The notes: generated by a model from the sequence alone, not told the origin. A DNA stretch of 64,000 bases from an uncultured Candidatus Saccharimonadales bacterium (GCA_964609585.1 CAZSRA010000002.1:46820-110819), one strand, 5' to 3'. Positions 1 to 64,000 are shown, numbered from the stretch's first letter. Program-made: numbers and translations.

Positions 1-741
1 AAAATTGGGGCAAGAGATACCAGAGATTGAGGGGTATCCAGATAATGAGGGCTTTGATCTGGAGACCGAGCCAACGCGCGGGGCCTTTCCGGCGTAAGTA
101 CAGGCACGAAACGGCGGCCATAACACCCAAAAGAATAAACAGAAAGGAAAGATTGGTGAGAGCGGTGGAAACGAAGGCGGTGGTAAAGAGGGCAAAGGCC
201 CAGATGTATTTGGTGCGCTCGGTGTCGAGGTATTTGAGGAATAGCCAGATGAGCCAGGGGAGGGCAGCGTTGAATAAATAGGCAAAGATGATCATGCGCC
301 AGCCGTTGATGGCGATGTAGAGATTGGACATGTAAAACAGGGCTGGAATGAGGATGGCGAAGGGTTTTTGCGGAAGTTTGTAGGTTTCGCCGAGGTACTT
401 TAGGAGTACAAGGGCACCGGAGCCTGTGAGAGAAAGGATACCGAGAAAGAAGATGGCCTGAGCAAGGATAGGGCTAAAACCGATGCCTTGGAGTATACCG
501 ATGAGGATAAAAAAGGGCACGATGGCGTAGCCGGTGGCGTCGATAATGCCGCCACTCAGCTGACTTTTCCAGCCGTAGGAGAAATCGTAAGCATGGGCAA
601 AGGGGTTGCCGATGGGCCAGGTACTGTCGGCGTAGAACAATAGGCCGCCGTGACGGTACCAAATGAGAATGGTGATGAGGCTGGCCGCAAAAACAGCGAG
701 GTGGGGCCAGTGTTTTGTAATAGTGTCTCGGTCGATTTTCA
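1..741 (-). CDS. Polytopic integral membrane protein, partial (C-terminus runs off the window start); probable TTG start overlapping the stop of the downstream GT4 gene
   Basis: Translating the minus strand from ~741 gives an uninterrupted hydrophobic reading frame (KIDRDTITKHWPHLAVFAASLITILIWY...GWKSQLSGGIIDATGYAIVPFFILIG...) with no stop down to position 1. It is not in the ORF track because it is truncated at the window edge. Confidence 0.5.
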
Positions 742-1839
742 ACGAAGGCCTCGTGTTAGGGCTTTCGTTAGGAGTTTACCTTGTTTTATAATGTCGTATT
801 TTTTGGCAGCGAGATTGATATTGTGCTCCTGGATGGCCTCGCGTCTTTTGCGATCGAACAGAAGGTGACTAACCGCTTGATTTAAGGCTTGTTGGTCGCC
901 CTGGGGGCAAATGATATTGTTGGTGGTGATAACTTCGGGGATAGCGCCGCAGTCGGTACTAATAACAGCCAGTCCACAAGCCATGGCTTCAACAAAGCTA
1001 AAACCGAACTGTTCGGAAGTGATTTTGAGGCCATATCGGGTGATGTCGCGACAGGGTAGTACGAATATACTGTGCTGGTTTAGGATGTCTGGCAAGTCTT
1101 TATTGGGAATTTTGCCTAGGTATTTTACATTAGGATATTTTTCGGTGTATTCGACTACCCGCGAACGATACGGGCCATCGCCAACGATCGTGAGCAATGT
1201 GTCTGGGTGATTTGGCATGATGTGATCGGCCATTTTGAGCGTGAGATCAATGCCTTTGTGCTCTTTGAGGCCGCCGACAAAGATGAGATTGGGAACTTGC
1301 TTCGCTCTCGTAGGCTTGAAAAGCTTTAGGTCAATACCGGGATACACTACCTCGATTTTGGACACGGGAGCGCCCAGCTGCATGAGGCTAAGTTTGGCTT
1401 TTTCGGAAACGCAAATGAAACGATTGGCATTTCGGATGCAATAGAGGCGGTTGCGAAGATGTGTGGGCAAGTAATGCAAGGGATGGGTGGGGATGAGTTC
1501 GTAAACGAGCACGACGACTGGTTTGTGGTGCTCGCGGCAATATTTGATAAATTGACGCGACAACGATGAGAAGATTTCGAGGACGATGACGACATCGACG
1601 TCCTCGAGGTAGTGTTCGAAGTTTTGATATTGGATGAGGCGAGCGGTGGAGTGAAATTTATCTTTGAATGCGGAGTTTTCGGATTCGTCGACGGGGCAGT
1701 ATTCAACGTTTTTTGGAGGCTCTTTCGGATAATCGGAAAAATCGGTGTCGATGAATTTGACGCGGTCGGCGTCGATACGGGTAAACCAGTCATACTCGTA
1801 GCACGGCCGGCCGGCATGGGAGATATAGGCAACTTTCAT
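739..1839 (-). CDS. Glycosyltransferase family 1 (GT4-type, retaining)
   Basis: 366 aa. The C-terminal half has the typical GT4 pattern (EHKGIDLTLKMADHI...LTIVGDGPYR...FVLPCR...EQFGFSFVEAMACGLAVISTDCGAIPEVI). Confidence 0.85.
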   Translation of the reverse strand: MKVAYISHAGRPCYEYDWFTRIDADRVKFIDTDFSDYPKEPPKNVEYCPVDESENSAFKDKFHSTARLIQYQNFEHYLEDVDVVIVLEIFSSLSRQFIKYCREHHKPVVVLVYELIPTHPLHYLPTHLRNRLYCIRNANRFICVSEKAKLSLMQLGAPVSKIEVVYPGIDLKLFKPTRAKQVPNLIFVGGLKEHKGIDLTLKMADHIMPNHPDTLLTIVGDGPYRSRVVEYTEKYPNVKYLGKIPNKDLPDILNQHSIFVLPCRDITRYGLKITSEQFGFSFVEAMACGLAVISTDCGAIPEVITTNNIICPQGDQQALNQAVSHLLFDRKRREAIQEHNINLAAKKYDIIKQGKLLTKALTRGLR

Positions 1840-2687
1840 GCGATGGTACGAGCGGGGGCTTTGGGTTTAAGACTCTTTGGCGGGCCCACGAGCATACCGG
1901 TAGCACCGGCTGCATATTTTACGACCATGTAGAACCAGAAGGCCAGAAACAGATGTGGGGTTTTTGCGAGGTCCTTTTGGAGTTTGCGAAAACTGGGGCG
2001 GAAGAAGGCGAGTTGACTGCGGCCGCGAGCGCCGCTTTTTTGCCGGTAGCGGCGAATAGTGCGCCCATAATAGTAAAATTTGTGCCAGACGTCCCAGATG
2101 GTTTTGGGCTCGCCAATGTGGTTTTCAACGGCGTCAACATGGGCCCATTTGTAGCCGGCAGCGGCGAGGCGGTTGTGGAGGTCAAAATCTTCGCCGGCGA
2201 CGAGGGTTTCGTCGAAGCCGCCAAGCGCCTTAAACGCGCTGCGTTTCATGAAACGCACGGCCACGATTGAAGTGTCGCCGCGGTAGCTTTCGCGTTCAAT
2301 GTAGCGCACCTTGGCCCAAAGACTGGTACCGACGCTGCGATTATGCAGGGCAAGGGCGTCGTAGCCTTGGGCCATTTTTTTGACACAGGCGTCGATGACG
2401 TTTGGATCTAGGACATAGTCGGGTCCGATGCGATAAATGTACTCCCCTTTTGCTTTTGTGAAGCCATAATTAAATTGAGTGGAACGTTCTGGACCAATTT
2501 GGTAAACATGGTCCGTATATTTCTGGGCGATTTCGTAGGTGCCGTCGGTAGAGAAATTATCGACGATGATAATTTCGACATTTTTGTAGGTTTGAGCTTT
2601 GAGGCTCTCGAGGCAGGCTTCAAAGTGAGTGGCGGTGTTTTTGCAGGCAATGATAACGGAAACAAGCGGCGTTTTCGTGTTATTCAT
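1836..2687 (-). CDS. Glycosyltransferase family 2
   Basis: GT2 N-terminus (LVSVIIACKNTATHFEACLESLKAQTYKNVEIIIVDNFSTDGT...LVAGEDFDLHNRL). I chose the internal ATG at 2687 (MNNTKTPLVSV...), which sits 2 nt after the upstream gene's stop. The longer ORF-track start at 2897 overlaps the neighbour by 217 nt. Confidence 0.8.
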   Translation of the reverse strand: MNNTKTPLVSVIIACKNTATHFEACLESLKAQTYKNVEIIIVDNFSTDGTYEIAQKYTDHVYQIGPERSTQFNYGFTKAKGEYIYRIGPDYVLDPNVIDACVKKMAQGYDALALHNRSVGTSLWAKVRYIERESYRGDTSIVAVRFMKRSAFKALGGFDETLVAGEDFDLHNRLAAAGYKWAHVDAVENHIGEPKTIWDVWHKFYYYGRTIRRYRQKSGARGRSQLAFFRPSFRKLQKDLAKTPHLFLAFWFYMVVKYAAGATGMLVGPPKSLKPKAPARTIA

Positions 2688-3522
2688 TGGACGTCTCTCC
2701 AGGTTTTGGAGAGGACAAGTAGCCAACGGCACCACTCGTATACTCGGCGGTCTTAAGAACCAGAAGACCGAGACCAATGAGGGGGCGGGCAAATAACGTG
2801 CGGGGACGAGAGAAGAACATCCGGTAACGATGAAGTGGTCCGATGGCGGCGGTATGTTCCGGAGAAGTGTGTTCTTTGGCCAAATAGTTACGCGCATGCT
2901 TGGCGTAATAGTACTTTTTGCTCAAGGTCCGCTTGATGCTCAGGTGACCCTCATTGTGGCGGATGAACTGATGAATGCGGGCGGTGGGGCCAAGGCGACG
3001 CAAGCGCGCGGATAGATCCCAATCTTCGCCAGCTACAAGCTGCGTGTCGTAGCCGCCTAGCTCTTGGTAAATAGAGCGGGGGAAGAAACGGACAGCCTCG
3101 ATGGCGTCGTTGCCCACATAGAATGAACGTTCGAGTGCTTTGCACTTGGCCCAAAACCCCTGACCGAATGACTCTTCGGGGATGATGATGCCCTTGTAGC
3201 CAGGGACGCTTGCGAAGATGTCGATGCACGCTTCGATCACTTTGGGGGTGAGTTCCATATCTGAATCAATAATAGCAACATACTCGCCCGTGGCTTTATC
3301 TACACCGAAGTTGCGTTGGGCAGAGCGCTCGGGGCCGTGGTTGTAGACATGAGACGTGAAACGGCGCGCAATGTCTTTAGTGGCGTCGGTGGAATCGCGG
3401 TCGACAACGATGAGTTCGATGTGCTGGTAGGTTTGATTCTTAATCGAACTGAGGCAGGCGCTTAAAAAGTCTGCTGAGTTATGAGTGGGGACAATGATGG
3501 AGACGAGGGAATCTTTGAGCAT
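2680..3522 (-). CDS. Glycosyltransferase family 2 (tandem paralogue of 1836..2687)
   Basis: 280 aa: SIIVPTHNSADFLSACLSSIKNQTYQHIELIVVDRDSTDAT...AIIDSDMEL...LVAGEDWDLSARL. Confidence 0.85.
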   Translation of the reverse strand: MLKDSLVSIIVPTHNSADFLSACLSSIKNQTYQHIELIVVDRDSTDATKDIARRFTSHVYNHGPERSAQRNFGVDKATGEYVAIIDSDMELTPKVIEACIDIFASVPGYKGIIIPEESFGQGFWAKCKALERSFYVGNDAIEAVRFFPRSIYQELGGYDTQLVAGEDWDLSARLRRLGPTARIHQFIRHNEGHLSIKRTLSKKYYYAKHARNYLAKEHTSPEHTAAIGPLHRYRMFFSRPRTLFARPLIGLGLLVLKTAEYTSGAVGYLSSPKPGETSNE

Positions 3523-3734
3523 ACAAGCCTGATTTTACCAGATGAAAAAGATGGCAATATGTGCATTCTTATATCTTCCCGTTGTGACTGGTCGGTTGGT
3601 TTTGTAACTTATGATAACCTCCTCCTATATCTCGGCTTACTTGTACGAAATGCCCCGGTCCTTACTGAAAAGACTGGGGCAGTCGTCGTAACCGTACTGT
3701 GGCCTGAAGGCCAAGATGCACTCCAGGTTGATCT

Positions 3735-4136
3735 TTAGTGACGGTGAACCTGGAGCAGCGCCACGCTCATGAGTACGATGAAGGCCAGCAGCAGGGCGGT
3801 GTACCCGGCCTGCAGAAGGCGATAGCGGGAGTATTGGGTGGCCATGAAGCGTCGGTGCGCGTTGTCGGCGGCGAAGAGGCTGGCGGCCGCACCAAGAAGC
3901 TCGGCCGTTAGCGCAACCACGACGAAGTGGATGGATGCGAGGGCTCCGACGATCGCTGTCGGGATCAGGGTAATCCATCTGAACTGGTACGTAGGTGCTG
4001 AGCCTTTGCCCGGGACTTTCTTGGGCTCTTCCTGGGGGTCGCGGGAGGGCAACACCAGGAGCATGAGGCCCGTGAGGGCGATGTCGAGGCCCAGCCACTT
4101 GAACGGACTGATCCCGACGAGCCAGTGAGAGGTCAT
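3735..4136 (-). CDS. Small membrane protein (hypothetical), on a high-GC insert
   Basis: Hydrophobic helices (WLGLDIALTGLMLLVL; IPTAIVGALASIHFVVVALTAELLGAAASLF). The start is taken at MTSHW because of a GGGGG Shine-Dalgarno site 5 nt upstream; the longest ORF would run to 4187. Confidence 0.4.
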   Translation of the reverse strand: MTSHWLVGISPFKWLGLDIALTGLMLLVLPSRDPQEEPKKVPGKGSAPTYQFRWITLIPTAIVGALASIHFVVVALTAELLGAAASLFAADNAHRRFMATQYSRYRLLQAGYTALLLAFIVLMSVALLQVHRH

Positions 4137-4254
4137 TATTCCCCCAGTCCGAAGGTACGACGGTTTTTTCCGCTTTCGCGGACCCATCCGGAAGATGAGT
4201 TTTATATCGTGTCACTTTTTGTATTGATTGTCAATTTTATTAAAAGCCTGAATG

Positions 4255-4304
4255 CGATAAAAACGGTTCGCCCCGCCCTAGAGTTTGTGGCTCCGGGGCG
4301 GGGC
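4255..4304 (-). terminator. Putative intrinsic terminator downstream of the CDF gene
   Basis: GC-rich inverted repeat cgccccgccc...ggggcggggc at 4269..4304, followed on the minus strand by a T-run (plus-strand aaaaa at 4258-4262). Confidence 0.4.
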
Positions 4305-4963
4305 TAGGAACTACCGGGACAATCGTGCCCGTGTTGCTGGTGGCGGGCGAAGTCGCTGAGCGACCTCGCGATCGGGGCGACGTGAACGCTGGCGATGACC
4401 GCGAGGCCTATCCAGGCGGCTATCGGATCCAGGATCGGGGAGCCACGGCAGAGCCCGATCGCTAGGTAGGCAAGCAGGGCCACTCCTGACGCCACCGAAT
4501 CGCCGAGTAGGTGAGCAATCGCCACTGCGATATTGGCGTCGCTGTCGTCCTTGCCACCTTCGAGCTTGCGGTGGAAAGCGACATTGGCGGCGAAGCTGAT
4601 GAGCTCGAGGACAAATGCCAGCCAAATTCCTCCCGCAGTTATGGAGCTGCGCATTAGTACGAGCAGCACCCCCGAAATGACGACGGTGAGGCCGGCGCTG
4701 AGTGCAGGCGCAAGGGGGAGGATTCGACAGGTCCAGAGCCGCCCGAGAGCTCTATTCTTGAGCCTGAGGGCAGCTAGGCTTACACCGAGAACAGGTGCTT
4801 CGCCGAGATTGTGGAGCGCGTCCACCAGGAGAGCAACGCGGCCCGCCAGGAGGGCGACGACGAGCTGAACCAACCCGAGACACCCGAAGGTGACTATCGC
4901 CCATCCCAGAACGGCCTGCTTGTCGCTGCCCTGCCCGTGGCTGTGTTCGTGCGAGTGCGACAT
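4304..4963 (-). CDS. Cation diffusion facilitator (CzcD/ZitB-type) transmembrane domain; appears to lack the cytoplasmic C-terminal domain
   Basis: His-rich N-terminus MSHSHEHSHGQGSD. TM2 carries LLVDALHNLGE and TM5 carries IAHLLGDSVASG (HxxxD metal-site motif). After six predicted helices only ~20 residues remain. The start is placed at the internal ATG 4963 (GAGAGGG Shine-Dalgarno upstream); the ORF track extends to 5125. Confidence 0.6.
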   Translation of the reverse strand: MSHSHEHSHGQGSDKQAVLGWAIVTFGCLGLVQLVVALLAGRVALLVDALHNLGEAPVLGVSLAALRLKNRALGRLWTCRILPLAPALSAGLTVVISGVLLVLMRSSITAGGIWLAFVLELISFAANVAFHRKLEGGKDDSDANIAVAIAHLLGDSVASGVALLAYLAIGLCRGSPILDPIAAWIGLAVIASVHVAPIARSLSDFARHQQHGHDCPGSS

Positions 4964-5039
4964 GAGCACCCTCTCGTAGGTAAAAGGATCGTGCTCGGTC
5001 GAGCCGGGACCCACGGTGAGGTGAGTCCCGGTTGCTCGG

Positions 5040-5618
5040 TTAGTGGGAGGTCGGGCGATGGGTCGCCAGATGATCACGGAGCATGGCGTCGATGGTCGAC
5101 TCCACGTATTTCCAGTCGTTCTCACACCCCACTTCCACTCCTATGATATGGGAGTAGACGTGGACCCGGACCACCCCGCCGACACTGAGGATTTGAGCGG
5201 CGAGAGACCAGCCAGCTTCGGAGAGGAGCGGGGGAGGGTCACTTGCGGGGTACCGGGATTTTCTCGTGAGGGTGACGCTCACGCCGCTGGGGCAAGCGTG
5301 CATCTCTACGAGGCTTGGGAACCACCTTGTATTCTGGTTTGACTTCGAAGATCCTCCTGCCTCTTCGTTCTGTTCCGGGTTTTTACCGGGTCGATTGGGG
5401 GCAGGGTAAACCGTCCGAACTAGCGTTTGGATGGTGCTGACGGTCGCCCAGATGATGGCCCCGATCGCGAAGCACAAGACGACCACCCAGGCTGTGAGTA
5501 GGCGGGTCTTCATGGCCGTCCCGACGCTCTGGCTACCGTGGATGCCGACGACAAAGACGATGGACAATACGGCCATCGCGGCAGGCTGTTCGATGATCGT
5601 CCCGGCCAAAGAGGGCAT
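5040..5618 (-). CDS. Hypothetical single-pass membrane protein
   Basis: One hydrophobic segment (LLTAWVVVLCFAIGAIIWATV). Start placed at MPSLAG (GGGAG Shine-Dalgarno 8 nt upstream), downstream of a near-consensus promoter. No recognisable domain. Confidence 0.4.
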   Translation of the reverse strand: MPSLAGTIIEQPAAMAVLSIVFVVGIHGSQSVGTAMKTRLLTAWVVVLCFAIGAIIWATVSTIQTLVRTVYPAPNRPGKNPEQNEEAGGSSKSNQNTRWFPSLVEMHACPSGVSVTLTRKSRYPASDPPPLLSEAGWSLAAQILSVGGVVRVHVYSHIIGVEVGCENDWKYVESTIDAMLRDHLATHRPTSH

Positions 5619-5687
5619 GGGTTTGTCTCCCGTTCTTGTCAGGGTACGACTGCGAAGTGTCCATCCCAGGACTGAGATGGATGATGG

Positions 5688-5716
5688 ATAATATAATACC
5701 CCGTGGTTATTGTCAA
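5688..5716 (-). promoter_or_regulatory. Near-consensus sigma70-type promoter (TTGACA, 17-nt spacer, TATTAT) for the 5040..5618 gene
   Basis: The minus strand reads cttTTGACAataaccacggggtattaTATTATcc. The -35 hexamer is at 5716..5711, the spacer is 17 nt, and the -10 hexamer is at 5693..5688. Confidence 0.45.
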
Positions 5717-5831
5717 AGTTATAGCTTGCCAAGATGCTTCTTTTGGGTTAAGGTATCTTTTACCTCATCGGTTTCTCTGATGACTGACGGATCGCCCCCG
5801 CTCCGTCTCGAACTGCCTCTGGGAGAGGTAT

Positions 5832-6005
5832 ATGTTCCGCCAGATCATGCTAGCACTCCAGCCGTGGAAAAACCCGGCCGGCAACAAGCAGGCTAGGCGT
5901 CTGCGCCGCGTTGGCGTCGTCGGCTGGACCGGCATCGCCGGAGCGCTTCTGATGAAGTTCCAGCACCCCATCGGCCTCGGCCGCCCCCGGCACAAGAACC
6001 GCTAG
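5832..6005 (+). CDS. Small basic protein, 57 aa (MFRQIMLALQPWKNPAGNKQARRLRRVGVVGWTGIAGALLMKFQHPIGLGRPRHKNR)
   Basis: Absent from the ORF track (<60 aa). A GGGAGAGG Shine-Dalgarno site lies 6 nt upstream of ATG 5832, and an intrinsic-terminator-like hairpin plus T-run follows the stop. Confidence 0.4.
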   Translation: MFRQIMLALQPWKNPAGNKQARRLRRVGVVGWTGIAGALLMKFQHPIGLGRPRHKNR

Positions 6006-6017
6006 GCGCCCACAGAT

Positions 6018-6061
6018 CGCTCTGCCCCTCCCCCACCATAGGGACGGGCGGAGCGCTTTTT
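6018..6061 (+). terminator. Putative intrinsic terminator after the small ORF
   Basis: Imperfect GC-rich hairpin cgctctgcccc...gggcggagcg followed by cttttta. The T-run overlaps the stop codon of the convergent GT4 gene. Confidence 0.4.
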
Positions 6062-7172
6062 ATGTACTTAAACCAAGCGCGCGCGCGAAATCGATGTAGG
6101 AATGGTCGAAGGTGAGCGTGCGGGCCCATTCGAGGCCAGCTTGGCGCAGATACTGGTAGTGGTCGAGATTTGCAAGGAGATCTGCGATGGCTTCTGCCAT
6201 GGCTTCTGGAGTGTTGCTCGCGGCAATGAGGCCGGTGACGCCAGGACGAACGCTGTCTCTGAGACCATCCACGTCATACACGACAGCTGGAGTGCCCTGG
6301 CTGGCGGCTTCTGTCACAATGAGGCCCCAGCCTTCTTTTACACTGGTAACGAGGATGGCGTGGCTTTTTTGCATGAGTGTGAGTTTGGCGGCAGGGGTAG
6401 TGCGGCCAGCGTAATGAATGCTCCCAGCATAGGGGCTGGTTTTGATATAATTTAGGACTTTTTGGCCGTATGGGCCCGAAGCATCTCCAGAGATTATGAG
6501 CCGCAAGTTTGGTATTTTGGCTTTGGCCAGCTCAAATGCTTTAATTTGGTCGAGCGTGCGTTTCATAGGGCGAATGGAGCCGTGAGACAGGAGAGTGGGG
6601 GTTTTGAATTTGGTGGCGGAGTCTGGGTTTCGCAGTGGGGCAAGGTTTGTGGCTTCGGAGATAAGATGGATACTGGCGGCTTTAAAGCCGTGACTTATGA
6701 GGTCTTGTTTTGTGGAATTTGAGACGGCTATGACGGTGGATTTTGGTTTTAGCAGACGTAAATACAGGGGCTCTAGCAGGTAGCCAACTTGGGCTAACGG
6801 AAAAGGCAGCTCGTAAAACCAAATTTCGCGGCAAAGCATGTGGAAAAAGAGGACAGTGCGAGTACGCGCGTAATAACCCGTGAAATAAGGCATGGTGTTG
6901 CATTCATCGATGACGAGATCGGCGGCTAGCTCATGGCGATGGCGCAAGTAGTAGAGAGCCGAGGTGAGATAGTTGGTGTAGCGATTTCCGGTACGAATAA
7001 TGCGAAAGCCACGACGGCTAAGGTTTGACTGGGCGCTAGCAAAACCGGCGGTGAGAAAGGTGACGTTGTGACCCGACACGACAAGGCGGGCGGCGAGCTC
7101 TTCGTTGACCACTTCGGCGCCGCCGGCCAGGGGATGATCTAAATCTTTCCAGGTAAACCAGACAATGTTCAC
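6060..7172 (-). CDS. Glycosyltransferase family 1 (GT4-type)
   Basis: 370 aa: MNIVWFTWKDLDHPLAGGAEVVNEELAARLVVSGHNVTFLT...LVTSVKEGWGLIVTEAASQGTPAVVYDVDGLRDSV. Confidence 0.85.
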   Translation of the reverse strand: MNIVWFTWKDLDHPLAGGAEVVNEELAARLVVSGHNVTFLTAGFASAQSNLSRRGFRIIRTGNRYTNYLTSALYYLRHRHELAADLVIDECNTMPYFTGYYARTRTVLFFHMLCREIWFYELPFPLAQVGYLLEPLYLRLLKPKSTVIAVSNSTKQDLISHGFKAASIHLISEATNLAPLRNPDSATKFKTPTLLSHGSIRPMKRTLDQIKAFELAKAKIPNLRLIISGDASGPYGQKVLNYIKTSPYAGSIHYAGRTTPAAKLTLMQKSHAILVTSVKEGWGLIVTEAASQGTPAVVYDVDGLRDSVRPGVTGLIAASNTPEAMAEAIADLLANLDHYQYLRQAGLEWARTLTFDHSYIDFARALGLST

Positions 7173-8158
7173 GAGGCTGGATCTGTTTTGGTTTTAGCCT
7201 CAATTTCGGGGGATTTTTCTGGACGGACTACATAGAGCGGGCGGTTGTTGACCTCGGTATGGATGGCTGCGATATAGAGCGAAATGAGACCCAGGGCAAT
7301 GAGGATGAGGCCAACGAGGAAGAGCAGGATGACGGCGAGGATGGCTGGGCCGGTAAAATTAAGATTCCAGGGGTCGCCGAGGAGGTATTTTTCGATAAGG
7401 ATAAAGAGGCCGAGAGGTCCGGAGATGGCGGTAATTATAAAGCCGAGATACCCCGCAACCTTGAGGGGAAAGAGGCTCATAGAGATGAACGAGGTCATGG
7501 CGAGATTGAGGAGCTTATAGTAGGAGTAGGCAGCGGTGCCGGCATGGCGGCGGGCGGGGGTGAAATAGACATAGGCGCGACGGAACCCGAGCCAGTCTAT
7601 GAGCCCACGGGTAATGCGACCGTGCTCGGTAAAGCGGTTGAATTCGTTGATGACGAGGCGATCGATGAGGCGGTAGTCGGTGGCATGAGCGCGGATTTTG
7701 ACATCGGAGATAGCACCCAGCAGGCGGTAAAACAGGGCACTGCCGGCTCGTTTGAGCACGGGCGCCTGGCGAGCGCTAGCGCGGCGCTCGACCCCCACGA
7801 CCACTTCGGCGCCAGCATGCCAAGCGGCCACGAGCTCAGGGATAAGGGCCGGTGGGTGCTGGAGATCGGCATCGATCGTGATGGCAGCGGCACCTCGAGC
7901 GGCGCGCAGGCCGGCAGTGATGGCGATTTCTTTGCCAAAGTTGCGCACGAGCTCTAGGAGGCGAATATTCGGGTGACGTAGCTGGAGCTTGCGGATGCGA
8001 GTGGTAGTGTCGTCTGTGGAACCATCGTCGACGTAGATGAATTCGTATGTATCGCGCGCTCCTTTGGTGGCAGCGATGAGGGCGCTGTGCAGAGGCTCAA
8101 GATTGCCGTCTTCGTTGTGGCACGGAATGATAACAGAAATAAGGCTGGGATGCGGCAT
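7169..8158 (-). CDS. Polyprenyl-phosphate glycosyltransferase (GT2 with C-terminal TM helices; GtrB/ArnC/DPM1-like)
   Basis: SVIIPCHNEDGNLEPL...YEFIYVDDGSTDDT...ITIDADLQHPP, followed by two or three C-terminal transmembrane helices. Confidence 0.85.
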   Translation of the reverse strand: MPHPSLISVIIPCHNEDGNLEPLHSALIAATKGARDTYEFIYVDDGSTDDTTTRIRKLQLRHPNIRLLELVRNFGKEIAITAGLRAARGAAAITIDADLQHPPALIPELVAAWHAGAEVVVGVERRASARQAPVLKRAGSALFYRLLGAISDVKIRAHATDYRLIDRLVINEFNRFTEHGRITRGLIDWLGFRRAYVYFTPARRHAGTAAYSYYKLLNLAMTSFISMSLFPLKVAGYLGFIITAISGPLGLFILIEKYLLGDPWNLNFTGPAILAVILLFLVGLILIALGLISLYIAAIHTEVNNRPLYVVRPEKSPEIEAKTKTDPAS

Positions 8159-8168
8159 ACGGGTGGTA

Positions 8169-9482
8169 TTATAGCCCGGCCAAACGGCGGCGCAATGTGG
8201 CTAATATTCTAAAAATTAGCATGATGCTAGAGCCAAATAACACAGAATGTACAACGGCGGCCGGGGTGGCGTGATTTGCTAGCACGAGCCAGACGGTGGC
8301 CGCACTGCCAGCGAGAGCAATGCTGGCACTGGACCAGCGCCTAAGCGCCAGGTCGTAGGTGAGCAAAAGATTCACAAACGCAATAATAAACAGCGCAAGG
8401 CTTAGCTCCGGCAGAAGGCCGGCGAGCGCGAGATACCGCGATCCGATGAGGAGCTTCACGACGAGTTGGGGCGCGACCATAAAGAGCAATAAGGCGGTAC
8501 CACCAAGGGCGGTTTGGAGCATGATGGAATGACGCAGATGCCCACGGTTGGTGGCGAGTGGAGCCCCGAGTTTAACTGTTGAAAGTAAGACAGCCGCAAC
8601 GGATCCGGTGAGGAAATAAATGATGCGGGCGACAGTGGCGACTCCAGCATAGGCGCCGGCTACTTCAGGCGAAAAATAATGCTTTACCACAAGGATATCG
8701 AAGCTAAACTGCGTGGTAGTAACGAGCGATACGATGAGCACAAGGCTGGCGTAGGGCAATTGAGGCTTGATGAGGGCTATGTCGGGAGCGCGCAAGAAGG
8801 GGCGGGCGGCGGGATGCAGGCCAAGGCGGCGAGCATTATGGCGAGCGTAGGCAAAGGATATGGTTTGGGCAATGACAAGCCCCGCAATCGCCCCCGATGT
8901 GCCGAGCCCTAAAACGACCAAAAGGGCTGAAATAATGAGCTTGGAACCGGCCGAGATGATGCCAGCGATAGAAAGTTTGGTGAAGGCGTTTACGCCGCGC
9001 AGATAGGCTGACCGCAAAGAGAGCGGCATGCTTATAGCTAGTGAAAGGCCCAGGATGACGAAGGGCAGCGGGGCGGAAAAATGCAGAAAGGCTTGAAGCT
9101 GCGGCAAAAAGATAAGCGCAGCAAGCAGGAAGGCCACGATTATAAGGGTGCCGAGGCGTTCGAGCTCGGTGATGATGCGGCTGCGGAGAGTAGTGCTGGA
9201 CTCGTTGGTGACAATGTTGACGGCGACGCTGGTGACGACATTTAGGAAAATGGTGGCCTGTAGAAAAAGGGATACGAGTGCCTGCACTTCACCAAATTGA
9301 CTAGTGGGCAGGAGTCGTCCAAGAACAGGGTAATACAGATAGTTGAGCACGCTTATGGCCAGAGAACCTGTGAAAAAGATGGCATTGTGACGGAGAAAGT
9401 CGCTTGTGCGCACACGATGGATAAGGCTTGAGATGAGGTCTTTCACTCTTACGAGGTTACATTGGTTTGCCGCGATGGCCAA
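8169..9482 (-). CDS. Polysaccharide flippase / Wzx-like (MOP superfamily) membrane protein
   Basis: 437 aa with about 12 hydrophobic helices. The order and lengths are typical of O-antigen/teichoic-acid flippases and it lies at the 5' end of the glycosyltransferase cluster. Confidence 0.7.
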   Translation of the reverse strand: MAIAANQCNLVRVKDLISSLIHRVRTSDFLRHNAIFFTGSLAISVLNYLYYPVLGRLLPTSQFGEVQALVSLFLQATIFLNVVTSVAVNIVTNESSTTLRSRIITELERLGTLIIVAFLLAALIFLPQLQAFLHFSAPLPFVILGLSLAISMPLSLRSAYLRGVNAFTKLSIAGIISAGSKLIISALLVVLGLGTSGAIAGLVIAQTISFAYARHNARRLGLHPAARPFLRAPDIALIKPQLPYASLVLIVSLVTTTQFSFDILVVKHYFSPEVAGAYAGVATVARIIYFLTGSVAAVLLSTVKLGAPLATNRGHLRHSIMLQTALGGTALLLFMVAPQLVVKLLIGSRYLALAGLLPELSLALFIIAFVNLLLTYDLALRRWSSASIALAGSAATVWLVLANHATPAAVVHSVLFGSSIMLIFRILATLRRRLAGL

Positions 9483-9589
9483 ATTTGGTTTTAGCGGTAG
9501 CTTACCTTGTACCTTTTGGCTATTTGTGTTACGCTTTGATCCCTAAAATATCTTCTGGAGCTTGAGCCGATCCCCAGATGGGCACTTGA

Positions 9590-9617
9590 TCTAGACGATA
9601 TCGACGTAGCGTCTAGA
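9590..9617. promoter_or_regulatory. Nested palindrome (TCTAGACG-n12-CGTCTAGA containing CGATATCG), candidate operator upstream of the 9658 ORF
   Basis: Perfect 8-bp inverted repeat with a 12-nt spacer that is itself palindromic, ~40 nt upstream of the AGGAG Shine-Dalgarno site and ATG at 9658. Confidence 0.3.
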
Positions 9618-9657
9618 GCCACCGTGTGCACCTTCTCAAAGCCCCCCAGGAGTGATC

Positions 9658-10191
9658 ATGGAAGCCCGCCAGGCCTCACGACCCACCCACCAACTTCCCT
9701 CATGGGCCCAAAGCCTGTGCGTCACACCCGCCTATTTCCTGCGTAGAACCGAAAGGATTCAGCCTGTCTGGATCTATCACGGTGGTACTCTCATCGATGT
9801 TGGTGAGGTTGCCGTTATCGACTACGCAGACGGGCCGGTGTACTGGCTCTCCCTCCTCGGGAAATGCCTTATCGATGCGCCCGACTTCGTCGAGGACCTC
9901 AGCAGGATGGAGTGGTCCGTCTACCTTTCGGCAAGCATTGAAGACGAGTATCTGTACTGGCTTTCAATGGCCGTAACAACCTTTGATCGGGGTGACCAGT
10001 ACGCGCTTCAGTCCTGGCTGCGCGGAATGCGTGATCCCACCCTGGATGACATGGAAGGTCTGCGGGACCGACTCCTCAGAGTGATCCCACTGACCTTGCG
10101 CCAATTCGTCGACCAACGGTTTGACGAGCGAGCCTCATCCGCCGAAAGGCTGGTGAATGTACTCTATCTGCTAAGGAGGTTTGCAGGCTAG
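9658..10191 (+). CDS. Hypothetical protein, high-GC, adjacent to tRNA-Glu
   Basis: ORF track 9652..10191; I prefer ATG 9658 because the AGGAG site sits 8 nt upstream. No recognisable motifs. Confidence 0.45.
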   Translation: MEARQASRPTHQLPSWAQSLCVTPAYFLRRTERIQPVWIYHGGTLIDVGEVAVIDYADGPVYWLSLLGKCLIDAPDFVEDLSRMEWSVYLSASIEDEYLYWLSMAVTTFDRGDQYALQSWLRGMRDPTLDDMEGLRDRLLRVIPLTLRQFVDQRFDERASSAERLVNVLYLLRRFAG

Positions 10192-10300
10192 GTTTTGCGG
10201 TGGCGCTCCGGCCGGTGTATAGAAGCACCGGCCGGAGGTCAGCCCGAGTTGCTAATATTTTAGCGGTTCAGGTTGACGAGAAAACTCTTTGCCTATCCTC

Positions 10301-10329
10301 TTGAGTTTGGATGCGCAAAATGCTATTAT
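10301..10329 (+). promoter_or_regulatory. Putative sigma70 promoter for tRNA-Glu (TTGAGT, 17 nt, TATTAT)
   Basis: cTTGAGTttggatgcgcaaaatgcTATTATtt lies ~40 nt upstream of the mature tRNA 5' end. Confidence 0.45.
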
Positions 10330-10369
10330 TTACCGGTTCGAACATAATATGGCCCCATATACAACATGA

Positions 10370-10444
10370 GGTCCCATCGTCTAGCGGTTAGGACAGCGGA
10401 TTTTCATTCCGCCAACCGGGGTTCGACTCCCCGTGGGACTACCA
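10370..10444 (+). tRNA. tRNA-Glu (anticodon UUC), CCA encoded
   Basis: GGTCCCATCGTCTAGCGGTTAGGACAGCGGATTTTCATTCCGCCAACCGGGGTTCGACTCCCCGTGGGACTACCA folds as a cloverleaf: acceptor GGTCCCA/TGGGACT, D arm GTCT..GGAC, anticodon stem GCGGA/TCCGC with loop TTTTCAT (anticodon TTC), T arm CGGGG TTCGACT CCCCG. The 5' sequence is very similar to bacterial tRNA-Glu. Confidence 0.9.
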
Positions 10445-10454
10445 AAGAAGACTC

Positions 10455-10480
10455 AGAAGACGCTTCCGGGTCTTTTTTGT
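10455..10480 (+). terminator. Weak hairpin plus T6 run downstream of tRNA-Glu
   Basis: aagacgcttccgggtcttttttg: imperfect 6-7 bp stem followed by TTTTTT. Confidence 0.3.
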
Positions 10481-10569
10481 TATTTGCGAACCTGTATCAT
10501 CAAGCGCTTGGGCTAAACAAGACGAAGCCCCCTTGATGTGATCTCGGGGGCCTTTCGTTCGTCTGAGAG

Positions 10570-10950
10570 TCAGTTGCCGGGGCGGGCGCAGTTGGCATGA
10601 CCGCACGGCGGCAGCTCACCGGAAACCACTTGGCGCATGACATCGAGCACCTTCATGGTCGCCTCCAGCAAGGCGCCGTTGAGGATCTCGAACAGGCACT
10701 TGGCGGTCTCTCCGCTGGTGATGATGCCCGCGATACCACGCAGGTGCAACGCGACCGCCTGACGAACCTCTGTCGCGATCTCGAGCTGGAGATCGGGGGG
10801 GAAGGACAGGTACCGCTCCTGGAGCGGCTGCGGCGGTGTCCAGCTGAACTGTCCCACGGCGGGGTCGTCGATGGTGAAGGTGAAGCTCAAGGTGATCACT
10901 CCCTTGGGTAGGGGCGGACGAACGAAAAATAAGCCAATGAGCAGGGCCAT
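10570..10950 (-). CDS. Hypothetical protein (orphan, high GC) immediately downstream of tRNA-Glu
   Basis: 126-aa ORF with no recognisable domain. Its GC is clearly higher than the AT-rich flank at 10950-11130. Confidence 0.35.
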   Translation of the reverse strand: MALLIGLFFVRPPLPKGVITLSFTFTIDDPAVGQFSWTPPQPLQERYLSFPPDLQLEIATEVRQAVALHLRGIAGIITSGETAKCLFEILNGALLEATMKVLDVMRQVVSGELPPCGHANCARPGN

Positions 10951-11104
10951 TAGCTTAATCTAGCATAACATAATTTAATATTTTAGTCAATTTTGGACTC
11001 TTGCATTCCGCTTTAGGCTCCACTCCCTGCGGGAATGCCTTTAAAGCAGTTGTACCTCTTAGCGTGTCGTACCACTCGGCTAGCTCCTATAAGATATAGT
11101 TCCA

Positions 11105-11126
11105 GTTCGCTACCAGGTGGACTACC
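11105..11126 (+). repeat. Degenerate copy of the tRNA-Glu 3' end (possible relic attachment-site repeat)
   Basis: gttcgctaccaggtggactacc versus the tRNA 3' end gttcgactccccgtgggactacc, about 19 of 23 positions by eye, ~680 bp downstream of the tRNA. Confidence 0.2.
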
Positions 11127-11137
11127 GGGAATTATTT

Positions 11138-11167
11138 AAAAACAGGCTCAACTGGGGCCTGTTTTTG
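11138..11167. terminator. Bidirectional intrinsic terminator (ends the 11199..11837 gene)
   Basis: aaaaAACAGGCtcaactggggGCCTGTTttt: 7-bp stem flanked by an A-run and a T-run. Confidence 0.5.
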
Positions 11168-11198
11168 CGTATCATGGGTATAGATCCAGGTGAGCTTG

Positions 11199-11837
11199 CT
11201 AATGTGTGGTCAACGTTTGCACCGAGAATCCGGGGCAAGCCTGGGTGGCAAGCGAAACGAGCAGCGCGGCGGTTTGGTTTGGCGGGTAGACTTTGAGGTT
11301 GGTAGAGGTGGTGCTGCAGGTGCCAGGGGCAAAGTTGCCGGCGTCGGGGAAGCCAACGGCTGACGCGGCCGAAGCACCGGGCGCAAGGGTGATGAGCGCC
11401 CCAGCGGCACCGTCGCGCGCGGCGGGCGAACCAAGCTGCGTGCCGGCGGCATCGACGAGCGACACGCCGGGGAAACCTTGGACGGTACAAGTGGTGGTGC
11501 CGCGATTGGTGAGGATGAGCTGGCGGTATTGAGTGCCGGCAGTGCCGCCGCCGGTAGCGTCGAGGGAGCCGGCGAGGCTTGCGGTGGAGCATTCGGTGAT
11601 GGGCGTTGAGGTCGGGATTGGGGCTGAAGGAGTTGGTGTGGACGTTGGACTTGGCGAGGCCGCAATACTTGGACTGGGGGTGGGAGTGGGAGCGTTGGAG
11701 GCATGACGATGGTCGCCGTGGTAGATAGCGTATGCCAAGACTAAGAAGACAAAGAACGCAACTGCGATAATCGTTAGCCTACTGAGTGTGAGCCAGTTTG
11801 AGCTGGAAGCTTTTTTCGTTTGCGACTTTTTTGCCAT
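11199..11837 (-). CDS. Membrane-anchored secreted protein: N-terminal TM, Pro/Thr/Ser-rich linker, DUF4232-like C-terminal domain
   Basis: MAKKSQTKKASSSNWLTLSRLTIIAVAFFVFLVLAYAIY, then TPTPSPSIAASPSPTSTPTPSAPIPTSTP, then a Cys-containing beta-rich domain (CTVQGFPGVSLVDAAG...GTCSTTSTNLKVYPP...QACPGF) resembling DUF4232. Confidence 0.55.
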   Translation of the reverse strand: MAKKSQTKKASSSNWLTLSRLTIIAVAFFVFLVLAYAIYHGDHRHASNAPTPTPSPSIAASPSPTSTPTPSAPIPTSTPITECSTASLAGSLDATGGGTAGTQYRQLILTNRGTTTCTVQGFPGVSLVDAAGTQLGSPAARDGAAGALITLAPGASAASAVGFPDAGNFAPGTCSTTSTNLKVYPPNQTAALLVSLATQACPGFSVQTLTTH

Positions 11838-11920
11838 ACCTACGTACCTTTAAGTTGCTTAATGGTTATGCTTTTAAAATTAGGCTGATTTCCCGGAAAA
11901 ACAAGTGCGCGCGGCACTCG

Positions 11921-13150
11921 CTATAGGCACCCGCTCGTAATGGGTCCGGCGGTGGCATAGACATTCTGAGCGTCAACTTCGATGAGACGAACGGTAATCG
12001 AATACATGTCGCCGCCATTTAGATGAGGCATGCGAATGTACGAGGTGTCGGTGTCGCTGCCCGCAACGGTGAAGTCGTGGGTGGTACTTGCATAAAGGGT
12101 GGCTCCGCCGGAAGAGCCACTTGTGATGGTATAAACGGCCTCAACGCTGCCACTGCCATTTACACTAAAAGGCGCTTGCAAAACCATGCTGCACTCATTT
12201 GTAAAAATGCCGTCTTGGCTGTTTGAACTTGATAGGGTGCCGGGCGTGATAGTGGACATGTAGGGCGGATCCAGGCTCTGGTGTAGTGCCTGGGGAGCGG
12301 CGCAGCTGCTAATGACAGTGGGACCAGCTGTGGTAGTGATGGCCCCGTTGGCTTGGCTGGTGATGGTGACGCTCACACGATAGCTATCCCCGGCTTCGAG
12401 GCCCTGGGCGGTATCGTGTTGGGCGTCGGTCTTGCTGCCGGCAGCGCTGAAATTGTAGACGACGGGATTGTCGATGTAGCTGCTGGTTTTGGTGCTGAGC
12501 ACTTTCCATACGACGGCGACACTGCCGCTGCCGTTAGTGGTAAAGGTGACGGATTGGTTCAGCGCGCAGCTTGTAGCGTTGTATGGGCTGGAAGTGGCCG
12601 AAAATGCGGTGACGGCGATGGCGCTCATGGGGCCGGGCGGAGGGGGCGTTGGAGTGGGTGCTGGGGTGGATGTTGGGGCTGGGCTCCTCGTGGGCGTGGG
12701 GCTGGGTGTGCCCGGTTTTGGTACGGGCGACGGAGTGGGTGATGCGTTTTGCTGAAGGGCTTGTTGTTGAAGAGCGGCAATTTGGCTGGACGCAGCTTTT
12801 GCACTCGTATTTTGGAGAGTTTTTAAGAGGCTTAGCGCCGCTTCAGGATTATGCTGGCGCAAGAGTTCTTGGACGCGTTGGAGCTTAGTGTTGTTATCTA
12901 TGAGCGCCGCATTACGTGACTGCTCGGTTTTGATTTGGCTCTGGAGACTGGGGAGGAGGAGAATCTGGCGGATTGACTGAAGCGCTTGGCGAGCGCTCGC
13001 GTAATTTCCAGCTTGATCTTGCTTTTGGGCTTTGATGAGGCTCGCTTCGGCAGTGTAATTGTGCCAGCCAAGGAGGAGAAAGGTCGCTATGAGGACGATG
13101 CTCAGGCTGAGTATGAGGATTAATTTTCGGGGTATTTTTTTTCGACTCAT
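11921..13150 (-). CDS. Membrane-anchored surface protein with Q-rich coiled region, PT-rich linker and two tandem ~110-aa beta-rich repeat domains
   Basis: N-terminal TM (LILILSLSIVLIATFLLLGW); SPTPSPVPKPGTPSPTPTRSPAPTSTPAPTPTPPPPGP; internal repeat VTFTTNGSGSVAVVWKV...SYRVSVTITS...TAGPTVISSC versus APFSVNGSGSVEAVYTIT...MYSITVRLIE...ATAGPITSGCL. Confidence 0.6.
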   Translation of the reverse strand: MSRKKIPRKLILILSLSIVLIATFLLLGWHNYTAEASLIKAQKQDQAGNYASARQALQSIRQILLLPSLQSQIKTEQSRNAALIDNNTKLQRVQELLRQHNPEAALSLLKTLQNTSAKAASSQIAALQQQALQQNASPTPSPVPKPGTPSPTPTRSPAPTSTPAPTPTPPPPGPMSAIAVTAFSATSSPYNATSCALNQSVTFTTNGSGSVAVVWKVLSTKTSSYIDNPVVYNFSAAGSKTDAQHDTAQGLEAGDSYRVSVTITSQANGAITTTAGPTVISSCAAPQALHQSLDPPYMSTITPGTLSSSNSQDGIFTNECSMVLQAPFSVNGSGSVEAVYTITSGSSGGATLYASTTHDFTVAGSDTDTSYIRMPHLNGGDMYSITVRLIEVDAQNVYATAGPITSGCL

Positions 13151-13193
13151 AAGCGTGGGCGGATGTGGGTTTATTATACCTTATACTAGAGGC

Positions 13194-14249
13194 ATGAACG
13201 ACACATCTTCACTCATCCGGCTTCCTGGTCTTATTGATATTCACGTGCATTTGCGCGACCCTGGGCAAACGCATAAGGAAGATTTTTTTACCGGAACGAG
13301 CGCGGCATTGGCCGGCGGGTTTACCCGGGTATTTGATATGCCAAATAACGCTGTGGCCGTGACGACGCCCGAGGTGCTAGACGGAAAACTCGCGAGTGCA
13401 CGGGGACAAATTGTGAGCGATTTGGGCGTATATTATGGCTCGCTGGGCGATAATGTGGAGACGTTTGCGGGGGTGCAGGACCGGGTGCGGGGGCTCAAAT
13501 TGTACCTAAATGTGACGACGGGCGGGTACAAGATTGATGCGGCGTATTTGACGAAGATTTTTACGGCCTGGCGCAATAATGAAAAACCGATTTTGCTACA
13601 CGCGGAGGCGGATGTGATTGGCGTGGCGCTCGGGGTGGCGCGCGAGACAGGCCAGAAAGTGCACGTATGCCATGTGTCTTGCCGAGCGGAGCTTGAGCCG
13701 ATCTTGCAGGCAAAACGTGAGGGCGTGGACGTGACATGCGGGGTGACGCCGCATCATTTGTTCTTGACGGAGACGGACCGGGAGCGGCTGGGGAATTTTG
13801 GTGCGGTGAAGCCGGAGCTTAAATCCCAGAAGGATCTGGACTTTTTGTGGGAGCATTTTGACGAGATTGATGTGGTGGAATCGGACCACGCGCCGCACAC
13901 GACAGCAGAGAAAGAGCAGGGCACGTTTGGGTTTCCGGGGCTGGAGACGACATTGCCGCTACTCTTGCAAGCTGAGCGCGAGGGCAAGCTTACGCGCGCA
14001 GATATTTTGGCAAAGTTGGACGAAGGGCCACGGCGGATTTTGGGGCTGCCGGCCGAGGCAGATACGTTTGTGGAAGTGGAGCCAGTGGAGTTTGAAATTA
14101 ACGCTAAAGGTATGAAATCAAAAGCCGCCTGGACGCCGTTTGAGGGGCGGACAGGCTTTGGGCGGGTGAAACGGGTGACGCTACACGGGGCGGTAGCGTT
14201 CGAGGATGGAGAGGTGCTCGCTGTACCCGGGAGTGGACGGCTGCTTTAA
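13194..14249 (+). CDS. pyrC: Dihydroorotase
   Basis: LPGLIDIHVHLRDPGQTHKEDFFTGTSAALAGGFTRVFDMPN...DVVESDHAPHT (amidohydrolase metal ligands HxH and DHAPH). Start placed at ATG 13194 (AGAGG upstream); the ORF track begins at 13059 inside the divergent gene. Confidence 0.85.
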   Translation: MNDTSSLIRLPGLIDIHVHLRDPGQTHKEDFFTGTSAALAGGFTRVFDMPNNAVAVTTPEVLDGKLASARGQIVSDLGVYYGSLGDNVETFAGVQDRVRGLKLYLNVTTGGYKIDAAYLTKIFTAWRNNEKPILLHAEADVIGVALGVARETGQKVHVCHVSCRAELEPILQAKREGVDVTCGVTPHHLFLTETDRERLGNFGAVKPELKSQKDLDFLWEHFDEIDVVESDHAPHTTAEKEQGTFGFPGLETTLPLLLQAEREGKLTRADILAKLDEGPRRILGLPAEADTFVEVEPVEFEINAKGMKSKAAWTPFEGRTGFGRVKRVTLHGAVAFEDGEVLAVPGSGRLL

Positions 14250-14338
14250 GAGGCCTTCTTAAGCTTGGAGTCGTCAAGACGGGCTTTGATTTTAGCTACA
14301 TTACCTCTTTTTGGGAGGTGTCTTAAAAAGAGGTGAAT

Positions 14339-15766
14339 ATGATCAGGAACATGAGAGAAACACTGCGACGTCATCGTTGGGCCGCAGGTGTAATTAGTGC
14401 ATCGACGCTCGTGATGGTGTATTACGAGCTTACGGGTTATGCTCATTTTTTGTGGCCGGTGTTGGATTTGGGGCTGTTTAACCGGCATTTGTGGGGCCTG
14501 GCTCATTTTAGTTTGAGCGCAAATCCGCTCAAAGGTATCAATCTTTTGGCCGATCACGCTCATTTTATCTTGGTGGGATTGGTGCCGTTTTATTGGATCT
14601 GGCCAAGCCCGGTGGTCCTGCTCGTAGCGCAGGCTTTGGCCGTAGGGTTGAGCGGTATCCCCTTCTATTTGTTGGCCCGGCGGGTGACGGGTTCGCGACT
14701 AGCGGCGACGTTGTGGCTGCTGCCTTACTACAGCTATTTTGGGTTTTGGGCTATGCTGGGCTACCCGTTTCATGAGGTGGCGCTAGCGGTGCCGCTTTTA
14801 ATGCTCGCTTTGTACTGGCTCGTGACCGGTCGGTACGTGGCAATGGCGGTGAGTTTGATGGCCCTGATGCTCGTGAAGGAAGATATGCCGCTAGTAGTGA
14901 TCATGTTTGGCCTCTATCTGCTCGTGATTAAGCGGCACTGGAAATTGGGTTTGGGTTTAATGGTGGTGGCTGCAGGTTATTTCGGCTGGTTGATGGACTT
15001 CTGGTTTCCGCTTATGAATCACGGGACTTATATTTATGACAACACTTCGTTTGGGCACGGGTTTGGCGGCATTGTGCGGGCAGTATTTTTGCGGCCAGTG
15101 GCGTTTGTGCAGGCGTTGTTTCTACCGGCGACGAAGCTGCGCACTGTTGGGCTTATGCTGATGTCGTTTGGGGTGGTTTTGCCGCTTTTGGGGCTAGAGT
15201 TTTTCCTATTGATTATCCCTTTGTGGCTGGGACGTTTCCTAAGTACTCAAGACTGGCGATGGTCCCCCACCGAGCACTATTCGGCCGACCAGGGGCCGAT
15301 TTTGGCAGTAGCGGCCGTAGTGGGTGGAGCCCGGGTGTTGGGCTGGCTCCCCAAGATACCGCGGCGATGGGGATGGTCGGCGCTCGTGGGAATTTGTCTG
15401 ATCGGCAGCCTATACCCAGCGCTGAGCGATCGACCGCATTATCTTGGCTATCTGTTTGAACGGCATTTTGAGGAAACGACGGCCGCTGACGTTTCGGTAA
15501 ATGAGGCGATGAAGTTGATACCAAAAGATGCGTCAGTGGGGGTGCAATCGGCTTTTCCGCAGCTTACGAGTCGAGAACAGGCTTATAATCTGCCGGTGGA
15601 TCTTACAAAAACGCGACCGGACTATCTCCTAATGGGTCTGCCGTTTGATTTTTATGGTTTTAGCTCGCAGCAAGCCATTATGGATTACGTTACTGCGGCC
15701 GAGCAGCACGGAGGATACCGAGGTGTTTATGACCGGAATGGGGTTTTCTTGCTTAAACGCGACTAG
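14339..15766 (+). CDS. Polytopic membrane protein (possibly DUF2079-like), embedded between pyrC and pyrD
   Basis: About 475 aa with 10 or more hydrophobic helices. An AAGAGGTG Shine-Dalgarno site precedes ATG 14339. The 3' end overlaps convergent pyrD by 14 nt. Confidence 0.5.
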   Translation: MIRNMRETLRRHRWAAGVISASTLVMVYYELTGYAHFLWPVLDLGLFNRHLWGLAHFSLSANPLKGINLLADHAHFILVGLVPFYWIWPSPVVLLVAQALAVGLSGIPFYLLARRVTGSRLAATLWLLPYYSYFGFWAMLGYPFHEVALAVPLLMLALYWLVTGRYVAMAVSLMALMLVKEDMPLVVIMFGLYLLVIKRHWKLGLGLMVVAAGYFGWLMDFWFPLMNHGTYIYDNTSFGHGFGGIVRAVFLRPVAFVQALFLPATKLRTVGLMLMSFGVVLPLLGLEFFLLIIPLWLGRFLSTQDWRWSPTEHYSADQGPILAVAAVVGGARVLGWLPKIPRRWGWSALVGICLIGSLYPALSDRPHYLGYLFERHFEETTAADVSVNEAMKLIPKDASVGVQSAFPQLTSREQAYNLPVDLTKTRPDYLLMGLPFDFYGFSSQQAIMDYVTAAEQHGGYRGVYDRNGVFLLKRD

Positions 15767-16859
15767 CTTGTGAAGCTTTAATGTCCATCGCGAGGTCCGG
15801 ATTCCACATGGCGCCGGTGGCGGACTGGACGAGGTTGGCCCCGGCTTTGATGTACTCATGATAATCGGCTGGGTTCATAACGCCACCAACGCCAATGATT
15901 TCGTATTTGAGGTCGAGCTTAGTGCGGAGGACGGCAAGGCGGCGGACCATATCGAGGCCGGCCCATTTGATACTGGCTCCGCAAAGTCCGCTTTTGAGGC
16001 GGCCGGCGCCGGGAAGGGCTTGCTCCCCTTTTTCATTAACTATTGGGGCGGCGATGGTGTTGATGGCAGCGATCCCATCGACGTAGGGAGCCATTTTGCG
16101 CACGACGGTTTCGAGGAGATCTTGCTGCTCGGGGCTGTAATAGCCGATTTTAACGAGTAGCGGCGTGGGTCCGGCGGCCACTTTGGCGCGGCGACAGATC
16201 TCCTCCACGGCCTCGGGGTTATAGCAAATGACACCTTCGCTGGCGACGTTTGGGCATGAAAGATTGAGCTCGATGGCGCGCGCTCCGGCCTTTGCAGCCA
16301 TTCTCGTGACTGTGGCAAAATCGTCATAATATTCGGTTTCGGTGAAGCCGGGCTGGATAGTGCCCTGGACACTCATAATTACAAGTTGGCCGCGGTTGAC
16401 GGCGGCGAGGGTTTTTTTGAAGTCGCTCATCCAAAAGTCGGGGCCACGCGAGGGCACACCAAAGGAGTTGGTGATCGTGAATTCCTGAGTTGGCCGGGTC
16501 GTAGTGGTGCGGCCCACGAGCGGGCGAGCGGCTTTTTCGAGGGTGAGATCACCTTCGACGTCCACGTAAAGAACATTCGGGAAGGCGTTGACCTCGAAGG
16601 CCACGCTGCGTTGAGTTTTGTAGGTAATAACATCGAAGCCTTTTACGAGGGCGGCGATGACGTATTTGGCGTTCAAGAGTGGGCCGGCCGGAATGCCAAA
16701 GGGCAGGTAAATGGGGGCACCTAGGAATTCAAATTTGGGACGGCCAGAGTTATGAAACGGTATGGGGGCGGCAAAATCGCCGAAGGGGCCATGGTCGAAA
16801 TTGTCGGCATAGGATTTGGCCGGATCATAGATGGGTGGTTGGCTTTGGAGAGTTGACAT
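15753..16859 (-). CDS. pyrD: Dihydroorotate dehydrogenase (class 1-like, with N-terminal extension)
   Basis: ELNLSCPN motif, FMN-binding TIM-barrel pattern (GIAAINTIA...GVGGV), 368 aa. Confidence 0.8.
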   Translation of the reverse strand: MSTLQSQPPIYDPAKSYADNFDHGPFGDFAAPIPFHNSGRPKFEFLGAPIYLPFGIPAGPLLNAKYVIAALVKGFDVITYKTQRSVAFEVNAFPNVLYVDVEGDLTLEKAARPLVGRTTTTRPTQEFTITNSFGVPSRGPDFWMSDFKKTLAAVNRGQLVIMSVQGTIQPGFTETEYYDDFATVTRMAAKAGARAIELNLSCPNVASEGVICYNPEAVEEICRRAKVAAGPTPLLVKIGYYSPEQQDLLETVVRKMAPYVDGIAAINTIAAPIVNEKGEQALPGAGRLKSGLCGASIKWAGLDMVRRLAVLRTKLDLKYEIIGVGGVMNPADYHEYIKAGANLVQSATGAMWNPDLAMDIKASQASRV

Positions 16860-16877
16860 GGTACCTTAAATGGTAGC

Positions 16878-17720
16878 ATGAATCTGGACGACGGCAGAAA
16901 CGAGAATTTTGTCGCTAAGCTGACGCAATCGGTGGAGCGATCGAATTCGCTGTTGTGCGTGGGACTGGATCCAGGTTTTTCGAAATTGCCGGCGGCAACG
17001 CGGGATCAGTTTGAGTTTAATAAAGCTATTATCGACGCTACGCACGATTTGGTATGTGCGTATAAGCCGAATCCCGCATTTTACGAGGCGCGGGGAGCTG
17101 AGGGTGTGGCGGCGCTGAAGCGCACATGCGACTACATTAAGGCCGAGTATCCAGAGGTGCCGATTATTGTGGATGCGAAGCGCGGCGACATTGGCAATAC
17201 GAACGCTGGGTATGTGGAGTATGTGTTTGATTATTTGGGTGCCGATGCCGTGACAGTGGCGCCTTACATGGGTTCGGAGTCGCTGGGGAAATTTTTGGAG
17301 CGTGGCGATAAAGGCATTATTGTGCTGTGTCGAACTTCGAATCCGGGGGCGGCGGAGTTCCAGGATTTGCTGGTAGAGGGCGAGAAGTTGTACGTGCATG
17401 TAGCGCGGCAAGTCGTGAACACCTGGAATGAGCGCGGCAATTGCCTGCTCGTGGTGGGGGCAACGTATCCGGACGAGCTGCGCGAAGTACGCGAGATTGT
17501 GGGGCCGGACATGCCGCTTTTGATTCCGGGCATCGGCGCGCAGGGTGGCGACGTGGCGAGCACCATGGCGGCGGGACTCGGTGCGAGTGAGCGCGGGCTA
17601 ATCATTAGTTCGTCGCGGGGGATTATTTTTGCTTCGAGCGGAGATGATTTTGCGCGTGTAGCGCGGGCTGAGGCTAGGAAGTTGCGCGATGAGATAAATG
17701 AATATCGAAAGGGAGTTTAG
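16878..17720 (+). CDS. pyrF: Orotidine-5'-phosphate decarboxylase (long type 2)
   Basis: LLCVGLDPGFSKLP...IIVDAKRGDIGNTN...VTVAPYMG: the type-2 ODCase signature. Confidence 0.85.
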   Translation: MNLDDGRNENFVAKLTQSVERSNSLLCVGLDPGFSKLPAATRDQFEFNKAIIDATHDLVCAYKPNPAFYEARGAEGVAALKRTCDYIKAEYPEVPIIVDAKRGDIGNTNAGYVEYVFDYLGADAVTVAPYMGSESLGKFLERGDKGIIVLCRTSNPGAAEFQDLLVEGEKLYVHVARQVVNTWNERGNCLLVVGATYPDELREVREIVGPDMPLLIPGIGAQGGDVASTMAAGLGASERGLIISSSRGIIFASSGDDFARVARAEARKLRDEINEYRKGV

Positions 17721-17722
17721 CA

Positions 17723-18367
17723 ATGAAGGGTGATGAGATTAAGCAGCTACTGATTAACTGCGGTGGCTGGCTCGAAAATGATCATTTTGTGGGCACAACG
17801 GGTAACCATATGAGTACCTATATTAACAAGGACGCGCTATACCCGCATACGCAGTACGCTTCGAAATTGGGTGAGGCGATGGCGGTAGCGATGGCCGAAT
17901 GGGACCCGGAGGTAGTGGTGAGTCCGGCGCTAGGCGGGATTGTGCTCACGCAATGGTCGGCCTTTCATGTGAGCAAACTTTTGGGTCGTGAGGTGCTGGC
18001 GGTGTACGCCGAGAAGTCCGATGGGCCGGAGAAGTTTGCCTTTACCCGCGGCTACGACAAGCTGGTGGCAGGTAAGCGAGTGGTGGTGGTGGAAGATAAT
18101 TTGACCACGGGCACGTCGGTGCGAAAGGTGGTGGAACTGGCACGGGCGACGGGCGCTGAAGTGGTGGGCGTTGTGGCTATGCTCAACCGCGGTGGAGTAG
18201 ATGTGGCGGCAGTGGGCAATCCTCCACATTTTGCGGCAATTATTGAGGCCGATTTGAAGTCTTGGCCGGCTGACGAATGTGAGTTGTGCGCCAAGGGGAT
18301 ACCAGTGAATACGAAGATCGGGAAGGGGAAGAAGTTTTTGGAGGCGCAGCGCGCGGCGGGTAAGTAA
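17723..18367 (+). CDS. pyrE: Orotate phosphoribosyltransferase
   Basis: PRPP-binding motif VVVVEDNLTTGTSV; 214 aa; immediately downstream of pyrF. Confidence 0.85.
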   Translation: MKGDEIKQLLINCGGWLENDHFVGTTGNHMSTYINKDALYPHTQYASKLGEAMAVAMAEWDPEVVVSPALGGIVLTQWSAFHVSKLLGREVLAVYAEKSDGPEKFAFTRGYDKLVAGKRVVVVEDNLTTGTSVRKVVELARATGAEVVGVVAMLNRGGVDVAAVGNPPHFAAIIEADLKSWPADECELCAKGIPVNTKIGKGKKFLEAQRAAGK

Positions 18368-18445
18368 GGTCTGATCTTCCAAAAAATGGCAATGCACCGT
18401 AGAAATTCGGGTGGTCATTTTTTAATGCGTGTATAATTTGAGCCT

Positions 18446-19282
18446 ATGCAAGTCTCTGAACTTATCTGTCCGAACTGCCGCTTGGCCCTAAGGCGCGAGG
18501 GGCGAGCTATGCGCTGCGAGAATGGGCATAGTTTCGATGTGGCGCGCGAGGGCTATGTGAATTTGCTCGTGGGCAAGCGGCGTGTGGGAGCGGCGGCTGG
18601 CGATACCGCGACAATGGTGGCGGCGCGGCGAGCGTTCTTGCAAAGGGGATTCTACGAGCCACTGGTGCAGGAACTAGCGACAAGTGTGAATGGTGGCCTA
18701 GCTCACAACCCGGGCGCAGTGGTGGATGTGGGGTGCGGGGAGGGATTTTACTTGGGCGAGCTGGTGAAAAAACCGGCGTTGGCAAACATGCGAGCATATG
18801 GTACGGATATTTCGAAACCAGCAATTGCCATGGCAGCTAAAGCTCATCCGGAAATAATGTTTGCCGTAGCTGACACGAATCAGTTGATTCCCTTGGCGGG
18901 TGGGGCGGTGGATGTGCTTTTAGACGTGTTTGCGCCTCGGAACGCGGCTGAATTTATGCGCATAGTGCGACCCGGCGGGCGGGCGGTAATTGTAATACCG
19001 GGCGATGAGCATTTGGCGAGCTTGCGCGAACGCTTTCGATTGCTGGCCATTGAGCGCGATAAAGCGGCGAAGATTGCCGCTCAGCTGGAGGATTTTGAGC
19101 TGATGAGTTCGCGGCGAGTTTCTGTGCAGATGCAGCTTGATGGGCAGGGGCTACGCGATTTATTGGAAATGACGCCGAACGCCTGGTTTATGAACGAAAC
19201 AACTCGTGGTGAAATAAGCAATGTGAACGATATCTCCACCGAAGCCTGTTTTGAAGTGCTCGTATTTACTCGTCGCGGTTGA
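18446..19282 (+). CDS. rlmA: 23S rRNA (guanine-N1)-methyltransferase RlmA-like (Zn-ribbon plus class I SAM MTase)
   Basis: CPNCRLAL...RCENGHSFDVAREGYVNLLVGKRR...ATMVAARRAFL...VVDVGCGEGFY aligns along its full length with the RlmA/RrmA N-terminus and SAM motif I. Confidence 0.7.
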   Translation: MQVSELICPNCRLALRREGRAMRCENGHSFDVAREGYVNLLVGKRRVGAAAGDTATMVAARRAFLQRGFYEPLVQELATSVNGGLAHNPGAVVDVGCGEGFYLGELVKKPALANMRAYGTDISKPAIAMAAKAHPEIMFAVADTNQLIPLAGGAVDVLLDVFAPRNAAEFMRIVRPGGRAVIVIPGDEHLASLRERFRLLAIERDKAAKIAAQLEDFELMSSRRVSVQMQLDGQGLRDLLEMTPNAWFMNETTRGEISNVNDISTEACFEVLVFTRRG

Positions 19283-20433
19283 GCACTTGCGAGACGATAC
19301 CGGCAGACGGCGGATTTACCGCTTTGGGCTCCCCATCACCAGACACCTGCCGTATAATAGCTATGATGAGATTCCCGAAGCTGAGCACCCAACAAGCTCA
19401 GATGAGACGTTTGGGACGCTTTGGTGGCGTGGCGGCGATTTTGGCCGGCAGCGCTGTGGCGATGGTTTTGATGTGGCCAAAATCTTCTGTAAATCTAGCT
19501 GGTAATGTGACATATCCAGCCGATTTACGGAAGCAGTATAGCGCAATCGTGCAGGCGGTACATGCTTTTGAAACGCGCCAAAGTAATCTCCAAGCCCAAG
19601 TAGTGAGCGTGCATGATCTTAACTCGCAGCTTTCGCGCATTCAAATTGACGCAACGAGTGGCCAATTTGCGGTAGCGGAAGCGGATATCACATCGCTAAA
19701 ACAGGCTCTTGCAAACTGGAACTTTGAGCTGAGCGGCGGCACGAAGGTGGCGGCAGCCACCCAGCCTCAGTCGACAAGCGGTCTGTACCTGCCGATTTTG
19801 CTCTATCATTACCCTCCGGCAAATTTTGAGCAGCAACTTGAGCATCTCGACAAAGCAGGATATACGACGATTGACCTCGACCAGGCACTTGCTGGCATGC
19901 AAGGGGCGGCGCTCCCACCGAAACCGGTCGTGATTACTTTCGATGATGGTTTTGAAGCTCAAATGTCAGCCTACAACCAGCTAAAGCAGCATCACATGAA
20001 GGCGACGTTTTATATTATTAACGCCGGCGAGGCAAGCCGGTGGTGTATTGGTGCAGGACGGCGCTACGGCGATCCGCTGCAGCCACCAAGTGGATGTGGA
20101 GATACTTATTTAAGCTGGGATCAGATCAAAGAGATGGATAAGAGTGGCTTGATTACCATTGCTGGTCACACGGTGAATCACCGAGACCTCGTGACGCTGT
20201 CGGAAGCAGATCAAAGATTTGAGATCGTAACGGGTAAGGCGATGCTGGAGGCCGAGCTGGGTCATAGTGTACGCCATTTTGCTTACCCTTACGGTGCGTT
20301 TAACGCTACAAGTATCGCTCTGGTGCAAGAAGCCGGCTATGTGACGGCAGTGACGACACAGCCGGGCGCTTTTCAGCCGGCGGGTTCGAACTTCACCTTG
20401 CGACGCGTGCGAGATGCCATGGTGCTGCCCTAG
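19279..20433 (+). CDS. Polysaccharide deacetylase (NodB-homology domain) with N-terminal membrane anchor
   Basis: N-terminal TM (GGVAAILAGSAVAMVLMW); VVITFDDGFEAQ (motif 1 TFDDG); IAGHTVNHRDL (motif 2 H-x-x-x-H). Confidence 0.75.
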   Translation: MSTCETIPADGGFTALGSPSPDTCRIIAMMRFPKLSTQQAQMRRLGRFGGVAAILAGSAVAMVLMWPKSSVNLAGNVTYPADLRKQYSAIVQAVHAFETRQSNLQAQVVSVHDLNSQLSRIQIDATSGQFAVAEADITSLKQALANWNFELSGGTKVAAATQPQSTSGLYLPILLYHYPPANFEQQLEHLDKAGYTTIDLDQALAGMQGAALPPKPVVITFDDGFEAQMSAYNQLKQHHMKATFYIINAGEASRWCIGAGRRYGDPLQPPSGCGDTYLSWDQIKEMDKSGLITIAGHTVNHRDLVTLSEADQRFEIVTGKAMLEAELGHSVRHFAYPYGAFNATSIALVQEAGYVTAVTTQPGAFQPAGSNFTLRRVRDAMVLP

Positions 20434-20915
20434 GTTGGTTTGGAGCCGGAATCCGGGACGGTAAGTCCCAACTTGGTGCTGATAAGGTTGAGAACTTCGC
20501 GAGGGGTGAGCTCAGCTTTTACAAGATAGTCGGCGCCATAGGAGTGAGCGGCATTGCGGTCCGATAGCGCGGATGAGTTTGTGAGCACAATGACAGGCAT
20601 GGCGGAGAAGTCAAAATTGTCGTTTTGAAGGGCTCCGAGGACTTCGAGGCCAGATAGTTCTGGCATGTTAATGTCGAGTACGGCCAGGTTCGGATGCTCG
20701 GACTTGATGGCTTCGAAGGCATCGCGACCGTTATTTTTAACGATTACCTTGAAACCAGCGCCCTCAAGTTTTATTTGATACATGCGTGAAATGAAAGGAT
20801 CGTCTTCGGCGATGAGGACGATTTTTGAGTCACCATCCGTGGGAGCTGGAGCGGCTACTGGATCAGTGACGGTGTAAGTGGGCTCTTCAGGCTTTGGATT
20901 TGGGGTTTTTGGCAT
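20430..20915 (-). CDS. Response regulator, receiver domain only (Pro-rich N-terminal extension)
   Basis: KIVLIAEDD...LAVLDINMP...VIVLTN...YLVK: a complete REC fold with no output domain. Overlaps the upstream kinase by 29 nt. Confidence 0.85.
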   Translation of the reverse strand: MPKTPNPKPEEPTYTVTDPVAAPAPTDGDSKIVLIAEDDPFISRMYQIKLEGAGFKVIVKNNGRDAFEAIKSEHPNLAVLDINMPELSGLEVLGALQNDNFDFSAMPVIVLTNSSALSDRNAAHSYGADYLVKAELTPREVLNLISTKLGLTVPDSGSKPT

Positions 20916-23067
20916 GGACTACCTCGTGTTTTTTTGCAGTTACCGGCTTGAGGGGCAACTCGAACCCAAAGGTCGAACCTTTGCCCTCTTCACTGTTGAA
21001 TATTATTGTACCACCTTGATCTTCGATGACGCGTTTGGCGAGATATAGCCCGAGGCCAGTACCATCAGGACGTACGATCTGAGCGTTGTCGGCGCGGAAG
21101 AATTTGCTAAAGAGCTTGCGTTTGGCGCTATCCGGTACGCCAATGCCGGTATCGCGGACTTCGAGCCGTATGCGGTCGCCGGATTGCTTTAGGATTACCC
21201 GCACTTCGCCTTGCTTGGTGTAGTAGATGGCGTTGTCGATAAAGTTCATGATGACCTGGCGGGTTTTGTTATCGTCCACTTCGGCTAGGGGGAGGTTTTT
21301 GACGGGTGGCTCAAAGATGAGTTTGAGGTTTTTGGCTGTTGCGTGGGTTTGGAGCTGGCGGACTTCATCTGAGATCATGGCAGCCATGTCGGTGGGCTTG
21401 GTTTGAATGAGGAAGCGGCCGGCTGATAAACGCGAGACGTTGAGCAAATCGGAAATGAGATTTACCATGCGCTCGCTAGAGCCGAAGGCATAGCCCACAA
21501 ATTCCTCCTGGGCTTTCGTGAGTTTGCCGGCGTCGCCTTCTTGCATCATCGAGAGGTAGCCTTTGATGGTAGTGAGCGGCGTGCGCAACTGGTGCGACGC
21601 CATGGAGATAAATTCGTCCTTGGCGTGATCGAGCTCTTTGAGGTGACGATTGGCGAGGCGGAGGCGGTTGGTAGCATGGTCAATGCGGGCCTGAAGAGTG
21701 AGGTTGAACTCTTGAATTTCGGCGTAGGCTTTAGCGTTGGAGATGGCGACGGCAAGCTCCTTACCAATGATCTCAAGGAGCTCTAAATCTTGACCAGAAT
21801 ATATACCGCCGGATAATTTATCGCCAAGCAGAAGATAGCCAATAAATTCATCACGAGTTCGCAAGATCATCGACACCCTGATATTGTGTGTGTCCATAAT
21901 TTCCTTACGCTCGCCAGATTCGAGTTCGTCGGCGATGAGTATGCCTTTGTCCAATTTGGCGAGCTCAGGAGCGATCATGAGACGTTTTGGCAGGAGACCA
22001 TAGTGCTCAACTCGGTAGACTTTATTATCATTAAATATGATTAGCTGTCCAAATTGGATATGCAATTTCTCACTCAGCTCAGTAATGGTCTGTTTAAGGA
22101 CTCGGTTGAGATCGAGTTCGGAGACGAGAATTTTAGTGAAATTACTAATGACTTCTTCGGAGTCATAGTGATGGCGATAAAAAACGCGATTAGTTATCTT
22201 TTCAAAGAAGCGGCGTAGAGGTTGGAAGGTAACGGACAGAACCAGTGCCAGTAGTATATTAAATAGGCTTTCGGACATTTGATTAGTATGGGTCGGGAAA
22301 AATAGGCCCGATAGAGCATAAAGTGCCACGGCATATCCGCAGGCAAGAGTGGAGAGTAATAGTACATAGGCTGCAGACCGAGCGACGAGCGACCGAATGT
22401 CGAATAGGCGGCGAGTAATGATAGCGTAAGAAATAATGATGCCAGCCGCGAGTAGAAAAATAGGACTAATGGAGATAAAGAGGGTAATGCCAAAGCCGAG
22501 TGGCAAGATAATCGTGGCCAGAAGTGTAAGACCGAAACCAGCGATAAGACCAGTGGCCACAAGCTGAAGTTGCGCATGTTCTAGTCCTTTTGATCTGCGA
22601 TACATCTGAATCAGCCGGATTGATCCACCGGCGAGCGTGAAGAGCATCATGAGCCCAAAAGATGGAATGGCTGGGCCAATAGTGAGCTGTGGTTGGCCGT
22701 TAGTGATCGTGACGGACCGGAAAAGTAGGTTGGTGAATAGTAAAATACTGTTTATAACCCACCAGATCGATAGCCCTCGCGCGAACAGCCGCCGGTATTT
22801 GAAACGAGTACGCGCGAAGGAATCAACAAAAAAGAAATACAGCGGTCCCGTACAGACTCCCGTAAAGATAGCTAACTTTGCCCATAAGAAGGCTAGCTCT
22901 GGGCCTTGAGAATGGAGGCTAAAGTAGTTAAAAATCGGGTAAAGCGAATTTACAAAAATTAATCCAGCAAAAGTCCGATTGAGCATACTCCGACTGTTCT
23001 TAGATAAAACCGCTAGAACGAGTCCAAAATTTACGACTGCCGTGATAATGGCGAGTATGAGTTCCAC
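20887..23067 (-). CDS. Sensor histidine kinase, 7-TM N-terminal sensor, HisKA plus HATPase
   Basis: Seven or more N-terminal helices; H-box FISMASHQLRTPLTTIKGY; N-box NFIDNAIYYT; G-boxes DTGIGV and GTGLGL. Confidence 0.85.
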   Translation of the reverse strand: MELILAIITAVVNFGLVLAVLSKNSRSMLNRTFAGLIFVNSLYPIFNYFSLHSQGPELAFLWAKLAIFTGVCTGPLYFFFVDSFARTRFKYRRLFARGLSIWWVINSILLFTNLLFRSVTITNGQPQLTIGPAIPSFGLMMLFTLAGGSIRLIQMYRRSKGLEHAQLQLVATGLIAGFGLTLLATIILPLGFGITLFISISPIFLLAAGIIISYAIITRRLFDIRSLVARSAAYVLLLSTLACGYAVALYALSGLFFPTHTNQMSESLFNILLALVLSVTFQPLRRFFEKITNRVFYRHHYDSEEVISNFTKILVSELDLNRVLKQTITELSEKLHIQFGQLIIFNDNKVYRVEHYGLLPKRLMIAPELAKLDKGILIADELESGERKEIMDTHNIRVSMILRTRDEFIGYLLLGDKLSGGIYSGQDLELLEIIGKELAVAISNAKAYAEIQEFNLTLQARIDHATNRLRLANRHLKELDHAKDEFISMASHQLRTPLTTIKGYLSMMQEGDAGKLTKAQEEFVGYAFGSSERMVNLISDLLNVSRLSAGRFLIQTKPTDMAAMISDEVRQLQTHATAKNLKLIFEPPVKNLPLAEVDDNKTRQVIMNFIDNAIYYTKQGEVRVILKQSGDRIRLEVRDTGIGVPDSAKRKLFSKFFRADNAQIVRPDGTGLGLYLAKRVIEDQGGTIIFNSEEGKGSTFGFELPLKPVTAKKHEVVHAKNPKSKA

Positions 23068-23069
23068 GG

Positions 23070-24134
23070 CTAATGAGTGGCTTCTGTTAGTTTGATCCGC
23101 TCAAGACTTTTGCGAGGCGAGTGCCGCACGTTTCCGTCAACGTGACCCAGCCCGAAGTAAAGCTGTGGATCGAGGGTGGCACTAAAAAGCTTGGCCAAAC
23201 TAGGGCTGTTGCCGGCTTCGAGCGCGGCGGCTTTTGGAGCAAGGCCGAGACCGTTGAGGGTAGCCAAGAGCCCAACCTGCTCATACAAGAGGCCAGCGTT
23301 TATCCAGCTGGCTGGATGGTTGGTTTCGGCCATTATAAGACCGAGCGCCGGGGCATGGCTTAGTGTTGCAAAATCGCGCTTGGCGACCATTTTACTAGCA
23401 ACGGGGGTAAGACTCGTGACGGTTTTGGCGATCACGGATTGCGGAGGGGTAAGACCAAATGTGAAACCGGGCATACCGTCGTGTCGTTTTGTGAAACTTG
23501 GTCGCATCCAAGAAGCAATTTCGCGACTAAAGCGCCGATTTGTGGCGAAGCTTAGGGTTGATTCCTGATGAATGGCGGCAAGCTGCTGAATAGTAGCCGA
23601 GTCAGTCGTTAGCGCCACACGAGCGTCACCCCAGCTAAGCTCAGATATTTGACGAGCAACCTCAGGATCGATTGTGCCGGCCTCGAATGCAAGCTTGTGA
23701 GATTGGCGATTGGCGATGGCTGGAAAAAGTTTTGCAAGCTCGGAATTTCGATGACCCACATTAAGGGGGTGGAATGTCAGTTCTACGGTAATTTCCTGCA
23801 TGGATCGGCCACGAATCTCATATTTTGCTAGCCAACCGAAGTACTCGGCAGCTACTAGGATATTAAGCAGGCAACAACCCAGACTCATAAACAAACCACG
23901 ACTCGCCGTGTCGGAATGCGGGAGAGCGCGGCTCCAGTCGGGTTTGATACTTAGCTGGTTAGGTGGAAGATAGCTAAATAGCCAAGGCTGAGTATTGTGG
24001 GTGGAGGGGGCGAGGATGCCATAGCCGATAAGGAAGCGAATTTGGTCTTTGACACTACCAGCGCGTGGATAGTCGGCTTCGTTGATATTCCAGGCGGTAT
24101 AGTTTGACTGTTTGGTCCGCAAGATGAGTACCAT
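23070..24134 (-). CDS. Acg-family (tandem-fold) nitroreductase-like flavoprotein
   Basis: The motif ILAPSTHNTQPW matches the Acg/Rv2032-type nitroreductase signature (APSxHNTQPW). About 350 aa, consistent with a tandem nitroreductase fold. Confidence 0.65.
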   Translation of the reverse strand: MVLILRTKQSNYTAWNINEADYPRAGSVKDQIRFLIGYGILAPSTHNTQPWLFSYLPPNQLSIKPDWSRALPHSDTASRGLFMSLGCCLLNILVAAEYFGWLAKYEIRGRSMQEITVELTFHPLNVGHRNSELAKLFPAIANRQSHKLAFEAGTIDPEVARQISELSWGDARVALTTDSATIQQLAAIHQESTLSFATNRRFSREIASWMRPSFTKRHDGMPGFTFGLTPPQSVIAKTVTSLTPVASKMVAKRDFATLSHAPALGLIMAETNHPASWINAGLLYEQVGLLATLNGLGLAPKAAALEAGNSPSLAKLFSATLDPQLYFGLGHVDGNVRHSPRKSLERIKLTEATH

Positions 24135-24206
24135 GGTTATTAATCTTATAGTAAGGCTAAAGTGGTAGCGTTAGCAAAGGGTATGGGTATCTAGGTTTTT
24201 TGAGAA

Positions 24207-25355
24207 TTATTCGGATCTCGGTTTCAATAGTTGCTGGATGGCGGCATCTCTCTTGGCGGAGGCGGCAGTTTCTAGCGGGAGATTGAGTAGGGCATTCAGG
24301 TCGAGACGGTAACGACCACTAGCTAGGGGGGAGCCTAAAAGTATTTGGCGCACTACAAAGGCTGCTACACCCGATTCAATGGTGACCGTACTGCCTAACT
24401 GAGGGCGTCCAACGAGTGTGGAGCCAATTTCTAGCAGCGATTCAATGGCGCGGGTCGGGACATTGGCGAGGCCGATAATTTGAGCTGCGAAGCGCTGTTT
24501 GTCGGCCGATGTGAGGTCTCCAGCCAAAAGCTTGGATTCGAGATCGCCAATGAGACCGTTGAATATTTGAAGGTCCGGCTCAAGGTCGTAGCGTTCGATA
24601 TCGATTAAGATACTATCGCCAAGGCCGGTCAACATAACAACAGGGATACGAAGCTTCTTTGCTTCATAACGGAGGCGAACTTTCATTTCGAAGTCGTCGA
24701 TTTCATCGAAACCGACAGCAGCGGGCTTGTCGCCCCCCAGAAACCCATGAACAGTTGTTTGGTCGATACCCTTTGGAAAGAGGGTGAGGTGGGCATAGGG
24801 ATTAACAGCCCAGATGCGCTCGGCTGTGACTTGAGCTTTGGGCTTGCCGAGATCCGCGAGGGACGCCTGAACGCGGTTGAGATTAGGGGTTTCTAGGCGA
24901 TCGAAATCAGCCAAATATAGAGTGCTCCCGATACCGGCGTAAGACAGGCTAACGGCAATGCCGCCGCCCACCGATAGACCGGCAATGGCTATGTGAGCTT
25001 TCGCGAGCTTGTTTTGCTCGTCTTCGGTGATCAGGCTGCGATTGCGGTTGGTCCGAAGCGCGAATTGTTCTGTCTCAGTGAGGGTATGCAATAAATAGCC
25101 ACTCCAGGGTAAATAAATCCAGTCGCCGACCAGATCTTTGTCTAAGCCGGTTCGATTAGCGATAAATTTGGTCTGCTCAGCGGTGAAGTTTGGGTCTCCA
25201 GCCAAGTGTGGATGAGTAACCTCAAATAGGTCAGCAAGTTGAGACTCAACAACGTCGATTGTTTTCCAAATAGAATAACTTCTAAGCTCCTCAAGATCGC
25301 TCGCTCGGTAAGCACCCTCTCTTAAGATGATTGGCTTGGTAACTTCTTTACCCAT
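24207..25355 (-). CDS. ThiF/MoeB/E1-like adenylyltransferase with ~110-aa N-terminal extension
   Basis: RTNRNRSLITEDEQNKLAKAHIAIAGLSVGGGIAVSLSYAGIGSTLYLADFDRLETPNLNRV is the E1 Rossmann/ATP motif (compare RYSRQ...GxGxxG...DxDxVExSNLxRQ). No CxxC zinc motif. Confidence 0.75.
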   Translation of the reverse strand: MGKEVTKPIILREGAYRASDLEELRSYSIWKTIDVVESQLADLFEVTHPHLAGDPNFTAEQTKFIANRTGLDKDLVGDWIYLPWSGYLLHTLTETEQFALRTNRNRSLITEDEQNKLAKAHIAIAGLSVGGGIAVSLSYAGIGSTLYLADFDRLETPNLNRVQASLADLGKPKAQVTAERIWAVNPYAHLTLFPKGIDQTTVHGFLGGDKPAAVGFDEIDDFEMKVRLRYEAKKLRIPVVMLTGLGDSILIDIERYDLEPDLQIFNGLIGDLESKLLAGDLTSADKQRFAAQIIGLANVPTRAIESLLEIGSTLVGRPQLGSTVTIESGVAAFVVRQILLGSPLASGRYRLDLNALLNLPLETAASAKRDAAIQQLLKPRSE

Positions 25356-26869
25356 TTTTGCTTAGTCCCCGGTTTAAAGTAATTAGCGTCTTCGTATGGC
25401 CAGAAGGTAAGTATAGGATATACACGCTCTCCATATTCTTCAAATGTGCGTCGGTATTCGGAGCTGTCCTGGAGAAGTCGCTCAACAACGGCCATCTGTG
25501 TCCGGTCATGAAGGTCCGGGGTTTCTGGAGTATCCGTCTTTAACTCTAAATGGATTTTGAGTTCTTGCTGCCCGCCAGCGTCGTATTCGACCGACATAGT
25601 AAACTTCCCAGTGAGTTCCTCGGCGAGACGACGCCCCGCTAGGGCGGCGCGAATTGTCTCTGGATAGATTTGGAAGGCAAAGAAGGATACAGAAAAATCA
25701 CTACGCTCGTAGATATATACAAATGGCAAGTTCCAGACCGTCTCGCGAATACCGGCAGCCTCAGCTTCTGCCATAAGGTCAAGGCCGTGATCTGCGAAAT
25801 GGCGTGTCATTTGAGCGAGGGTGATAACGCCACCATGGTCCTTGAGATCATACCGCACGAGCGGATAGCCACTGGAGGCGGTGCAGTAGAGATTCTCGTT
25901 GATTGACTCGAAGTAGAACTGCTCAGGCAAATATTGCGCAAGAGTGGGGAGGCGATTGGGCTGCCCGAATATGGCTTCATAGAGGGCTGGACGGGCTAGT
26001 GCTAGGCGGCGAATAAGAATCGACAGCGGCGTTTCATGGGCCATCGTACCGAGGTCAACGGTGCCGTAATGGTTGAGTGTATCGGTGTAAATATTAGTTA
26101 GTCCGGTTTTTTCGGCAACATAATCACGGAATGTCTCGCTAAAAGCCTCGGCTGAAAACACGAAACCTAGTTTGTAATCAGACCATTTCAGTCCAGCTCT
26201 AAGGCCGTCATCAATAATGTCTTTGAGAAAAGGCGCGTAAGAGCCAATGATTATTTGATCAAAGTCGGCGCCTAAATTCTGAACGGCCTTGATAATCTCG
26301 AGCTTATTGATACCGGGCGTAATAATGCTGAGCGCATAGCCGCCACGCTCCCCTACTCGACGCAGAGCCTCATAAGTGAATAGGCCGCCAATCCAAGCAC
26401 CCATTGGGAAGGCGACAATATAGAGGGTGCTGCGTTCGTGAATGTGGAAGTTGGAACGCAAATAGAGCTCTGCGGTATCGGCATATTGATCGTCTTGCAG
26501 GCTGGTGCGAGGGAAATAAAACGGCTCTCCGGTAGACCCCGAGGTTGTTGATATGGTCCAGCGCTGATCATGGAATTCACCATTCCAGCAAAGCTCCGAG
26601 CGAGAGAAGCTACGCAAGTAGCCAGCCTTGTCAATTGAAGGGATATTGACTAGATCACCAATATCCCGGACTTTCGCGGGTTCAAATAATTGAGAAGCGA
26701 GAAATTTGCGATAAGCCGGCACCTGGTGGGCGGCAGCACGGAAAAGCTCGAGCGCGCGAGTGGCGCCACGAGCCAACCAAATGTCCTCTGGCTGCTCGTG
26801 CAGATGGCCGAGGAGCTTGTCGGAGTTTGGAAGATCTGGGTTTGGAAATGTGTATGGCATGTTCGTCAA
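25322..26869 (-). CDS. PaaK/F390-synthetase-like adenylate-forming enzyme (ANL superfamily)
   Basis: TTSGSTGEPFYFP matches the P-loop-like AMP-binding motif of phenylacetate-CoA ligase and coenzyme F390 synthetase homologues. 515 aa. Confidence 0.65.
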   Translation of the reverse strand: MTNMPYTFPNPDLPNSDKLLGHLHEQPEDIWLARGATRALELFRAAAHQVPAYRKFLASQLFEPAKVRDIGDLVNIPSIDKAGYLRSFSRSELCWNGEFHDQRWTISTTSGSTGEPFYFPRTSLQDDQYADTAELYLRSNFHIHERSTLYIVAFPMGAWIGGLFTYEALRRVGERGGYALSIITPGINKLEIIKAVQNLGADFDQIIIGSYAPFLKDIIDDGLRAGLKWSDYKLGFVFSAEAFSETFRDYVAEKTGLTNIYTDTLNHYGTVDLGTMAHETPLSILIRRLALARPALYEAIFGQPNRLPTLAQYLPEQFYFESINENLYCTASSGYPLVRYDLKDHGGVITLAQMTRHFADHGLDLMAEAEAAGIRETVWNLPFVYIYERSDFSVSFFAFQIYPETIRAALAGRRLAEELTGKFTMSVEYDAGGQQELKIHLELKTDTPETPDLHDRTQMAVVERLLQDSSEYRRTFEEYGERVYPILTFWPYEDANYFKPGTKQKWVKKLPSQSS

Positions 26870-26986
26870 CTATTATCCAGGTTAATGCTATATATCAGAT
26901 ATACATTGGTTATAGTAACAAAAATTAATACCCGATGTTAGTAAAATTACACAAAATGAATACTGACTGATTGCCCTTCACTAAAA

Positions 26987-28144
26987 TTGCGATATAGTAG
27001 GGGGGTGATTGCAAAGCGCGTCGCTAACTTTGATAGTAGCCACATTAGTGAGGCGTTTAGCCGAATACGGGAGATTCCGGATCCGGTTGATCTTAGTATT
27101 GGTTTTCCGGAAGATCCAACGCCGGACTATATTAAAGCAGCCGGAATTCGCGCCATTACTAATGATTTTACGCGCTACACCCCCGCCAACGGTATTTTTG
27201 AACTAAGGGTAGCGATCTCTGAGAAACTTTCCCGTGAGAATAATCTGAAGGTAACACCAGAGCGGGTGGCGGTGACACCCGGCGTAACAACGGGCATATT
27301 GCTAGCCTACTTGACCCTACTTGATCCGGGTGACGAGATTTTAATCCCTGATCCGTACTTCCCTCCCCATTTTGCACTTGCGGAATTGATCGGTGCCGTG
27401 CCGGTAGCAATTGACACCTATCCGAGCTTCCAGCTCACGGCGAAGCTGATCGAGCGCTATATTACGCCAAAAACAAAAGTGCTCGTTATTAACTCGCCCA
27501 ACAATCCATCTGGAGCGGTCTACCCAGAGCGAGAGTTGAGACGGATCGCCAGGCTCGCGAAACAGCACAATTTAACCATTATTTCAGATGAGATCTACGA
27601 GTATTTTTGTTACGATTCGCCGCACTTTAGTATTGGTAGTGTTTATCCAAATACCGTGACTCTTAACGGATTTTCAAAAGCCTATGCGATGACCGGGTGG
27701 CGGATTGGGTATATGACAGGGCCGACAGATGTAATGGCAGCGGTTAATCAAGTGCAACAATATGTGGTGTTTTCGAATTCTTCGATTGCAGAGAAAGCGG
27801 CACTGGCTGCGTTGCGGCATAATCCGACACGCTTAACACGCAAATACCACAATAAACGGGATACAGTATTGCGATACTTAGATGGGACGTTTGAAGTGTA
27901 TGGCTCACAAGGCTCGTTTTTTGCCTATGTCCCGCTACCGCCGGGGATCACTGATGTGGAATTTTGCCAAGAAGCGGCAGCTCAAGGATTGATTATTTTG
28001 CCCTCCCGAGCGTTCTCTCAACGGCACGATTATGTGCGCGTTTCATTTGCGGCGACGCATTTAACGCTCGTGAGAGGCTTAAAAATCTTACGCAAACTGG
28101 CACAAGAAATGGCGGAGAGGAAGCGGGTGTCTGTTAGATCATGA
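26987..28144 (+). CDS. PLP-dependent aminotransferase class I/II (aspartate/aromatic aminotransferase-like)
   Basis: LNGFSKAYAMTGWRIGY (the PLP lysine in SKAYAMTGWR), NPSGAVY, 385 aa. Confidence 0.85.
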   Translation: MRYSRGVIAKRVANFDSSHISEAFSRIREIPDPVDLSIGFPEDPTPDYIKAAGIRAITNDFTRYTPANGIFELRVAISEKLSRENNLKVTPERVAVTPGVTTGILLAYLTLLDPGDEILIPDPYFPPHFALAELIGAVPVAIDTYPSFQLTAKLIERYITPKTKVLVINSPNNPSGAVYPERELRRIARLAKQHNLTIISDEIYEYFCYDSPHFSIGSVYPNTVTLNGFSKAYAMTGWRIGYMTGPTDVMAAVNQVQQYVVFSNSSIAEKAALAALRHNPTRLTRKYHNKRDTVLRYLDGTFEVYGSQGSFFAYVPLPPGITDVEFCQEAAAQGLIILPSRAFSQRHDYVRVSFAATHLTLVRGLKILRKLAQEMAERKRVSVRS

Positions 28145-28207
28145 AGAAACGATTTAAGCTTCTCGGATATATTGCAGCATTGTCAATAACGGTAGTACAC
28201 TTAGACC

Positions 28208-28591
28208 ATGACTACCTCTAAAACGAAAGTCGCAATCATCGAGGATGATATGGCGATTGTGCAAATGTACCGGACGAAGTTCGAGACTGAGGGCTATGAA
28301 GTAGCAACGGCGGAGGATGGCGCCGCTGGGCTGGAACTGATTGAGTCGTTTGAGCCCGATATTATTTTGCTCGACTTAATGATGCCAAATATGAACGGCC
28401 TGGATATGCTGTCGCGCCTGCGTAGCCAGCAAAATGGCCGCAATGCCAAAGTGGTGGTGCTTACCAATATGGGCGACACGGAAACGGCGACGAAAGTGTA
28501 TAAGATGGCGGCGGACGATTACATTGTGAAGGCGGAAATGACTCCGAAGCAGGTGGCAGAGCGAGTGAAGGCGCTGCTAGCTAGGGGCTAA
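28208..28591 (+). CDS. Response regulator, receiver domain only
   Basis: VAIIEDD...IILLDLMMP...VVVLTN...YIVK; 127 aa. Confidence 0.85.
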   Translation: MTTSKTKVAIIEDDMAIVQMYRTKFETEGYEVATAEDGAAGLELIESFEPDIILLDLMMPNMNGLDMLSRLRSQQNGRNAKVVVLTNMGDTETATKVYKMAADDYIVKAEMTPKQVAERVKALLARG

Positions 28592-28600
28592 GTCGGGTTT

Positions 28601-28882
28601 TTATTGAAGCATCCGGCTGATGTATATCCAGGCAATGAAAGCTATGGCGAGGCTGAGGAGGACTAGCGACCAGATATATTTGCGGATGAATAGTGGCGCG
28701 ATTATGAGTAAGAAATAACCAATTATTACAGCGTTCGTATCGAAGAAAGAGTGCGATTCGTCGTTGTAATTATCAATGTGGGAAATATTAAAGCTAATCC
28801 CATAACCCATAATGATGATTCCAAGGAGCAGCAAAGCGAGCATGAGGATTGTTCTTGATCTTGTAATCATTTCTGTAAGCAT
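28601..28882 (-). CDS. Small membrane protein (hypothetical) in an AT-rich spacer
   Basis: 93 aa with two or three hydrophobic helices. Local GC is far below the backbone. Confidence 0.3.
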   Translation of the reverse strand: MLTEMITRSRTILMLALLLLGIIIMGYGISFNISHIDNYNDESHSFFDTNAVIIGYFLLIIAPLFIRKYIWSLVLLSLAIAFIAWIYISRMLQ

Positions 28883-28960
28883 AGCATTTTAGGTGGCATT
28901 ACCGATAGAGACCGGGGGGACACAGAACGTCCCCCCGATCCCCGGTGTTAGCTGATCAGG

Positions 28961-30259
28961 TCAGCGCAATCTAGGCAGCCGTTGCCAGCGCCCAACTGCC
29001 CACTGAGCAGCCATGTTCGTCCAGCCTCGGTTGACGTACTGAAGGTGCCCGCAGGCCGGAAGACTGGCGATGCAGGGCGGGATATCCCGTTTTTGGTAGT
29101 TACAAACCGGATCTCCCTTCACGCAGTAACTCCGGACGCGGGCCTGCCATTTGCCCGGGATGGTTTGAGGGTCGTACCCGGTCTGCAACAGAATGCCCGA
29201 GAGCTGTCTGCTGTAGGTACCCACGTTGACGAGATTCTGCGATTTGTCCGGATTGAATACCGGGTCGCCGAATTCCACAACGGCGGCGATGTGCTTGCGT
29301 TCCTCGTCGGTGAAGAGCGCATAAGCATCGCCTGCTGCCTGTGCCCCCTGGCTGTACCCGGCGATGACCGCGTATGTGGTGGGGCAGAACTGCAGGAAGT
29401 TGCGCACCGACTTCAGCAGCGAATCCCGGCCAGCCCATTCACTACTCACGTAGTTGGCCGGATAGGCCGGATCCCACCATAGGACGTCAATGGCTGGGTA
29501 GTCGACAGCTTCGAACCGGAGGCCCGGAATCGATCGTGCCATGGCATTCTTGTCGGTATCGACGGTATCTCCCATACCCTCGCCCTGCCAAGGCTTTTCG
29601 CCGGAGCCTCTGAGCCCGAAGAACTTGACCGTTCCGCACTTGTAGCCTGGAGGCTTGGTTGTGCTCGGGCTGGATGGCGTCGCGCTCGATGGCGGCGCGG
29701 AGGTTGGCGTTGAACTGACCGTGGTCGGCGAAGTGGGGGTCGGACCTGGGGTCGGGGGAGTCTGACTCAGACCGAACACGAGGTACATCGCTGAAGAGCC
29801 GATGCTGCCGCAATTGTCGATCAGAGAGATACGGAGGTGGTTGCTCCCCGTATGCAAGAAGCTCCCACTGATGTCGAGTGGCGGTGCGGACGTGATGGTT
29901 CCGCCGCAGTTCCCACTGTAGTCGTGATAGTACAGCGTTCCCCCGGAGGGACTCGGGTTTATGTCGATGTCCACAGCGTCGTTGACGAATGTATCGCCGG
30001 TACCGTCTGGGTTAGAAGACAGCCATACGGGACCCCCCGGGTAGTTCACGTCCAACGCCAGATAGCCGAAGCTCGTTGGCCCGTCTTTGAGCTGTGCGGC
30101 GATGGGGTCGGTGATCTTGATGACAGTGACCGATGTGTCGGCGGCGGCCGGGCCCGTAAAGAGCCCAACGCCAACCAAAGCCAGGCAGAGCGCCATCATT
30201 GTGGCTGCAAGGCCTACCACAGGCGAACTGCCGCGGGGCCGTTTGAGATTTTGCGACAC
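28961..30259 (-). CDS. Secreted cutinase-family serine esterase with N-terminal domain and PT-rich linker (on a high-GC island)
   Basis: Signal peptide; linker PPTPGPTPTSPTTVSSTPTSAPPSSATPSSPSTTKPPG; cutinase core with nucleophile elbow AGYSQGAQAAG, paired cysteines, Asp in GDPVC and His in CGHLQY. Confidence 0.75.
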   Translation of the reverse strand: MSQNLKRPRGSSPVVGLAATMMALCLALVGVGLFTGPAAADTSVTVIKITDPIAAQLKDGPTSFGYLALDVNYPGGPVWLSSNPDGTGDTFVNDAVDIDINPSPSGGTLYYHDYSGNCGGTITSAPPLDISGSFLHTGSNHLRISLIDNCGSIGSSAMYLVFGLSQTPPTPGPTPTSPTTVSSTPTSAPPSSATPSSPSTTKPPGYKCGTVKFFGLRGSGEKPWQGEGMGDTVDTDKNAMARSIPGLRFEAVDYPAIDVLWWDPAYPANYVSSEWAGRDSLLKSVRNFLQFCPTTYAVIAGYSQGAQAAGDAYALFTDEERKHIAAVVEFGDPVFNPDKSQNLVNVGTYSRQLSGILLQTGYDPQTIPGKWQARVRSYCVKGDPVCNYQKRDIPPCIASLPACGHLQYVNRGWTNMAAQWAVGRWQRLPRLR

Positions 30260-30487
30260 GGAGTGTCGCCTCCTTCGATGTCGAGGAACAGAAACGAAAA
30301 CGTGGCCGCAGGTGCGGTCACGATCGATGTTAATTTAGCAATAAATGTATATTTTGTCAAGCATCACCACCTACGCTGCTGGCTAAGGGGTAAAAGCAAA
30401 CACTCCGCCGACCGCGAGGGCCAGCGAAGTGCTGCTTCTCGTGTCTTGCGGAGCTTGGCCGGATAGCGTGGTCCGGCCTTGAGGTGC

Positions 30488-31024
30488 CTAGTTGCTCTGG
30501 TCGGGTCGGTCGGTCGGTGCGAGCTGTGCCCTCAGGACATCGGCGAGCTCACTGCTTCTGACGGCACCGTACGCGATCATCGAGGCGTGCGTCTCGGGCC
30601 GCTTCGAACCCCACTTTACCGAGAACCACGGCCTCGAGAACAGGGCGATGAGGGTGGAGACGCCGCTTGCGTCCGCTGCCTCGTACGCCAGGTCTGAGCC
30701 GTGGTCCAGACCGACGATGGCCAGGCGGTAGTAGCCCTCGCTCTCGAGGTTGAAGACGGCAGTCGCGATGGCATCGAGGCCCTCAGCATCGGAGATGCCG
30801 TTGACTCGCCGGACGAATTTCGAGGCCCAGGAGTAGGCGAAGTGCGGCAGGAAGAGCACAGCTCGCCGGCTTCTGGTGGGATCGATGTGGCAGTGGGCGA
30901 GACCGGCAGCCCGGATGACCGCCAGGAGCTCCTCGGCCGCACTTGATTGCGCCACCAGGACGACTCCGTCTGGCCACTCTCGTGGCTCAGGGGTGTCCGA
31001 ACCTTGGGGTGCGAATCCTGACAT
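30488..31024 (-). CDS. Hypothetical protein (high-GC island)
   Basis: 178-aa ORF with no confident motif. Confidence 0.35.
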   Translation of the reverse strand: MSGFAPQGSDTPEPREWPDGVVLVAQSSAAEELLAVIRAAGLAHCHIDPTRSRRAVLFLPHFAYSWASKFVRRVNGISDAEGLDAIATAVFNLESEGYYRLAIVGLDHGSDLAYEAADASGVSTLIALFSRPWFSVKWGSKRPETHASMIAYGAVRSSELADVLRAQLAPTDRPDQSN

Positions 31025-31165
31025 TAGACTCCTTCTTGGAGCATAGAGCGGCCCAGGGCCACATAAAAGATGCGACCGGGTGATCGCGTTTATTATTGTA
31101 CGTATATTTTACTCTTTTGTCTAGTATAAATACTTGCCACAGATTCGACATGGTATTATGACCGA

Positions 31166-32134
31166 ATGAAGCAATCAACACCTACCCCCTCCCCTGTCGT
31201 CGTCTCTGGTTCGATCGCGATTGATCGGATTATGAAGTTTGACGGGCGGTATAAGGATTACATTCGGCCGGAGAAGCTGGAGAGTTTGTCGATTTCGGTG
31301 TTTTTGAAGGAGTTGCAGGACTGCCAGGGTGGTGTGGGGGCAAATATTGCTTATTCGCTGGCGCTTTTGGGCGAATCGCCGGTGCTGGTGGGGGCAGCGG
31401 GGCGCGACGCGGTGGCGTATATGGAGAAATTGGCGCACCTGGGCGTGGACATTACACAAGTGCACGAGAGCGAGCTACCGACGGCATCGTTTAATGTGAT
31501 GACGGATGGCGACGAGAACCAGGTGGGTGGGTTTTATCCGGGTGCGATGTTTGATAGCGCCAGCTTGACCTTTGAGCCATGGCGCCGGGCAGATGCGATT
31601 TTGGTGGTGAGTCCGCATGATCCGGTGGCGATGCGGCGCCAGGTGGAGCAGTGCGCGCAGTGGGATTTGCGCTTGTGCTACGACGTGGGTCAGCAGGTGA
31701 GCAATTTGGATGCCGAGGACTTGCGAGCCGGAGTTGAGACGGCGCAGTGGTTGATTTTGAACGAATATGAAATGAGCGCGATGGCGGCAAAAATTGGCCG
31801 GAGCGTGGCCGATATTAAGGCGAAAGTGCCAGTGGTGGTGACGACTTTAGGCAAGATGGGCTCGGTGATTGAGGGCACGGAAGTAGCCGAGACTGTGAGA
31901 GTAGGAATTGTAAAACCGGAGCACGTGGCGGATCCGACCGGGGCGGGTGATGCTTACCGGGCTGGCTTTTTGTATGGACTGGCACGGGGTTGGGATCTGA
32001 AGGTTTGCGGGCAGCTGGGGGCAGTATGCGGGACATATGCGATCGAGAGTGTGGGGACCCAGGGTCATAAGTTCAGTTTGAAAGAGGTAGCAACGCGCTA
32101 CGAAGAAGCTTTTGGGGAAGTGCTCACGCTTTAA
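31166..32134 (+). CDS. PfkB-family carbohydrate/nucleoside kinase (possibly adenosine kinase, given nearby ahcY)
   Basis: C-terminal PfkB signature DPTGAGDAYRAGFLYGLARG; 322 aa. Confidence 0.8.
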   Translation: MKQSTPTPSPVVVSGSIAIDRIMKFDGRYKDYIRPEKLESLSISVFLKELQDCQGGVGANIAYSLALLGESPVLVGAAGRDAVAYMEKLAHLGVDITQVHESELPTASFNVMTDGDENQVGGFYPGAMFDSASLTFEPWRRADAILVVSPHDPVAMRRQVEQCAQWDLRLCYDVGQQVSNLDAEDLRAGVETAQWLILNEYEMSAMAAKIGRSVADIKAKVPVVVTTLGKMGSVIEGTEVAETVRVGIVKPEHVADPTGAGDAYRAGFLYGLARGWDLKVCGQLGAVCGTYAIESVGTQGHKFSLKEVATRYEEAFGEVLTL

Positions 32135-32192
32135 ACGACTTGCCTGAAATAAATGGGATTTCTATAATGCGATTAAATAATTAAGGGCTACG

Positions 32193-32834
32193 ATGAACGA
32201 ACGCAAATTATGGAAATATACGGGTTTGCTTGGTATCGGCCTCATGATTTTAACGTTGATTGAAGTGCCGCTCTACTTCATTTATGACGGTCCGCCACCG
32301 GACGGAAACATTCTTGCCCGGGTGCTTTTGAATGTCCTCGTGGTAACGGGTCTGGTGATCTTTTTTGCTAGTTTTCGTGGGCTAGTCGCAAAGAGCTACG
32401 CCGCTTACGAATGGCTGGCGACTTTGATGTTTGGAGGAGTGCTAGCCTACGCGCTGCTCACTTTTATTGCGAGCTCGCTTGAAGCGGGCCTAGCCATAGC
32501 AACATCTGCCAATATCGATCCCACTATTGCCGCAAACGGAACGTACATTATGTATGGCTCTATCGGACGGCTTATGAGCACGTTGCTGCTTGGATCAGCT
32601 GGCTATTTAACGTTTGCGACAAGGATTCTCCCCCGCTGGACAAGCTGGCTGGCTTTTTATCTGGCGGCGTTTAGCTTGGCTTTTGTACCCTCAATGTTTT
32701 TCGGCAATGACCCGACTCATTTCTATAGTGCGAATGGCTGGGGTACGACGGCGATTGCTGCAAGTTCGCTGATGTATTGGGTACTGGCCGCAAGCATTGT
32801 GATGCTGGTAAAAGCGCGAAAAATCAGGGCATAG
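32193..32834 (+). CDS. Hypothetical membrane protein (6 TM)
   Basis: 213 aa with multiple hydrophobic helices. Confidence 0.45.
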   Translation: MNERKLWKYTGLLGIGLMILTLIEVPLYFIYDGPPPDGNILARVLLNVLVVTGLVIFFASFRGLVAKSYAAYEWLATLMFGGVLAYALLTFIASSLEAGLAIATSANIDPTIAANGTYIMYGSIGRLMSTLLLGSAGYLTFATRILPRWTSWLAFYLAAFSLAFVPSMFFGNDPTHFYSANGWGTTAIAASSLMYWVLAASIVMLVKARKIRA

Positions 32835-32906
32835 CTCACAAGGCCTAGCGCTTTTGGCTATTCCCTCCTGATATACTGTGGGCATATTCAACCTGATGGA
32901 GATGGT

Positions 32907-34202
32907 ATGGCGAACAACGATTATAAGGTAGCAGACATTAAGCTGGCAGACTGGGGCCGACGAGAGATTCGACTGGCAGAGAAGGAAATGCCGGGGCTGA
33001 TGGCGCTACGAGAAGAGCATGCCGGGAAGAGGCCGCTGGCTGGCGCGCGGATTGCGGGATCTTTGCACATGACTATTCAGACGGCGGTGTTGATTGAGAC
33101 GCTGGTGGAGCTGGGGGCCGAGGTGCGCTGGGCTTCCTGCAATATTTTTAGCACCCAGGACCAAGCGGCTGCGGCGGTGGCGGCCGTCGGGGTGCCAGTG
33201 TTTGCCTGGAAGGGCGAGAGCGAAGAGGAGTATTGGTGGTGCACGGAGCAGACACTGAAGTTTGAGGGCGGTAAGGGGCCAAATTTGCTACTGGATGATG
33301 GCGGCGATTTGACGGGACTGGTACACACAAAGCATCCGGAATTGCTCGCAGACATTAAAGGCGTGAGCGAGGAAACCACAACCGGGGTGCATCATTTGGA
33401 TCAAATGATGAAGGCGGGAGCATTGAAGCTGCCAGCCATTAATGTGAATGATTCGGTGACGAAAAGTAAGTTTGACAATAAATATGGCTGCCGCGAGTCG
33501 CTCGTAGACGGGATTAAGCGCGCCACGGATGTGATGCTGGCCGGCAAAGTGGCTGTGGTGGCGGGATACGGCGATGTGGGCAAGGGCTGCGCACAGTCGC
33601 TGGATTCGTATGGGTGCCGAGTGCTCGTGACCGAGATTGATCCGATTTGTGCGCTCCAGGCGATGATGGAAGGGTTTGAAGTGGTGACGATGGAGGAGGC
33701 GGCTACTCGGGGAGACATTTTTGTGACTACCACGGGTTGCCGCGACATTATTACCCTCGAGCACATGAAAGTCATGAAAGACGCGGCGATTGTGTGCAAC
33801 ATTGGGCACTTTGATGTAGAGATTGAGGTGGAGGCACTCAGCAATGCGGCGGGCGTGACGAAGGAAGAGCTCAAACCTCAGGTGGATGTGTATACGTTTG
33901 CGGATGGGCACCGGATTATTTTGCTGGCCGAGGGGCGGCTGGTGAATTTGGGTTGTGCCACGGGGCATCCATCGTTTGTGATGAGCACGTCATTTTCGAA
34001 TCAGGTTTTGGCGCAGCTGGAATTGTGGAGGGGAGGCTATGAGGTGGGCGTGCACCGCCTGCCCAAGGAACTCGACGAGAAGGTGGCGCGGATTCATGTG
34101 GAAGCGCTGGGCGGGAAACTGACGAAATTGACGGCCACGCAGTCGGAGTATTTGAAGCTGGAGACGGAGGGGCCGTTTAAGCCAGAGCATTATCGGTACT
34201 AA
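32907..34202 (+). CDS. ahcY: Adenosylhomocysteinase
   Basis: [30 protein letters not shown]...NAD-binding [10 protein letters not shown]...; 431 aa with full-length identity to S-adenosyl-L-homocysteine hydrolase. Confidence 0.9.
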
Positions 34203-34332
34203 ATAAATAATTGCGAAAAGCCCCGTTTATCGGTTTGGGGTGAAACCTAGGCGAAAACTTGAGTCTTAACGTCCAGGGTGCTGGACCCACGGTATGATCG
34301 CCATCCATACCGTAGGTCCTTGGTGCATGCGT

Positions 34333-34701
34333 CTAGTCGGGGCGGGAGAACCTTGCCCACATGCGAGCCTCGAGCGGCCAGCGCTCGAGATCTTCTCTGG
34401 TGCGACCGAACTCATCCCTCCATGGCTCGACGGGACTCGGGCTGGGCTTGGCGTCTCCGCTGGGCGCTTCGATCACGAAGTGGTAGAAGCCGACGACGGC
34501 CAGGATGGCTCCTACTACGAGCAGCGCCTGGAGCCAGACCGGCAAGCCATGTGCGACGGCCCGTACGACCGCGACCGCGAGGGGGCCCGTGAAGCTGGTG
34601 ACGATCATCCCACCTAGCGGATTGTGCCTTTGGGGAGCCATGCACTCCCCTCCTTCCTTTCCGAGAAGACGTGGTGCGGGCCGGATCTCGGCTTGTGGCA
34701 A
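34333..34701 (-). CDS. Small hydrophobic protein (hypothetical) on a short high-GC insert
   Basis: Helices LAVAVVRAVAHGLPVWLQALLVVGAILAVVGFYHFVI. The start is uncertain, with internal ATGs at MAPQR and MIVTSF. Confidence 0.3.
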   Translation of the reverse strand: MPQAEIRPAPRLLGKEGGECMAPQRHNPLGGMIVTSFTGPLAVAVVRAVAHGLPVWLQALLVVGAILAVVGFYHFVIEAPSGDAKPSPSPVEPWRDEFGRTREDLERWPLEARMWARFSRPD

Positions 34702-34740
34702 ACACTACAACTACGAGGGGCATATGTCAAAACAGACATT

Positions 34741-35670
34741 TTACCCGTTGATGATGAGGTCGAGTAGAGCCATCCGGGTATACATGCCGTTGGTCATTTG
34801 CTTGGTGAGGTAAACGGCGCGGGGGTCGGCGTCGACTTCAGTGGCAATTTCGTCGAGACGCGGTAGGGCGTGCATGACGATGCTGGTGGGTTTCATTTTC
34901 TTAAGAGTAGTGGCGTCGATGCGATATTTGCCGAGAGCTTTGAGGTAGAGCTCTTCGGGGATGAATTCTTTTTTGGGACGAGTGACATAGAGGGCATCGG
35001 CATCGGCGATAACGTCGTCTAAGTCTTCGTGCTCGCTGAAATTGACTTTCTTCGCCTGGAGATACTCGCGGGTAGCCGACTGGAGGCCAAATTCGGGAGC
35101 GGCGACAATGCTGAGTTTGATGTTCGGGAAGAGGGCCAGCAACTTGGCGAGTGAGTTGATGGGACGGTAGTGAGCCATTTCGCCAACGAGCACGATGTAG
35201 ATGTGCTCGAAGGTACCAAGTTCAGCGCGAATGGTGTAGGCGTCGAGCAGAGCCTGGGTGGGGTGCTCACCGATACCGTCGCCCGCACTAATGACGGGTA
35301 CCCAGGCGCTTTCGGCCATAGTTTGAGCCGAGCCTACGGCGGGATTGCGCATCACGATGACGTCGGCATAGGAGGAAAAGACTTTGGCAGTATCTTCGAG
35401 GCTTTCACCCTTGGCTACAGAGGAGTTGGCCATGTTAAGAGGAATGACGCTGCCACCGAGACGCTGCATGGCAGCCATGAACGAGCCGAAAGTGCGGCTG
35501 GAAGGTTCGTAAAAGAGCGAAGCCATAACACGGCCTCTCAGCGCATCGTTGCCGCCCTTTTCAGCGACGAGTTGCTTCATAGTGTCGGCTTTGTCGAAGA
35601 GTTCGGTGAGGGCTTCGCGCGTGAGCGAATCGATGGAAATGAAATCTTGGCCGTGCCAGGTGCTGCTCAT
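34741..35670 (-). CDS. pyrB: Aspartate carbamoyltransferase catalytic chain
   Basis: FYEPSSRTFGSF (STRT-like carbamoyl-phosphate motif), GEHPTQALLD (ATCase-type HPTQALLD, not the OTCase HPCQ), HALP; 309 aa. Confidence 0.7.
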   Translation of the reverse strand: MSSTWHGQDFISIDSLTREALTELFDKADTMKQLVAEKGGNDALRGRVMASLFYEPSSRTFGSFMAAMQRLGGSVIPLNMANSSVAKGESLEDTAKVFSSYADVIVMRNPAVGSAQTMAESAWVPVISAGDGIGEHPTQALLDAYTIRAELGTFEHIYIVLVGEMAHYRPINSLAKLLALFPNIKLSIVAAPEFGLQSATREYLQAKKVNFSEHEDLDDVIADADALYVTRPKKEFIPEELYLKALGKYRIDATTLKKMKPTSIVMHALPRLDEIATEVDADPRAVYLTKQMTNGMYTRMALLDLIING

Positions 35671-35744
35671 AGTGGGTCTACCCTTCGTTTTACTGTGTAG
35701 AGGGTAGCATGAGCTTATCGGCGGGACAAGATGCGGTTAAAGCT

Positions 35745-36521
35745 CTACGACCGCTTTTGTTGGGCGGCGATGATCAGATTGTCGAAGAGAGAAACGACGG
35801 TCATAGGGCCCACGCCGCCGGGATTGGGTGTGATCGTGAGGTCGTTTCGCCGGTATAGAGCAGGGTCGAGCTCATAACGAGGTGAACCGGTGTCTACCAC
35901 GACAGCTCCTGGTTTTACCATGTCGGGTTTAATGAGGTGCTCTTGGCCGGTGCCGGTGAAGATGATGTCGGCCTGCAGGGTTTCGGCTTTGAGATCTTTG
36001 GTGTGAATGTCGCAGCGCACTATGTTGCGACCTGAGGCTTCAAGCCGGTCGGCGAGAGGTTTGCCGACGAGTCTCCCCTGCCCCACTACGACAATATGGC
36101 CAGCGAGATCCACGTTGTAGGCAGCAAGGAGCCAGAGTACGGCTTTGGGGGTGGCCGCCTCAAAAGAAGTGCCGGGAGCAAGGCCATCGACATCCTTGGC
36201 GGGATCGATGGCGGCTAGGGCGGCCTCGGTGATATCGGCGTCGGTGAGAGGGAGTTGGACAATAATGCCGGTGACGGCAGGGTCGGCATTGAGCGATGAA
36301 ATGCGGTCTATAATGGTGGCTGAGGTTTCCACGTACAGGTCAACAATAGCGCCAATGTCTTGTCCGTAGGCTCGTTTCATTTTGAGATAAAGATCGCCGG
36401 CTTCATTATCGCGGGAGCGGATGATGGCAAGACGCGGCACAGTCTCGAGGCTTGGCACCATGCTCGCATGGCGCTGTTTGATGAAATCAGCAAGATCACT
36501 ACCGGCAAGCAATTTCATTGG
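35745..36521 (-). CDS. folD: Bifunctional methylenetetrahydrofolate dehydrogenase/cyclohydrolase
   Basis: LAIIRSRDNEAGDLYLKMKRAYGQDIG...GIIVQLPL...VVVGQGRLVGKPLA...PNPGGVGPMTV. Start placed at MKLLAGS (36521), 3 nt after the upstream RR stop. Confidence 0.85.
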   Translation of the reverse strand, partial: PMKLLAGSDLADFIKQRHASMVPSLETVPRLAIIRSRDNEAGDLYLKMKRAYGQDIGAIVDLYVETSATIIDRISSLNADPAVTGIIVQLPLTDADITEAALAAIDPAKDVDGLAPGTSFEAATPKAVLWLLAAYNVDLAGHIVVVGQGRLVGKPLADRLEASGRNIVRCDIHTKDLKAETLQADIIFTGTGQEHLIKPDMVKPGAVVVDTGSPRYELDPALYRRNDLTITPNPGGVGPMTVVSLFDNLIIAAQQKRS

Positions 36522-36892
36522 GCTTTGGCTTCCCAGAGCTTTGTGAGCTCGGTAATGGCTTTGTCTGGCGTGTAGTCGGATTTTGTCCAATAGGCTTTGG
36601 CGCCGAGCTGCATGACCGCATCGATTTGGTCGGGAGCAGACATATTGGAAAAAACGATTACCTCGGGCAGGTTGGCGCGCCGGGTTTTTAGATTGTGCAT
36701 AAAATCGAGACCACCCATGACAGGCATCATCATGTCGAGTAGGATGATTTCTGGTTCAAATTCATCGACGAGTTCGAGTGCGACTTGGCCGTTTTCGGCC
36801 GACGCCACGGGAAAACCTTCGAGCTCAAATTTCATGGCATAGATCTCGCGAATGATGTCGTCGTCTTCAACTACTAGGACTTTTGGCAGCAC
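36515..36892 (-). CDS. Response regulator, receiver domain only
   Basis: KVLVVEDDD...IILLDMMMP...VIVFSN; 125 aa. Confidence 0.85.
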   Translation of the reverse strand: MLPKVLVVEDDDIIREIYAMKFELEGFPVASAENGQVALELVDEFEPEIILLDMMMPVMGGLDFMHNLKTRRANLPEVIVFSNMSAPDQIDAVMQLGAKAYWTKSDYTPDKAITELTKLWEAKAQ

Positions 36893-38195
36893 GGTAATCT
36901 CCCTGTGGAAGTATCATAACAAACTTTGTGCCTTTTCCGAGCCTCGAAGTGACTTCAATGGTGCCTCCTTGGAGCTCGGCAATACGGCGCGCAAGGTACA
37001 GACCGAGTCCGGTACCTTCGACATTGCCGCGAATGGCATCGCTGGCGCGCTGGAAGCGATCGAAGATGCGTTCGAGCTCATCTGGGTGAATGCCCATGCC
37101 GGTATCGGCCACTTCAATGTACACTTCACCGTGCCTAGCATAGATGGAGAGGGTAATTTTGCCAAATTCGGGTGTATATTTGCGTGCGTTATCGAGCAGA
37201 TTGCCGATGGCCATATAGAGTTTTTCTTCATCGGCGAAGATCTTTAGGGGTCGGTTGGGTTGTTTGATGCTGAGCTGTTGATGTTTTTCGGTAATGGCCC
37301 CTTTTTGCTCGCCGGCAATGGCGCTTATGAGCGGACCAAGCTCAAACTCGGCCGAGCGCAAAATGAGGCGGCCGGCGTCGGCTCTAGCGACATTTAAAAG
37401 TTCTTCGATGATACCGAGGCCGCGTTCATTGCTCTCGATGGCCCGGTGCATGAAGTAGGTTTGGCGGTCGTTGAGCGGCCCAAAGTCGCCGGCTACGAGG
37501 GTAGATAGGATTGATTTTATGCCGGTGGCTGGAGTGCGCAGTTGATGTGACGCGAGTGAAACGAATTCGTCTTTGGCTCGGTCGAGGCGACGTTCAGATT
37601 GAATGGCGGTGAGATAAAGGTAGTACATGAAGATGGCCAAGGTGAGGGTGAGAATAAGAGTAAGCAAGCTAACATCGCGGGCAATGTCTGAAAGGAATTG
37701 GACATGATTGCGATCTCGGTTTAGCTGGGCAGTTTGGGTGGTTTCGATGCTTGCGGCGAGAGTTTGAACTTGGTCCATCGTGGCAGTAGTACTAGCTAAA
37801 CTGTCGGGAGTAACGGCGGAAGCTTTGAACTGGGTATTTACGAGAGTGCGCAGATTTTCAATATCTTGATGATAGCTGGCTGTTATGGTGTCTTGATCAA
37901 GCGACTGGAGCGAGGACCGCACGATACTGGCGGCTTTGACGAAGCGAGTTTGATAGCTGGGATTTCCCGTAATAACGTAACCGCGACGGTTACTCTCGGC
38001 GGCATTGAGCTGCAGCAAAAGTGATTGGAGCTGGGCCTTGGCGGTATTGTTGACCTGACCAGTCTGGCGGATGCTAGAAAGCAGCGCAAGCGCAGCTAAG
38101 GTGGCTGCTGTTGCAACGAACGAGACGGCGATTATGGCACCGAGGGTCATGAAGACGTTTCGGTTTGAATATTGGCGCAACTCCCTGGGCAGCAT
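36867..38195 (-). CDS. Sensor histidine kinase (periplasmic/TM sensor, HisKA, HATPase)
   Basis: N-terminal TM; H-box FVSLASHQLRTPATGIKS; LLDNARKYT; DTGMGI; GTGLGL. Confidence 0.85.
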   Translation of the reverse strand: MLPRELRQYSNRNVFMTLGAIIAVSFVATAATLAALALLSSIRQTGQVNNTAKAQLQSLLLQLNAAESNRRGYVITGNPSYQTRFVKAASIVRSSLQSLDQDTITASYHQDIENLRTLVNTQFKASAVTPDSLASTTATMDQVQTLAASIETTQTAQLNRDRNHVQFLSDIARDVSLLTLILTLTLAIFMYYLYLTAIQSERRLDRAKDEFVSLASHQLRTPATGIKSILSTLVAGDFGPLNDRQTYFMHRAIESNERGLGIIEELLNVARADAGRLILRSAEFELGPLISAIAGEQKGAITEKHQQLSIKQPNRPLKIFADEEKLYMAIGNLLDNARKYTPEFGKITLSIYARHGEVYIEVADTGMGIHPDELERIFDRFQRASDAIRGNVEGTGLGLYLARRIAELQGGTIEVTSRLGKGTKFVMILPQGDYRAAKSPSS

Positions 38196-38210
38196 AGCTT
38201 CGCATCCTTG

Positions 38211-40643
38211 TTAGAGGTCGTTATGAGCAAATACGCGGCGTTTTACCAGTTCTACCAAAAGCAGATAGAGCACCACAATAATTAGGATGGCGCTAAACGC
38301 ACCTAATGGCAGCATTGAGAATCCGAAGTAGGTGGCGAGTGGGCTTAGAACAAGAGCGTAACCAAGGAGAACGGTACCGAGCGTGCTCATAACAAGATAG
38401 GGGCTAGGACGACTTTGGATGAATGGGAATTTGTGCGTGCGGATAACGTAGACTACAAAGGTTTGGGTAGCCACGGATTCGAGAAACCAGCCGGTTTGGA
38501 ACTGGCGAGCGCCGAAGTGGAACACAAGGATGAGCAGGCCAAAGGTGGCAAAGTCGAAGATTGAGCTTAAGGGCCCGAAGGTCCACATGGCGTGTTTGAG
38601 CGCGGTGATGCTGAGTTTGCGCGGGCGTTTAAGACCTTCAGGATCGACGCCGTCGAGGGGTAAGGCAAACTGGGAAGTGTCGTAGAGGAGGTTGGTGAGG
38701 AGGATTTGAGTGGCTTGCATAGGCAAAAAGGGTAGGAACAGGGAGCCACCGGCCATAGAAAACATGTTCCCAAAGTTGCTGCCGAGGGACATCATGAGGT
38801 ATTTCAGAGTATTGGCATAGGTACGACGGCCTTCGATGACGCCGTTTATGAGGCTATCGAGGCTTTTGCGCAAGAGGATGAGGTCGGCGGTGGCTTTGGC
38901 GACGTCGACGGCGTTATTTACGGAAATGCCAATATCGGCGGCTTTTAGGGCTGGGGCGTCGTTGATGCCGTCGCCGAGGTAGCCGACGACATGGTGATTG
39001 GCGCGGAGTTGTTCGATGATTTGGAGTTTTTGTTCGGGATTGACGCGGGCGAAGATGGTGGTTTTTTCCACGGCATCGCGCAACTGCGGGCGACTGAGTT
39101 TTTCGATGTCGGCGCCGCTGAGGATGCCGGTAATTTCGAGCCCAATGTCGTCGGCGATTTTGCGGGTGACGAGGGCGTTGTCGCCGGTGACGATTTTGAC
39201 GCCGATGCCGTAGTCGCGCATTTGGATGAGGGTGGCCTTCACGGATTGTTTGGCGGGGTCGAGGAAGGCCATGAAGCCGACAAAAGTGAGGTCGTGCTCA
39301 ATACTGGGCTCGTAGCCGACACTTTGGGGGACATGGTGGATGGCCACGGCTAGCACTCGGAAACCTTCTGAACTGAGGTGCTCGTATTGGGCTTGGACAA
39401 GGCTCTTGACGCTTTCGAAGGGACGGCCGTCGAGGTATTTGCCACTGAGGCGCATAATTTCTTCGGGTGCACCTTTGGAAATGAGTAAACGGCCTTTGTG
39501 ATGAGCTACAACGACGGATTCGCGCTTGCGCTCGAAGTCGTAAGGAATTTCATCGAGCTTGGTGTAGGCTTTGATATCAACGGTTTTGTAAGCGCGGACG
39601 GCGGTGTCGAGGGGGTTTTCGAAGCTGGTAGTGAAGACACTGGCAAGATAGCCGTAGAGCAGGACATCGTCGGATTCGACGCCGAAACCATCGACATGGC
39701 GGACGAGGGCGATGTGATCTTCGGTAAGGGTGCCGGTTTTGTCGGTACACAATACATCCATGGAGCCGAGATTTTGGATGGAGGCGAGGTGTTTTACGAT
39801 GACACCATGCTTGGCCATGGCGAGCGAGCCCTTGGTGAGATTGAGGGTGATGATGAGCGGCAGGAGTTCGGGCGTGAGGCCAACGGCTAAGGCCACACTA
39901 AAGAGCAGAGCTTCAAGTGGGCTATGACGAAAGAATACATTGAAGGTGAAGATGACGATAACGAGAAATGAGGTGATTTTGATGATGAGGAGGCTGAAAT
40001 CTTTGATTTCGCGGTCGAACTCGGTGGGGACATTGGTGGACGAGACGGTATGGGCCAAATGAGAAAATTTCGTGCCGGCGCCCGTGCGTTCGACCGTCAT
40101 GGTGCCGGTGCCGCTGATTATGCTCGAGCCCAGATAGAGTTGGGCACTTTCGGGCTTGGGGACAGGAAAGGACTCGCCGGTGAGGGAAGATTCGTTGGCG
40201 GAGAGGTCTTTGCCTTCGAGTACAGTGCCGTCGGCGGGAATGAGACGACCGGCGGTGAGTTTGACGACATCGCCGGGGACGAGGGCGGCGAGGGGCAGCT
40301 GGATCCAATGATGATCGCGCAGCACATCGGCTTCCACGCGCACGCGGTCTTTCAGGGCTTCGGCGGCGCGCTCGGAGCGGTAGCTATTGGCAAAATCGAT
40401 GACGGTACTAACGAGTACAATCGCAATGATGATGACGAAGCTGACGCGATCGCCGAGAAAACCGGAAAGGGTGGCCGCAAACATAAGGATGATAACGAGT
40501 GGATTGGTGAAGCGAGATAGAAACGATAGGAAGGCTGGGCGATGTTTTGTTTCCGCCAGCATATTGGGGCCGTACTGCCGCAGGCGCTTGGCGGCTTCGC
40601 GGCTCGTGAGGCCCGTGGTTTTGGGTTTGGGTTTCTCATTCAT
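38211..40643 (-). CDS. mgtA: P-type ATPase, Mg2+-importing MgtA-like (type IIIB)
   Basis: Phosphorylation motif CTDKTGTLT; TGDNALVTRKIADDIGL; GDGINDAPALKAADIGISV; 10 TM. Start placed at ATG 40643 (MNEKPKPK...); the ORF track runs to 40796 in the leader. Confidence 0.8.
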   Translation of the reverse strand: MNEKPKPKTTGLTSREAAKRLRQYGPNMLAETKHRPAFLSFLSRFTNPLVIILMFAATLSGFLGDRVSFVIIIAIVLVSTVIDFANSYRSERAAEALKDRVRVEADVLRDHHWIQLPLAALVPGDVVKLTAGRLIPADGTVLEGKDLSANESSLTGESFPVPKPESAQLYLGSSIISGTGTMTVERTGAGTKFSHLAHTVSSTNVPTEFDREIKDFSLLIIKITSFLVIVIFTFNVFFRHSPLEALLFSVALAVGLTPELLPLIITLNLTKGSLAMAKHGVIVKHLASIQNLGSMDVLCTDKTGTLTEDHIALVRHVDGFGVESDDVLLYGYLASVFTTSFENPLDTAVRAYKTVDIKAYTKLDEIPYDFERKRESVVVAHHKGRLLISKGAPEEIMRLSGKYLDGRPFESVKSLVQAQYEHLSSEGFRVLAVAIHHVPQSVGYEPSIEHDLTFVGFMAFLDPAKQSVKATLIQMRDYGIGVKIVTGDNALVTRKIADDIGLEITGILSGADIEKLSRPQLRDAVEKTTIFARVNPEQKLQIIEQLRANHHVVGYLGDGINDAPALKAADIGISVNNAVDVAKATADLILLRKSLDSLINGVIEGRRTYANTLKYLMMSLGSNFGNMFSMAGGSLFLPFLPMQATQILLTNLLYDTSQFALPLDGVDPEGLKRPRKLSITALKHAMWTFGPLSSIFDFATFGLLILVFHFGARQFQTGWFLESVATQTFVVYVIRTHKFPFIQSRPSPYLVMSTLGTVLLGYALVLSPLATYFGFSMLPLGAFSAILIIVVLYLLLVELVKRRVFAHNDL

Positions 40644-41180
40644 AGTTATATTATAGCTTGGATTCGGCCAGGGCGGTTGCTTGAGATCAACAGCGCCGAC
40701 AGGATCAGCGAATGTTGCTGTATAAACAAAACACCCGGCCAGTGAGGTCGAGTGTTTTAGAGAATAATTCCGAAGAACCCGGAGCCAGCTCGTCATTTTG
40801 CCTTGCGGTTGTGCCTTGCGGTAGTACCTATCGGGTAAAAGAGTCTGGGGCGGATTGTCATCACGGAACTGTTAGTTCTGTGATCGCGTCTTTGGTGCAT
40901 TTTATGCAGGGGGTGAGCTAACCTTGTAAAGGTCAAATCTGGTGGAGCTTAGCTACCTAATTTTAGTTAGGCCTTTGGCTGTCAGATTTGAGGTTTTTAT
41001 CGCACTAGGTGCGATGGGTTGAGCATAAGCTCTTGTGCTCCGGAAAACTTCCGAAAAAGTCCTTTTGGGGCACATAGGTAAATTCAGATTAATGAATACA
41101 CTTGGTGTCACAAATGGCTTGGATAGATATTTTATTTTCAACCGTTGTGTAGCTTATCACGCTTTTGATTTATTGTCAAC
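40644..41180 (-). promoter_or_regulatory. Long (~500 nt) untranslated leader of the mgtA-like gene; candidate Mg2+-responsive riboswitch/attenuator (unverified)
   Basis: No credible ORF on either strand. The RNA-sense strand contains GGTTAGCTCACCCCCTGCATAAAATGCACCAAAGACGC (around 40925..40861), which shares GGUUAG and CCAAAGACGC with my recollection of the M-box consensus. A TTGACA box sits near 41170. Confidence 0.3.
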
Positions 41181-42117
41181 TTCTGTTGAGAATTAATTAT
41201 TGGGGGGTGACAGCAAGAGAGCATGCCGGCGAGAGGAGGGAGGGGGCGTCCTCACTCTCGCCGGTTCCCGCGCCGCGCGCGGGACCTCGGGTGGCGCATC
41301 GTCCATGACTATCCGGCGCCGCGCCGGAACAGCCGATGGATTGGTCGGCCCGAGGAGACATTGGGGATGGGCAGATCCCCGGGGTGGGCCTGCGCACTAG
41401 TCGTAGAACAGGAGCTTCATCTCCGAAGTCCTTTCTGATCTTGTCAATGGACGCGGGGGTGTCGACGACATAGCGGGCTCGTGCCGCGGTCGCCAGTGAC
41501 CTCTTGGGCCCTTCGTCGCAGGGTCGGCCTTCGTGGCCGCTTGCTCAGACTAGAGTACCTAGTAGTAGGGCGCAGTGAGGTCCGTCTTGAGGATGATCAA
41601 GCTTATCACCTCCTTTCCCTGCTATCGCGGGGGCCCCAAGGCAGGGCCCGCCGAGTCGTCAGGAGATCTCGGTCACGGCGGTCGAACCGCGCATGCGGAT
41701 CAACATCCTACCACCTCCTAGGGTAACAGGGACGGCCATGAACCTGGCCGTTAGCCCAAGAACAAACTTGGCTTCGTCGCAGACATGGAACTCGCCGCGA
41801 GTTCGTGAAGGCTGCGCGCCAGGCTAGGTTTGGGCGAATGCGCTAGCTAGGCTAGTGCACAGTGCTGAGTCGGCGTCAATCGCGACGAATCGTCGGACGA
41901 GTCATCGCGAAACGCCGACCGCCGGCCGCGGCCGAGGGTCAGAACAGAATGGTGGTGCGGGTGCTGCGGTGGGCGCCGGCGGTGGTGCCGGCGCGGATCT
42001 TGGTGGACATGGTGTTTGTGTCCCTTCTCGTGCGTTGGACGCACAGAGGAGAAGTTCCCGCCGCAGGTAGGGCGGGGTCTTGCAAACCGGTATGCGCACC
42101 AGACCTTCTGGTTTTGG

Positions 42118-42173
42118 CTACCGGGGTTTGAATCGCCATAGCTTGGAAACTCAAATCCCGGTAGCACTTTTTG
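42118..42173 (+). terminator. Long hairpin plus T-run (intrinsic-terminator-like) ending the high-GC non-coding block
   Basis: CTACCGGGGTTTGA-n19-TCAAATCCCGGTAG (14-bp stem with one G-U pair) followed by CACTTTTTG. Confidence 0.4.
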
Positions 42174-42254
42174 CTCTCTTGCTGTCAAGGTTTTTTCCGC
42201 TCATTAGAGCAGAATGTTCACTACATTAACTCTTGTTTTATGTTTTGTCAATAC

Positions 42255-43475
42255 TTAGTGTTTGTCAGCGCTAGCGCAGATTGAGCAAGCCGAAACTGTG
42301 CGCGAATCTTTCAGCCAGAGCTTGGCGGCGTCCATAATGGGCAACATGTCGTAGTAGCCAACGAAATCGGCGGCGAGTCGGAGCCAGTGAGCAAGAAGTC
42401 CAAAGAGATGCTGCTTATGCCATTCAGCAAATGCCCAATTCTTCCCTACCGGCAAAACAGTGATGGGCTCGAAGGGCCTGTAGATGGAGCGGGGCTGACC
42501 GGCGAGTGCGCGCGGTAGGTCGCCTGCCACATATTTAGCATCATGAAGGGCGGTTTGGGCCATGCCCGAGAAGGGCGTGAGGGCGTTGTCGCCAATGACG
42601 TAAATGTCTTCTGATGCCTGCAAGTGATCGTCGACGGTGACTTTGCCGTTTTTGGCGAGATTGAAATGGGCGGCATTGGCGGCATAAAACGGGCTGGCGG
42701 CAACCCCGGACGTCCAGACAACGGTTTGGGTTTTAATGGAGCTATTTTCAAACTGGAGCTCGGTCGGGGTTTGGCTTTTAACAGCGGCGTTTAGTAGAAC
42801 TTGTACGCCGAGGGATTCGAGGCGGCGTTTAACGCGAGCCGAGACGACTTCGGTGTTGCGCGGTAAGAGTCGGGGCATCGCTTCTACGACGACGACTTTG
42901 TATTTGCGGGATTTAAGGTTGTGGAGCTCGGTAAGGTGATTCAGGTATTGGCCGAGGGAGGCGGCGAGCTCAACACCCGTCGGGCCACCACCGACCACAA
43001 CAAAGCTTTGCGTAGGATCATAATTTAGTACCTGATCATGCAGGCGCTGGCGGAACTGATTGACGCTTTCGGTGGATTTAATGCCCAAGGAGTGTTCGGC
43101 GAGGCCTTTGATGCCAAAATAGTTGGTGATATTGCCGAGAGCTAGTACGAGTTTGTCGTAGTGATAGCTGGTGTTACCGTCTGCGGACGTAACGGTGTGC
43201 TTTTCGGGATTAATAGTTGCGATGGTGTCTTGCACTACCTTGACCTTGGTGTGGCCAAAAATTTTACTCAAAGGGATGGCGGCAAGTGGATCGTAGCCAC
43301 CGGTTGCAGTGTGGTAGAACTGAGGATAGTAGGCCAGATGCGACAGGCTGGAGATGAGGGTGATGTCGTAATCTTCGTGGCCGGCGAGCCTGAGCGCCGT
43401 TTTCGCGCCGCCGAAACCACCACCGATGATGAGAATTTTGGGATTGGACTTTGGCATCTTAGCGTTGGCCCTCAC
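42255..43475 (-). CDS. ndh: Type II NADH:quinone oxidoreductase (NDH-2)
   Basis: ILIIGGGFGGAKTAL (FAD GxGxxG), a second dinucleotide motif VVVGGGPTGVELAA, 406 aa. Confidence 0.8.
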   Translation of the reverse strand: MRANAKMPKSNPKILIIGGGFGGAKTALRLAGHEDYDITLISSLSHLAYYPQFYHTATGGYDPLAAIPLSKIFGHTKVKVVQDTIATINPEKHTVTSADGNTSYHYDKLVLALGNITNYFGIKGLAEHSLGIKSTESVNQFRQRLHDQVLNYDPTQSFVVVGGGPTGVELAASLGQYLNHLTELHNLKSRKYKVVVVEAMPRLLPRNTEVVSARVKRRLESLGVQVLLNAAVKSQTPTELQFENSSIKTQTVVWTSGVAASPFYAANAAHFNLAKNGKVTVDDHLQASEDIYVIGDNALTPFSGMAQTALHDAKYVAGDLPRALAGQPRSIYRPFEPITVLPVGKNWAFAEWHKQHLFGLLAHWLRLAADFVGYYDMLPIMDAAKLWLKDSRTVSACSICASADKH

Positions 43476-43731
43476 GGGTGACCCTGGATAATGCGAGCCG
43501 GTAACGGGCGGAGACGGTGCCTACTATAATGACCGCGAGGTAGATGAGGCCCGTTGTACAGGTCTGGATCATATGGGCTGGATAGGCCGCCAGGAGGTAA
43601 AAACCCGTAGCTACGGTTGCTGCGGTGAAGCTATACGAAAGACGAAGCTTAGACTTTGATGGAAAGAAAAATGCGTAGGTAGTGGTAGCAATACTAGACA
43701 AGGCAATGACGACGTGTAAAAGGATAATCAT
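43459..43731 (-). CDS. Small membrane protein (hypothetical)
   Basis: 90 aa, three hydrophobic helices, lying between ndh and cyoE. Confidence 0.35.
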   Translation of the reverse strand: MIILLHVVIALSSIATTTYAFFFPSKSKLRLSYSFTAATVATGFYLLAAYPAHMIQTCTTGLIYLAVIIVGTVSARYRLALSRVTREGQR

Positions 43732-43752
43732 ATAGCGAGTATAGCGCAGTTT

Positions 43753-44613
43753 TTAAGGCAAGAATACGGAAACGGAGATCATGAAACTAAAGCTTGCAAT
43801 AACAATAAGTGAGAAGCGGAAAAGTTTGCGCGCCCAGATAGGATCGTCGGTGGTTTTCTTGAACCCATCAAGGCATAGTTTGAACCAATAGAGGCCCAGC
43901 CCGAGCATAACAATGGCGTAGGTGAATCCTGTGTACTTAAAGAGGGTTAAAAGATTTGTTGCCACGAGGAACCAAGCGATGTAGGTGATCATCTGCAGCT
44001 TGGCGGCGCGGATGCCGGACGTTACGGGCAAGACTGGGATACCGGCGGCGGCGTAATCGCGGAGCCGGTAGATTGCGATGGCGTAGAAGTGAGGCATTTG
44101 CCAGAGGACAAGGATGAGAAAGAGCAGGCTAGCGCCGAGGTCGAACCGGCCGGTGACGGCGGTATAGCCGACGACAATGGGCACCGCCCCAGAGACGCTG
44201 CCAACGAGCGTGCCGTAAACTGAGCGCCGTTTACTATAGCCATAGAGCAGGACGTAGAAAATAACCCCTGTAAGGGCCACTAAAACGGTGACGAGGTTGG
44301 TAAAGCAAATGAGAAGGCTGAAACCGATAAGGCCCAGTAGGCTTCCGTAGATGAGCGCGTTGGTCGGCGAAATGAGCCCGGTGACGAGGGCACGGTTTTT
44401 GGTACGAGCCATCATGCGGTCGATGCGACGGTCCATGACGTTATTGAAAACGCAGGACGCGGCGATGACGAGCGAGATGCCAATGAGGGTGGCAAGGAAT
44501 AGAAGGGGGTGAACGTGGCCGCGGGAGGCAAGCAAAAAGCCACCAATGGTGGTGATGGCATTGCCGCGGATGATACCGGGTTTGGTGAGGTAATAGTAGT
44601 CTTTTAGCTTCAT
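43753..44613 (-). CDS. cyoE: Protoheme IX farnesyltransferase (heme O synthase)
   Basis: UbiA-family motifs NNVMDRRIDRMMARTKNRAL and YSKRRSVYG; 286 aa; immediately downstream of cyoABCD and the polyprenyl synthase. Confidence 0.85.
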   Translation of the reverse strand: MKLKDYYYLTKPGIIRGNAITTIGGFLLASRGHVHPLLFLATLIGISLVIAASCVFNNVMDRRIDRMMARTKNRALVTGLISPTNALIYGSLLGLIGFSLLICFTNLVTVLVALTGVIFYVLLYGYSKRRSVYGTLVGSVSGAVPIVVGYTAVTGRFDLGASLLFLILVLWQMPHFYAIAIYRLRDYAAAGIPVLPVTSGIRAAKLQMITYIAWFLVATNLLTLFKYTGFTYAIVMLGLGLYWFKLCLDGFKKTTDDPIWARKLFRFSLIVIASFSFMISVSVFLP

Positions 44614-44615
44614 GG

Positions 44616-45512
44616 TTATTTTTGCCTGCTTATGGTGAAGTCGGCGAGACCTGTGAGGAGGGTTTTAAGGTAAGGATCGGCGGTGAGTTTGGGGACGAGA
44701 GCCTTGGCCTCGCGGACATAGGTTTTTGCCTGAGCCTGAGAATGGGCGCGCGCGCCGCTATCCTCAAAAATCTGCCGGATGGCTTGGTGTTGCTCAGGAG
44801 TGATTTTGCCTTGCCCGTAAGTAGCGGTTAGAATTTGTCGCTGGGCGGGGGCGGCGTGAGCTAGGGCATAGGTGATGAGGAGCGTGGTTTTATTTTCGGT
44901 GATGTCAGATGTGGCGTCTTTGCCCGTAACGGCCTCCTGACCAAACACGCCCAGAATGTCGTCTTGGATCTGGAAGGCTAGGCCAACATTTTCACCGAAT
45001 TGCTTAAGTATGGCAAGACTAGCATCGGTGGCGCCACCCAAAACCGCGCCGGCTTGGAGCGGCCCAACAATGGTATAGGTGGCGGTTTTGAGCTTTTGCA
45101 TTAAGATGATGTCTTCGGCGCGGCGAGCCTCATAGGGACTTGAGAGCTTTATATCGAGCATTTGGCCACCGATCGTATCCAGAATAATTTGCGAGAAAAG
45201 CGAGAGAGCGCGGTTCTTGGCTTCAGCTTGGAATTTGCTATCGGCTAGGAGTTTGGTGGCCAAAAAAAAACTCACATCGCCAAGACACAAGGCTTGTGAC
45301 TGACCATAATGGTCGCCGCCGAGCGCCTCGTGGAGACTTGGGTGGCCACGACGAAGGGGGCTTTTGTCGATTATGTCGTCATGGACGAGCAGGCCGGCAT
45401 GGAGAATTTCGAAAGCGGCTGCCGGGGTGAGAATGGCACGATTTTCGGGCTCACCGGTGAGCTGATAGCCAAGCTTTACGAGGGTACCACGCAGGGCTTT
45501 GCCGCCAGACAC
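44616..45512 (-). CDS. trans-Polyprenyl diphosphate synthase (FPP/GGPP synthase-like); true N-terminus probably upstream (to ~45655) but lacks a canonical start codon
   Basis: FARM LLVHDDIIDKSPLRRG and SARM FQIQDDILGVFG. In-frame upstream sequence (PPQAAFQTYLVRAAGEVAGELNRVLDSWRIDINAKTGQQLASPFEHFADG) is clearly homologous to polyprenyl synthase N-termini, yet contains no ATG/GTG/TTG back to the stop at ~45660. Confidence 0.8.
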   Translation of the reverse strand: MSGGKALRGTLVKLGYQLTGEPENRAILTPAAAFEILHAGLLVHDDIIDKSPLRRGHPSLHEALGGDHYGQSQALCLGDVSFFLATKLLADSKFQAEAKNRALSLFSQIILDTIGGQMLDIKLSSPYEARRAEDIILMQKLKTATYTIVGPLQAGAVLGGATDASLAILKQFGENVGLAFQIQDDILGVFGQEAVTGKDATSDITENKTTLLITYALAHAAPAQRQILTATYGQGKITPEQHQAIRQIFEDSGARAHSQAQAKTYVREAKALVPKLTADPYLKTLLTGLADFTISRQK

Positions 45513-45664
45513 GCCATCCGCGAAATGCTCAAAGGGACTGGCGAGCTGCTGGCCGGTTTTGGCATTTATATCGATGCGCCAAGAATCTAGGACGCGATTT
45601 AACTCACCTGCGACTTCGCCAGCAGCGCGAACGAGATAAGTTTGAAAGGCAGCCTGAGGAGGGG

Positions 45665-46033
45665 TTATTTTGATATCCCTTCATCTTTCATGACGGCGGC
45701 ATTTGTATCGGCGGGCGAGCGCATGTTGTAATTGAGGTTAGCCATGATCCAGAGTGATCCAAAGACGAGAGTAACGAGCACAACGAGCATGAAGAGGAAG
45801 ATCATGAGATTCCAGCGAGGCTTGGACTCCTGGCCGAGATGCAGGAAGAAGAATAATTGGATAATGAGCTGGACAACGGCCAAGACTACAATGGCTGTTA
45901 TGAGCGTACGACCCGAAAATAGATGACGCGTAACGCTGAAATAGGCAGCGAGCGTGAGGCCAACGGAGAGCACAAAACCCGTGATATATGAGGCTAGACT
46001 GCCGTGACTGGTTTCGACTTTCGAGTGCTTCAT
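45665..46033 (-). CDS. cyoD: Cytochrome bo3 ubiquinol oxidase subunit IV
   Basis: [32 protein letters not shown]..., three TM. The ATG overlaps the cyoC stop (ATGA). The ORF track's longer start at 46186 lies inside cyoC. Confidence 0.75.
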
Positions 46034-46602
46034 GATTGCAGGGCTCCGAGAAGATAAACAATGGTGAAGATAAAGATCCAGATGATGTCGAGGAAGTGCC
46101 AGAAGAGGCTCAGAAGCGTGAGACGCCTGGCAACGGCTGAATCTAGGCCGCGTCGCAGGATTTGAACCATCATAACGGCCATCCATAGGAGGCCGGTAGT
46201 GATGTGGAGGCCATGAGTACCAACGAGGGTGAAGAAGGCGGAAAGGAAGCCGCTGCGCTGCCAGCTATTGCCTTCTGAGGCGAGGTGGCTGAATTCGGTG
46301 ACTTCCATGGTGAGGAAGGCAATGCCCAGTAGGAACGTTAGGGCAAACCAGATGAGAACCTGATTTTGTTTGCCGCGGCGTACAGCGAGGGTGGCGAGGC
46401 CGGCGGTGAAGCTGCTCGTGAGCAGGATGAGTGTCTCGGTGAGCACAAACGGTAGGCTGAACAATTCGCGAGCAGAGGGTCCACCGAAGGTGTTTCCATG
46501 TAGTACAGCATAGGTCGCAAAGAGAGCGCCAAAGAGGATACAGTCGGTCATGAGGTAGACCCAGAAACCGAAGGTAGTTTTGGTAGTGGCTTCGGTGCTC
46601 AT
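46030..46602 (-). CDS. cyoC: Cytochrome bo3 ubiquinol oxidase subunit III
   Basis: 190 aa, five TM; [22 protein letters not shown]...[13 protein letters not shown] is typical of CyoC/Cox3. Confidence 0.9.
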
Positions 46603-48593
46603 ACTCCCCCTTCCATTTTTTCGACCTCGGCGGCGGTAATAGTGTATTCGGTATCGTCGTCAGTGGTGCGGATAATGATGGTCGTGAGCACGCCAATAAG
46701 GCCGATGACGGCTAGCCACCAAATGTGCCAGATTACAGCGAAGCCGGCGAGAAAAGCGAAGCCGGCGATGAAGATGCCCATGGGGCTATTTTTGGGCATT
46801 TCGATGTCTTCATATTTTGGCTTGGAGGAGGCTTTGATGGCAGATTTTTGCTTGGCTTCCCAGAAAGGGTCGCGGTCGTGGACTTCCGTGAGGACGGCGT
46901 AATTATATAGGGGTGCTGGCGAGGTAGTAGACCACTCGAGGGTACGGCCGTTCCACGGATCCCCGGTGGTGTCGAGATTGTCCCTTCGCTGCCAGACGCT
47001 AACGATCATTTGGAGAATTTGGAAGCCGATGCCAGCACCGATTACGAGCACGCCAACCCCAGCCACAATGAACAGTCCCTGCCAGCCCATGGATGGGTCG
47101 TAATGGTCGAGGCGACGGGCAGCACCCATGAGACCGAGGATATAGAGCGGAATAAAGGCCAGCAAGAAGCCTATAAACCAGCACCAAAAGGCATAGCGAC
47201 CGAGGCGCTCATTGAGCTTGAAACCGAAGATTTTCGGGAACCAATAGGTAATGCCAGCAAAATAGCCAAAGATGACGCCGCCAATAATCATGTTGTGAAA
47301 GTGGGCCACGAGAAAGAGGGTGTTGTGAACCTGGAAATCGATGGCGGGCACACTCATGAGCACGCCGGCCATACCGCCGATAGTGAAGGTAACGACAAAG
47401 GCGAGGAACCAGAGCATGGGGGTGGCGAAATTGATGCGGCCGCGGTACATGGTGAAGAGCCAGTTGAAGACTTTTACGCCGGTGGGCACGGCAATAACGG
47501 CGGTCATGATGCCAAAGAAGGCGTTGACGTCGGCACCCGCGCCCATGGTGAAGAAATGGTGCAACCAGACGATGAATGAGAGGAACGTGATAGCACCAAG
47601 CGCCCACACCATTGAGGTGTAGCCAAAGAGTCGTTTGTGTGAGTAGGTTGCGACAACCTCAGAGAATACTCCAAAGGCGGGAAGCACGAGGATGTAAACC
47701 TCGGGGTGACCCCAGGCCCAAATGAGATTCACATACATCATGGCGTTACCACCGAAACCGGAAGTGAAGAAATGCATCCCCAGGGTGCGATCGAGCGCGA
47801 GCATGGCGAGTGTGGCAGTGAGGATGGGGAAGGCGAAGGCGACCAGAGCCATGGCGTTTAGGACGGACCAGACGAAGAGTGGCATTTTCATGAGCGTCAT
47901 ACCAGGGCGGCGGAGCTTTAGGATGGTAACGAGGAAGTTTAAACCTGAGAGGAGGCTGCCGATGCCGGCGATTTGCAGGCTCCAGATCCAATAATCGACA
48001 CCAACGCCAGGACTGTAGGCGAGCTCAGACAGCGGCGGATACGCAAGCCAGCCGGTGGCGGCAAACTCCCCGACTACGAGCGAGAGGTTTATGAGTATGC
48101 CACCGGCGACATAGAGCCAGAAACTGGCTGAATTCATGAAGGGAAACGCAACGTCGCGGGCACCGATTTGCAGGGGGACGATGAGGTTAATGAGGCCAAA
48201 CATGAGGCCCATGGCCACGAAGAAGATCATGATGGTGCCGTGAGCTGAGAAGACTTGCTGGAAGGTATCGGCGGAAACGATGCCGTGGGAACTGCCGACA
48301 GATAGGATTTGCTGGGCACGCATCATGCCGGCATCGGCGGCACCGCGCAGGAGCATGAGAAAGGCAACGGCGATGTACATGACGCCGATTTTCTTGGGGT
48401 CGAGTGAGGTGAGCCATTCGGTCCAGAGCCATTTTACGAGCCCGATAGCCCAGCCCCAACGCTTGAGGTATGTTAGGAGAGCGGCAACAGCAATGGCACC
48501 GAGAGGCGCGCCAATGAGCAGAGAATTTACGGCGAGCCCGGTGATGCCGTCATGATGCAACGCGTTTAGCGTGAGGTTTCCAAGGGGTTTCAT
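46599..48593 (-). CDS. cyoB: Cytochrome bo3 ubiquinol oxidase subunit I (heme-copper oxidase)
   Basis: 664 aa, near-collinear with E. coli CyoB ([15 protein letters not shown]...[19 protein letters not shown]...WLHHFFTMG...HFHNMIIGG). Confidence 0.95.
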
Positions 48594-49462
48594 GGGGCGA
48601 GCATTCCGGGCATCATGTATTTCATTATGACGTCATTATACAGATTTGGATCGGTAAGAGCGTAGGTGGCAGCCGGATTATTTTCGCTGGGTTTTGCCAG
48701 CTGGTCGTAAGTGGTGAGGCTCAACGGTCGGCGGGTGTGGCCTGCGGCCTTAACCCACTGATTGAAATCGGCCTCGGTAGTGGATTTGGCTGTGAATTTC
48801 ATGCCTGCAAAGCCTTTGCCGCTGATATTTACGGACGAACCAGCGTAACTGCCGGGAGTGTCAGCCATGAGATGGAGGCTCGTGTTCATACCGGGCATGG
48901 CGTAAATTTGGCCTCCGAGCTGGGGAATCCAGAATGAGTTCATGGGTGCATCGGCCGTGATTTCGAAATTTACTGGAGTGCCCGCAGGAAATTCGACTAG
49001 GTTAACGCTAGCGATTTGCTGTTCGGGGTAAATAAAGAGCCATTTCCACTGCAAGGCGACGACTTGAATGGTGATCGGTTTCGTGGTTGAGGCGAGGGCT
49101 TTGTACGGATCGAGCTCATGGGAGCTGCGCCAGGTAATTATCGATAGCGCAATGATGAGAGCGCAAGGAATCCCCCACCATAAGGCTTCGAGGGCATGGT
49201 TGTGGTCCCAATCGGGGGTGTATTTGGCCTTGGTGTTGCTAGCCCGGTAGCGCCAGGCGATGACGAAGGTGAGGACGAAGACCGGGATCACGACGATGAG
49301 CATGAGAAGAGTGGCGACGATGAGCAGGCTGAATTCTTTGCGCGCTATGATGCCCTGCGGGTTCAAGATAGCAATGGTGTGGCCGTGGAGTAATGACCAC
49401 CCAAGAAGAATAGCCGCAAGTACGAGCAAGGGCGGAAGCGCGAAGAGGAGTTTTTTGCTCAT
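48590..49462 (-). CDS. cyoA: Cytochrome bo3 ubiquinol oxidase subunit II (quinol oxidase type, no CuA site)
   Basis: Two N-terminal TM; [22 protein letters not shown], characteristic of CyoA. Confidence 0.9.
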
Positions 49463-49530
49463 GATTGCTTTTACTATAGCAGATGAACTTGAAGATGAGC
49501 GCCCTCAAAGTTTGGTGATACCATGGAGTC

Positions 49531-49962
49531 ATGAAACGAACAAATACGGTTTTTGCGAAGACGGCCGTGAGTGCTGTGTTGATTTTAGCCATAGCCGGAA
49601 CTATTTTCGGAGCCGTGTGGGCGGCGAACCGTCTGATCCGTAATACGACGCAGGCAAGCCCTGTATGTGGGCCGGGATATCATGATAATCATAAGGTGAT
49701 TATTCGAAATGATGTTGTGACGCCAAGCAAAACAATGGCACCGATCTGCGATACATTGACCATAACGAACTTGGACGACCGCCGGCGATTGGTGGCTTTT
49801 GGGCCCCACGAAGCCCATGTCCCCTATGACGGGATCACGGAACGGTTGCTCGACCAGGGCCAGAGTTTGACCGTCACTTTAGTGCAAGTAGGGAGTTTTC
49901 GGTTTCACGACCACATTCAAGATGAAGTGCAGGGAACTTTTGTGGTAACGCAGGCTAAATAA
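49531..49962 (+). CDS. Hypothetical exported/membrane-anchored small protein divergent from cyoA
   Basis: N-terminal TM (VSAVLILAIAGTIFGAVW), two Cys, and FRFHDH near the C-terminus. Beta-rich, with no confident family assignment. Confidence 0.4.
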   Translation: MKRTNTVFAKTAVSAVLILAIAGTIFGAVWAANRLIRNTTQASPVCGPGYHDNHKVIIRNDVVTPSKTMAPICDTLTITNLDDRRRLVAFGPHEAHVPYDGITERLLDQGQSLTVTLVQVGSFRFHDHIQDEVQGTFVVTQAK

Positions 49963-50015
49963 TTGCTAAATTTGAGCCGAGTCCGGCTCCCGTGATGGGA
50001 GCCGGACTTCAGGGA

Positions 50016-51278
50016 TCACGCGCCTGTTTGAGCTGGCGTGATTTCGCGGCTGGAACTATCTATCGCGAGTGGTTCTGGTTCGCCTGCGACGATCATAGCC
50101 AGAAGGGCCAGACTACACAGGCCTCCGAGCAGGCCCCCTGCACAGAGCATGCCAGCAGGCAACCCATACTCGCGCACCACTGTACTCACGACAAGACCGC
50201 TGAGACTCACCACTAGATACCTACCAGTCCGGTTCACGGACATGATCGTGGCGTGCTCCGCTTCGCTGCACAGCAAGCCGATGCGCGCGTCCATGCGGGA
50301 GTATTGCAGAGGCTGGCCCAGGAAGATGAATGACACCACCACGAGGCCAAGCGGCGAGACGATCAAGCCGAGAGCGAGGTAGCAGACTGCACCAACCCCG
50401 ATGATAATCCCGAACGAACGGTAGTATCCGAACTTCCGTCCGAATCCCTTAGTCCAATCGGGCCTTACGAAGCTCTGCAGAGCGGTGTAGCCAGCCCACA
50501 GGAGCCCCGGTGTACTCGCGGGCAGGTGTTCGCCCGAGACTCTTACATTCGCGCAGTAGAGCGGAACCAGCTTCGAAGCCATGGCCGTCATGGCCATGAT
50601 CGCCGCCGAAAACGCGAAGGCCGCGAGAAGCTTTCTCCTGGCAGGGAAACTCCGCAGCAGCTTTACTATGCTCATGCCATGGTTTTTATCCAGCTCGCCT
50701 GGAGACTTCACCCAGCAGGCGCACGCGAGCATGAGGACGTACACGGCGCTCTGCGCCCATAAGGTGCTGCGCAGGCCAAAGCGCCAGACAAGCAGCGCGC
50801 CAAACAAACTCCCGGCGGATGCGCAAATTGCGATACAGCGCTGGGTCTGTGCTGAATAGTGCGCGTACATCGCGACTGCAACTTCGGGACTGTTGTCCCT
50901 TACGCAGATGCTCCTGGCCAGAGCGCTGTCGGCCCCACTCAGAAAGGCTGAGCCGCCCAAGCTGAAGACGGCTCCGACAAGCAACCAAGGACCGATGCTC
51001 GAAGCAGTCGCATACATCGCCAGACCTAGAACACAGCAAACGGAGCCAATCACGAGGCTGAGCTTGCGCCCATACCGATCGGCGGCCCGGCCGGTGGGAA
51101 CTTCGAACAGGAAGCCGAGGAAGGCCATGCCGGATCCTACCTGGAGAGCGACGGCCACAGGAGCGTGGAGGTCGTTCACCATATAGGGGGCGAGGAAGGC
51201 CAGATAGATGTTGGAGCCTGCCAGAGCCCTCAACCAGGTCAACTTGCGCAGTTCGTTGTTGAGGCAAAGAGCGCTCAC
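50016..51278 (-). CDS. MFS transporter (on a high-GC block)
   Basis: 12 TM; MFS signature PTGRAADRYGRKLSL between TM2 and TM3. Confidence 0.7.
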   Translation of the reverse strand: MSALCLNNELRKLTWLRALAGSNIYLAFLAPYMVNDLHAPVAVALQVGSGMAFLGFLFEVPTGRAADRYGRKLSLVIGSVCCVLGLAMYATASSIGPWLLVGAVFSLGGSAFLSGADSALARSICVRDNSPEVAVAMYAHYSAQTQRCIAICASAGSLFGALLVWRFGLRSTLWAQSAVYVLMLACACWVKSPGELDKNHGMSIVKLLRSFPARRKLLAAFAFSAAIMAMTAMASKLVPLYCANVRVSGEHLPASTPGLLWAGYTALQSFVRPDWTKGFGRKFGYYRSFGIIIGVGAVCYLALGLIVSPLGLVVVSFIFLGQPLQYSRMDARIGLLCSEAEHATIMSVNRTGRYLVVSLSGLVVSTVVREYGLPAGMLCAGGLLGGLCSLALLAMIVAGEPEPLAIDSSSREITPAQTGA

Positions 51279-51460
51279 GGCAACTCCCCTCTCGATGTCA
51301 GGGTTCCTGACTTACCGTTTGGCAGGTCATGCCGGATAGCCTACACCTTGTGAGGCACTCTTGCTAGTTTTTCCGGCTGCAGGGCGTCAAAAAATTACTT
51401 GAGTTTCCTAAATAATCAAGGTATGCTTTGGGCTGTAAAAAATGATTGAAGGAGTAAATT

Positions 51461-51787
51461 ATGTCGCAATATGTTCTGGTCTATAAATCCTATGAAGCTT
51501 CCGACTGGGCAGCACAGCCACAAGAAGAGGTTCAGAAAGTAATCGAAGCTTGGGGTAATTGGGTTGGCTCTTTGGGCGATGCTCGCAAGGGCGGGAGCGC
51601 CTTTAAATTCGGCGGCAAAAGCGTGAGCAAGGACGCCACCGCCGACGCAGACAACCTTCTTACGGGTTACGCTATTGTCGAAGCAGAGTCGTTTGAAGCT
51701 GCTTGCAAGATGGCACAGACTTCGCCGAATGTCGCTGCTGGGCGGGGCACAATTGAGGTTTATGAGGCTTTAGAAGTCAAAAACTAA
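51461..51787 (+). CDS. YciI-like/Dabb small protein
   Basis: 108 aa; ...GYAIVEAESFEAACKMAQTSP... resembles the YciI (DGPF) family. An AAGGAG Shine-Dalgarno site lies upstream. Confidence 0.45.
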   Translation: MSQYVLVYKSYEASDWAAQPQEEVQKVIEAWGNWVGSLGDARKGGSAFKFGGKSVSKDATADADNLLTGYAIVEAESFEAACKMAQTSPNVAAGRGTIEVYEALEVKN

Positions 51788-51824
51788 TGCTTCGGGCTTC
51801 ACGCGCGCGAGCTTAAGTAATATT

Positions 51825-51855
51825 AAAATCCCCGCAGCTTTTGCTCGGGGATTTT
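51825..51855. terminator. Bidirectional intrinsic terminator between convergent genes
   Basis: AAAATCCCCG-cagcttttgct-CGGGGATTTT: perfect 10-bp stem with flanking A and T tracts. Confidence 0.6.
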
Positions 51856-51873
51856 AATATGAGGTGATTAGGC

Positions 51874-53259
51874 TTACTTATCTTTGGCAGACGCGGTTTT
51901 GGCGGCTACTTGAGCAACAAGCGGCAGTTTGAAGCCAAAGGTACTCCCCTCTCCCAACGTTGATTCAAAGATGATTTCGCCGCCCTGGTCTTCGATGACA
52001 CGCTTGGCAAGGTACAGACCGAGGCCGGTGCCATCGGGGCGGACGGATTTGGCGTTGTCGGCACGGTAAAACTTGGCAAAGAGTTTGGCTTTCTCCGCGG
52101 GCGGGACACCCATGCCAGTGTCAATGACTTTGAGTATGGCTTGGCGGCCGGCGCGTTCCAAAGTGACTTTGACGCTGCCTTTTTCTGTGTAGTAGATGGC
52201 GTTATCGATGAAATTCATGATAACCTGGCTGGTTTTACTTTCGTCGAGGGGAATGAGGGGAAGGGGTTTTTCAGGTGGAGTGAACTCGAGGGCGAGATTT
52301 TTGCGCTCAGCCGAAGATCTCAACTGCAGGATTTGGGCCTTAATGAGGCCGGCAAGATCAGTAGGTTGCTGGATAATGTTGAACCGGCCGGCGTTGAGGC
52401 GCGATACGTTGAGGAGGTCGCTCGCCATACTTACGAGGCGTTCGGAGGATTCAAGTGCAATGCTGACATATTCACGTTGGCCGACGCTGAGGTTGCCTTT
52501 GTCCTCTTCGAGAGCCATGGAGAGATAGCCGGTAACAGCTGTAAGCGGCGTGCCAAGCTGATGGGAAGCCATGGAAATGAAGTCATCTTTGGCTTTATCG
52601 AGGACTTTGAGTTTTTGATTGGCGGTGCGCAGGTGGGCGGTTGCTTCGGTAACACGCTCCTGAAGCGTGATGTTGAATCGTTCGATTTCGCGGTTGCTAA
52701 GCCAAAATACTACAGTAATTATGATGAGGGTGAGCGAGAAACCAACGGCGTCGTTGGGGCCGGCGGGAATTTTCATCCAGCTGGAATCAAAACGAAGCGT
52801 ACCATTTTGCTGGAGCGCGCTTAAAACTATTAAACCAACCGAGACCAAGAGGGCAAAAAAGACACTCGTCCTCGTACCAAGAAGGACGGAAGCCATAACC
52901 AACACCAGTGCTAGTAGCAGGACCCCTTGGGCGAGGAAGATACCAAAACTAATCATTATGTAAAACGACAGCATGAAAAATATGCCGACAAGGGCATAGG
53001 CAGCGGGCACAAAATACCCTTTGCGAGAAAGCACCCAGAGTCCGGCAAAGAAGCTAACCTGGAGGGCGGCAAACAACGGAGGCTCGCCTGCATAGCTGGA
53101 GCCTAGGCCTATGCTCCGAACTATAACAACCACAAAAGCTAAGATACCAGCTATGGTGGAGCTGGCGAGTAAGATATTGAGAATAAACTCACGTCTCCGT
53201 CCATCGACGTTCTTGGATTTGGGATCAATGAGTAGTTTGCGCCAGTTAGAGAAATGCAT
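51874..53259 (-). CDS. Sensor histidine kinase (multi-TM N-terminus), paralogue of 20887..23067
   Basis: H-box FISMASHQLGTPLTAVTGY (Gly where the paralogue has Arg); NFIDNAIYYT; DTGMGV; GTGLGL. The C-terminal ~250 aa are about 60% identical to the kinase at 20887. Confidence 0.85.
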   Translation of the reverse strand: MHFSNWRKLLIDPKSKNVDGRRREFILNILLASSTIAGILAFVVVIVRSIGLGSSYAGEPPLFAALQVSFFAGLWVLSRKGYFVPAAYALVGIFFMLSFYIMISFGIFLAQGVLLLALVLVMASVLLGTRTSVFFALLVSVGLIVLSALQQNGTLRFDSSWMKIPAGPNDAVGFSLTLIIITVVFWLSNREIERFNITLQERVTEATAHLRTANQKLKVLDKAKDDFISMASHQLGTPLTAVTGYLSMALEEDKGNLSVGQREYVSIALESSERLVSMASDLLNVSRLNAGRFNIIQQPTDLAGLIKAQILQLRSSAERKNLALEFTPPEKPLPLIPLDESKTSQVIMNFIDNAIYYTEKGSVKVTLERAGRQAILKVIDTGMGVPPAEKAKLFAKFYRADNAKSVRPDGTGLGLYLAKRVIEDQGGEIIFESTLGEGSTFGFKLPLVAQVAAKTASAKDK

Positions 53260-53274
53260 GAGGATAATTGGATT

Positions 53275-53309
53275 ATAAAAAACTGGGCGGGTTTCGCCCA
53301 GTTTTTTTT
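53275..53309. terminator. Bidirectional intrinsic terminator; sits 16 nt upstream of the kinase start codon
   Basis: aaaaaaCTGGGCGggtttCGCCCAGtttttttt: perfect 7-bp stem with A and T tracts. Confidence 0.6.
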
Positions 53310-53312
53310 CTG

Positions 53313-53417
53313 TTATGACCAGTACGCTGCAGAACTTTCGCCGACAGCAACTTTGATCATAGCGTCGCTGCTGCGTGAGCTCTTGTCGGTCAGGGCTTTC
53401 TTGATGATCTCGCTCAT
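53313..53417 (-). CDS. Small protein, 34 aa (MSEIIKKALTDKSSRSSDAMIKVAVGESSAAYWS) with consensus SD and own terminator
   Basis: AAAGGAGGT lies 8 nt upstream of ATG 53417, and the stop is followed directly by the terminator at 53275..53309. The ORF track shows a longer 91-aa version in the same frame. Confidence 0.45.
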   Translation of the reverse strand: MSEIIKKALTDKSSRSSDAMIKVAVGESSAAYWS

Positions 53418-53634
53418 GTTTTTTACCTCCTTTCTTTGTAGATTCACCTCGGGCCCCAAGAGGCTTTTGGTGGCGAATGTAAGCTCAAATCGTGGTGATT
53501 TGAGGCTGTTAAAGAGAAGGTGGATCAGGTGATTCAAGTAGACCAGAATTACTCTGATTGTAGCATGAAAGTGGCTTTTGCAAGACACTTATGCTTATCT
53601 AGTAAATTGATTATTTTTGGCATAACGTTTAAAC

Positions 53635-55566
53635 ATGAAGCGTTTTGGTGAATTAGCCAATTTGATAGCGAGCGAGCAGCAACGTGACGGGTCGTTTATG
53701 AGTTATTCGGTCGCCCTGGGGGCTGTTTTTGGATCGGATTCTAAAACCTATCAGACGACGTTTATGACGGCTCTCATTTTGGGTGCGATTGCAGGTATCG
53801 ACGACGAGACTCTGGAGGTTGTACAGCAGCGAGCGGCAGATTGGCTACTCGCTCAGCGGGGACCGGAGTGGTCATTTAACTATTGGTCGCACGAGGAACC
53901 GGAGGTCAAGGTACGATCCTATCCAGATGATTGGGACGATACAAGCTGCGCGATTTCAGCCTTGTCGCGCGTGCGGCCCGAAGTTATTACGGGCGGCGTC
54001 CTTGGGCATATCGTGAAGCTTTTGACAGGCACCGAAGAGCAGGAAGGCGGCCCGTATCGGACATGGATTGTGGGCGAGGAGGCGCCGAAGCATTGGCATG
54101 ATGTGGATATTGCCGTGAATGCCAATATTGCGTATTTATTGAAGCTTCACGAAGTGCAATTGCCAAATTTGGAGACGCTTGTAGACACACGGATAGCGGC
54201 CGGAGAACTCGTGTCGCCGTACTATCCGACATCCGCGCCGATTGAATATTTTGTGTCGCGATGGTATCGGGGCGCTCGCTGGGAGCAGCTGCGGGAGCGG
54301 ATTTTGGCGCGGAAGCGACGAGGACGATGGGGCGGTGCGCTAGAGACGGCGCTGGCGGTGAGTAGTTTACTCAACCTGGGCGCAGAACCCGATGGGGTGG
54401 CCGGGGCAGTGAAGTGGCTGCGAAACCTGGAGCCGGCGGAGCTAAAGGCTGGGGCATTTTGTATGGATCCCGCGACTGAAGGCAAGCCGTATGTGGCGGG
54501 GGCAAGGGCTTTGACCGCGGCGCTGGTTATGGAGGCAATTTGGAACTATGACCAGGCAATAAAACGAGCCGAAGGGTCGCTGAAGCATGAGGTCGGTACG
54601 TCAGCCAATAAGCTTGATGAGTTAATCGTCCAGACGGTAATGGCGCGATTTGAGCAGGCGGGCAAAACAGTTTATGCGGATGCCCAGACTATGAAAGATA
54701 GACTGCTCGGTGGAACGGCGGCGGCTCAGATCACGGCTCTCCCCTTTTTGTTTCGGCGGGCTCTTGGTCGGCGCGGGGCGAATATCACGGACAAGCAAGT
54801 TGTACTTTGGGGAATGGTGAGTTTTTATGGATGGATCGCGTATACCGTTTATGATGATTTTTTGGATGAGGAAGGCAAGCCACAGCTGCTACCGGTGGCC
54901 AATGTTGCCCTTCGAGAGCTGGTTTTGCTGGTGCAACATGAAGCCAATCGAGTAGACGGACTCGGAGAGATAGCCTGGGGGGTCCTGGATGGCCAAGAGG
55001 CGGCCAATGCCTGGGAGGTCACCTATTGCCGAGTAGCGCGTCAAAGTGACCTGAGGCGGGTAGCGGTACCAGACTTTGGGAACTTGGCGGCGCTGGCAGA
55101 GCGCTCAATGGGTCACGCTTTGGGATGTGTGGCGCTGACACTGGCGCTAGGATACGCTCCGACAAGCATGGAAGTGAAAACGGTACGATCATTCTTCTAT
55201 CATTTCCTGATTGCCCGGCAATTAGGAGATGACCTGGCGGATTGGAAAGTGGACCTGGAGAAGGGACAGATCAATGCAGTAGGAGCGTGGCTGCTAAGCG
55301 AAGCGGGTCAGCAAGATGAGAGCGTGGCTAAGCTGTATCACCGACTGGAACGAATATTATGGGAAAAAACGGCGGTGGCGGTAAAGCAACGAATGACGTT
55401 GGAGCTCAATGAAGCCCGAGCGCAACTGAAGCACATGAATTTTATCGAAGAGCCAAAAATACTGCTGGGACTCCTCGCGCCGATTGAGGCGGATATCGAA
55501 GCAACTGAGCGTAAACGCCAGCAAACTGCTGAATTTCTACAGTCTTACGAAGCGAAAAATTTATAG
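53635..55566 (+). CDS. Two-domain isoprenoid-enzyme-like protein: N-terminal alpha/alpha-toroid terpene-cyclase-like domain (SHC-type YPDxDDT motif) fused to a C-terminal class I terpene-synthase/trans-IPPS-like domain (DDxxD and DDxxDxxxD)
   Basis: N-terminal region: QW-like repeats (EQQRDGSF, AQRGPEWSFNYW, EEQEGGPYRTW) and SYPDDWDDTSCAISAL, which mirrors the squalene-hopene cyclase catalytic context YPDVDDTAVVVWAL. C-terminal region: WIAYTVYDDFLDEEG and, ~130 aa later, IARQLGDDLADWKVDLEKG. Confidence 0.55.
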   Translation: MKRFGELANLIASEQQRDGSFMSYSVALGAVFGSDSKTYQTTFMTALILGAIAGIDDETLEVVQQRAADWLLAQRGPEWSFNYWSHEEPEVKVRSYPDDWDDTSCAISALSRVRPEVITGGVLGHIVKLLTGTEEQEGGPYRTWIVGEEAPKHWHDVDIAVNANIAYLLKLHEVQLPNLETLVDTRIAAGELVSPYYPTSAPIEYFVSRWYRGARWEQLRERILARKRRGRWGGALETALAVSSLLNLGAEPDGVAGAVKWLRNLEPAELKAGAFCMDPATEGKPYVAGARALTAALVMEAIWNYDQAIKRAEGSLKHEVGTSANKLDELIVQTVMARFEQAGKTVYADAQTMKDRLLGGTAAAQITALPFLFRRALGRRGANITDKQVVLWGMVSFYGWIAYTVYDDFLDEEGKPQLLPVANVALRELVLLVQHEANRVDGLGEIAWGVLDGQEAANAWEVTYCRVARQSDLRRVAVPDFGNLAALAERSMGHALGCVALTLALGYAPTSMEVKTVRSFFYHFLIARQLGDDLADWKVDLEKGQINAVGAWLLSEAGQQDESVAKLYHRLERILWEKTAVAVKQRMTLELNEARAQLKHMNFIEEPKILLGLLAPIEADIEATERKRQQTAEFLQSYEAKNL

Positions 55567-55574
55567 CCGAAGCG

Positions 55575-55973
55575 CTAGGCCGCCGGGGGAATTTCGTTGC
55601 GCGTGTAGCCAGCCAGAATACCGCGGACAATCTCATCGACTTGGCCGGGTTTGTTTTCGCTTTTTACGATGTAGCGTACAGCGCCGAGCTCGAGAGCAGC
55701 TTGGACATCGTTCGAACCGGCGAGGTTGGTAAGTACGACGACGGGGATTTTTTTGGTTTCTGGGTCGGCTTTGAGGCGCTTTAAGACTTCAAGTCCGTTG
55801 AGTTTGGGCATCATAATGTCGAGCAAAACGAGATCAGGTTTAAAGGAGCGGGTTTTGTCGAGGCCAATTTCGCCGTTGGCGGCTACCTCCACCTCATAGC
55901 TGCTCGAGGAAAACACGATTTGATACATGCGCGACAGTAGGGCGTCGTCTTCGATGATGAGAATTTTAGCCAC
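55575..55973 (-). CDS. Response regulator, receiver domain only
   Basis: KILIIEDD...LVLLDIMMP...VVVLTN...YIVK; 132 aa. Confidence 0.85.
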   Translation of the reverse strand: MAKILIIEDDALLSRMYQIVFSSSSYEVEVAANGEIGLDKTRSFKPDLVLLDIMMPKLNGLEVLKRLKADPETKKIPVVVLTNLAGSNDVQAALELGAVRYIVKSENKPGQVDEIVRGILAGYTRNEIPPAA

Positions 55974-56014
55974 AACAACTCCTTGATTTGATTATATGAT
56001 ACAGCTGTTTTGCG

Positions 56015-56392
56015 TTACTTTTTAGACTTTTTTGAAAGGATGTCTTTTATTTCGGCTACGAGCTCTTTGGGTGTGAATTTTGATTTGGCTAAATAGTTTT
56101 CGGCTCCAAGTTCCATGGCTTCTTTATAAAGCTCCGGGGATGAAAGGTTGCTAAAAACGACAACTTTGGTTTCGGGATGGTTTTTGGCGTCGAAGGTGCG
56201 CAAGAATTCGAGACCTCCGATGTTGGCCATGAGTAGATCCAGCAGAATGAGATCCGGCTTTAATTCCTTGAGTATATCCAGGGCGTCCTGGCCGTCTGAG
56301 GCCACGGTGACATCGTAACCTTCGCCGGCAAGGGCGGTTTGGAAAATTTTTCGAATATTCGGATAGTCTTCGACAATTAATATTTTAGCCAC
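56015..56392 (-). CDS. Response regulator, receiver domain only
   Basis: KILIVEDYP...LILLDLLMA...VVVFSN...YLAK; 125 aa. Confidence 0.85.
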   Translation of the reverse strand: MAKILIVEDYPNIRKIFQTALAGEGYDVTVASDGQDALDILKELKPDLILLDLLMANIGGLEFLRTFDAKNHPETKVVVFSNLSSPELYKEAMELGAENYLAKSKFTPKELVAEIKDILSKKSKK

Positions 56393-56397
56393 GCGCG

Positions 56398-58191
56398 CTA
56401 CTCCTTTATGTGCTTGGGTAATATGACGGTGAACGTACTGCCCCGACCGAGCTCAGATGCGACTTGAATGCGACCACGGTGCAAGTCAACAATCTGTTTA
56501 GCTAAGTATAGCCCTAAACCGCTGCCACTGGCGCCGGTTTTTTCGGCATTGGCAGCGCGGGAGAACCGTTTGAAGAGGTTGGGAAGGTCTTTGGCCGCGA
56601 TGCCGATGCCGTCATCTTTGACCTGAATCATAAGTTGATGAGCGGTTTGTTTTAGCTTTAATTCAACTTTACCACCCTCAGGAGAATATTTGCTGGCGTT
56701 GGTGAGGAGGTTGTCGAATACCATTTGGAGCTTGGCTTTGTCGGCGGTAATGGTGAGGCTTTTGGGTGCCTCGATGTGGACGACTTGGCGGCGGCCGCGG
56801 ATGAGCTCGTGTTGTTCGGCCACGGCGCTGCGGAGGAGACTAGCGATGTCCACTGGGGCGTATTCGAGCACGATCTGGCCAGCATCGAGTTTGGCTACAT
56901 CGAGCATGTCGTCAATGATTTTGAGCTCGTGCTCGTTTTCGGCGAAGGCTTGAGTGAGGTTTTCAGTTTGCTCGGCTGTGAGGGTGCCGTTGTAGCCTTC
57001 GAGCAAGAGCGACAACAGACCTTTGACGGCGGTAGCGGGAGTGCGCAACTGGTGCGACGCCAGTGATACGAATTCAGATTTGAGGCGGTCGACTTCTCTT
57101 TCTTTGGTGATATCACGGATGACGTCAATGCCGCCAATGATGTTGCCTTTGAGAATAATAGGCGTGGCGGTGACGGAAACGGGGAACAGCCGGTTGTCAG
57201 CGGAGCGGTAGAAATAGTCGGCACTGGAGACGCTGCGTCCGGTTTGGAGGGCTTTTTGCATGGGGCGATGCGGCCTGGGGATGAGTCGGCCGGTCTGATC
57301 TTCAAGCGCGATGGTCGAATAAAAATGGCGGCCTTTGATATCGTCTAGGCTAGCACCGGTGAGGCGGGCAAATTCGCGGTTGGCAAAGAAAATGCGGCCG
57401 ACTTTGTTCATGGCTACGACCCCTTCTCCGATGCTTGAGAGCAAAGCTTCGTCTTCGGCTTGGCTCTTTTCGGTTTCGGCAAGGCGATCACGGAGGAGTT
57501 TGGTTTGGCTGGCGACGCGGCTTTCGAGTTGCTCAGTTTTTTGAGCCAGTTTGCGTACGAGCATTTGGTGGACGGTGAGATCGCGGATGATGGCAGTACT
57601 GAAGGTTTGGGCGCCGGTCTGCCAGGTGGCAAACGACAACTCGACGGGGAATTTATGGCCGGTCCGATGTTTGGCCGTGGCCTCAATGAGCTTGCCGAGC
57701 TGATTGCTGCCGAGACTTGGTGGCGGCGGGAGGGTACGGAGGTAGTTTGGATCAAGGTCCGGGATGAGAAGGGTTAGCGATTTGCCAGTGGTACCAGCGA
57801 GCGGCCGTCCGAAGATAATTTCGGCAGCGCGGTTCATGTAGGAAATGGCGCCGTGTTTGTCGATGGTGAGGATGGCGTCATTGGCGGTGTCGGCGACGGC
57901 CCTAAATTTGGTCTCACTGCCGTAGAGTTCGTTTGTGCGGGCGGCGACGATGGTTTCGAGGTCAATGTTGAGTTGCTTTAGCTGGCCGAGTTTCTCGCGA
58001 ATTACTTCGAGCATAAGCTGCACACCGACATAGAGCTCGCTAAATTCATCGTGAGGGCCGGTGAGCGGAACGTCGCGCGTGAAGTCCCCTACTGCGGCCT
58101 GAGCCAAAACGGGCATAAGTGCTTCGAGACGTTTTTTTACTTGCGCTTTGTAGGGTGATTTATCTGGAATTGGGGCGACTTGTTTAACCAT
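56398..58191 (-). CDS. Soluble sensor histidine kinase with tandem PAS domains
   Basis: No TM segment. PAS-like regions (AVADTANDAILTIDKHGAISYMNRAAEIIFG; LSSIGEGVVAMNKVGRIFFANREFARLTG); H-box FVSLASHQLRTPATAVKG; LLTNASKYS; DDGIGI; GSGLGL. Confidence 0.85.
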   Translation of the reverse strand: MVKQVAPIPDKSPYKAQVKKRLEALMPVLAQAAVGDFTRDVPLTGPHDEFSELYVGVQLMLEVIREKLGQLKQLNIDLETIVAARTNELYGSETKFRAVADTANDAILTIDKHGAISYMNRAAEIIFGRPLAGTTGKSLTLLIPDLDPNYLRTLPPPPSLGSNQLGKLIEATAKHRTGHKFPVELSFATWQTGAQTFSTAIIRDLTVHQMLVRKLAQKTEQLESRVASQTKLLRDRLAETEKSQAEDEALLSSIGEGVVAMNKVGRIFFANREFARLTGASLDDIKGRHFYSTIALEDQTGRLIPRPHRPMQKALQTGRSVSSADYFYRSADNRLFPVSVTATPIILKGNIIGGIDVIRDITKEREVDRLKSEFVSLASHQLRTPATAVKGLLSLLLEGYNGTLTAEQTENLTQAFAENEHELKIIDDMLDVAKLDAGQIVLEYAPVDIASLLRSAVAEQHELIRGRRQVVHIEAPKSLTITADKAKLQMVFDNLLTNASKYSPEGGKVELKLKQTAHQLMIQVKDDGIGIAAKDLPNLFKRFSRAANAEKTGASGSGLGLYLAKQIVDLHRGRIQVASELGRGSTFTVILPKHIKE

Positions 58192-58564
58192 GCTGTGTCG
58201 TTCCCATTTTTAAGAATGCCATGGCCTCTTTTCGGCTGCCAAAAAATTTAACCTTGGAGGTTTGGCCGGACGCCCTGATCACGAGACTTACTACGTATCT
58301 TAGGATAGGGTCGCTGCTGTAGATTGCGGCTCGGTCATATTTGAGAGTCCGGAGACCTTCGGCAGCGGCCCTGCGAGCCGTGGTGTCCTGTTTGCCCAGT
58401 TTTGTGAGGTCAATGAGCGCAAAGACAGGGCGTTTTTCGTCCTTTAGCTGTTTGGTTAAAACGGCAAGTTTTTCAGTCATGCGAGTAACGGTCTCGCCAG
58501 TTTGGTCACCCACATGTTGATTGTAGATGAAACCGCTTTTGCTTAGATAGACGCGATTGGGCAT
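58184..58564 (-). CDS. STAS/SpoIIAA-like small protein (tentative), first gene of the PAS-kinase operon
   Basis: 126 aa; ...RPVFALIDLTKLGKQDTTARRAAAEGL...KVKFFGSRKEAMAFLK resembles the anti-sigma-antagonist/STAS fold. Overlaps the kinase start by 8 nt. Confidence 0.35.
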   Translation of the reverse strand: MPNRVYLSKSGFIYNQHVGDQTGETVTRMTEKLAVLTKQLKDEKRPVFALIDLTKLGKQDTTARRAAAEGLRTLKYDRAAIYSSDPILRYVVSLVIRASGQTSKVKFFGSRKEAMAFLKMGTTQHG

Positions 58565-58705
58565 GGATTTTGCGTTTCTTAATCATGGTTATGGTACCAT
58601 TTCTTTGCATAATAAGCATAACTAGTTTGAAAATTAAGTATGGCTATGCTAGGCTTTGGGTTAGAGAAATAAATGGGTACTTAATCTGGTAATGGGCGGG
58701 CGGCT

Positions 58706-59086
58706 ATGACCAAGATCTTGCTCGTTGAAGATTACGAAAGCATTCGTAATGTTTATTTTTTTGCCCTGACCGAAGAAGGATTTTCAGTTGATACCGCTGG
58801 GAGTGGGGCCGAAGCGCTCCGACTGGTGGCGAAATCAGTATATGATTTGATTTGTCTAGATATGGTTATGCTCCAGTATAGTGGGCTTGAGTTTTTAGAG
58901 AAGTTTCGAGCTCAGCAGGCCAACGTTAAAACAAAAGTGATAGTGCTGAGCAATATTGATAGCCCGGCAATCGTTGAACGCGCAAAGGCTTTGGGAGCTG
59001 TGAAATATCTTATTAAGGCACACTATACGCCGAAGCAACTAGCTGCGATGATTCGCGAAATACTCAGCGCTCCCTCGGGTCAGTAA
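58706..59086 (+). CDS. Response regulator, receiver domain only
   Basis: KILLVEDYE...LICLDMVML...VIVLSN...YLIK; 126 aa. Confidence 0.85.
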   Translation: MTKILLVEDYESIRNVYFFALTEEGFSVDTAGSGAEALRLVAKSVYDLICLDMVMLQYSGLEFLEKFRAQQANVKTKVIVLSNIDSPAIVERAKALGAVKYLIKAHYTPKQLAAMIREILSAPSGQ

Positions 59087-59092
59087 GCAGTT

Positions 59093-59491
59093 TTAAGCTG
59101 TGGCTGGTTTGCGGGCGTCGGGTTCGAGAGCCGCGCGGACGTCGTCGATTATTTCTCCAAGCCGGTGCTCGGCTTTGATGTAGAACTGGGTAGCACCGAG
59201 CTGTAAATAGGCTCGACGTTTTTCGGGTGAGGCGGTATTGGAGACGATAAAAGCAGGAATGTGCTTAAATTTCGGGGCGTTTTTTATTTGCTCGAGGAAA
59301 TCAAGACCGGTACCCGTGCCCAGTAAATAATGGTCGAGCCAAATGGCATCTACTGGAGTATCTTGAACCTGCTTCAGGGCGTCGGCCGAGGTACTGGCAC
59401 ACACAACAGAAAAATTGCTTTTTTCTAACTTAATTTTGATAGCATTCATAAGCGAAATGTCATCTTCTACGAGGAGAACGGTTTTTTTCAT
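59093..59491 (-). CDS. Response regulator, receiver domain only (divergent REC)
   Basis: TVLLVEDD...AIWLDHYLL...AFIVSN...FYIK; 132 aa. Confidence 0.8.
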   Translation of the reverse strand: MKKTVLLVEDDISLMNAIKIKLEKSNFSVVCASTSADALKQVQDTPVDAIWLDHYLLGTGTGLDFLEQIKNAPKFKHIPAFIVSNTASPEKRRAYLQLGATQFYIKAEHRLGEIIDDVRAALEPDARKPATA

Positions 59492-59739
59492 ACGGTGAGA
59501 CCTTGTTTAGCTACAGCATTCATTTCACGAACGGCATCATCTACCATGGTTTTGTCCTGAGTTAGAATTTCAAGAGCAGTCTTAATGGAGTCGGCCAGCT
59601 TGACGACGTCGGCCCGGGTGATGTCTTCGGGTTTCTTTTCTAGATGGAAATTAATTTGCCGACGGACAAAGCGTTCGGCGGCAGGGCCGAGATATTTTTC
59701 GTTGACCGTGATGAGCTGGTTGTAAAAGCTAGTGGTCAT
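59488..59739 (-). CDS. Hypothetical small protein (83 aa)
   Basis: ORF translationally coupled to the downstream RR; no motif recognised. Confidence 0.4.
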   Translation of the reverse strand: MTTSFYNQLITVNEKYLGPAAERFVRRQINFHLEKKPEDITRADVVKLADSIKTALEILTQDKTMVDDAVREMNAVAKQGLTV

Positions 59740-59750
59740 TGCGCCCCTGT

Positions 59751-60737
59751 CTACATGGTTTCAATAAGGGTCAATTTCTTTGCGCCTTGGCTCACCAGTA
59801 TATAGCCAAAAAGTTGGATGAATACAAACAGGTAAAGCAGGCCAAGGACGGCGGGAATCCCAACACCAAGGAGTCTTTGGCTGCCGGTGGACTGCAGCCC
59901 CTGCAGGAAAATAGCGCCAGCCTCAATGAGTATCATGCCATACGACAACGAGCTCATGAATTTGCGGTAAATGAAGCCAGTAACCGCACGCTGATACCGG
60001 TACATGCTGCCGATCGCTAAAAAGCCGAGCGCCCAACTCACGATGACCGGCAGGGTGATGGTGGTGGCGATGAGCCAGTCTGGTAAGTAGTAAGTGGCGG
60101 TTATGGTGGCGTTTGCGCCAACCTGACGATTGGGATTGGTAAAGGTCAGGGCAATATAGGCTGCTGCGAGGACAATGAACACAAGCATAGAGAAAGTCCC
60201 CGCCAGACCCATTTGCTTGAGGCCAACCTTGCCATAACCAAGTTCGCGAATAGCTTTCCAAAAGTAGAAAAAACCAGCTAAGGGAGCTAAGGCGTAGAGA
60301 TAGTTGGTGATAATGGCCGTGGTAACAATAAGCTGATGAACGCCAGGATAATGGCTGCGGATTGTTCCGATAAGGGTAGCCAGAATGAGACTCCAGACCA
60401 AGGTCATAATGCCACGCGAGAACAAACGAAAGGGACGAGCCGAAGCCTTGTCTTTGATGGAACGTGCATACTGCTCCAGCCTGATGTAGCCAAAAACGCC
60501 CAAGGTCCAGCTAGCGATCCAGGGTGTCAGAACGGTGATAGTAAGGGCTATTTTTGCGAAGGTGCTTAGATGGTAATCCATACTCGAAGCCGTGGGCGGC
60601 GGGGGGAATAAGATGGTGAAGACGATGTACAGACCGATAGCCAATGCCAAGGAGGCTAGATTGATAGTTTGAAATGTCCGAACGGACTTAGATTTTGGTG
60701 CCTGCTTCATTACATGTTGCCTACGTTGCTTGACCAT
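59751..60737 (-). CDS. Polytopic membrane protein (hypothetical), between a kinase and REC genes
   Basis: 328 aa with 8-9 hydrophobic helices. Confidence 0.5.
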   Translation of the reverse strand: MVKQRRQHVMKQAPKSKSVRTFQTINLASLALAIGLYIVFTILFPPPPTASSMDYHLSTFAKIALTITVLTPWIASWTLGVFGYIRLEQYARSIKDKASARPFRLFSRGIMTLVWSLILATLIGTIRSHYPGVHQLIVTTAIITNYLYALAPLAGFFYFWKAIRELGYGKVGLKQMGLAGTFSMLVFIVLAAAYIALTFTNPNRQVGANATITATYYLPDWLIATTITLPVIVSWALGFLAIGSMYRYQRAVTGFIYRKFMSSLSYGMILIEAGAIFLQGLQSTGSQRLLGVGIPAVLGLLYLFVFIQLFGYILVSQGAKKLTLIETM

Positions 60738-60752
60738 ATTATAGCATAAGCG

Positions 60753-62141
60753 TTATAAGCCTGAACCCTTAGCCGCAGGGTGATAGGCTTCATCAATCGA
60801 CTTTGATCCGGCTTTTTTGGCCATGCCAGCGAGTGGCAGCGAAACATAGAACGTGGTGCCTTGATTTTCTATGGAATCGAACCAGATTTTGCCTCCGGAA
60901 TATTCGACAATAGCTTTTGTGATGTAGAGCCCAAGTCCGGTACCATCGGTTTCTTTATTTAAGACGTTGTCGGCCCGGAAGAGTTTGCTGAAGATTCGCC
61001 CCTTTTGGGCTTCCGGTATACCATAACCGTTATCTTTGACGCTAATTAATAGCGAATTGGATGTTTTTTTCTGGATTGAGAAATCTATATGACCGCCTAT
61101 GGGTGTATATTTTACGGCGTTGGACAAAAGATTGTCGATGACGATCCCAGTAAGTTTAGGGTCGATATTCATGACGGGTATGTCTTTGTCGTAATGCTCC
61201 TCGAGGCCGAGTTTACGCTTGAAAATGCGCGGTTCGAGGTCGGTCACAATCTGATCAGCCAGCTCCAATATATTTGTGGGCTCCGGGTCAACGGTGAAAC
61301 TGCCGACCTCAATGCGCGAAACATTGAGCAAGTCTCCCACCAGCGCTACCATCCGCTGGTTCCCCCGGTAGATTTCGTCGACGTATTTACGCTGTTCCTT
61401 GCTAATTTTACCCGCATCGCCGGCGAGCAGCATTTCGGCGTACCAATTAATAGTGGAAAGCGGGGTGCGGAGTTGATGGGAAGCGAGAGAGACAAATTCA
61501 GTTTTGGCCCGGTCGATTTCTTTCTCTTTGGTGATGTCGCGGAAAACTTCAATGGCGCCGATAGCCCTTCCTTCTACCAGGACCGGTGAAACTGTAATGG
61601 CGGTCGGAAAACGGCTATGGTCGCTGCGCACATAATAGTAGCTACCTGTTGACGAGATGGGCGCGGAGTGCCTGGACTTGCTCAGGAGGACTTTATTGAG
61701 CGGGCGAGCGTCGCCTGAAACTTCTTTGCCAGCCTCGTCCTCAAGTCGAAAGATTTTTGTAGCTTCCCGGCCGAGTATTTCGTCCTTTGGATCCCACAAA
61801 AACTTTTTTAGGGCCACATCGTTGATAAAAATGATTTTTCCATGGCTATCGGTCGCAAAGACGCCATCGCCAATGCTTGAAAGGAGTGCTTCGTCTTTGG
61901 CTTTGGCTTGTTCCAGTGCTCTGGTTCGTTCACGTACGCTGTCTTCAAATTCGAAGAAGAGCAAAACAGCACCGGCGGCCAGGAGCCCAATGATAATGGC
62001 GGCCTTGACCAGCATCGCACCCGGGATACCGGATTTAGTGGCATCGAGGCTAGCAATCCATAACCCAACGGCAACCAGCGACGCAGCAATGAGAGCGGTT
62101 GCCAGCACCACAGAGACATGACGTCGGGTCACATTTATCAC
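60753..62141 (-). CDS. Sensor histidine kinase (2 TM plus PAS plus HisKA plus HATPase)
   Basis: N-terminal TM pair; PAS (LSSIGDGVFATDSHGKIIFINDVALKKF); H-box FVSLASHQLRTPLSTINWY; LLSNAVKYT; DNGYGI; GTGLGL. Confidence 0.85.
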   Translation of the reverse strand: MINVTRRHVSVVLATALIAASLVAVGLWIASLDATKSGIPGAMLVKAAIIIGLLAAGAVLLFFEFEDSVRERTRALEQAKAKDEALLSSIGDGVFATDSHGKIIFINDVALKKFLWDPKDEILGREATKIFRLEDEAGKEVSGDARPLNKVLLSKSRHSAPISSTGSYYYVRSDHSRFPTAITVSPVLVEGRAIGAIEVFRDITKEKEIDRAKTEFVSLASHQLRTPLSTINWYAEMLLAGDAGKISKEQRKYVDEIYRGNQRMVALVGDLLNVSRIEVGSFTVDPEPTNILELADQIVTDLEPRIFKRKLGLEEHYDKDIPVMNIDPKLTGIVIDNLLSNAVKYTPIGGHIDFSIQKKTSNSLLISVKDNGYGIPEAQKGRIFSKLFRADNVLNKETDGTGLGLYITKAIVEYSGGKIWFDSIENQGTTFYVSLPLAGMAKKAGSKSIDEAYHPAAKGSGL

Positions 62142-62506
62142 TATTTCGTGAGCTCCTCGTGGATACGGTCGACGATTACTTTTAGGGGCGTGTCGGCTTT
62201 CACGATGTAGTCGATGGCACCAAGACTTTTGGCCTTTTGGAGGTCCTCGCCCTGGCTCAGGTTGGTTGTAACAATGACGGGTACTTTGAAGCCGCGTCGC
62301 TTCATTTCTTCAAGCGTTTCGAACCCGGTCATTTCCGGCATTATGAGGTCGAGTAGCATGATATCGAACTTTTGTTTGGCAAGCAGCGCTAGGGCTTCGC
62401 GCCCGTTGCGAGCAACGGCGACATCATAGCCGGAATGTTTGAGCTTAAGCTCTAGCGAGGCAGCTAGAGCTTCTTCATCTTCGACAACGAGAACGGAATG
62501 AGCCAT
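62141..62506 (-). CDS. Response regulator, receiver domain only
   Basis: SVLVVEDEE...IMLLDLIMP...VIVTTN...YIVK; 121 aa. Its stop overlaps the kinase start. Confidence 0.85.
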   Translation of the reverse strand: MAHSVLVVEDEEALAASLELKLKHSGYDVAVARNGREALALLAKQKFDIMLLDLIMPEMTGFETLEEMKRRGFKVPVIVTTNLSQGEDLQKAKSLGAIDYIVKADTPLKVIVDRIHEELTK

Positions 62507-62639
62507 CTTTGCTTTCCTGTTTATGGTTATGCTTAATTGCTTCGATTATATCCTATCTGGAGCGCTGGTGACGCTACAATAAAGCTTATGCTTGATTATG
62601 ATATTAATAGTATCATTAAGGTATGAATAGTGCATCGAT

Positions 62640-63980
62640 ATGAAGGTGATTTCAAAAAACCCATCACGAGGATACGAGGTTGTTGGCGAAATTGAGGCCT
62701 CAACTCGCGCCGATGTGCAGGCGGCGGTTGAGGCCGCCCGGATAGCTGGGGCGTCTTGGGGCGCTACCGCGATAGCTACGCGGTGTCAGTACATCGCGGC
62801 GTTTCTGCAGGTTGCACAAAGCCGAGCCGAGGATATTGCTAGGCTTATGTCGCTCGAAAGCGGGCTGCCGATACGGGACGCAAGGCAAGACACGGCGGAT
62901 GGTATTCAGTATTTGAAAACAGCAATCGGACAGGCAGTAGAAGTTTTGACCCCGCAAGTAATATCCGAAGGCCATACCCAGTTGCACCGCATATACCGCG
63001 AGGCGCGAGGTGTGGCGGCAGCAATTTGCTCACTACAGCCTTCGTTCTTGACTTTAGCTAGGCAATGCGGCGCAGCTCTACTAGCGGGGAACGTGGTAGT
63101 TTATTTGGATTCTGGGGCGCACCTTCTCTTTTCTGGATTGATGGCCGAACTCGTGGCGACTACCGGTATCCCGACCGGGGTATTTACCGTGATTCATGGT
63201 GACGACGAGGCTGGTAAATGGCTAGCTGAGTGCGAGATGGATATGATTTTGTTTTGTGGTGGTGACTCCCCCGTTTTGCGGATGCTGGCGCTAGCTGCGA
63301 GCCAAAGGTCTATTCCATTTATGGCAGAGCCTAGAGGTTCAGGAGCTACGGTGGTTTTTGAAGATGCTGACATCGTGGGACTGATTGATTATATCTTTGG
63401 ACTCGGGTTTCATCGCAACCGGCAGCCATACATAGCAAGTAGGCGCCTCGTGGTCCACGAGAGCAGGTTCGATGAGCTGGTCCAAAAGCTGCGAATGGTC
63501 GTAGAAGGCAAGCGGGTGGGTGATGCATCGGATGAGACGACCGACCTCGGACCGCTCGCTTCGAAGCGCGAGCTTGAACTGATTGAGGCGCAGGTGCGAG
63601 AGGCTGTACATGGAGGTGCTTCGGTAGTGACCGGTGGGGCACGGCCAGAAGGACTCGATGGTGCTTATTATTTGCCCACTATCTTGACTGGCGTGAGCAC
63701 TGATATGCGGGTGTGGCAAGAAGAGGTAGCCGGAGCGGTACTGCCGGTGGTGTCGTTTGCGAGCGAGGAAGAAGCTGTGGGGCTCGCCCATGATGGTAAC
63801 CGTTGCCTTAGCGTCCAGGTGATGACGGCTGATTTGGACCGATTTCGGCGTATAGCGGGACTGATGCGAGCTCGTGTGGTAGCTCAAAATGCTGTGGGAG
63901 TATCGGAAATTGAACGCCCGAATGACGCCTTTGGGTTTGAAGGTGTGACGAAAGCAAAGTTGGTTTGCGAGGAAAAGTAG
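62640..63980 (+). CDS. Aldehyde dehydrogenase superfamily protein lacking the catalytic cysteine (Cys replaced by Tyr)
   Basis: ALDH-like along its full length (EEVAGAVLPVVSFASEEEAVGLAHD matches the EE[IV]FGPV...F..EEA motif; the Glu position is retained in MAEPRGSGA). The nucleophile motif G-Q-x-C reads FHRNRQPYIASRRLV, with no Cys at that position. Confidence 0.65.
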   Translation: MKVISKNPSRGYEVVGEIEASTRADVQAAVEAARIAGASWGATAIATRCQYIAAFLQVAQSRAEDIARLMSLESGLPIRDARQDTADGIQYLKTAIGQAVEVLTPQVISEGHTQLHRIYREARGVAAAICSLQPSFLTLARQCGAALLAGNVVVYLDSGAHLLFSGLMAELVATTGIPTGVFTVIHGDDEAGKWLAECEMDMILFCGGDSPVLRMLALAASQRSIPFMAEPRGSGATVVFEDADIVGLIDYIFGLGFHRNRQPYIASRRLVVHESRFDELVQKLRMVVEGKRVGDASDETTDLGPLASKRELELIEAQVREAVHGGASVVTGGARPEGLDGAYYLPTILTGVSTDMRVWQEEVAGAVLPVVSFASEEEAVGLAHDGNRCLSVQVMTADLDRFRRIAGLMRARVVAQNAVGVSEIERPNDAFGFEGVTKAKLVCEEK

Positions 63981-64000
63981 AGGGTCGGCGCGCTACTCCA

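Follow-up and report, generated by a model that had tools for sequence, protein, structure and literature searches.

Organization of the locus

We analyzed an operon in a Saccharibacteria-type (Patescibacteria/CPR) genome, located within a DNA stretch of 64,000 nucleotides here referred to as the window. Five minus-strand ORFs proposed in a previous sequence-only reading were all present at the coordinates given there, and their family assignments agreed with the Pfam and NCBIfam profiles. The conserved unit extended beyond these coordinates and additionally comprised a divergent aminotransferase gene and a second receiver-only gene. The features were:

20430..20915, minus strand: receiver-only response regulator (REC), 161 aa, Pfam Response_reg
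20887..23067, minus strand: 7TM sensor histidine kinase (HK), Pfam HisKA_7TM, HisKA and HATPase_c
23070..24134, minus strand: Acg/FDO-type single-chain (tandem) nitroreductase-fold flavoprotein (NTR), 354 aa, NCBIfam Acg family
24207..25355, minus strand: ThiF/E1-like adenylating enzyme, 382 aa, Pfam ThiF and NCBIfam Rv1355c family
25322..26860, minus strand: PaaK-family (ANL superfamily) adenylate-forming ligase, 512 aa, start codon ATG at 26860 by an independent gene call
26861..26986, no strand: AT-rich divergent intergenic region of 126 nt between ligase and aminotransferase
26987..28144, plus strand: class I/II PLP aminotransferase, Pfam Aminotran_1_2
28208..28591, plus strand: second receiver-only response regulator, 127 aa, Pfam Response_reg (1.3e-26)

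The ligase gene had initially been given as 25322..26869, and the motif TTSGSTGEPFYFP described for it was present. The minus-strand genes had been reported to be separated by 2-nt gaps or to overlap. This was correct for PaaK/ThiF (34 nt overlap), NTR/HK (2 nt gap) and HK/REC (29 nt overlap) but not for ThiF/NTR, which are 72 nt apart. The intergenic region between ligase and aminotransferase presumably houses the promoters of both divergent transcripts. A single, weak promoter-like match was located at 26971–26998; such matches were not more frequent in 26861..26986 than in shuffled sequence, and no Rfam family matched there.

Conservation of the gene neighbourhood

The five-gene arrangement was seen again, far beyond chance, in the related loci, which comprised 80 genome loci and 80 metagenome loci (160 in total). 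Co-occurrence in related genomes, named earlier as a point to check, held for ligase and ThiF: 75 of the 80 genome loci had both genes next to each other (median overlap 16 nt), and in the reverse test a PaaK-family gene was located upstream in 56 of 57 ThiF-anchored metagenome loci. Eight of these 56 were non-CPR loci with 66–74% GC (some of them near-identical contigs), whose ligase was barely alignable to the CPR ligase. Gaps between the core genes of the related loci were almost always 51 nt or less, with a few larger ones of up to 775 and 1110 nt.

The NTR gene adjoined ThiF in 62 of the 80 loci, and in 8 CPR loci this operon position was taken by genuine fusions of ThiF and NTR with lengths of 720–760 aa. 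Despite long flanks, 14 loci lacked the NTR, among them those of the two relatives closest to the window. The desaturation step proposed below is therefore dispensable, a point against the oxazolone reading.

Upstream of the ligase an aminotransferase was present in 38 and a dehydrogenase in 33 of the 80 loci, and both together in none. The genes of aminotransferase (Aminotran_1_2, 1.8e-63) and ligase are divergent in the window. Other CPR lineages have a co-directional amino-acid dehydrogenase of the Leu/Phe/Trp type in place of the aminotransferase; this dehydrogenase matched ELFV_dehydrog and, as the best NCBIfam model, the tryptophan dehydrogenase ScyB (292 bits, below the cut-off). The alternation of two unrelated enzymes that both interconvert amino acids and 2-oxo acids points to small-molecule chemistry at the amino-acid level. 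This conserved amino-acid-converting partner, aminotransferase or dehydrogenase, was absent from the earlier account of the locus. Furthermore, a REC–aminotransferase pair on one strand was found in 22 loci (median gap 33 nt), and 18 loci carried an alpha/beta hydrolase, which in some relatives is joined to the flavoprotein in one protein.

No gene of the OxzA/TyzA/TrzA type was found beside or between the core genes of the 160 related loci and the window, and a GNAT probe had no match in either, which is a weak negative. YcaO was absent from the operon and ten flanking genes (Pfam), and the gene clusters recurring among the related loci did not include it either. The reported lack of YcaO, ThiS/MoaD, paa and molybdopterin genes was thus borne out for the operon and the flanking genes scanned.

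The PaaK-family ligase

The ligase shows a PaaK-type two-domain ANL fold with the adenylation motifs TSGSTGEP, YGTVD and RYDLKD and an invariant Lys500 near the C-terminus. It belongs to a divergent but highly conserved clade with 46–78% identity across CPR classes. Scores against the PaaK phenylacetate-CoA ligase models (TIGR02155 / NF041878) were only 22–23 bits at cut-offs of 646–700. Since paa genes were found neither in the window flanks scanned nor in the related loci, the gene is not part of a known phenylacetate-degradation set.

Among the top four structural neighbours were ClxA (9s3l) and 6siw, a chain titled only 'PaaK-like ligase' that may be NatL2. The closest neighbours also included true CoA ligases, namely a BT_0428-type PaaK and a 2-hydroxyisobutyryl-CoA ligase. 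Homologues with 32–34% identity stand alone in Actinomycetota in variable gene contexts, so the ligase can do without these partners (ThiF and FDO), which speaks against the oxazolone reading. Formation of amides or esters without CoA is known for the PaaK-family enzymes NatL2 and ClxA (PMC7204872, PMC12519233) and provides a precedent for the role proposed here. On sequence alone, however, amide-forming and CoA ligases are not separable for the window enzyme.

The ThiF-like protein and its flavoprotein partner

In the ThiF-like protein the Pfam ThiF domain covers residues 104–241 (8.5e-19). The extra N-terminal domain described before is therefore real and about 100 aa long; residues 1–100 form an additional alpha/beta domain, and the AF2 model of the protein had a pLDDT of 91.6. 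The best family model was Rv1355c (NCBIfam; 1.2e-89, 301.5 bits), matched at model positions 10–356 of 722 and thus in its N-terminal half, and an actinobacterial fusion of this family shared 40% identity over 285 aa. Rv1355c is TrzS, a synthetase of small-molecule oxazolones (PMC12856293, PMC10404671), and belongs to a system that the sequence-only reading had not considered. Among the ATP/Mg residues of ThiF, 33 family members had an invariant G-loop, N158-L-N-R161, K173 and D220. D220 aligned with the conserved Asp of the same motif in the Rv1355c-family protein. Since Asp217 of TrzS is located in the ThiF adenylation motif (PMC12856293), we infer that D220 is its counterpart. By sequence the nearest solved relatives were TcdA dehydratases, and these make an oxazolone ring as well (PMC12596934). 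The gene of a stand-alone Streptomyces ThiF of this clade overlaps a GNAT gene directly downstream, which suggests another N-acylating partner for the ThiF clade.

The flavoprotein had been assigned to the Acg-family tandem nitroreductases. The motif APSTHNTQPW was present and Acg was indeed the best NCBIfam match (NF047509; 1.6e-53, 182.3 bits, positions 2–317 of 319), with a score just below the cut-off of 199 bits that fused relatives passed (CPR 227 bits, high-GC 205 bits). The match to the C-terminal half of the Rv1355c model (1e-17, 63.7 bits, positions 369–650) was weaker, and identity to the FDO half of an actinobacterial Rv1355c-family protein was only 26%. Over its full length the NTR aligned with the C-terminal half of a ThiF–NTR fusion found in CPR at this operon position (30% identity, E = 8e-39). 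As the ThiF-like protein matches the N-terminal and the NTR the C-terminal half of Rv1355c, both together correspond, judged by these alignments, to a ThiF–FDO protein split into two genes. Profile searches thus supported the E1 as well as the ANL assignment. For NF005901, the model of the Rv1355c family, the equivalog cut-off is 476 bits; the CPR fusion reached 382.5, the high-GC fusion 311.5 and a true actinobacterial member 1015. With the ThiF-like protein of the window and the CPR fusion both below this value, they form a sister clade that may perform other chemistry.

A putative oxazolone-type pathway

Based on the coupling of ligase and ThiF, the fusions, the ATP/Mg residues, the known ThiF–FDO chemistry and the amino-acid enzymes, we propose that the operon encodes a small-molecule pathway akin to those of the oxazolone synthetases, with an ATP-dependent ligase at its centre. 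We give this reading a probability of roughly 0.5. The product would probably be an uncharacterised small molecule derived from amino acids.

From the gene context, the aminotransferase, or the dehydrogenase in other lineages, would interconvert an amino acid with a hydrophobic or aromatic side chain and the corresponding 2-oxo acid and so supply one substrate. The PaaK-family enzyme would adenylate a carboxylic acid and couple it to the amine of the amino acid, yielding an N-acyl amino acid; this is the weakest step. It would thereby stand in for the acyl-CoA-dependent N-acyltransferases OxzA, TyzA and TrzA. By homology to TrzS, TyzB and OxzB, the ThiF-like protein would adenylate the alpha-carboxylate of the N-acyl amino acid, and the amide oxygen would close the 5(4H)-oxazolone. 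Homology and the fusions suggest that the Acg/FDO-type flavoprotein desaturates the C-alpha–C-beta bond to give a conjugated oxazolone. In relatives, the alpha/beta hydrolase may open or transfer the activated ring. The FDOs known so far use O2, which counts against the oxazolone reading given that many CPR bacteria are anaerobic.

The two-component genes

The 7TM histidine kinase was recovered with HisKA_7TM (1.1e-15), HisKA (1.2e-18) and HATPase_c (1.4e-25) in Pfam. Its N-terminal 7TM part is followed by a central region without Pfam match and then by HisKA and HATPase_c. The regulator at 20430..20915 likewise proved to be receiver-only, with Response_reg at residues 33–143 of 161, no output domain and an N-terminal tail of some 30 aa rich in Pro and Thr. 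Inspection of the sequences by eye showed an H-box (SHQLRTPL) and a candidate receiver Asp (VLDINMP). In the 80 related loci a REC gene directly following the kinase was counted at 5 junctions.

By their association with the enzyme genes, the kinase and the receiver-only proteins may control the operon or sense its product. It is possible, though rather doubtful, that they are functionally unrelated passengers, in which case a signalling pair of general use in CPR would simply be transcribed along with the enzymes. The non-CPR loci (66–74% GC) with ligase and ThiF–FDO have no such kinase, the regulators lack a DNA-binding output, and the position of the REC genes differs between loci. On the other hand, a kinase of the same cluster followed the enzymes in 71 of 81 sources (the 80 genome loci and the window), in CPR of many classes and even where the enzyme genes had been rearranged in one of several ways, with a median NTR–HK gap of 7 nt. 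The overall call of the sequence-only reading, an uncharacterised modification module tied to a two-component system, stands, and none of the observations named there as refuting it was made.

A considerably bolder and quite improbable extension is a self-contained signalling circuit of Patescibacteria, in which ligase, ThiF-like protein and flavoprotein would convert scavenged amino acids into a reactive oxazolone or an N-acyl-dehydroamino acid derived from it, to be sensed by the 7TM kinase and relayed by the receiver-only regulators. If true, bacteria credited with next to no biosynthetic capacity would possess an autoinducer or host-sensing system, and enzymatically made oxazolones would for the first time have a physiological role assigned to them.

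Alternative functions of the enzymes

A catabolic or salvage route is an unlikely alternative. Here a scavenged amino acid would be deaminated by the aminotransferase or dehydrogenase, the PaaK-family enzyme would be an ordinary acyl-CoA ligase for the acid so formed, and the ThiF-like/flavoprotein pair would activate and oxidise the same skeleton in another way. The true CoA ligases among the structural neighbours, the homologues working without ThiF or FDO in Actinomycetota and the dispensable NTR in 14 loci are in line with it, as are the 18 loci with an alpha/beta hydrolase, for which acetoin-dehydrogenase-E2-like proteins, C–C hydrolases and enol-lactonases were among the best matches. 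However, paa genes, a 2-oxoacid oxidoreductase and an acyl-CoA-using thioesterase or transferase were absent from all loci, and the PaaK equivalog score of 23 bits is far below the cut-off of 646–700. Moreover, overlapping ligase and ThiF genes occur in two very different ligase lineages, which argues for consecutive steps on one molecule.

We regard as very improbable a C-terminal modification of peptides or proteins as in RiPP, MccB or PaaA systems, or a tagging of proteins in the manner of E1 enzymes. In this case the N-terminal domain would clamp a peptide or protein encoded elsewhere, the ThiF-like enzyme would adenylate its C-terminus and the flavoprotein would oxidise the product. Its attraction is the alpha/beta domain, confidently folded by AF2 at the place of the peptide-binding domain of MccB/PaaA. 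Some Foldseek alignments to PaaA/MccB chains span 320–400 columns, and peptide-acting E1-like enzymes are numerous (PMC12596934). The domain is, however, common to the Rv1355c family and is thus probably not the special peptide clamp that had been suggested. The earlier TOMM/MccB-type framing was not upheld, since the closest ThiF model is Rv1355c, TrzS being a small-molecule enzyme, and since no precursor ORF was found and the loci with tightly packed core genes leave no room for one.

Ordinary sulfur-carrier activation for thiamine, molybdopterin or thio-modification, with the protein as a ThiF/MoeB-type E1 for ThiS/MoaD, can practically be dismissed: ThiF/MoeB models do match the core domain (E-values 1e-17 to 1e-9) and MoeB and ThiF are good structural matches, but none of these models exceeds 63 bits as compared with 301 bits for Rv1355c, the protein has no cysteine in its sequence (and its family no conserved Cys column) and hence neither Zn-binding CxxC pairs nor a catalytic Cys, no ThiS/MoaD-like ORF (50–130 aa, ending in GG) was found in the 64-kb window, thiamine and molybdopterin genes were absent from the operon and the flanks scanned, and the conserved partners in the related loci are instead a ligase and a flavoprotein.

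Comparison with known systems

Like the ThiF-like protein of the window, MccB and PaaA carry an additional N-terminal domain on their E1-like core, and TOMM/LAP clusters pair an E1-like protein with a nitroreductase-fold dehydrogenase. The operon lacks the YcaO of TOMM/LAP and a precursor gene, an RRE (PqqD-like peptide-binding domain) could not be made out with confidence, and the flavoprotein is of the Acg/FDO type. TcdA, the tRNA ct6A dehydratase, which together with AclA (PDB 9egb) is among the closest known systems, acts on tRNA and has neither the N-terminal domain nor a flavoprotein partner.

The ligase has its overall fold and adenylation motifs in common with PaaK phenylacetate-CoA ligase and coenzyme F390 synthetase (COG1541). 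It differs from them by scores of only 17–23 bits (cut-offs 459–700), about 80 additional residues, a separate and very conserved clade and the lack of paa genes. Identity to NatL2 and ClxA of benzoxazole biosynthesis was only 14–19% (PMC7204872, PMC12519233, PMC9400959); these use aminohydroxybenzoates and an amidohydrolase partner, without ThiF or FDO.

TrzS, TyzB/TyzC and OxzB produce N-acyl oxazolones by ATP-dependent cyclisation and flavin-dependent desaturation (PMC12856293, PMC10404671, PMC12596934). In TyzACB of M. tuberculosis (PMC10404671), TyzB (ThiF) and TyzC (FDO) are encoded by separate adjacent genes as in the window. TyzACB and OxzAB of Pseudoalteromonas rubra (PMC12596934) proceed from an N-acyl amino acid through the same two reactions, the logic proposed for the window. 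TyzA and OxzA are N-acyl amino acid synthases of the acyl-CoA or ACP type with an AHL-synthase-like fold, and neither the operon nor the related loci contain one.

TrzAS (Rv1356c–Rv1355c) of M. tuberculosis and relatives synthesizes N-acyl tryptazolones (PMC12856293). Like the window it combines a ThiF-like cyclase carrying the same extra N-terminal region with an FDO-type flavoprotein. The halves are fused in TrzS and separate in the window, whose FDO half is only distantly related, whereas fused forms occupy the same operon position in CPR. The TrzA-type acyltransferase is missing from the window and a PaaK-family ligase takes its place; the aminotransferase or dehydrogenase and the 7TM kinase are additions on the side of the window. 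Many ultra-small CPR bacteria conserve a tightly packed operon in which an enzyme pair of the M. tuberculosis oxazolone type is combined with an ATP-driven ligase and a membrane sensor kinase.

Gene composition of the operon

The operon and its divergent neighbors comprise the following genes:

20430–20915, minus strand: receiver-only regulator
20887–23067, minus strand: 7TM histidine kinase
23070–24134, minus strand: nitroreductase (NTR)
24207–25355, minus strand: ThiF-like protein
25322–26860, minus strand: PaaK-family ligase
26987–28144, plus strand: aminotransferase
28208–28591, plus strand: second receiver protein

The five minus-strand ORFs were all present in the window as described in the sequence-only reading. 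A metagenome contig with independently called genes gave the same set, the ligase starting with the ATG at 26860. In operon order, the genes overlap by 34 nt, are separated by 72 nt and then by 2 nt, and overlap by 29 nt at the last junction; the proposed spacing by 2-nt gaps or overlaps thus holds except for the 72-nt gap. The Pfam matches HisKA_7TM, HisKA and HATPase_c and the receiver-only protein agreed with the types initially given to the two regulatory genes. The best database matches of the operon proteins were all from Saccharimonadales or other Patescibacteria (CPR). No Rfam family was found between 19000 and 29500 (E ≤ 1), and promoter-like and terminator-like sites inside the operon were in no excess over the shuffled expectation.

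The ThiF-like protein and the nitroreductase

The Pfam ThiF domain covers residues 104–241 of the 382 residues of the ThiF-like protein. A longer match was obtained with the 722-position NCBIfam model of the Rv1355c family (positions 10–356, 1.2e-89), the second-best NCBIfam family reaching 85 bits. The nitroreductase, which also matches the Acg family of FMN oxidoreductases in NCBIfam, covers positions 369–650 of the same model. Furthermore, another CPR genome has a 749-aa ThiF–NTR fusion at this operon position, and the nitroreductase aligns along its full length with the C-terminal half of that fusion (E = 8e-39). From the two halves of the model and the alignment to the fusion, the pair is a split form of the ThiF–FDO enzymes, FDO being the flavin-oxidase half of the known oxazolone synthetases. 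Compared with an actinobacterial Rv1355c-family protein, the ThiF-like protein shared 40% identity over 285 residues and the nitroreductase showed only distant similarity to the FDO half. The curated Rv1355c family has a cut-off of 476 bits and even the CPR fusion reaches only 382 bits; the pair belongs to a sister clade outside that family.

The ATP/Mg residues of the ThiF-like protein are invariant across the family. The predicted protein is devoid of cysteine, which excludes thioester or persulfide chemistry as well as the Zn site of ThiF/MoeB. A role in sulfur-carrier activation was rejected on the same ground, together with the absence of a small ORF ending in GG and scores far under the Rv1355c score. 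Among the solved structures, those closest in sequence are the TcdA dehydratases, which close an oxazolone ring as in the chemistry proposed here. For AclA, a top structural match, a literature search for its function returned nothing.

The extra N-terminal domain of the ThiF-like protein is confidently predicted as an alpha/beta fold of the first 100 residues. The sequence-only reading had suggested that it could recognize a peptide or protein and that the operon modifies a small molecule or the C-terminus of a peptide or protein. However, the domain lies within the Rv1355c family model and aligns in actinobacterial and Streptomyces relatives; it is thus a family trait, and the characterized family member works on a small molecule. 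A precursor peptide was also rejected because the tightly packed core genes leave no space for one, and the 126-nt divergent region, inspected for such a gene, was empty. The absence of YcaO, ThiS/MoaD, paa and molybdopterin genes, noted at the same time, was found for the operon and the scanned flanks alike.

A stand-alone ThiF gene of the Rv1355c clade (426 bits on the N-terminal half of the model) is located on a plasmid of Streptomyces sp. NBC_01426 (locus L081, 5932–7706). It carries the same N-terminal region and is followed by an overlapping GNAT acetyltransferase gene; a nitroreductase is absent. This may be an FDO-less pair of acyltransferase and cyclase.

The PaaK-family ligase

The ligase had no Pfam match and matched the NCBIfam PaaK and F390-synthetase models only weakly (E = 2.5e-5 to 2e-3, approximately 20 bits against cut-offs of 459–700 bits). 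A profile of 21 homologues recovered PaaK structures in the PDB; both results bear out the PaaK-like type first assigned to the gene. The ligase resembles a PaaK-family adenylating enzyme in its working, yet it is not PaaK. Phenylacetate catabolism was rejected, as the score for the PaaK equivalog amounts to about 3% of the cut-off and paa genes are absent from the operon, the scanned flanks and the related loci. The database search gave 3,125 matches at E ≤ 0.001, of which the best 120 were all at least 55% identical.

Homologues sharing 32–34% identity occur in Actinomycetota as stand-alone genes with varying surroundings; they include those of Nonomuraea gerenzanensis (L083) and Kibdelosporangium aridum (L087), annotated as 'phenylacetate--CoA ligase family protein'. 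They are strongly conserved within Streptosporangiales and Pseudonocardiales. A shared informative context was sought in six of them and the contexts differed; a kinase paired with a LuxR-type regulator was present in only two of the six, and these kinases showed no kinship to the CPR 7TM kinase.

Conservation of the operon in Patescibacteria

Searching one genome per species with the ligase alignment yielded 80 loci, which were compared by tblastn and ORF clustering. All had a gene content of Patescibacteria type, and many classes were represented. In 75 of the 80 loci the ThiF-like gene was found within 6 kb of the ligase, the remainder being mostly truncated contigs. Among called genes, 47 pairs had the ThiF-like gene directly after the ligase, their median overlap being 16 nt. 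The 7TM kinase formed a single protein cluster present in 71 of 81 sources (the 80 loci and the window).

The nitroreductase was found in 62 of the 80 loci. It was fused to the ThiF-like protein in eight loci and to a C-terminal alpha/beta hydrolase in eight (fusions of 627–649 aa; L005, L027, L030, L052, L055, L060, L067 and L069). In total, the hydrolase occurred in 18 loci, in ten of them encoded on its own between the nitroreductase and kinase genes; it best matched AcoC-like proteins, HsaD/BphD-type C–C hydrolases and enol-lactonases. In 14 loci with long flanks the nitroreductase was missing and the kinase directly followed the ThiF-like gene. These include the two closest relatives of the window (L001 and L002; ligase 78% and 73% identical). 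Identities to these two were 73–78% for the ligase, 58–60% for the kinase and 65–76% for the aminotransferase, but only 42–44% for the ThiF-like protein. The difference reflects either much faster evolution of the ThiF(+NTR) part or its exchange as a cassette.

Upstream of the ligase, 38 loci carried a class-I aminotransferase, usually divergent as in the window, and 33 a co-directional amino-acid dehydrogenase of the Leu/Phe/Trp type (median overlap 4 nt). Both together were present in none of the 80 loci. When two unrelated enzymes that catalyze the same net reaction replace each other at one position, this is a classic sign of a shared functional role.

Many of the Patescibacteria-like loci (within L016–L080) originate from MAGs titled 'uncultured Gammaproteobacteria bacterium' (binchicken, SRP co-assemblies), probably a placeholder or wrong label. 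One locus (L074; CAVRAP010000021.1, ~8000–12000) is an island of 56–57% GC in a 372-kb contig of 65–67% GC, from a MAG labelled Actinomycetota. The island contains a 5'-truncated CPR-type ligase, the ThiF-like gene and a short nitroreductase, with kinase and aminotransferase absent; it could represent a transfer from a saccharibacterial epibiont into its actinobacterial host or an assembly chimera. The product names 'phenylacetate' and 'ThiF' were not found in the Tn-seq tables of the cultivated saccharibacterium Southlakia epibionticum, so the operon seems to be absent there.

Recurrence of the module in metagenomes

The reverse scan, with the ThiF-like alignment against metagenomes, gave 80 loci, 57 of which had at least 1.6 kb upstream of the ThiF-like gene. 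A CPR-type ligase was located there in 48 of the 57, and the ligase was missing in one. The other eight, some of them near-identical contigs, carried a ThiF–NTR fusion gene that overlaps at its start with a 489-aa gene; their GC content of 66–74% marks them as non-CPR. The 489-aa gene is scarcely alignable to the CPR ligase, but belongs to the PaaK family by hhalign (E = 8e-5, 306 columns), with NCBIfam matches to FlxY, DVU_1553 and PaaK. The module of ligase and ThiF(–FDO) thus recurs with two very different ligase lineages, which, more than any other result, argues that ligase and cyclase work in the same pathway. The kinase was confined to the CPR loci.

On the non-CPR contigs (L149–L157, L163, L166 and L169; 66–74% GC) the fusion is 694 aa long and follows the overlapping 489-aa PaaK-family gene, which has no Pfam match. 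Neighboring genes included an arginase-family fragment, an SDR and a 723-aa protein without family match; the 7TM kinase was absent.

Surroundings of the operon

The plus strand is strongly G-rich throughout the window (1–64000) and the cumulative GC skew has no turning point. Skew was +0.16 inside minus-strand and +0.20 inside plus-strand genes and is therefore independent of gene orientation. The C-rich strand carries ~72% of the coding bases, the reverse of the usual leading-strand gene bias.

Beside the operon, the region 13059–18367 has Pfam matches to an amidohydrolase, possibly dihydroorotase, dihydroorotate dehydrogenase, OMP decarboxylase and a phosphoribosyltransferase, possibly orotate phosphoribosyltransferase. 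A pyrimidine gene set would be unusual here, as the group is described as lacking nucleotide synthesis. The region additionally encodes a DUF2079 membrane protein and an RlmA-type methyltransferase. Further ORFs are:

11921–13150, minus strand: 409-aa ORF, no Pfam match
28961–30259, minus strand: 432-aa protein with C-terminal cutinase domain (Pfam)
30488–31024, minus strand: 178-aa ORF, no Pfam match

Proposed pathway and comparison with known oxazolone systems

Oxazolone synthesis by ThiF–FDO enzymes was found between 2021 and 2025 in Proteobacteria and mycolic-acid bacteria, with N-acyltransferases as partners (PMC12856293, PMC12596934). TrzS (Rv1355c) converts N-acyl-tryptophan into an oxazolone by ATP-dependent cyclization and subsequent desaturation, and TyzB/TyzC of M. 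tuberculosis and OxzB of Pseudoalteromonas rubra perform the same conversion on N-acyl-tyrosine (PMC12856293, PMC10404671, PMC12596934). The enzymatically made oxazolones have no physiological role assigned so far (PMC12856293, PMC12596934). Both acid and alcohols destroy oxazolones (PMC12856293).

We give an oxazolone-type small-molecule pathway a probability of about one half. The ligase would form an N-acyl amino acid, which the ThiF-like enzyme would cyclize and the flavoprotein desaturate. The aminotransferase or dehydrogenase might supply the amino acid or, as the more appealing option, a 2-oxo acid serving as acyl donor. A caveat is that characterized FDOs use O2. Some lineages have lost the flavoprotein and in others it is fused to an alpha/beta hydrolase, which suggests that the oxazolone may be an activated intermediate instead of the end product.

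In the known systems the N-acyl amino acid is provided by an adjacent gene for an acyl-CoA-dependent N-acyltransferase, whereas none of the loci, the window included, carries such a gene and the ligase is the only conserved extra enzyme. The Streptomyces GNAT protein, used as a probe for a TrzA-type acyltransferase, gave no matches in the related loci or the window; the neighbor of a plasmid-borne Rv1355c gene was discarded as a probe since it turned out to be TrwB-like. NatL2 and ClxA, both of the PaaK family, need no CoA and couple the acyl-adenylate directly with an amine or hydroxyl (PMC7204872, PMC12519233). ClxA is within the top four structural neighbors of our ligase. Because of the missing acyltransferase gene and this precedent we tentatively propose the ligase as the N-acylating enzyme, an assignment that we hold to be somewhat more doubtful than the pathway itself.

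If this chemistry is true, CPR bacteria would possess a defined secondary or signalling metabolite and an additional, CoA-independent route to N-acyl amino acids and oxazolones would exist, encoded by a tractable set of three or four genes for heterologous expression. If it differs, a widespread pairing of two carboxylate-activating enzymes with unassigned function is still left. The interest rests on the breadth in CPR genomes, the link to a sensor kinase (71 of 81 sources) and the direct testability; the operon is among the few enzyme operons conserved over many classes of these reduced, largely uncultivated bacteria. A literature search found no paper that linked oxazolones or ThiF-like enzymes with Patescibacteria or with a ligase partner.

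The module scores below the curated family and is without the acyltransferase partner of OxzAB, TyzACB and TrzAS, but resembles these oxazolone pathways in its working. What our analysis shows is a large sister clade of ThiF–FDO enzymes whose conserved partner is an ATP-dependent PaaK-family ligase, and which is also tied to an amino-acid-converting enzyme.
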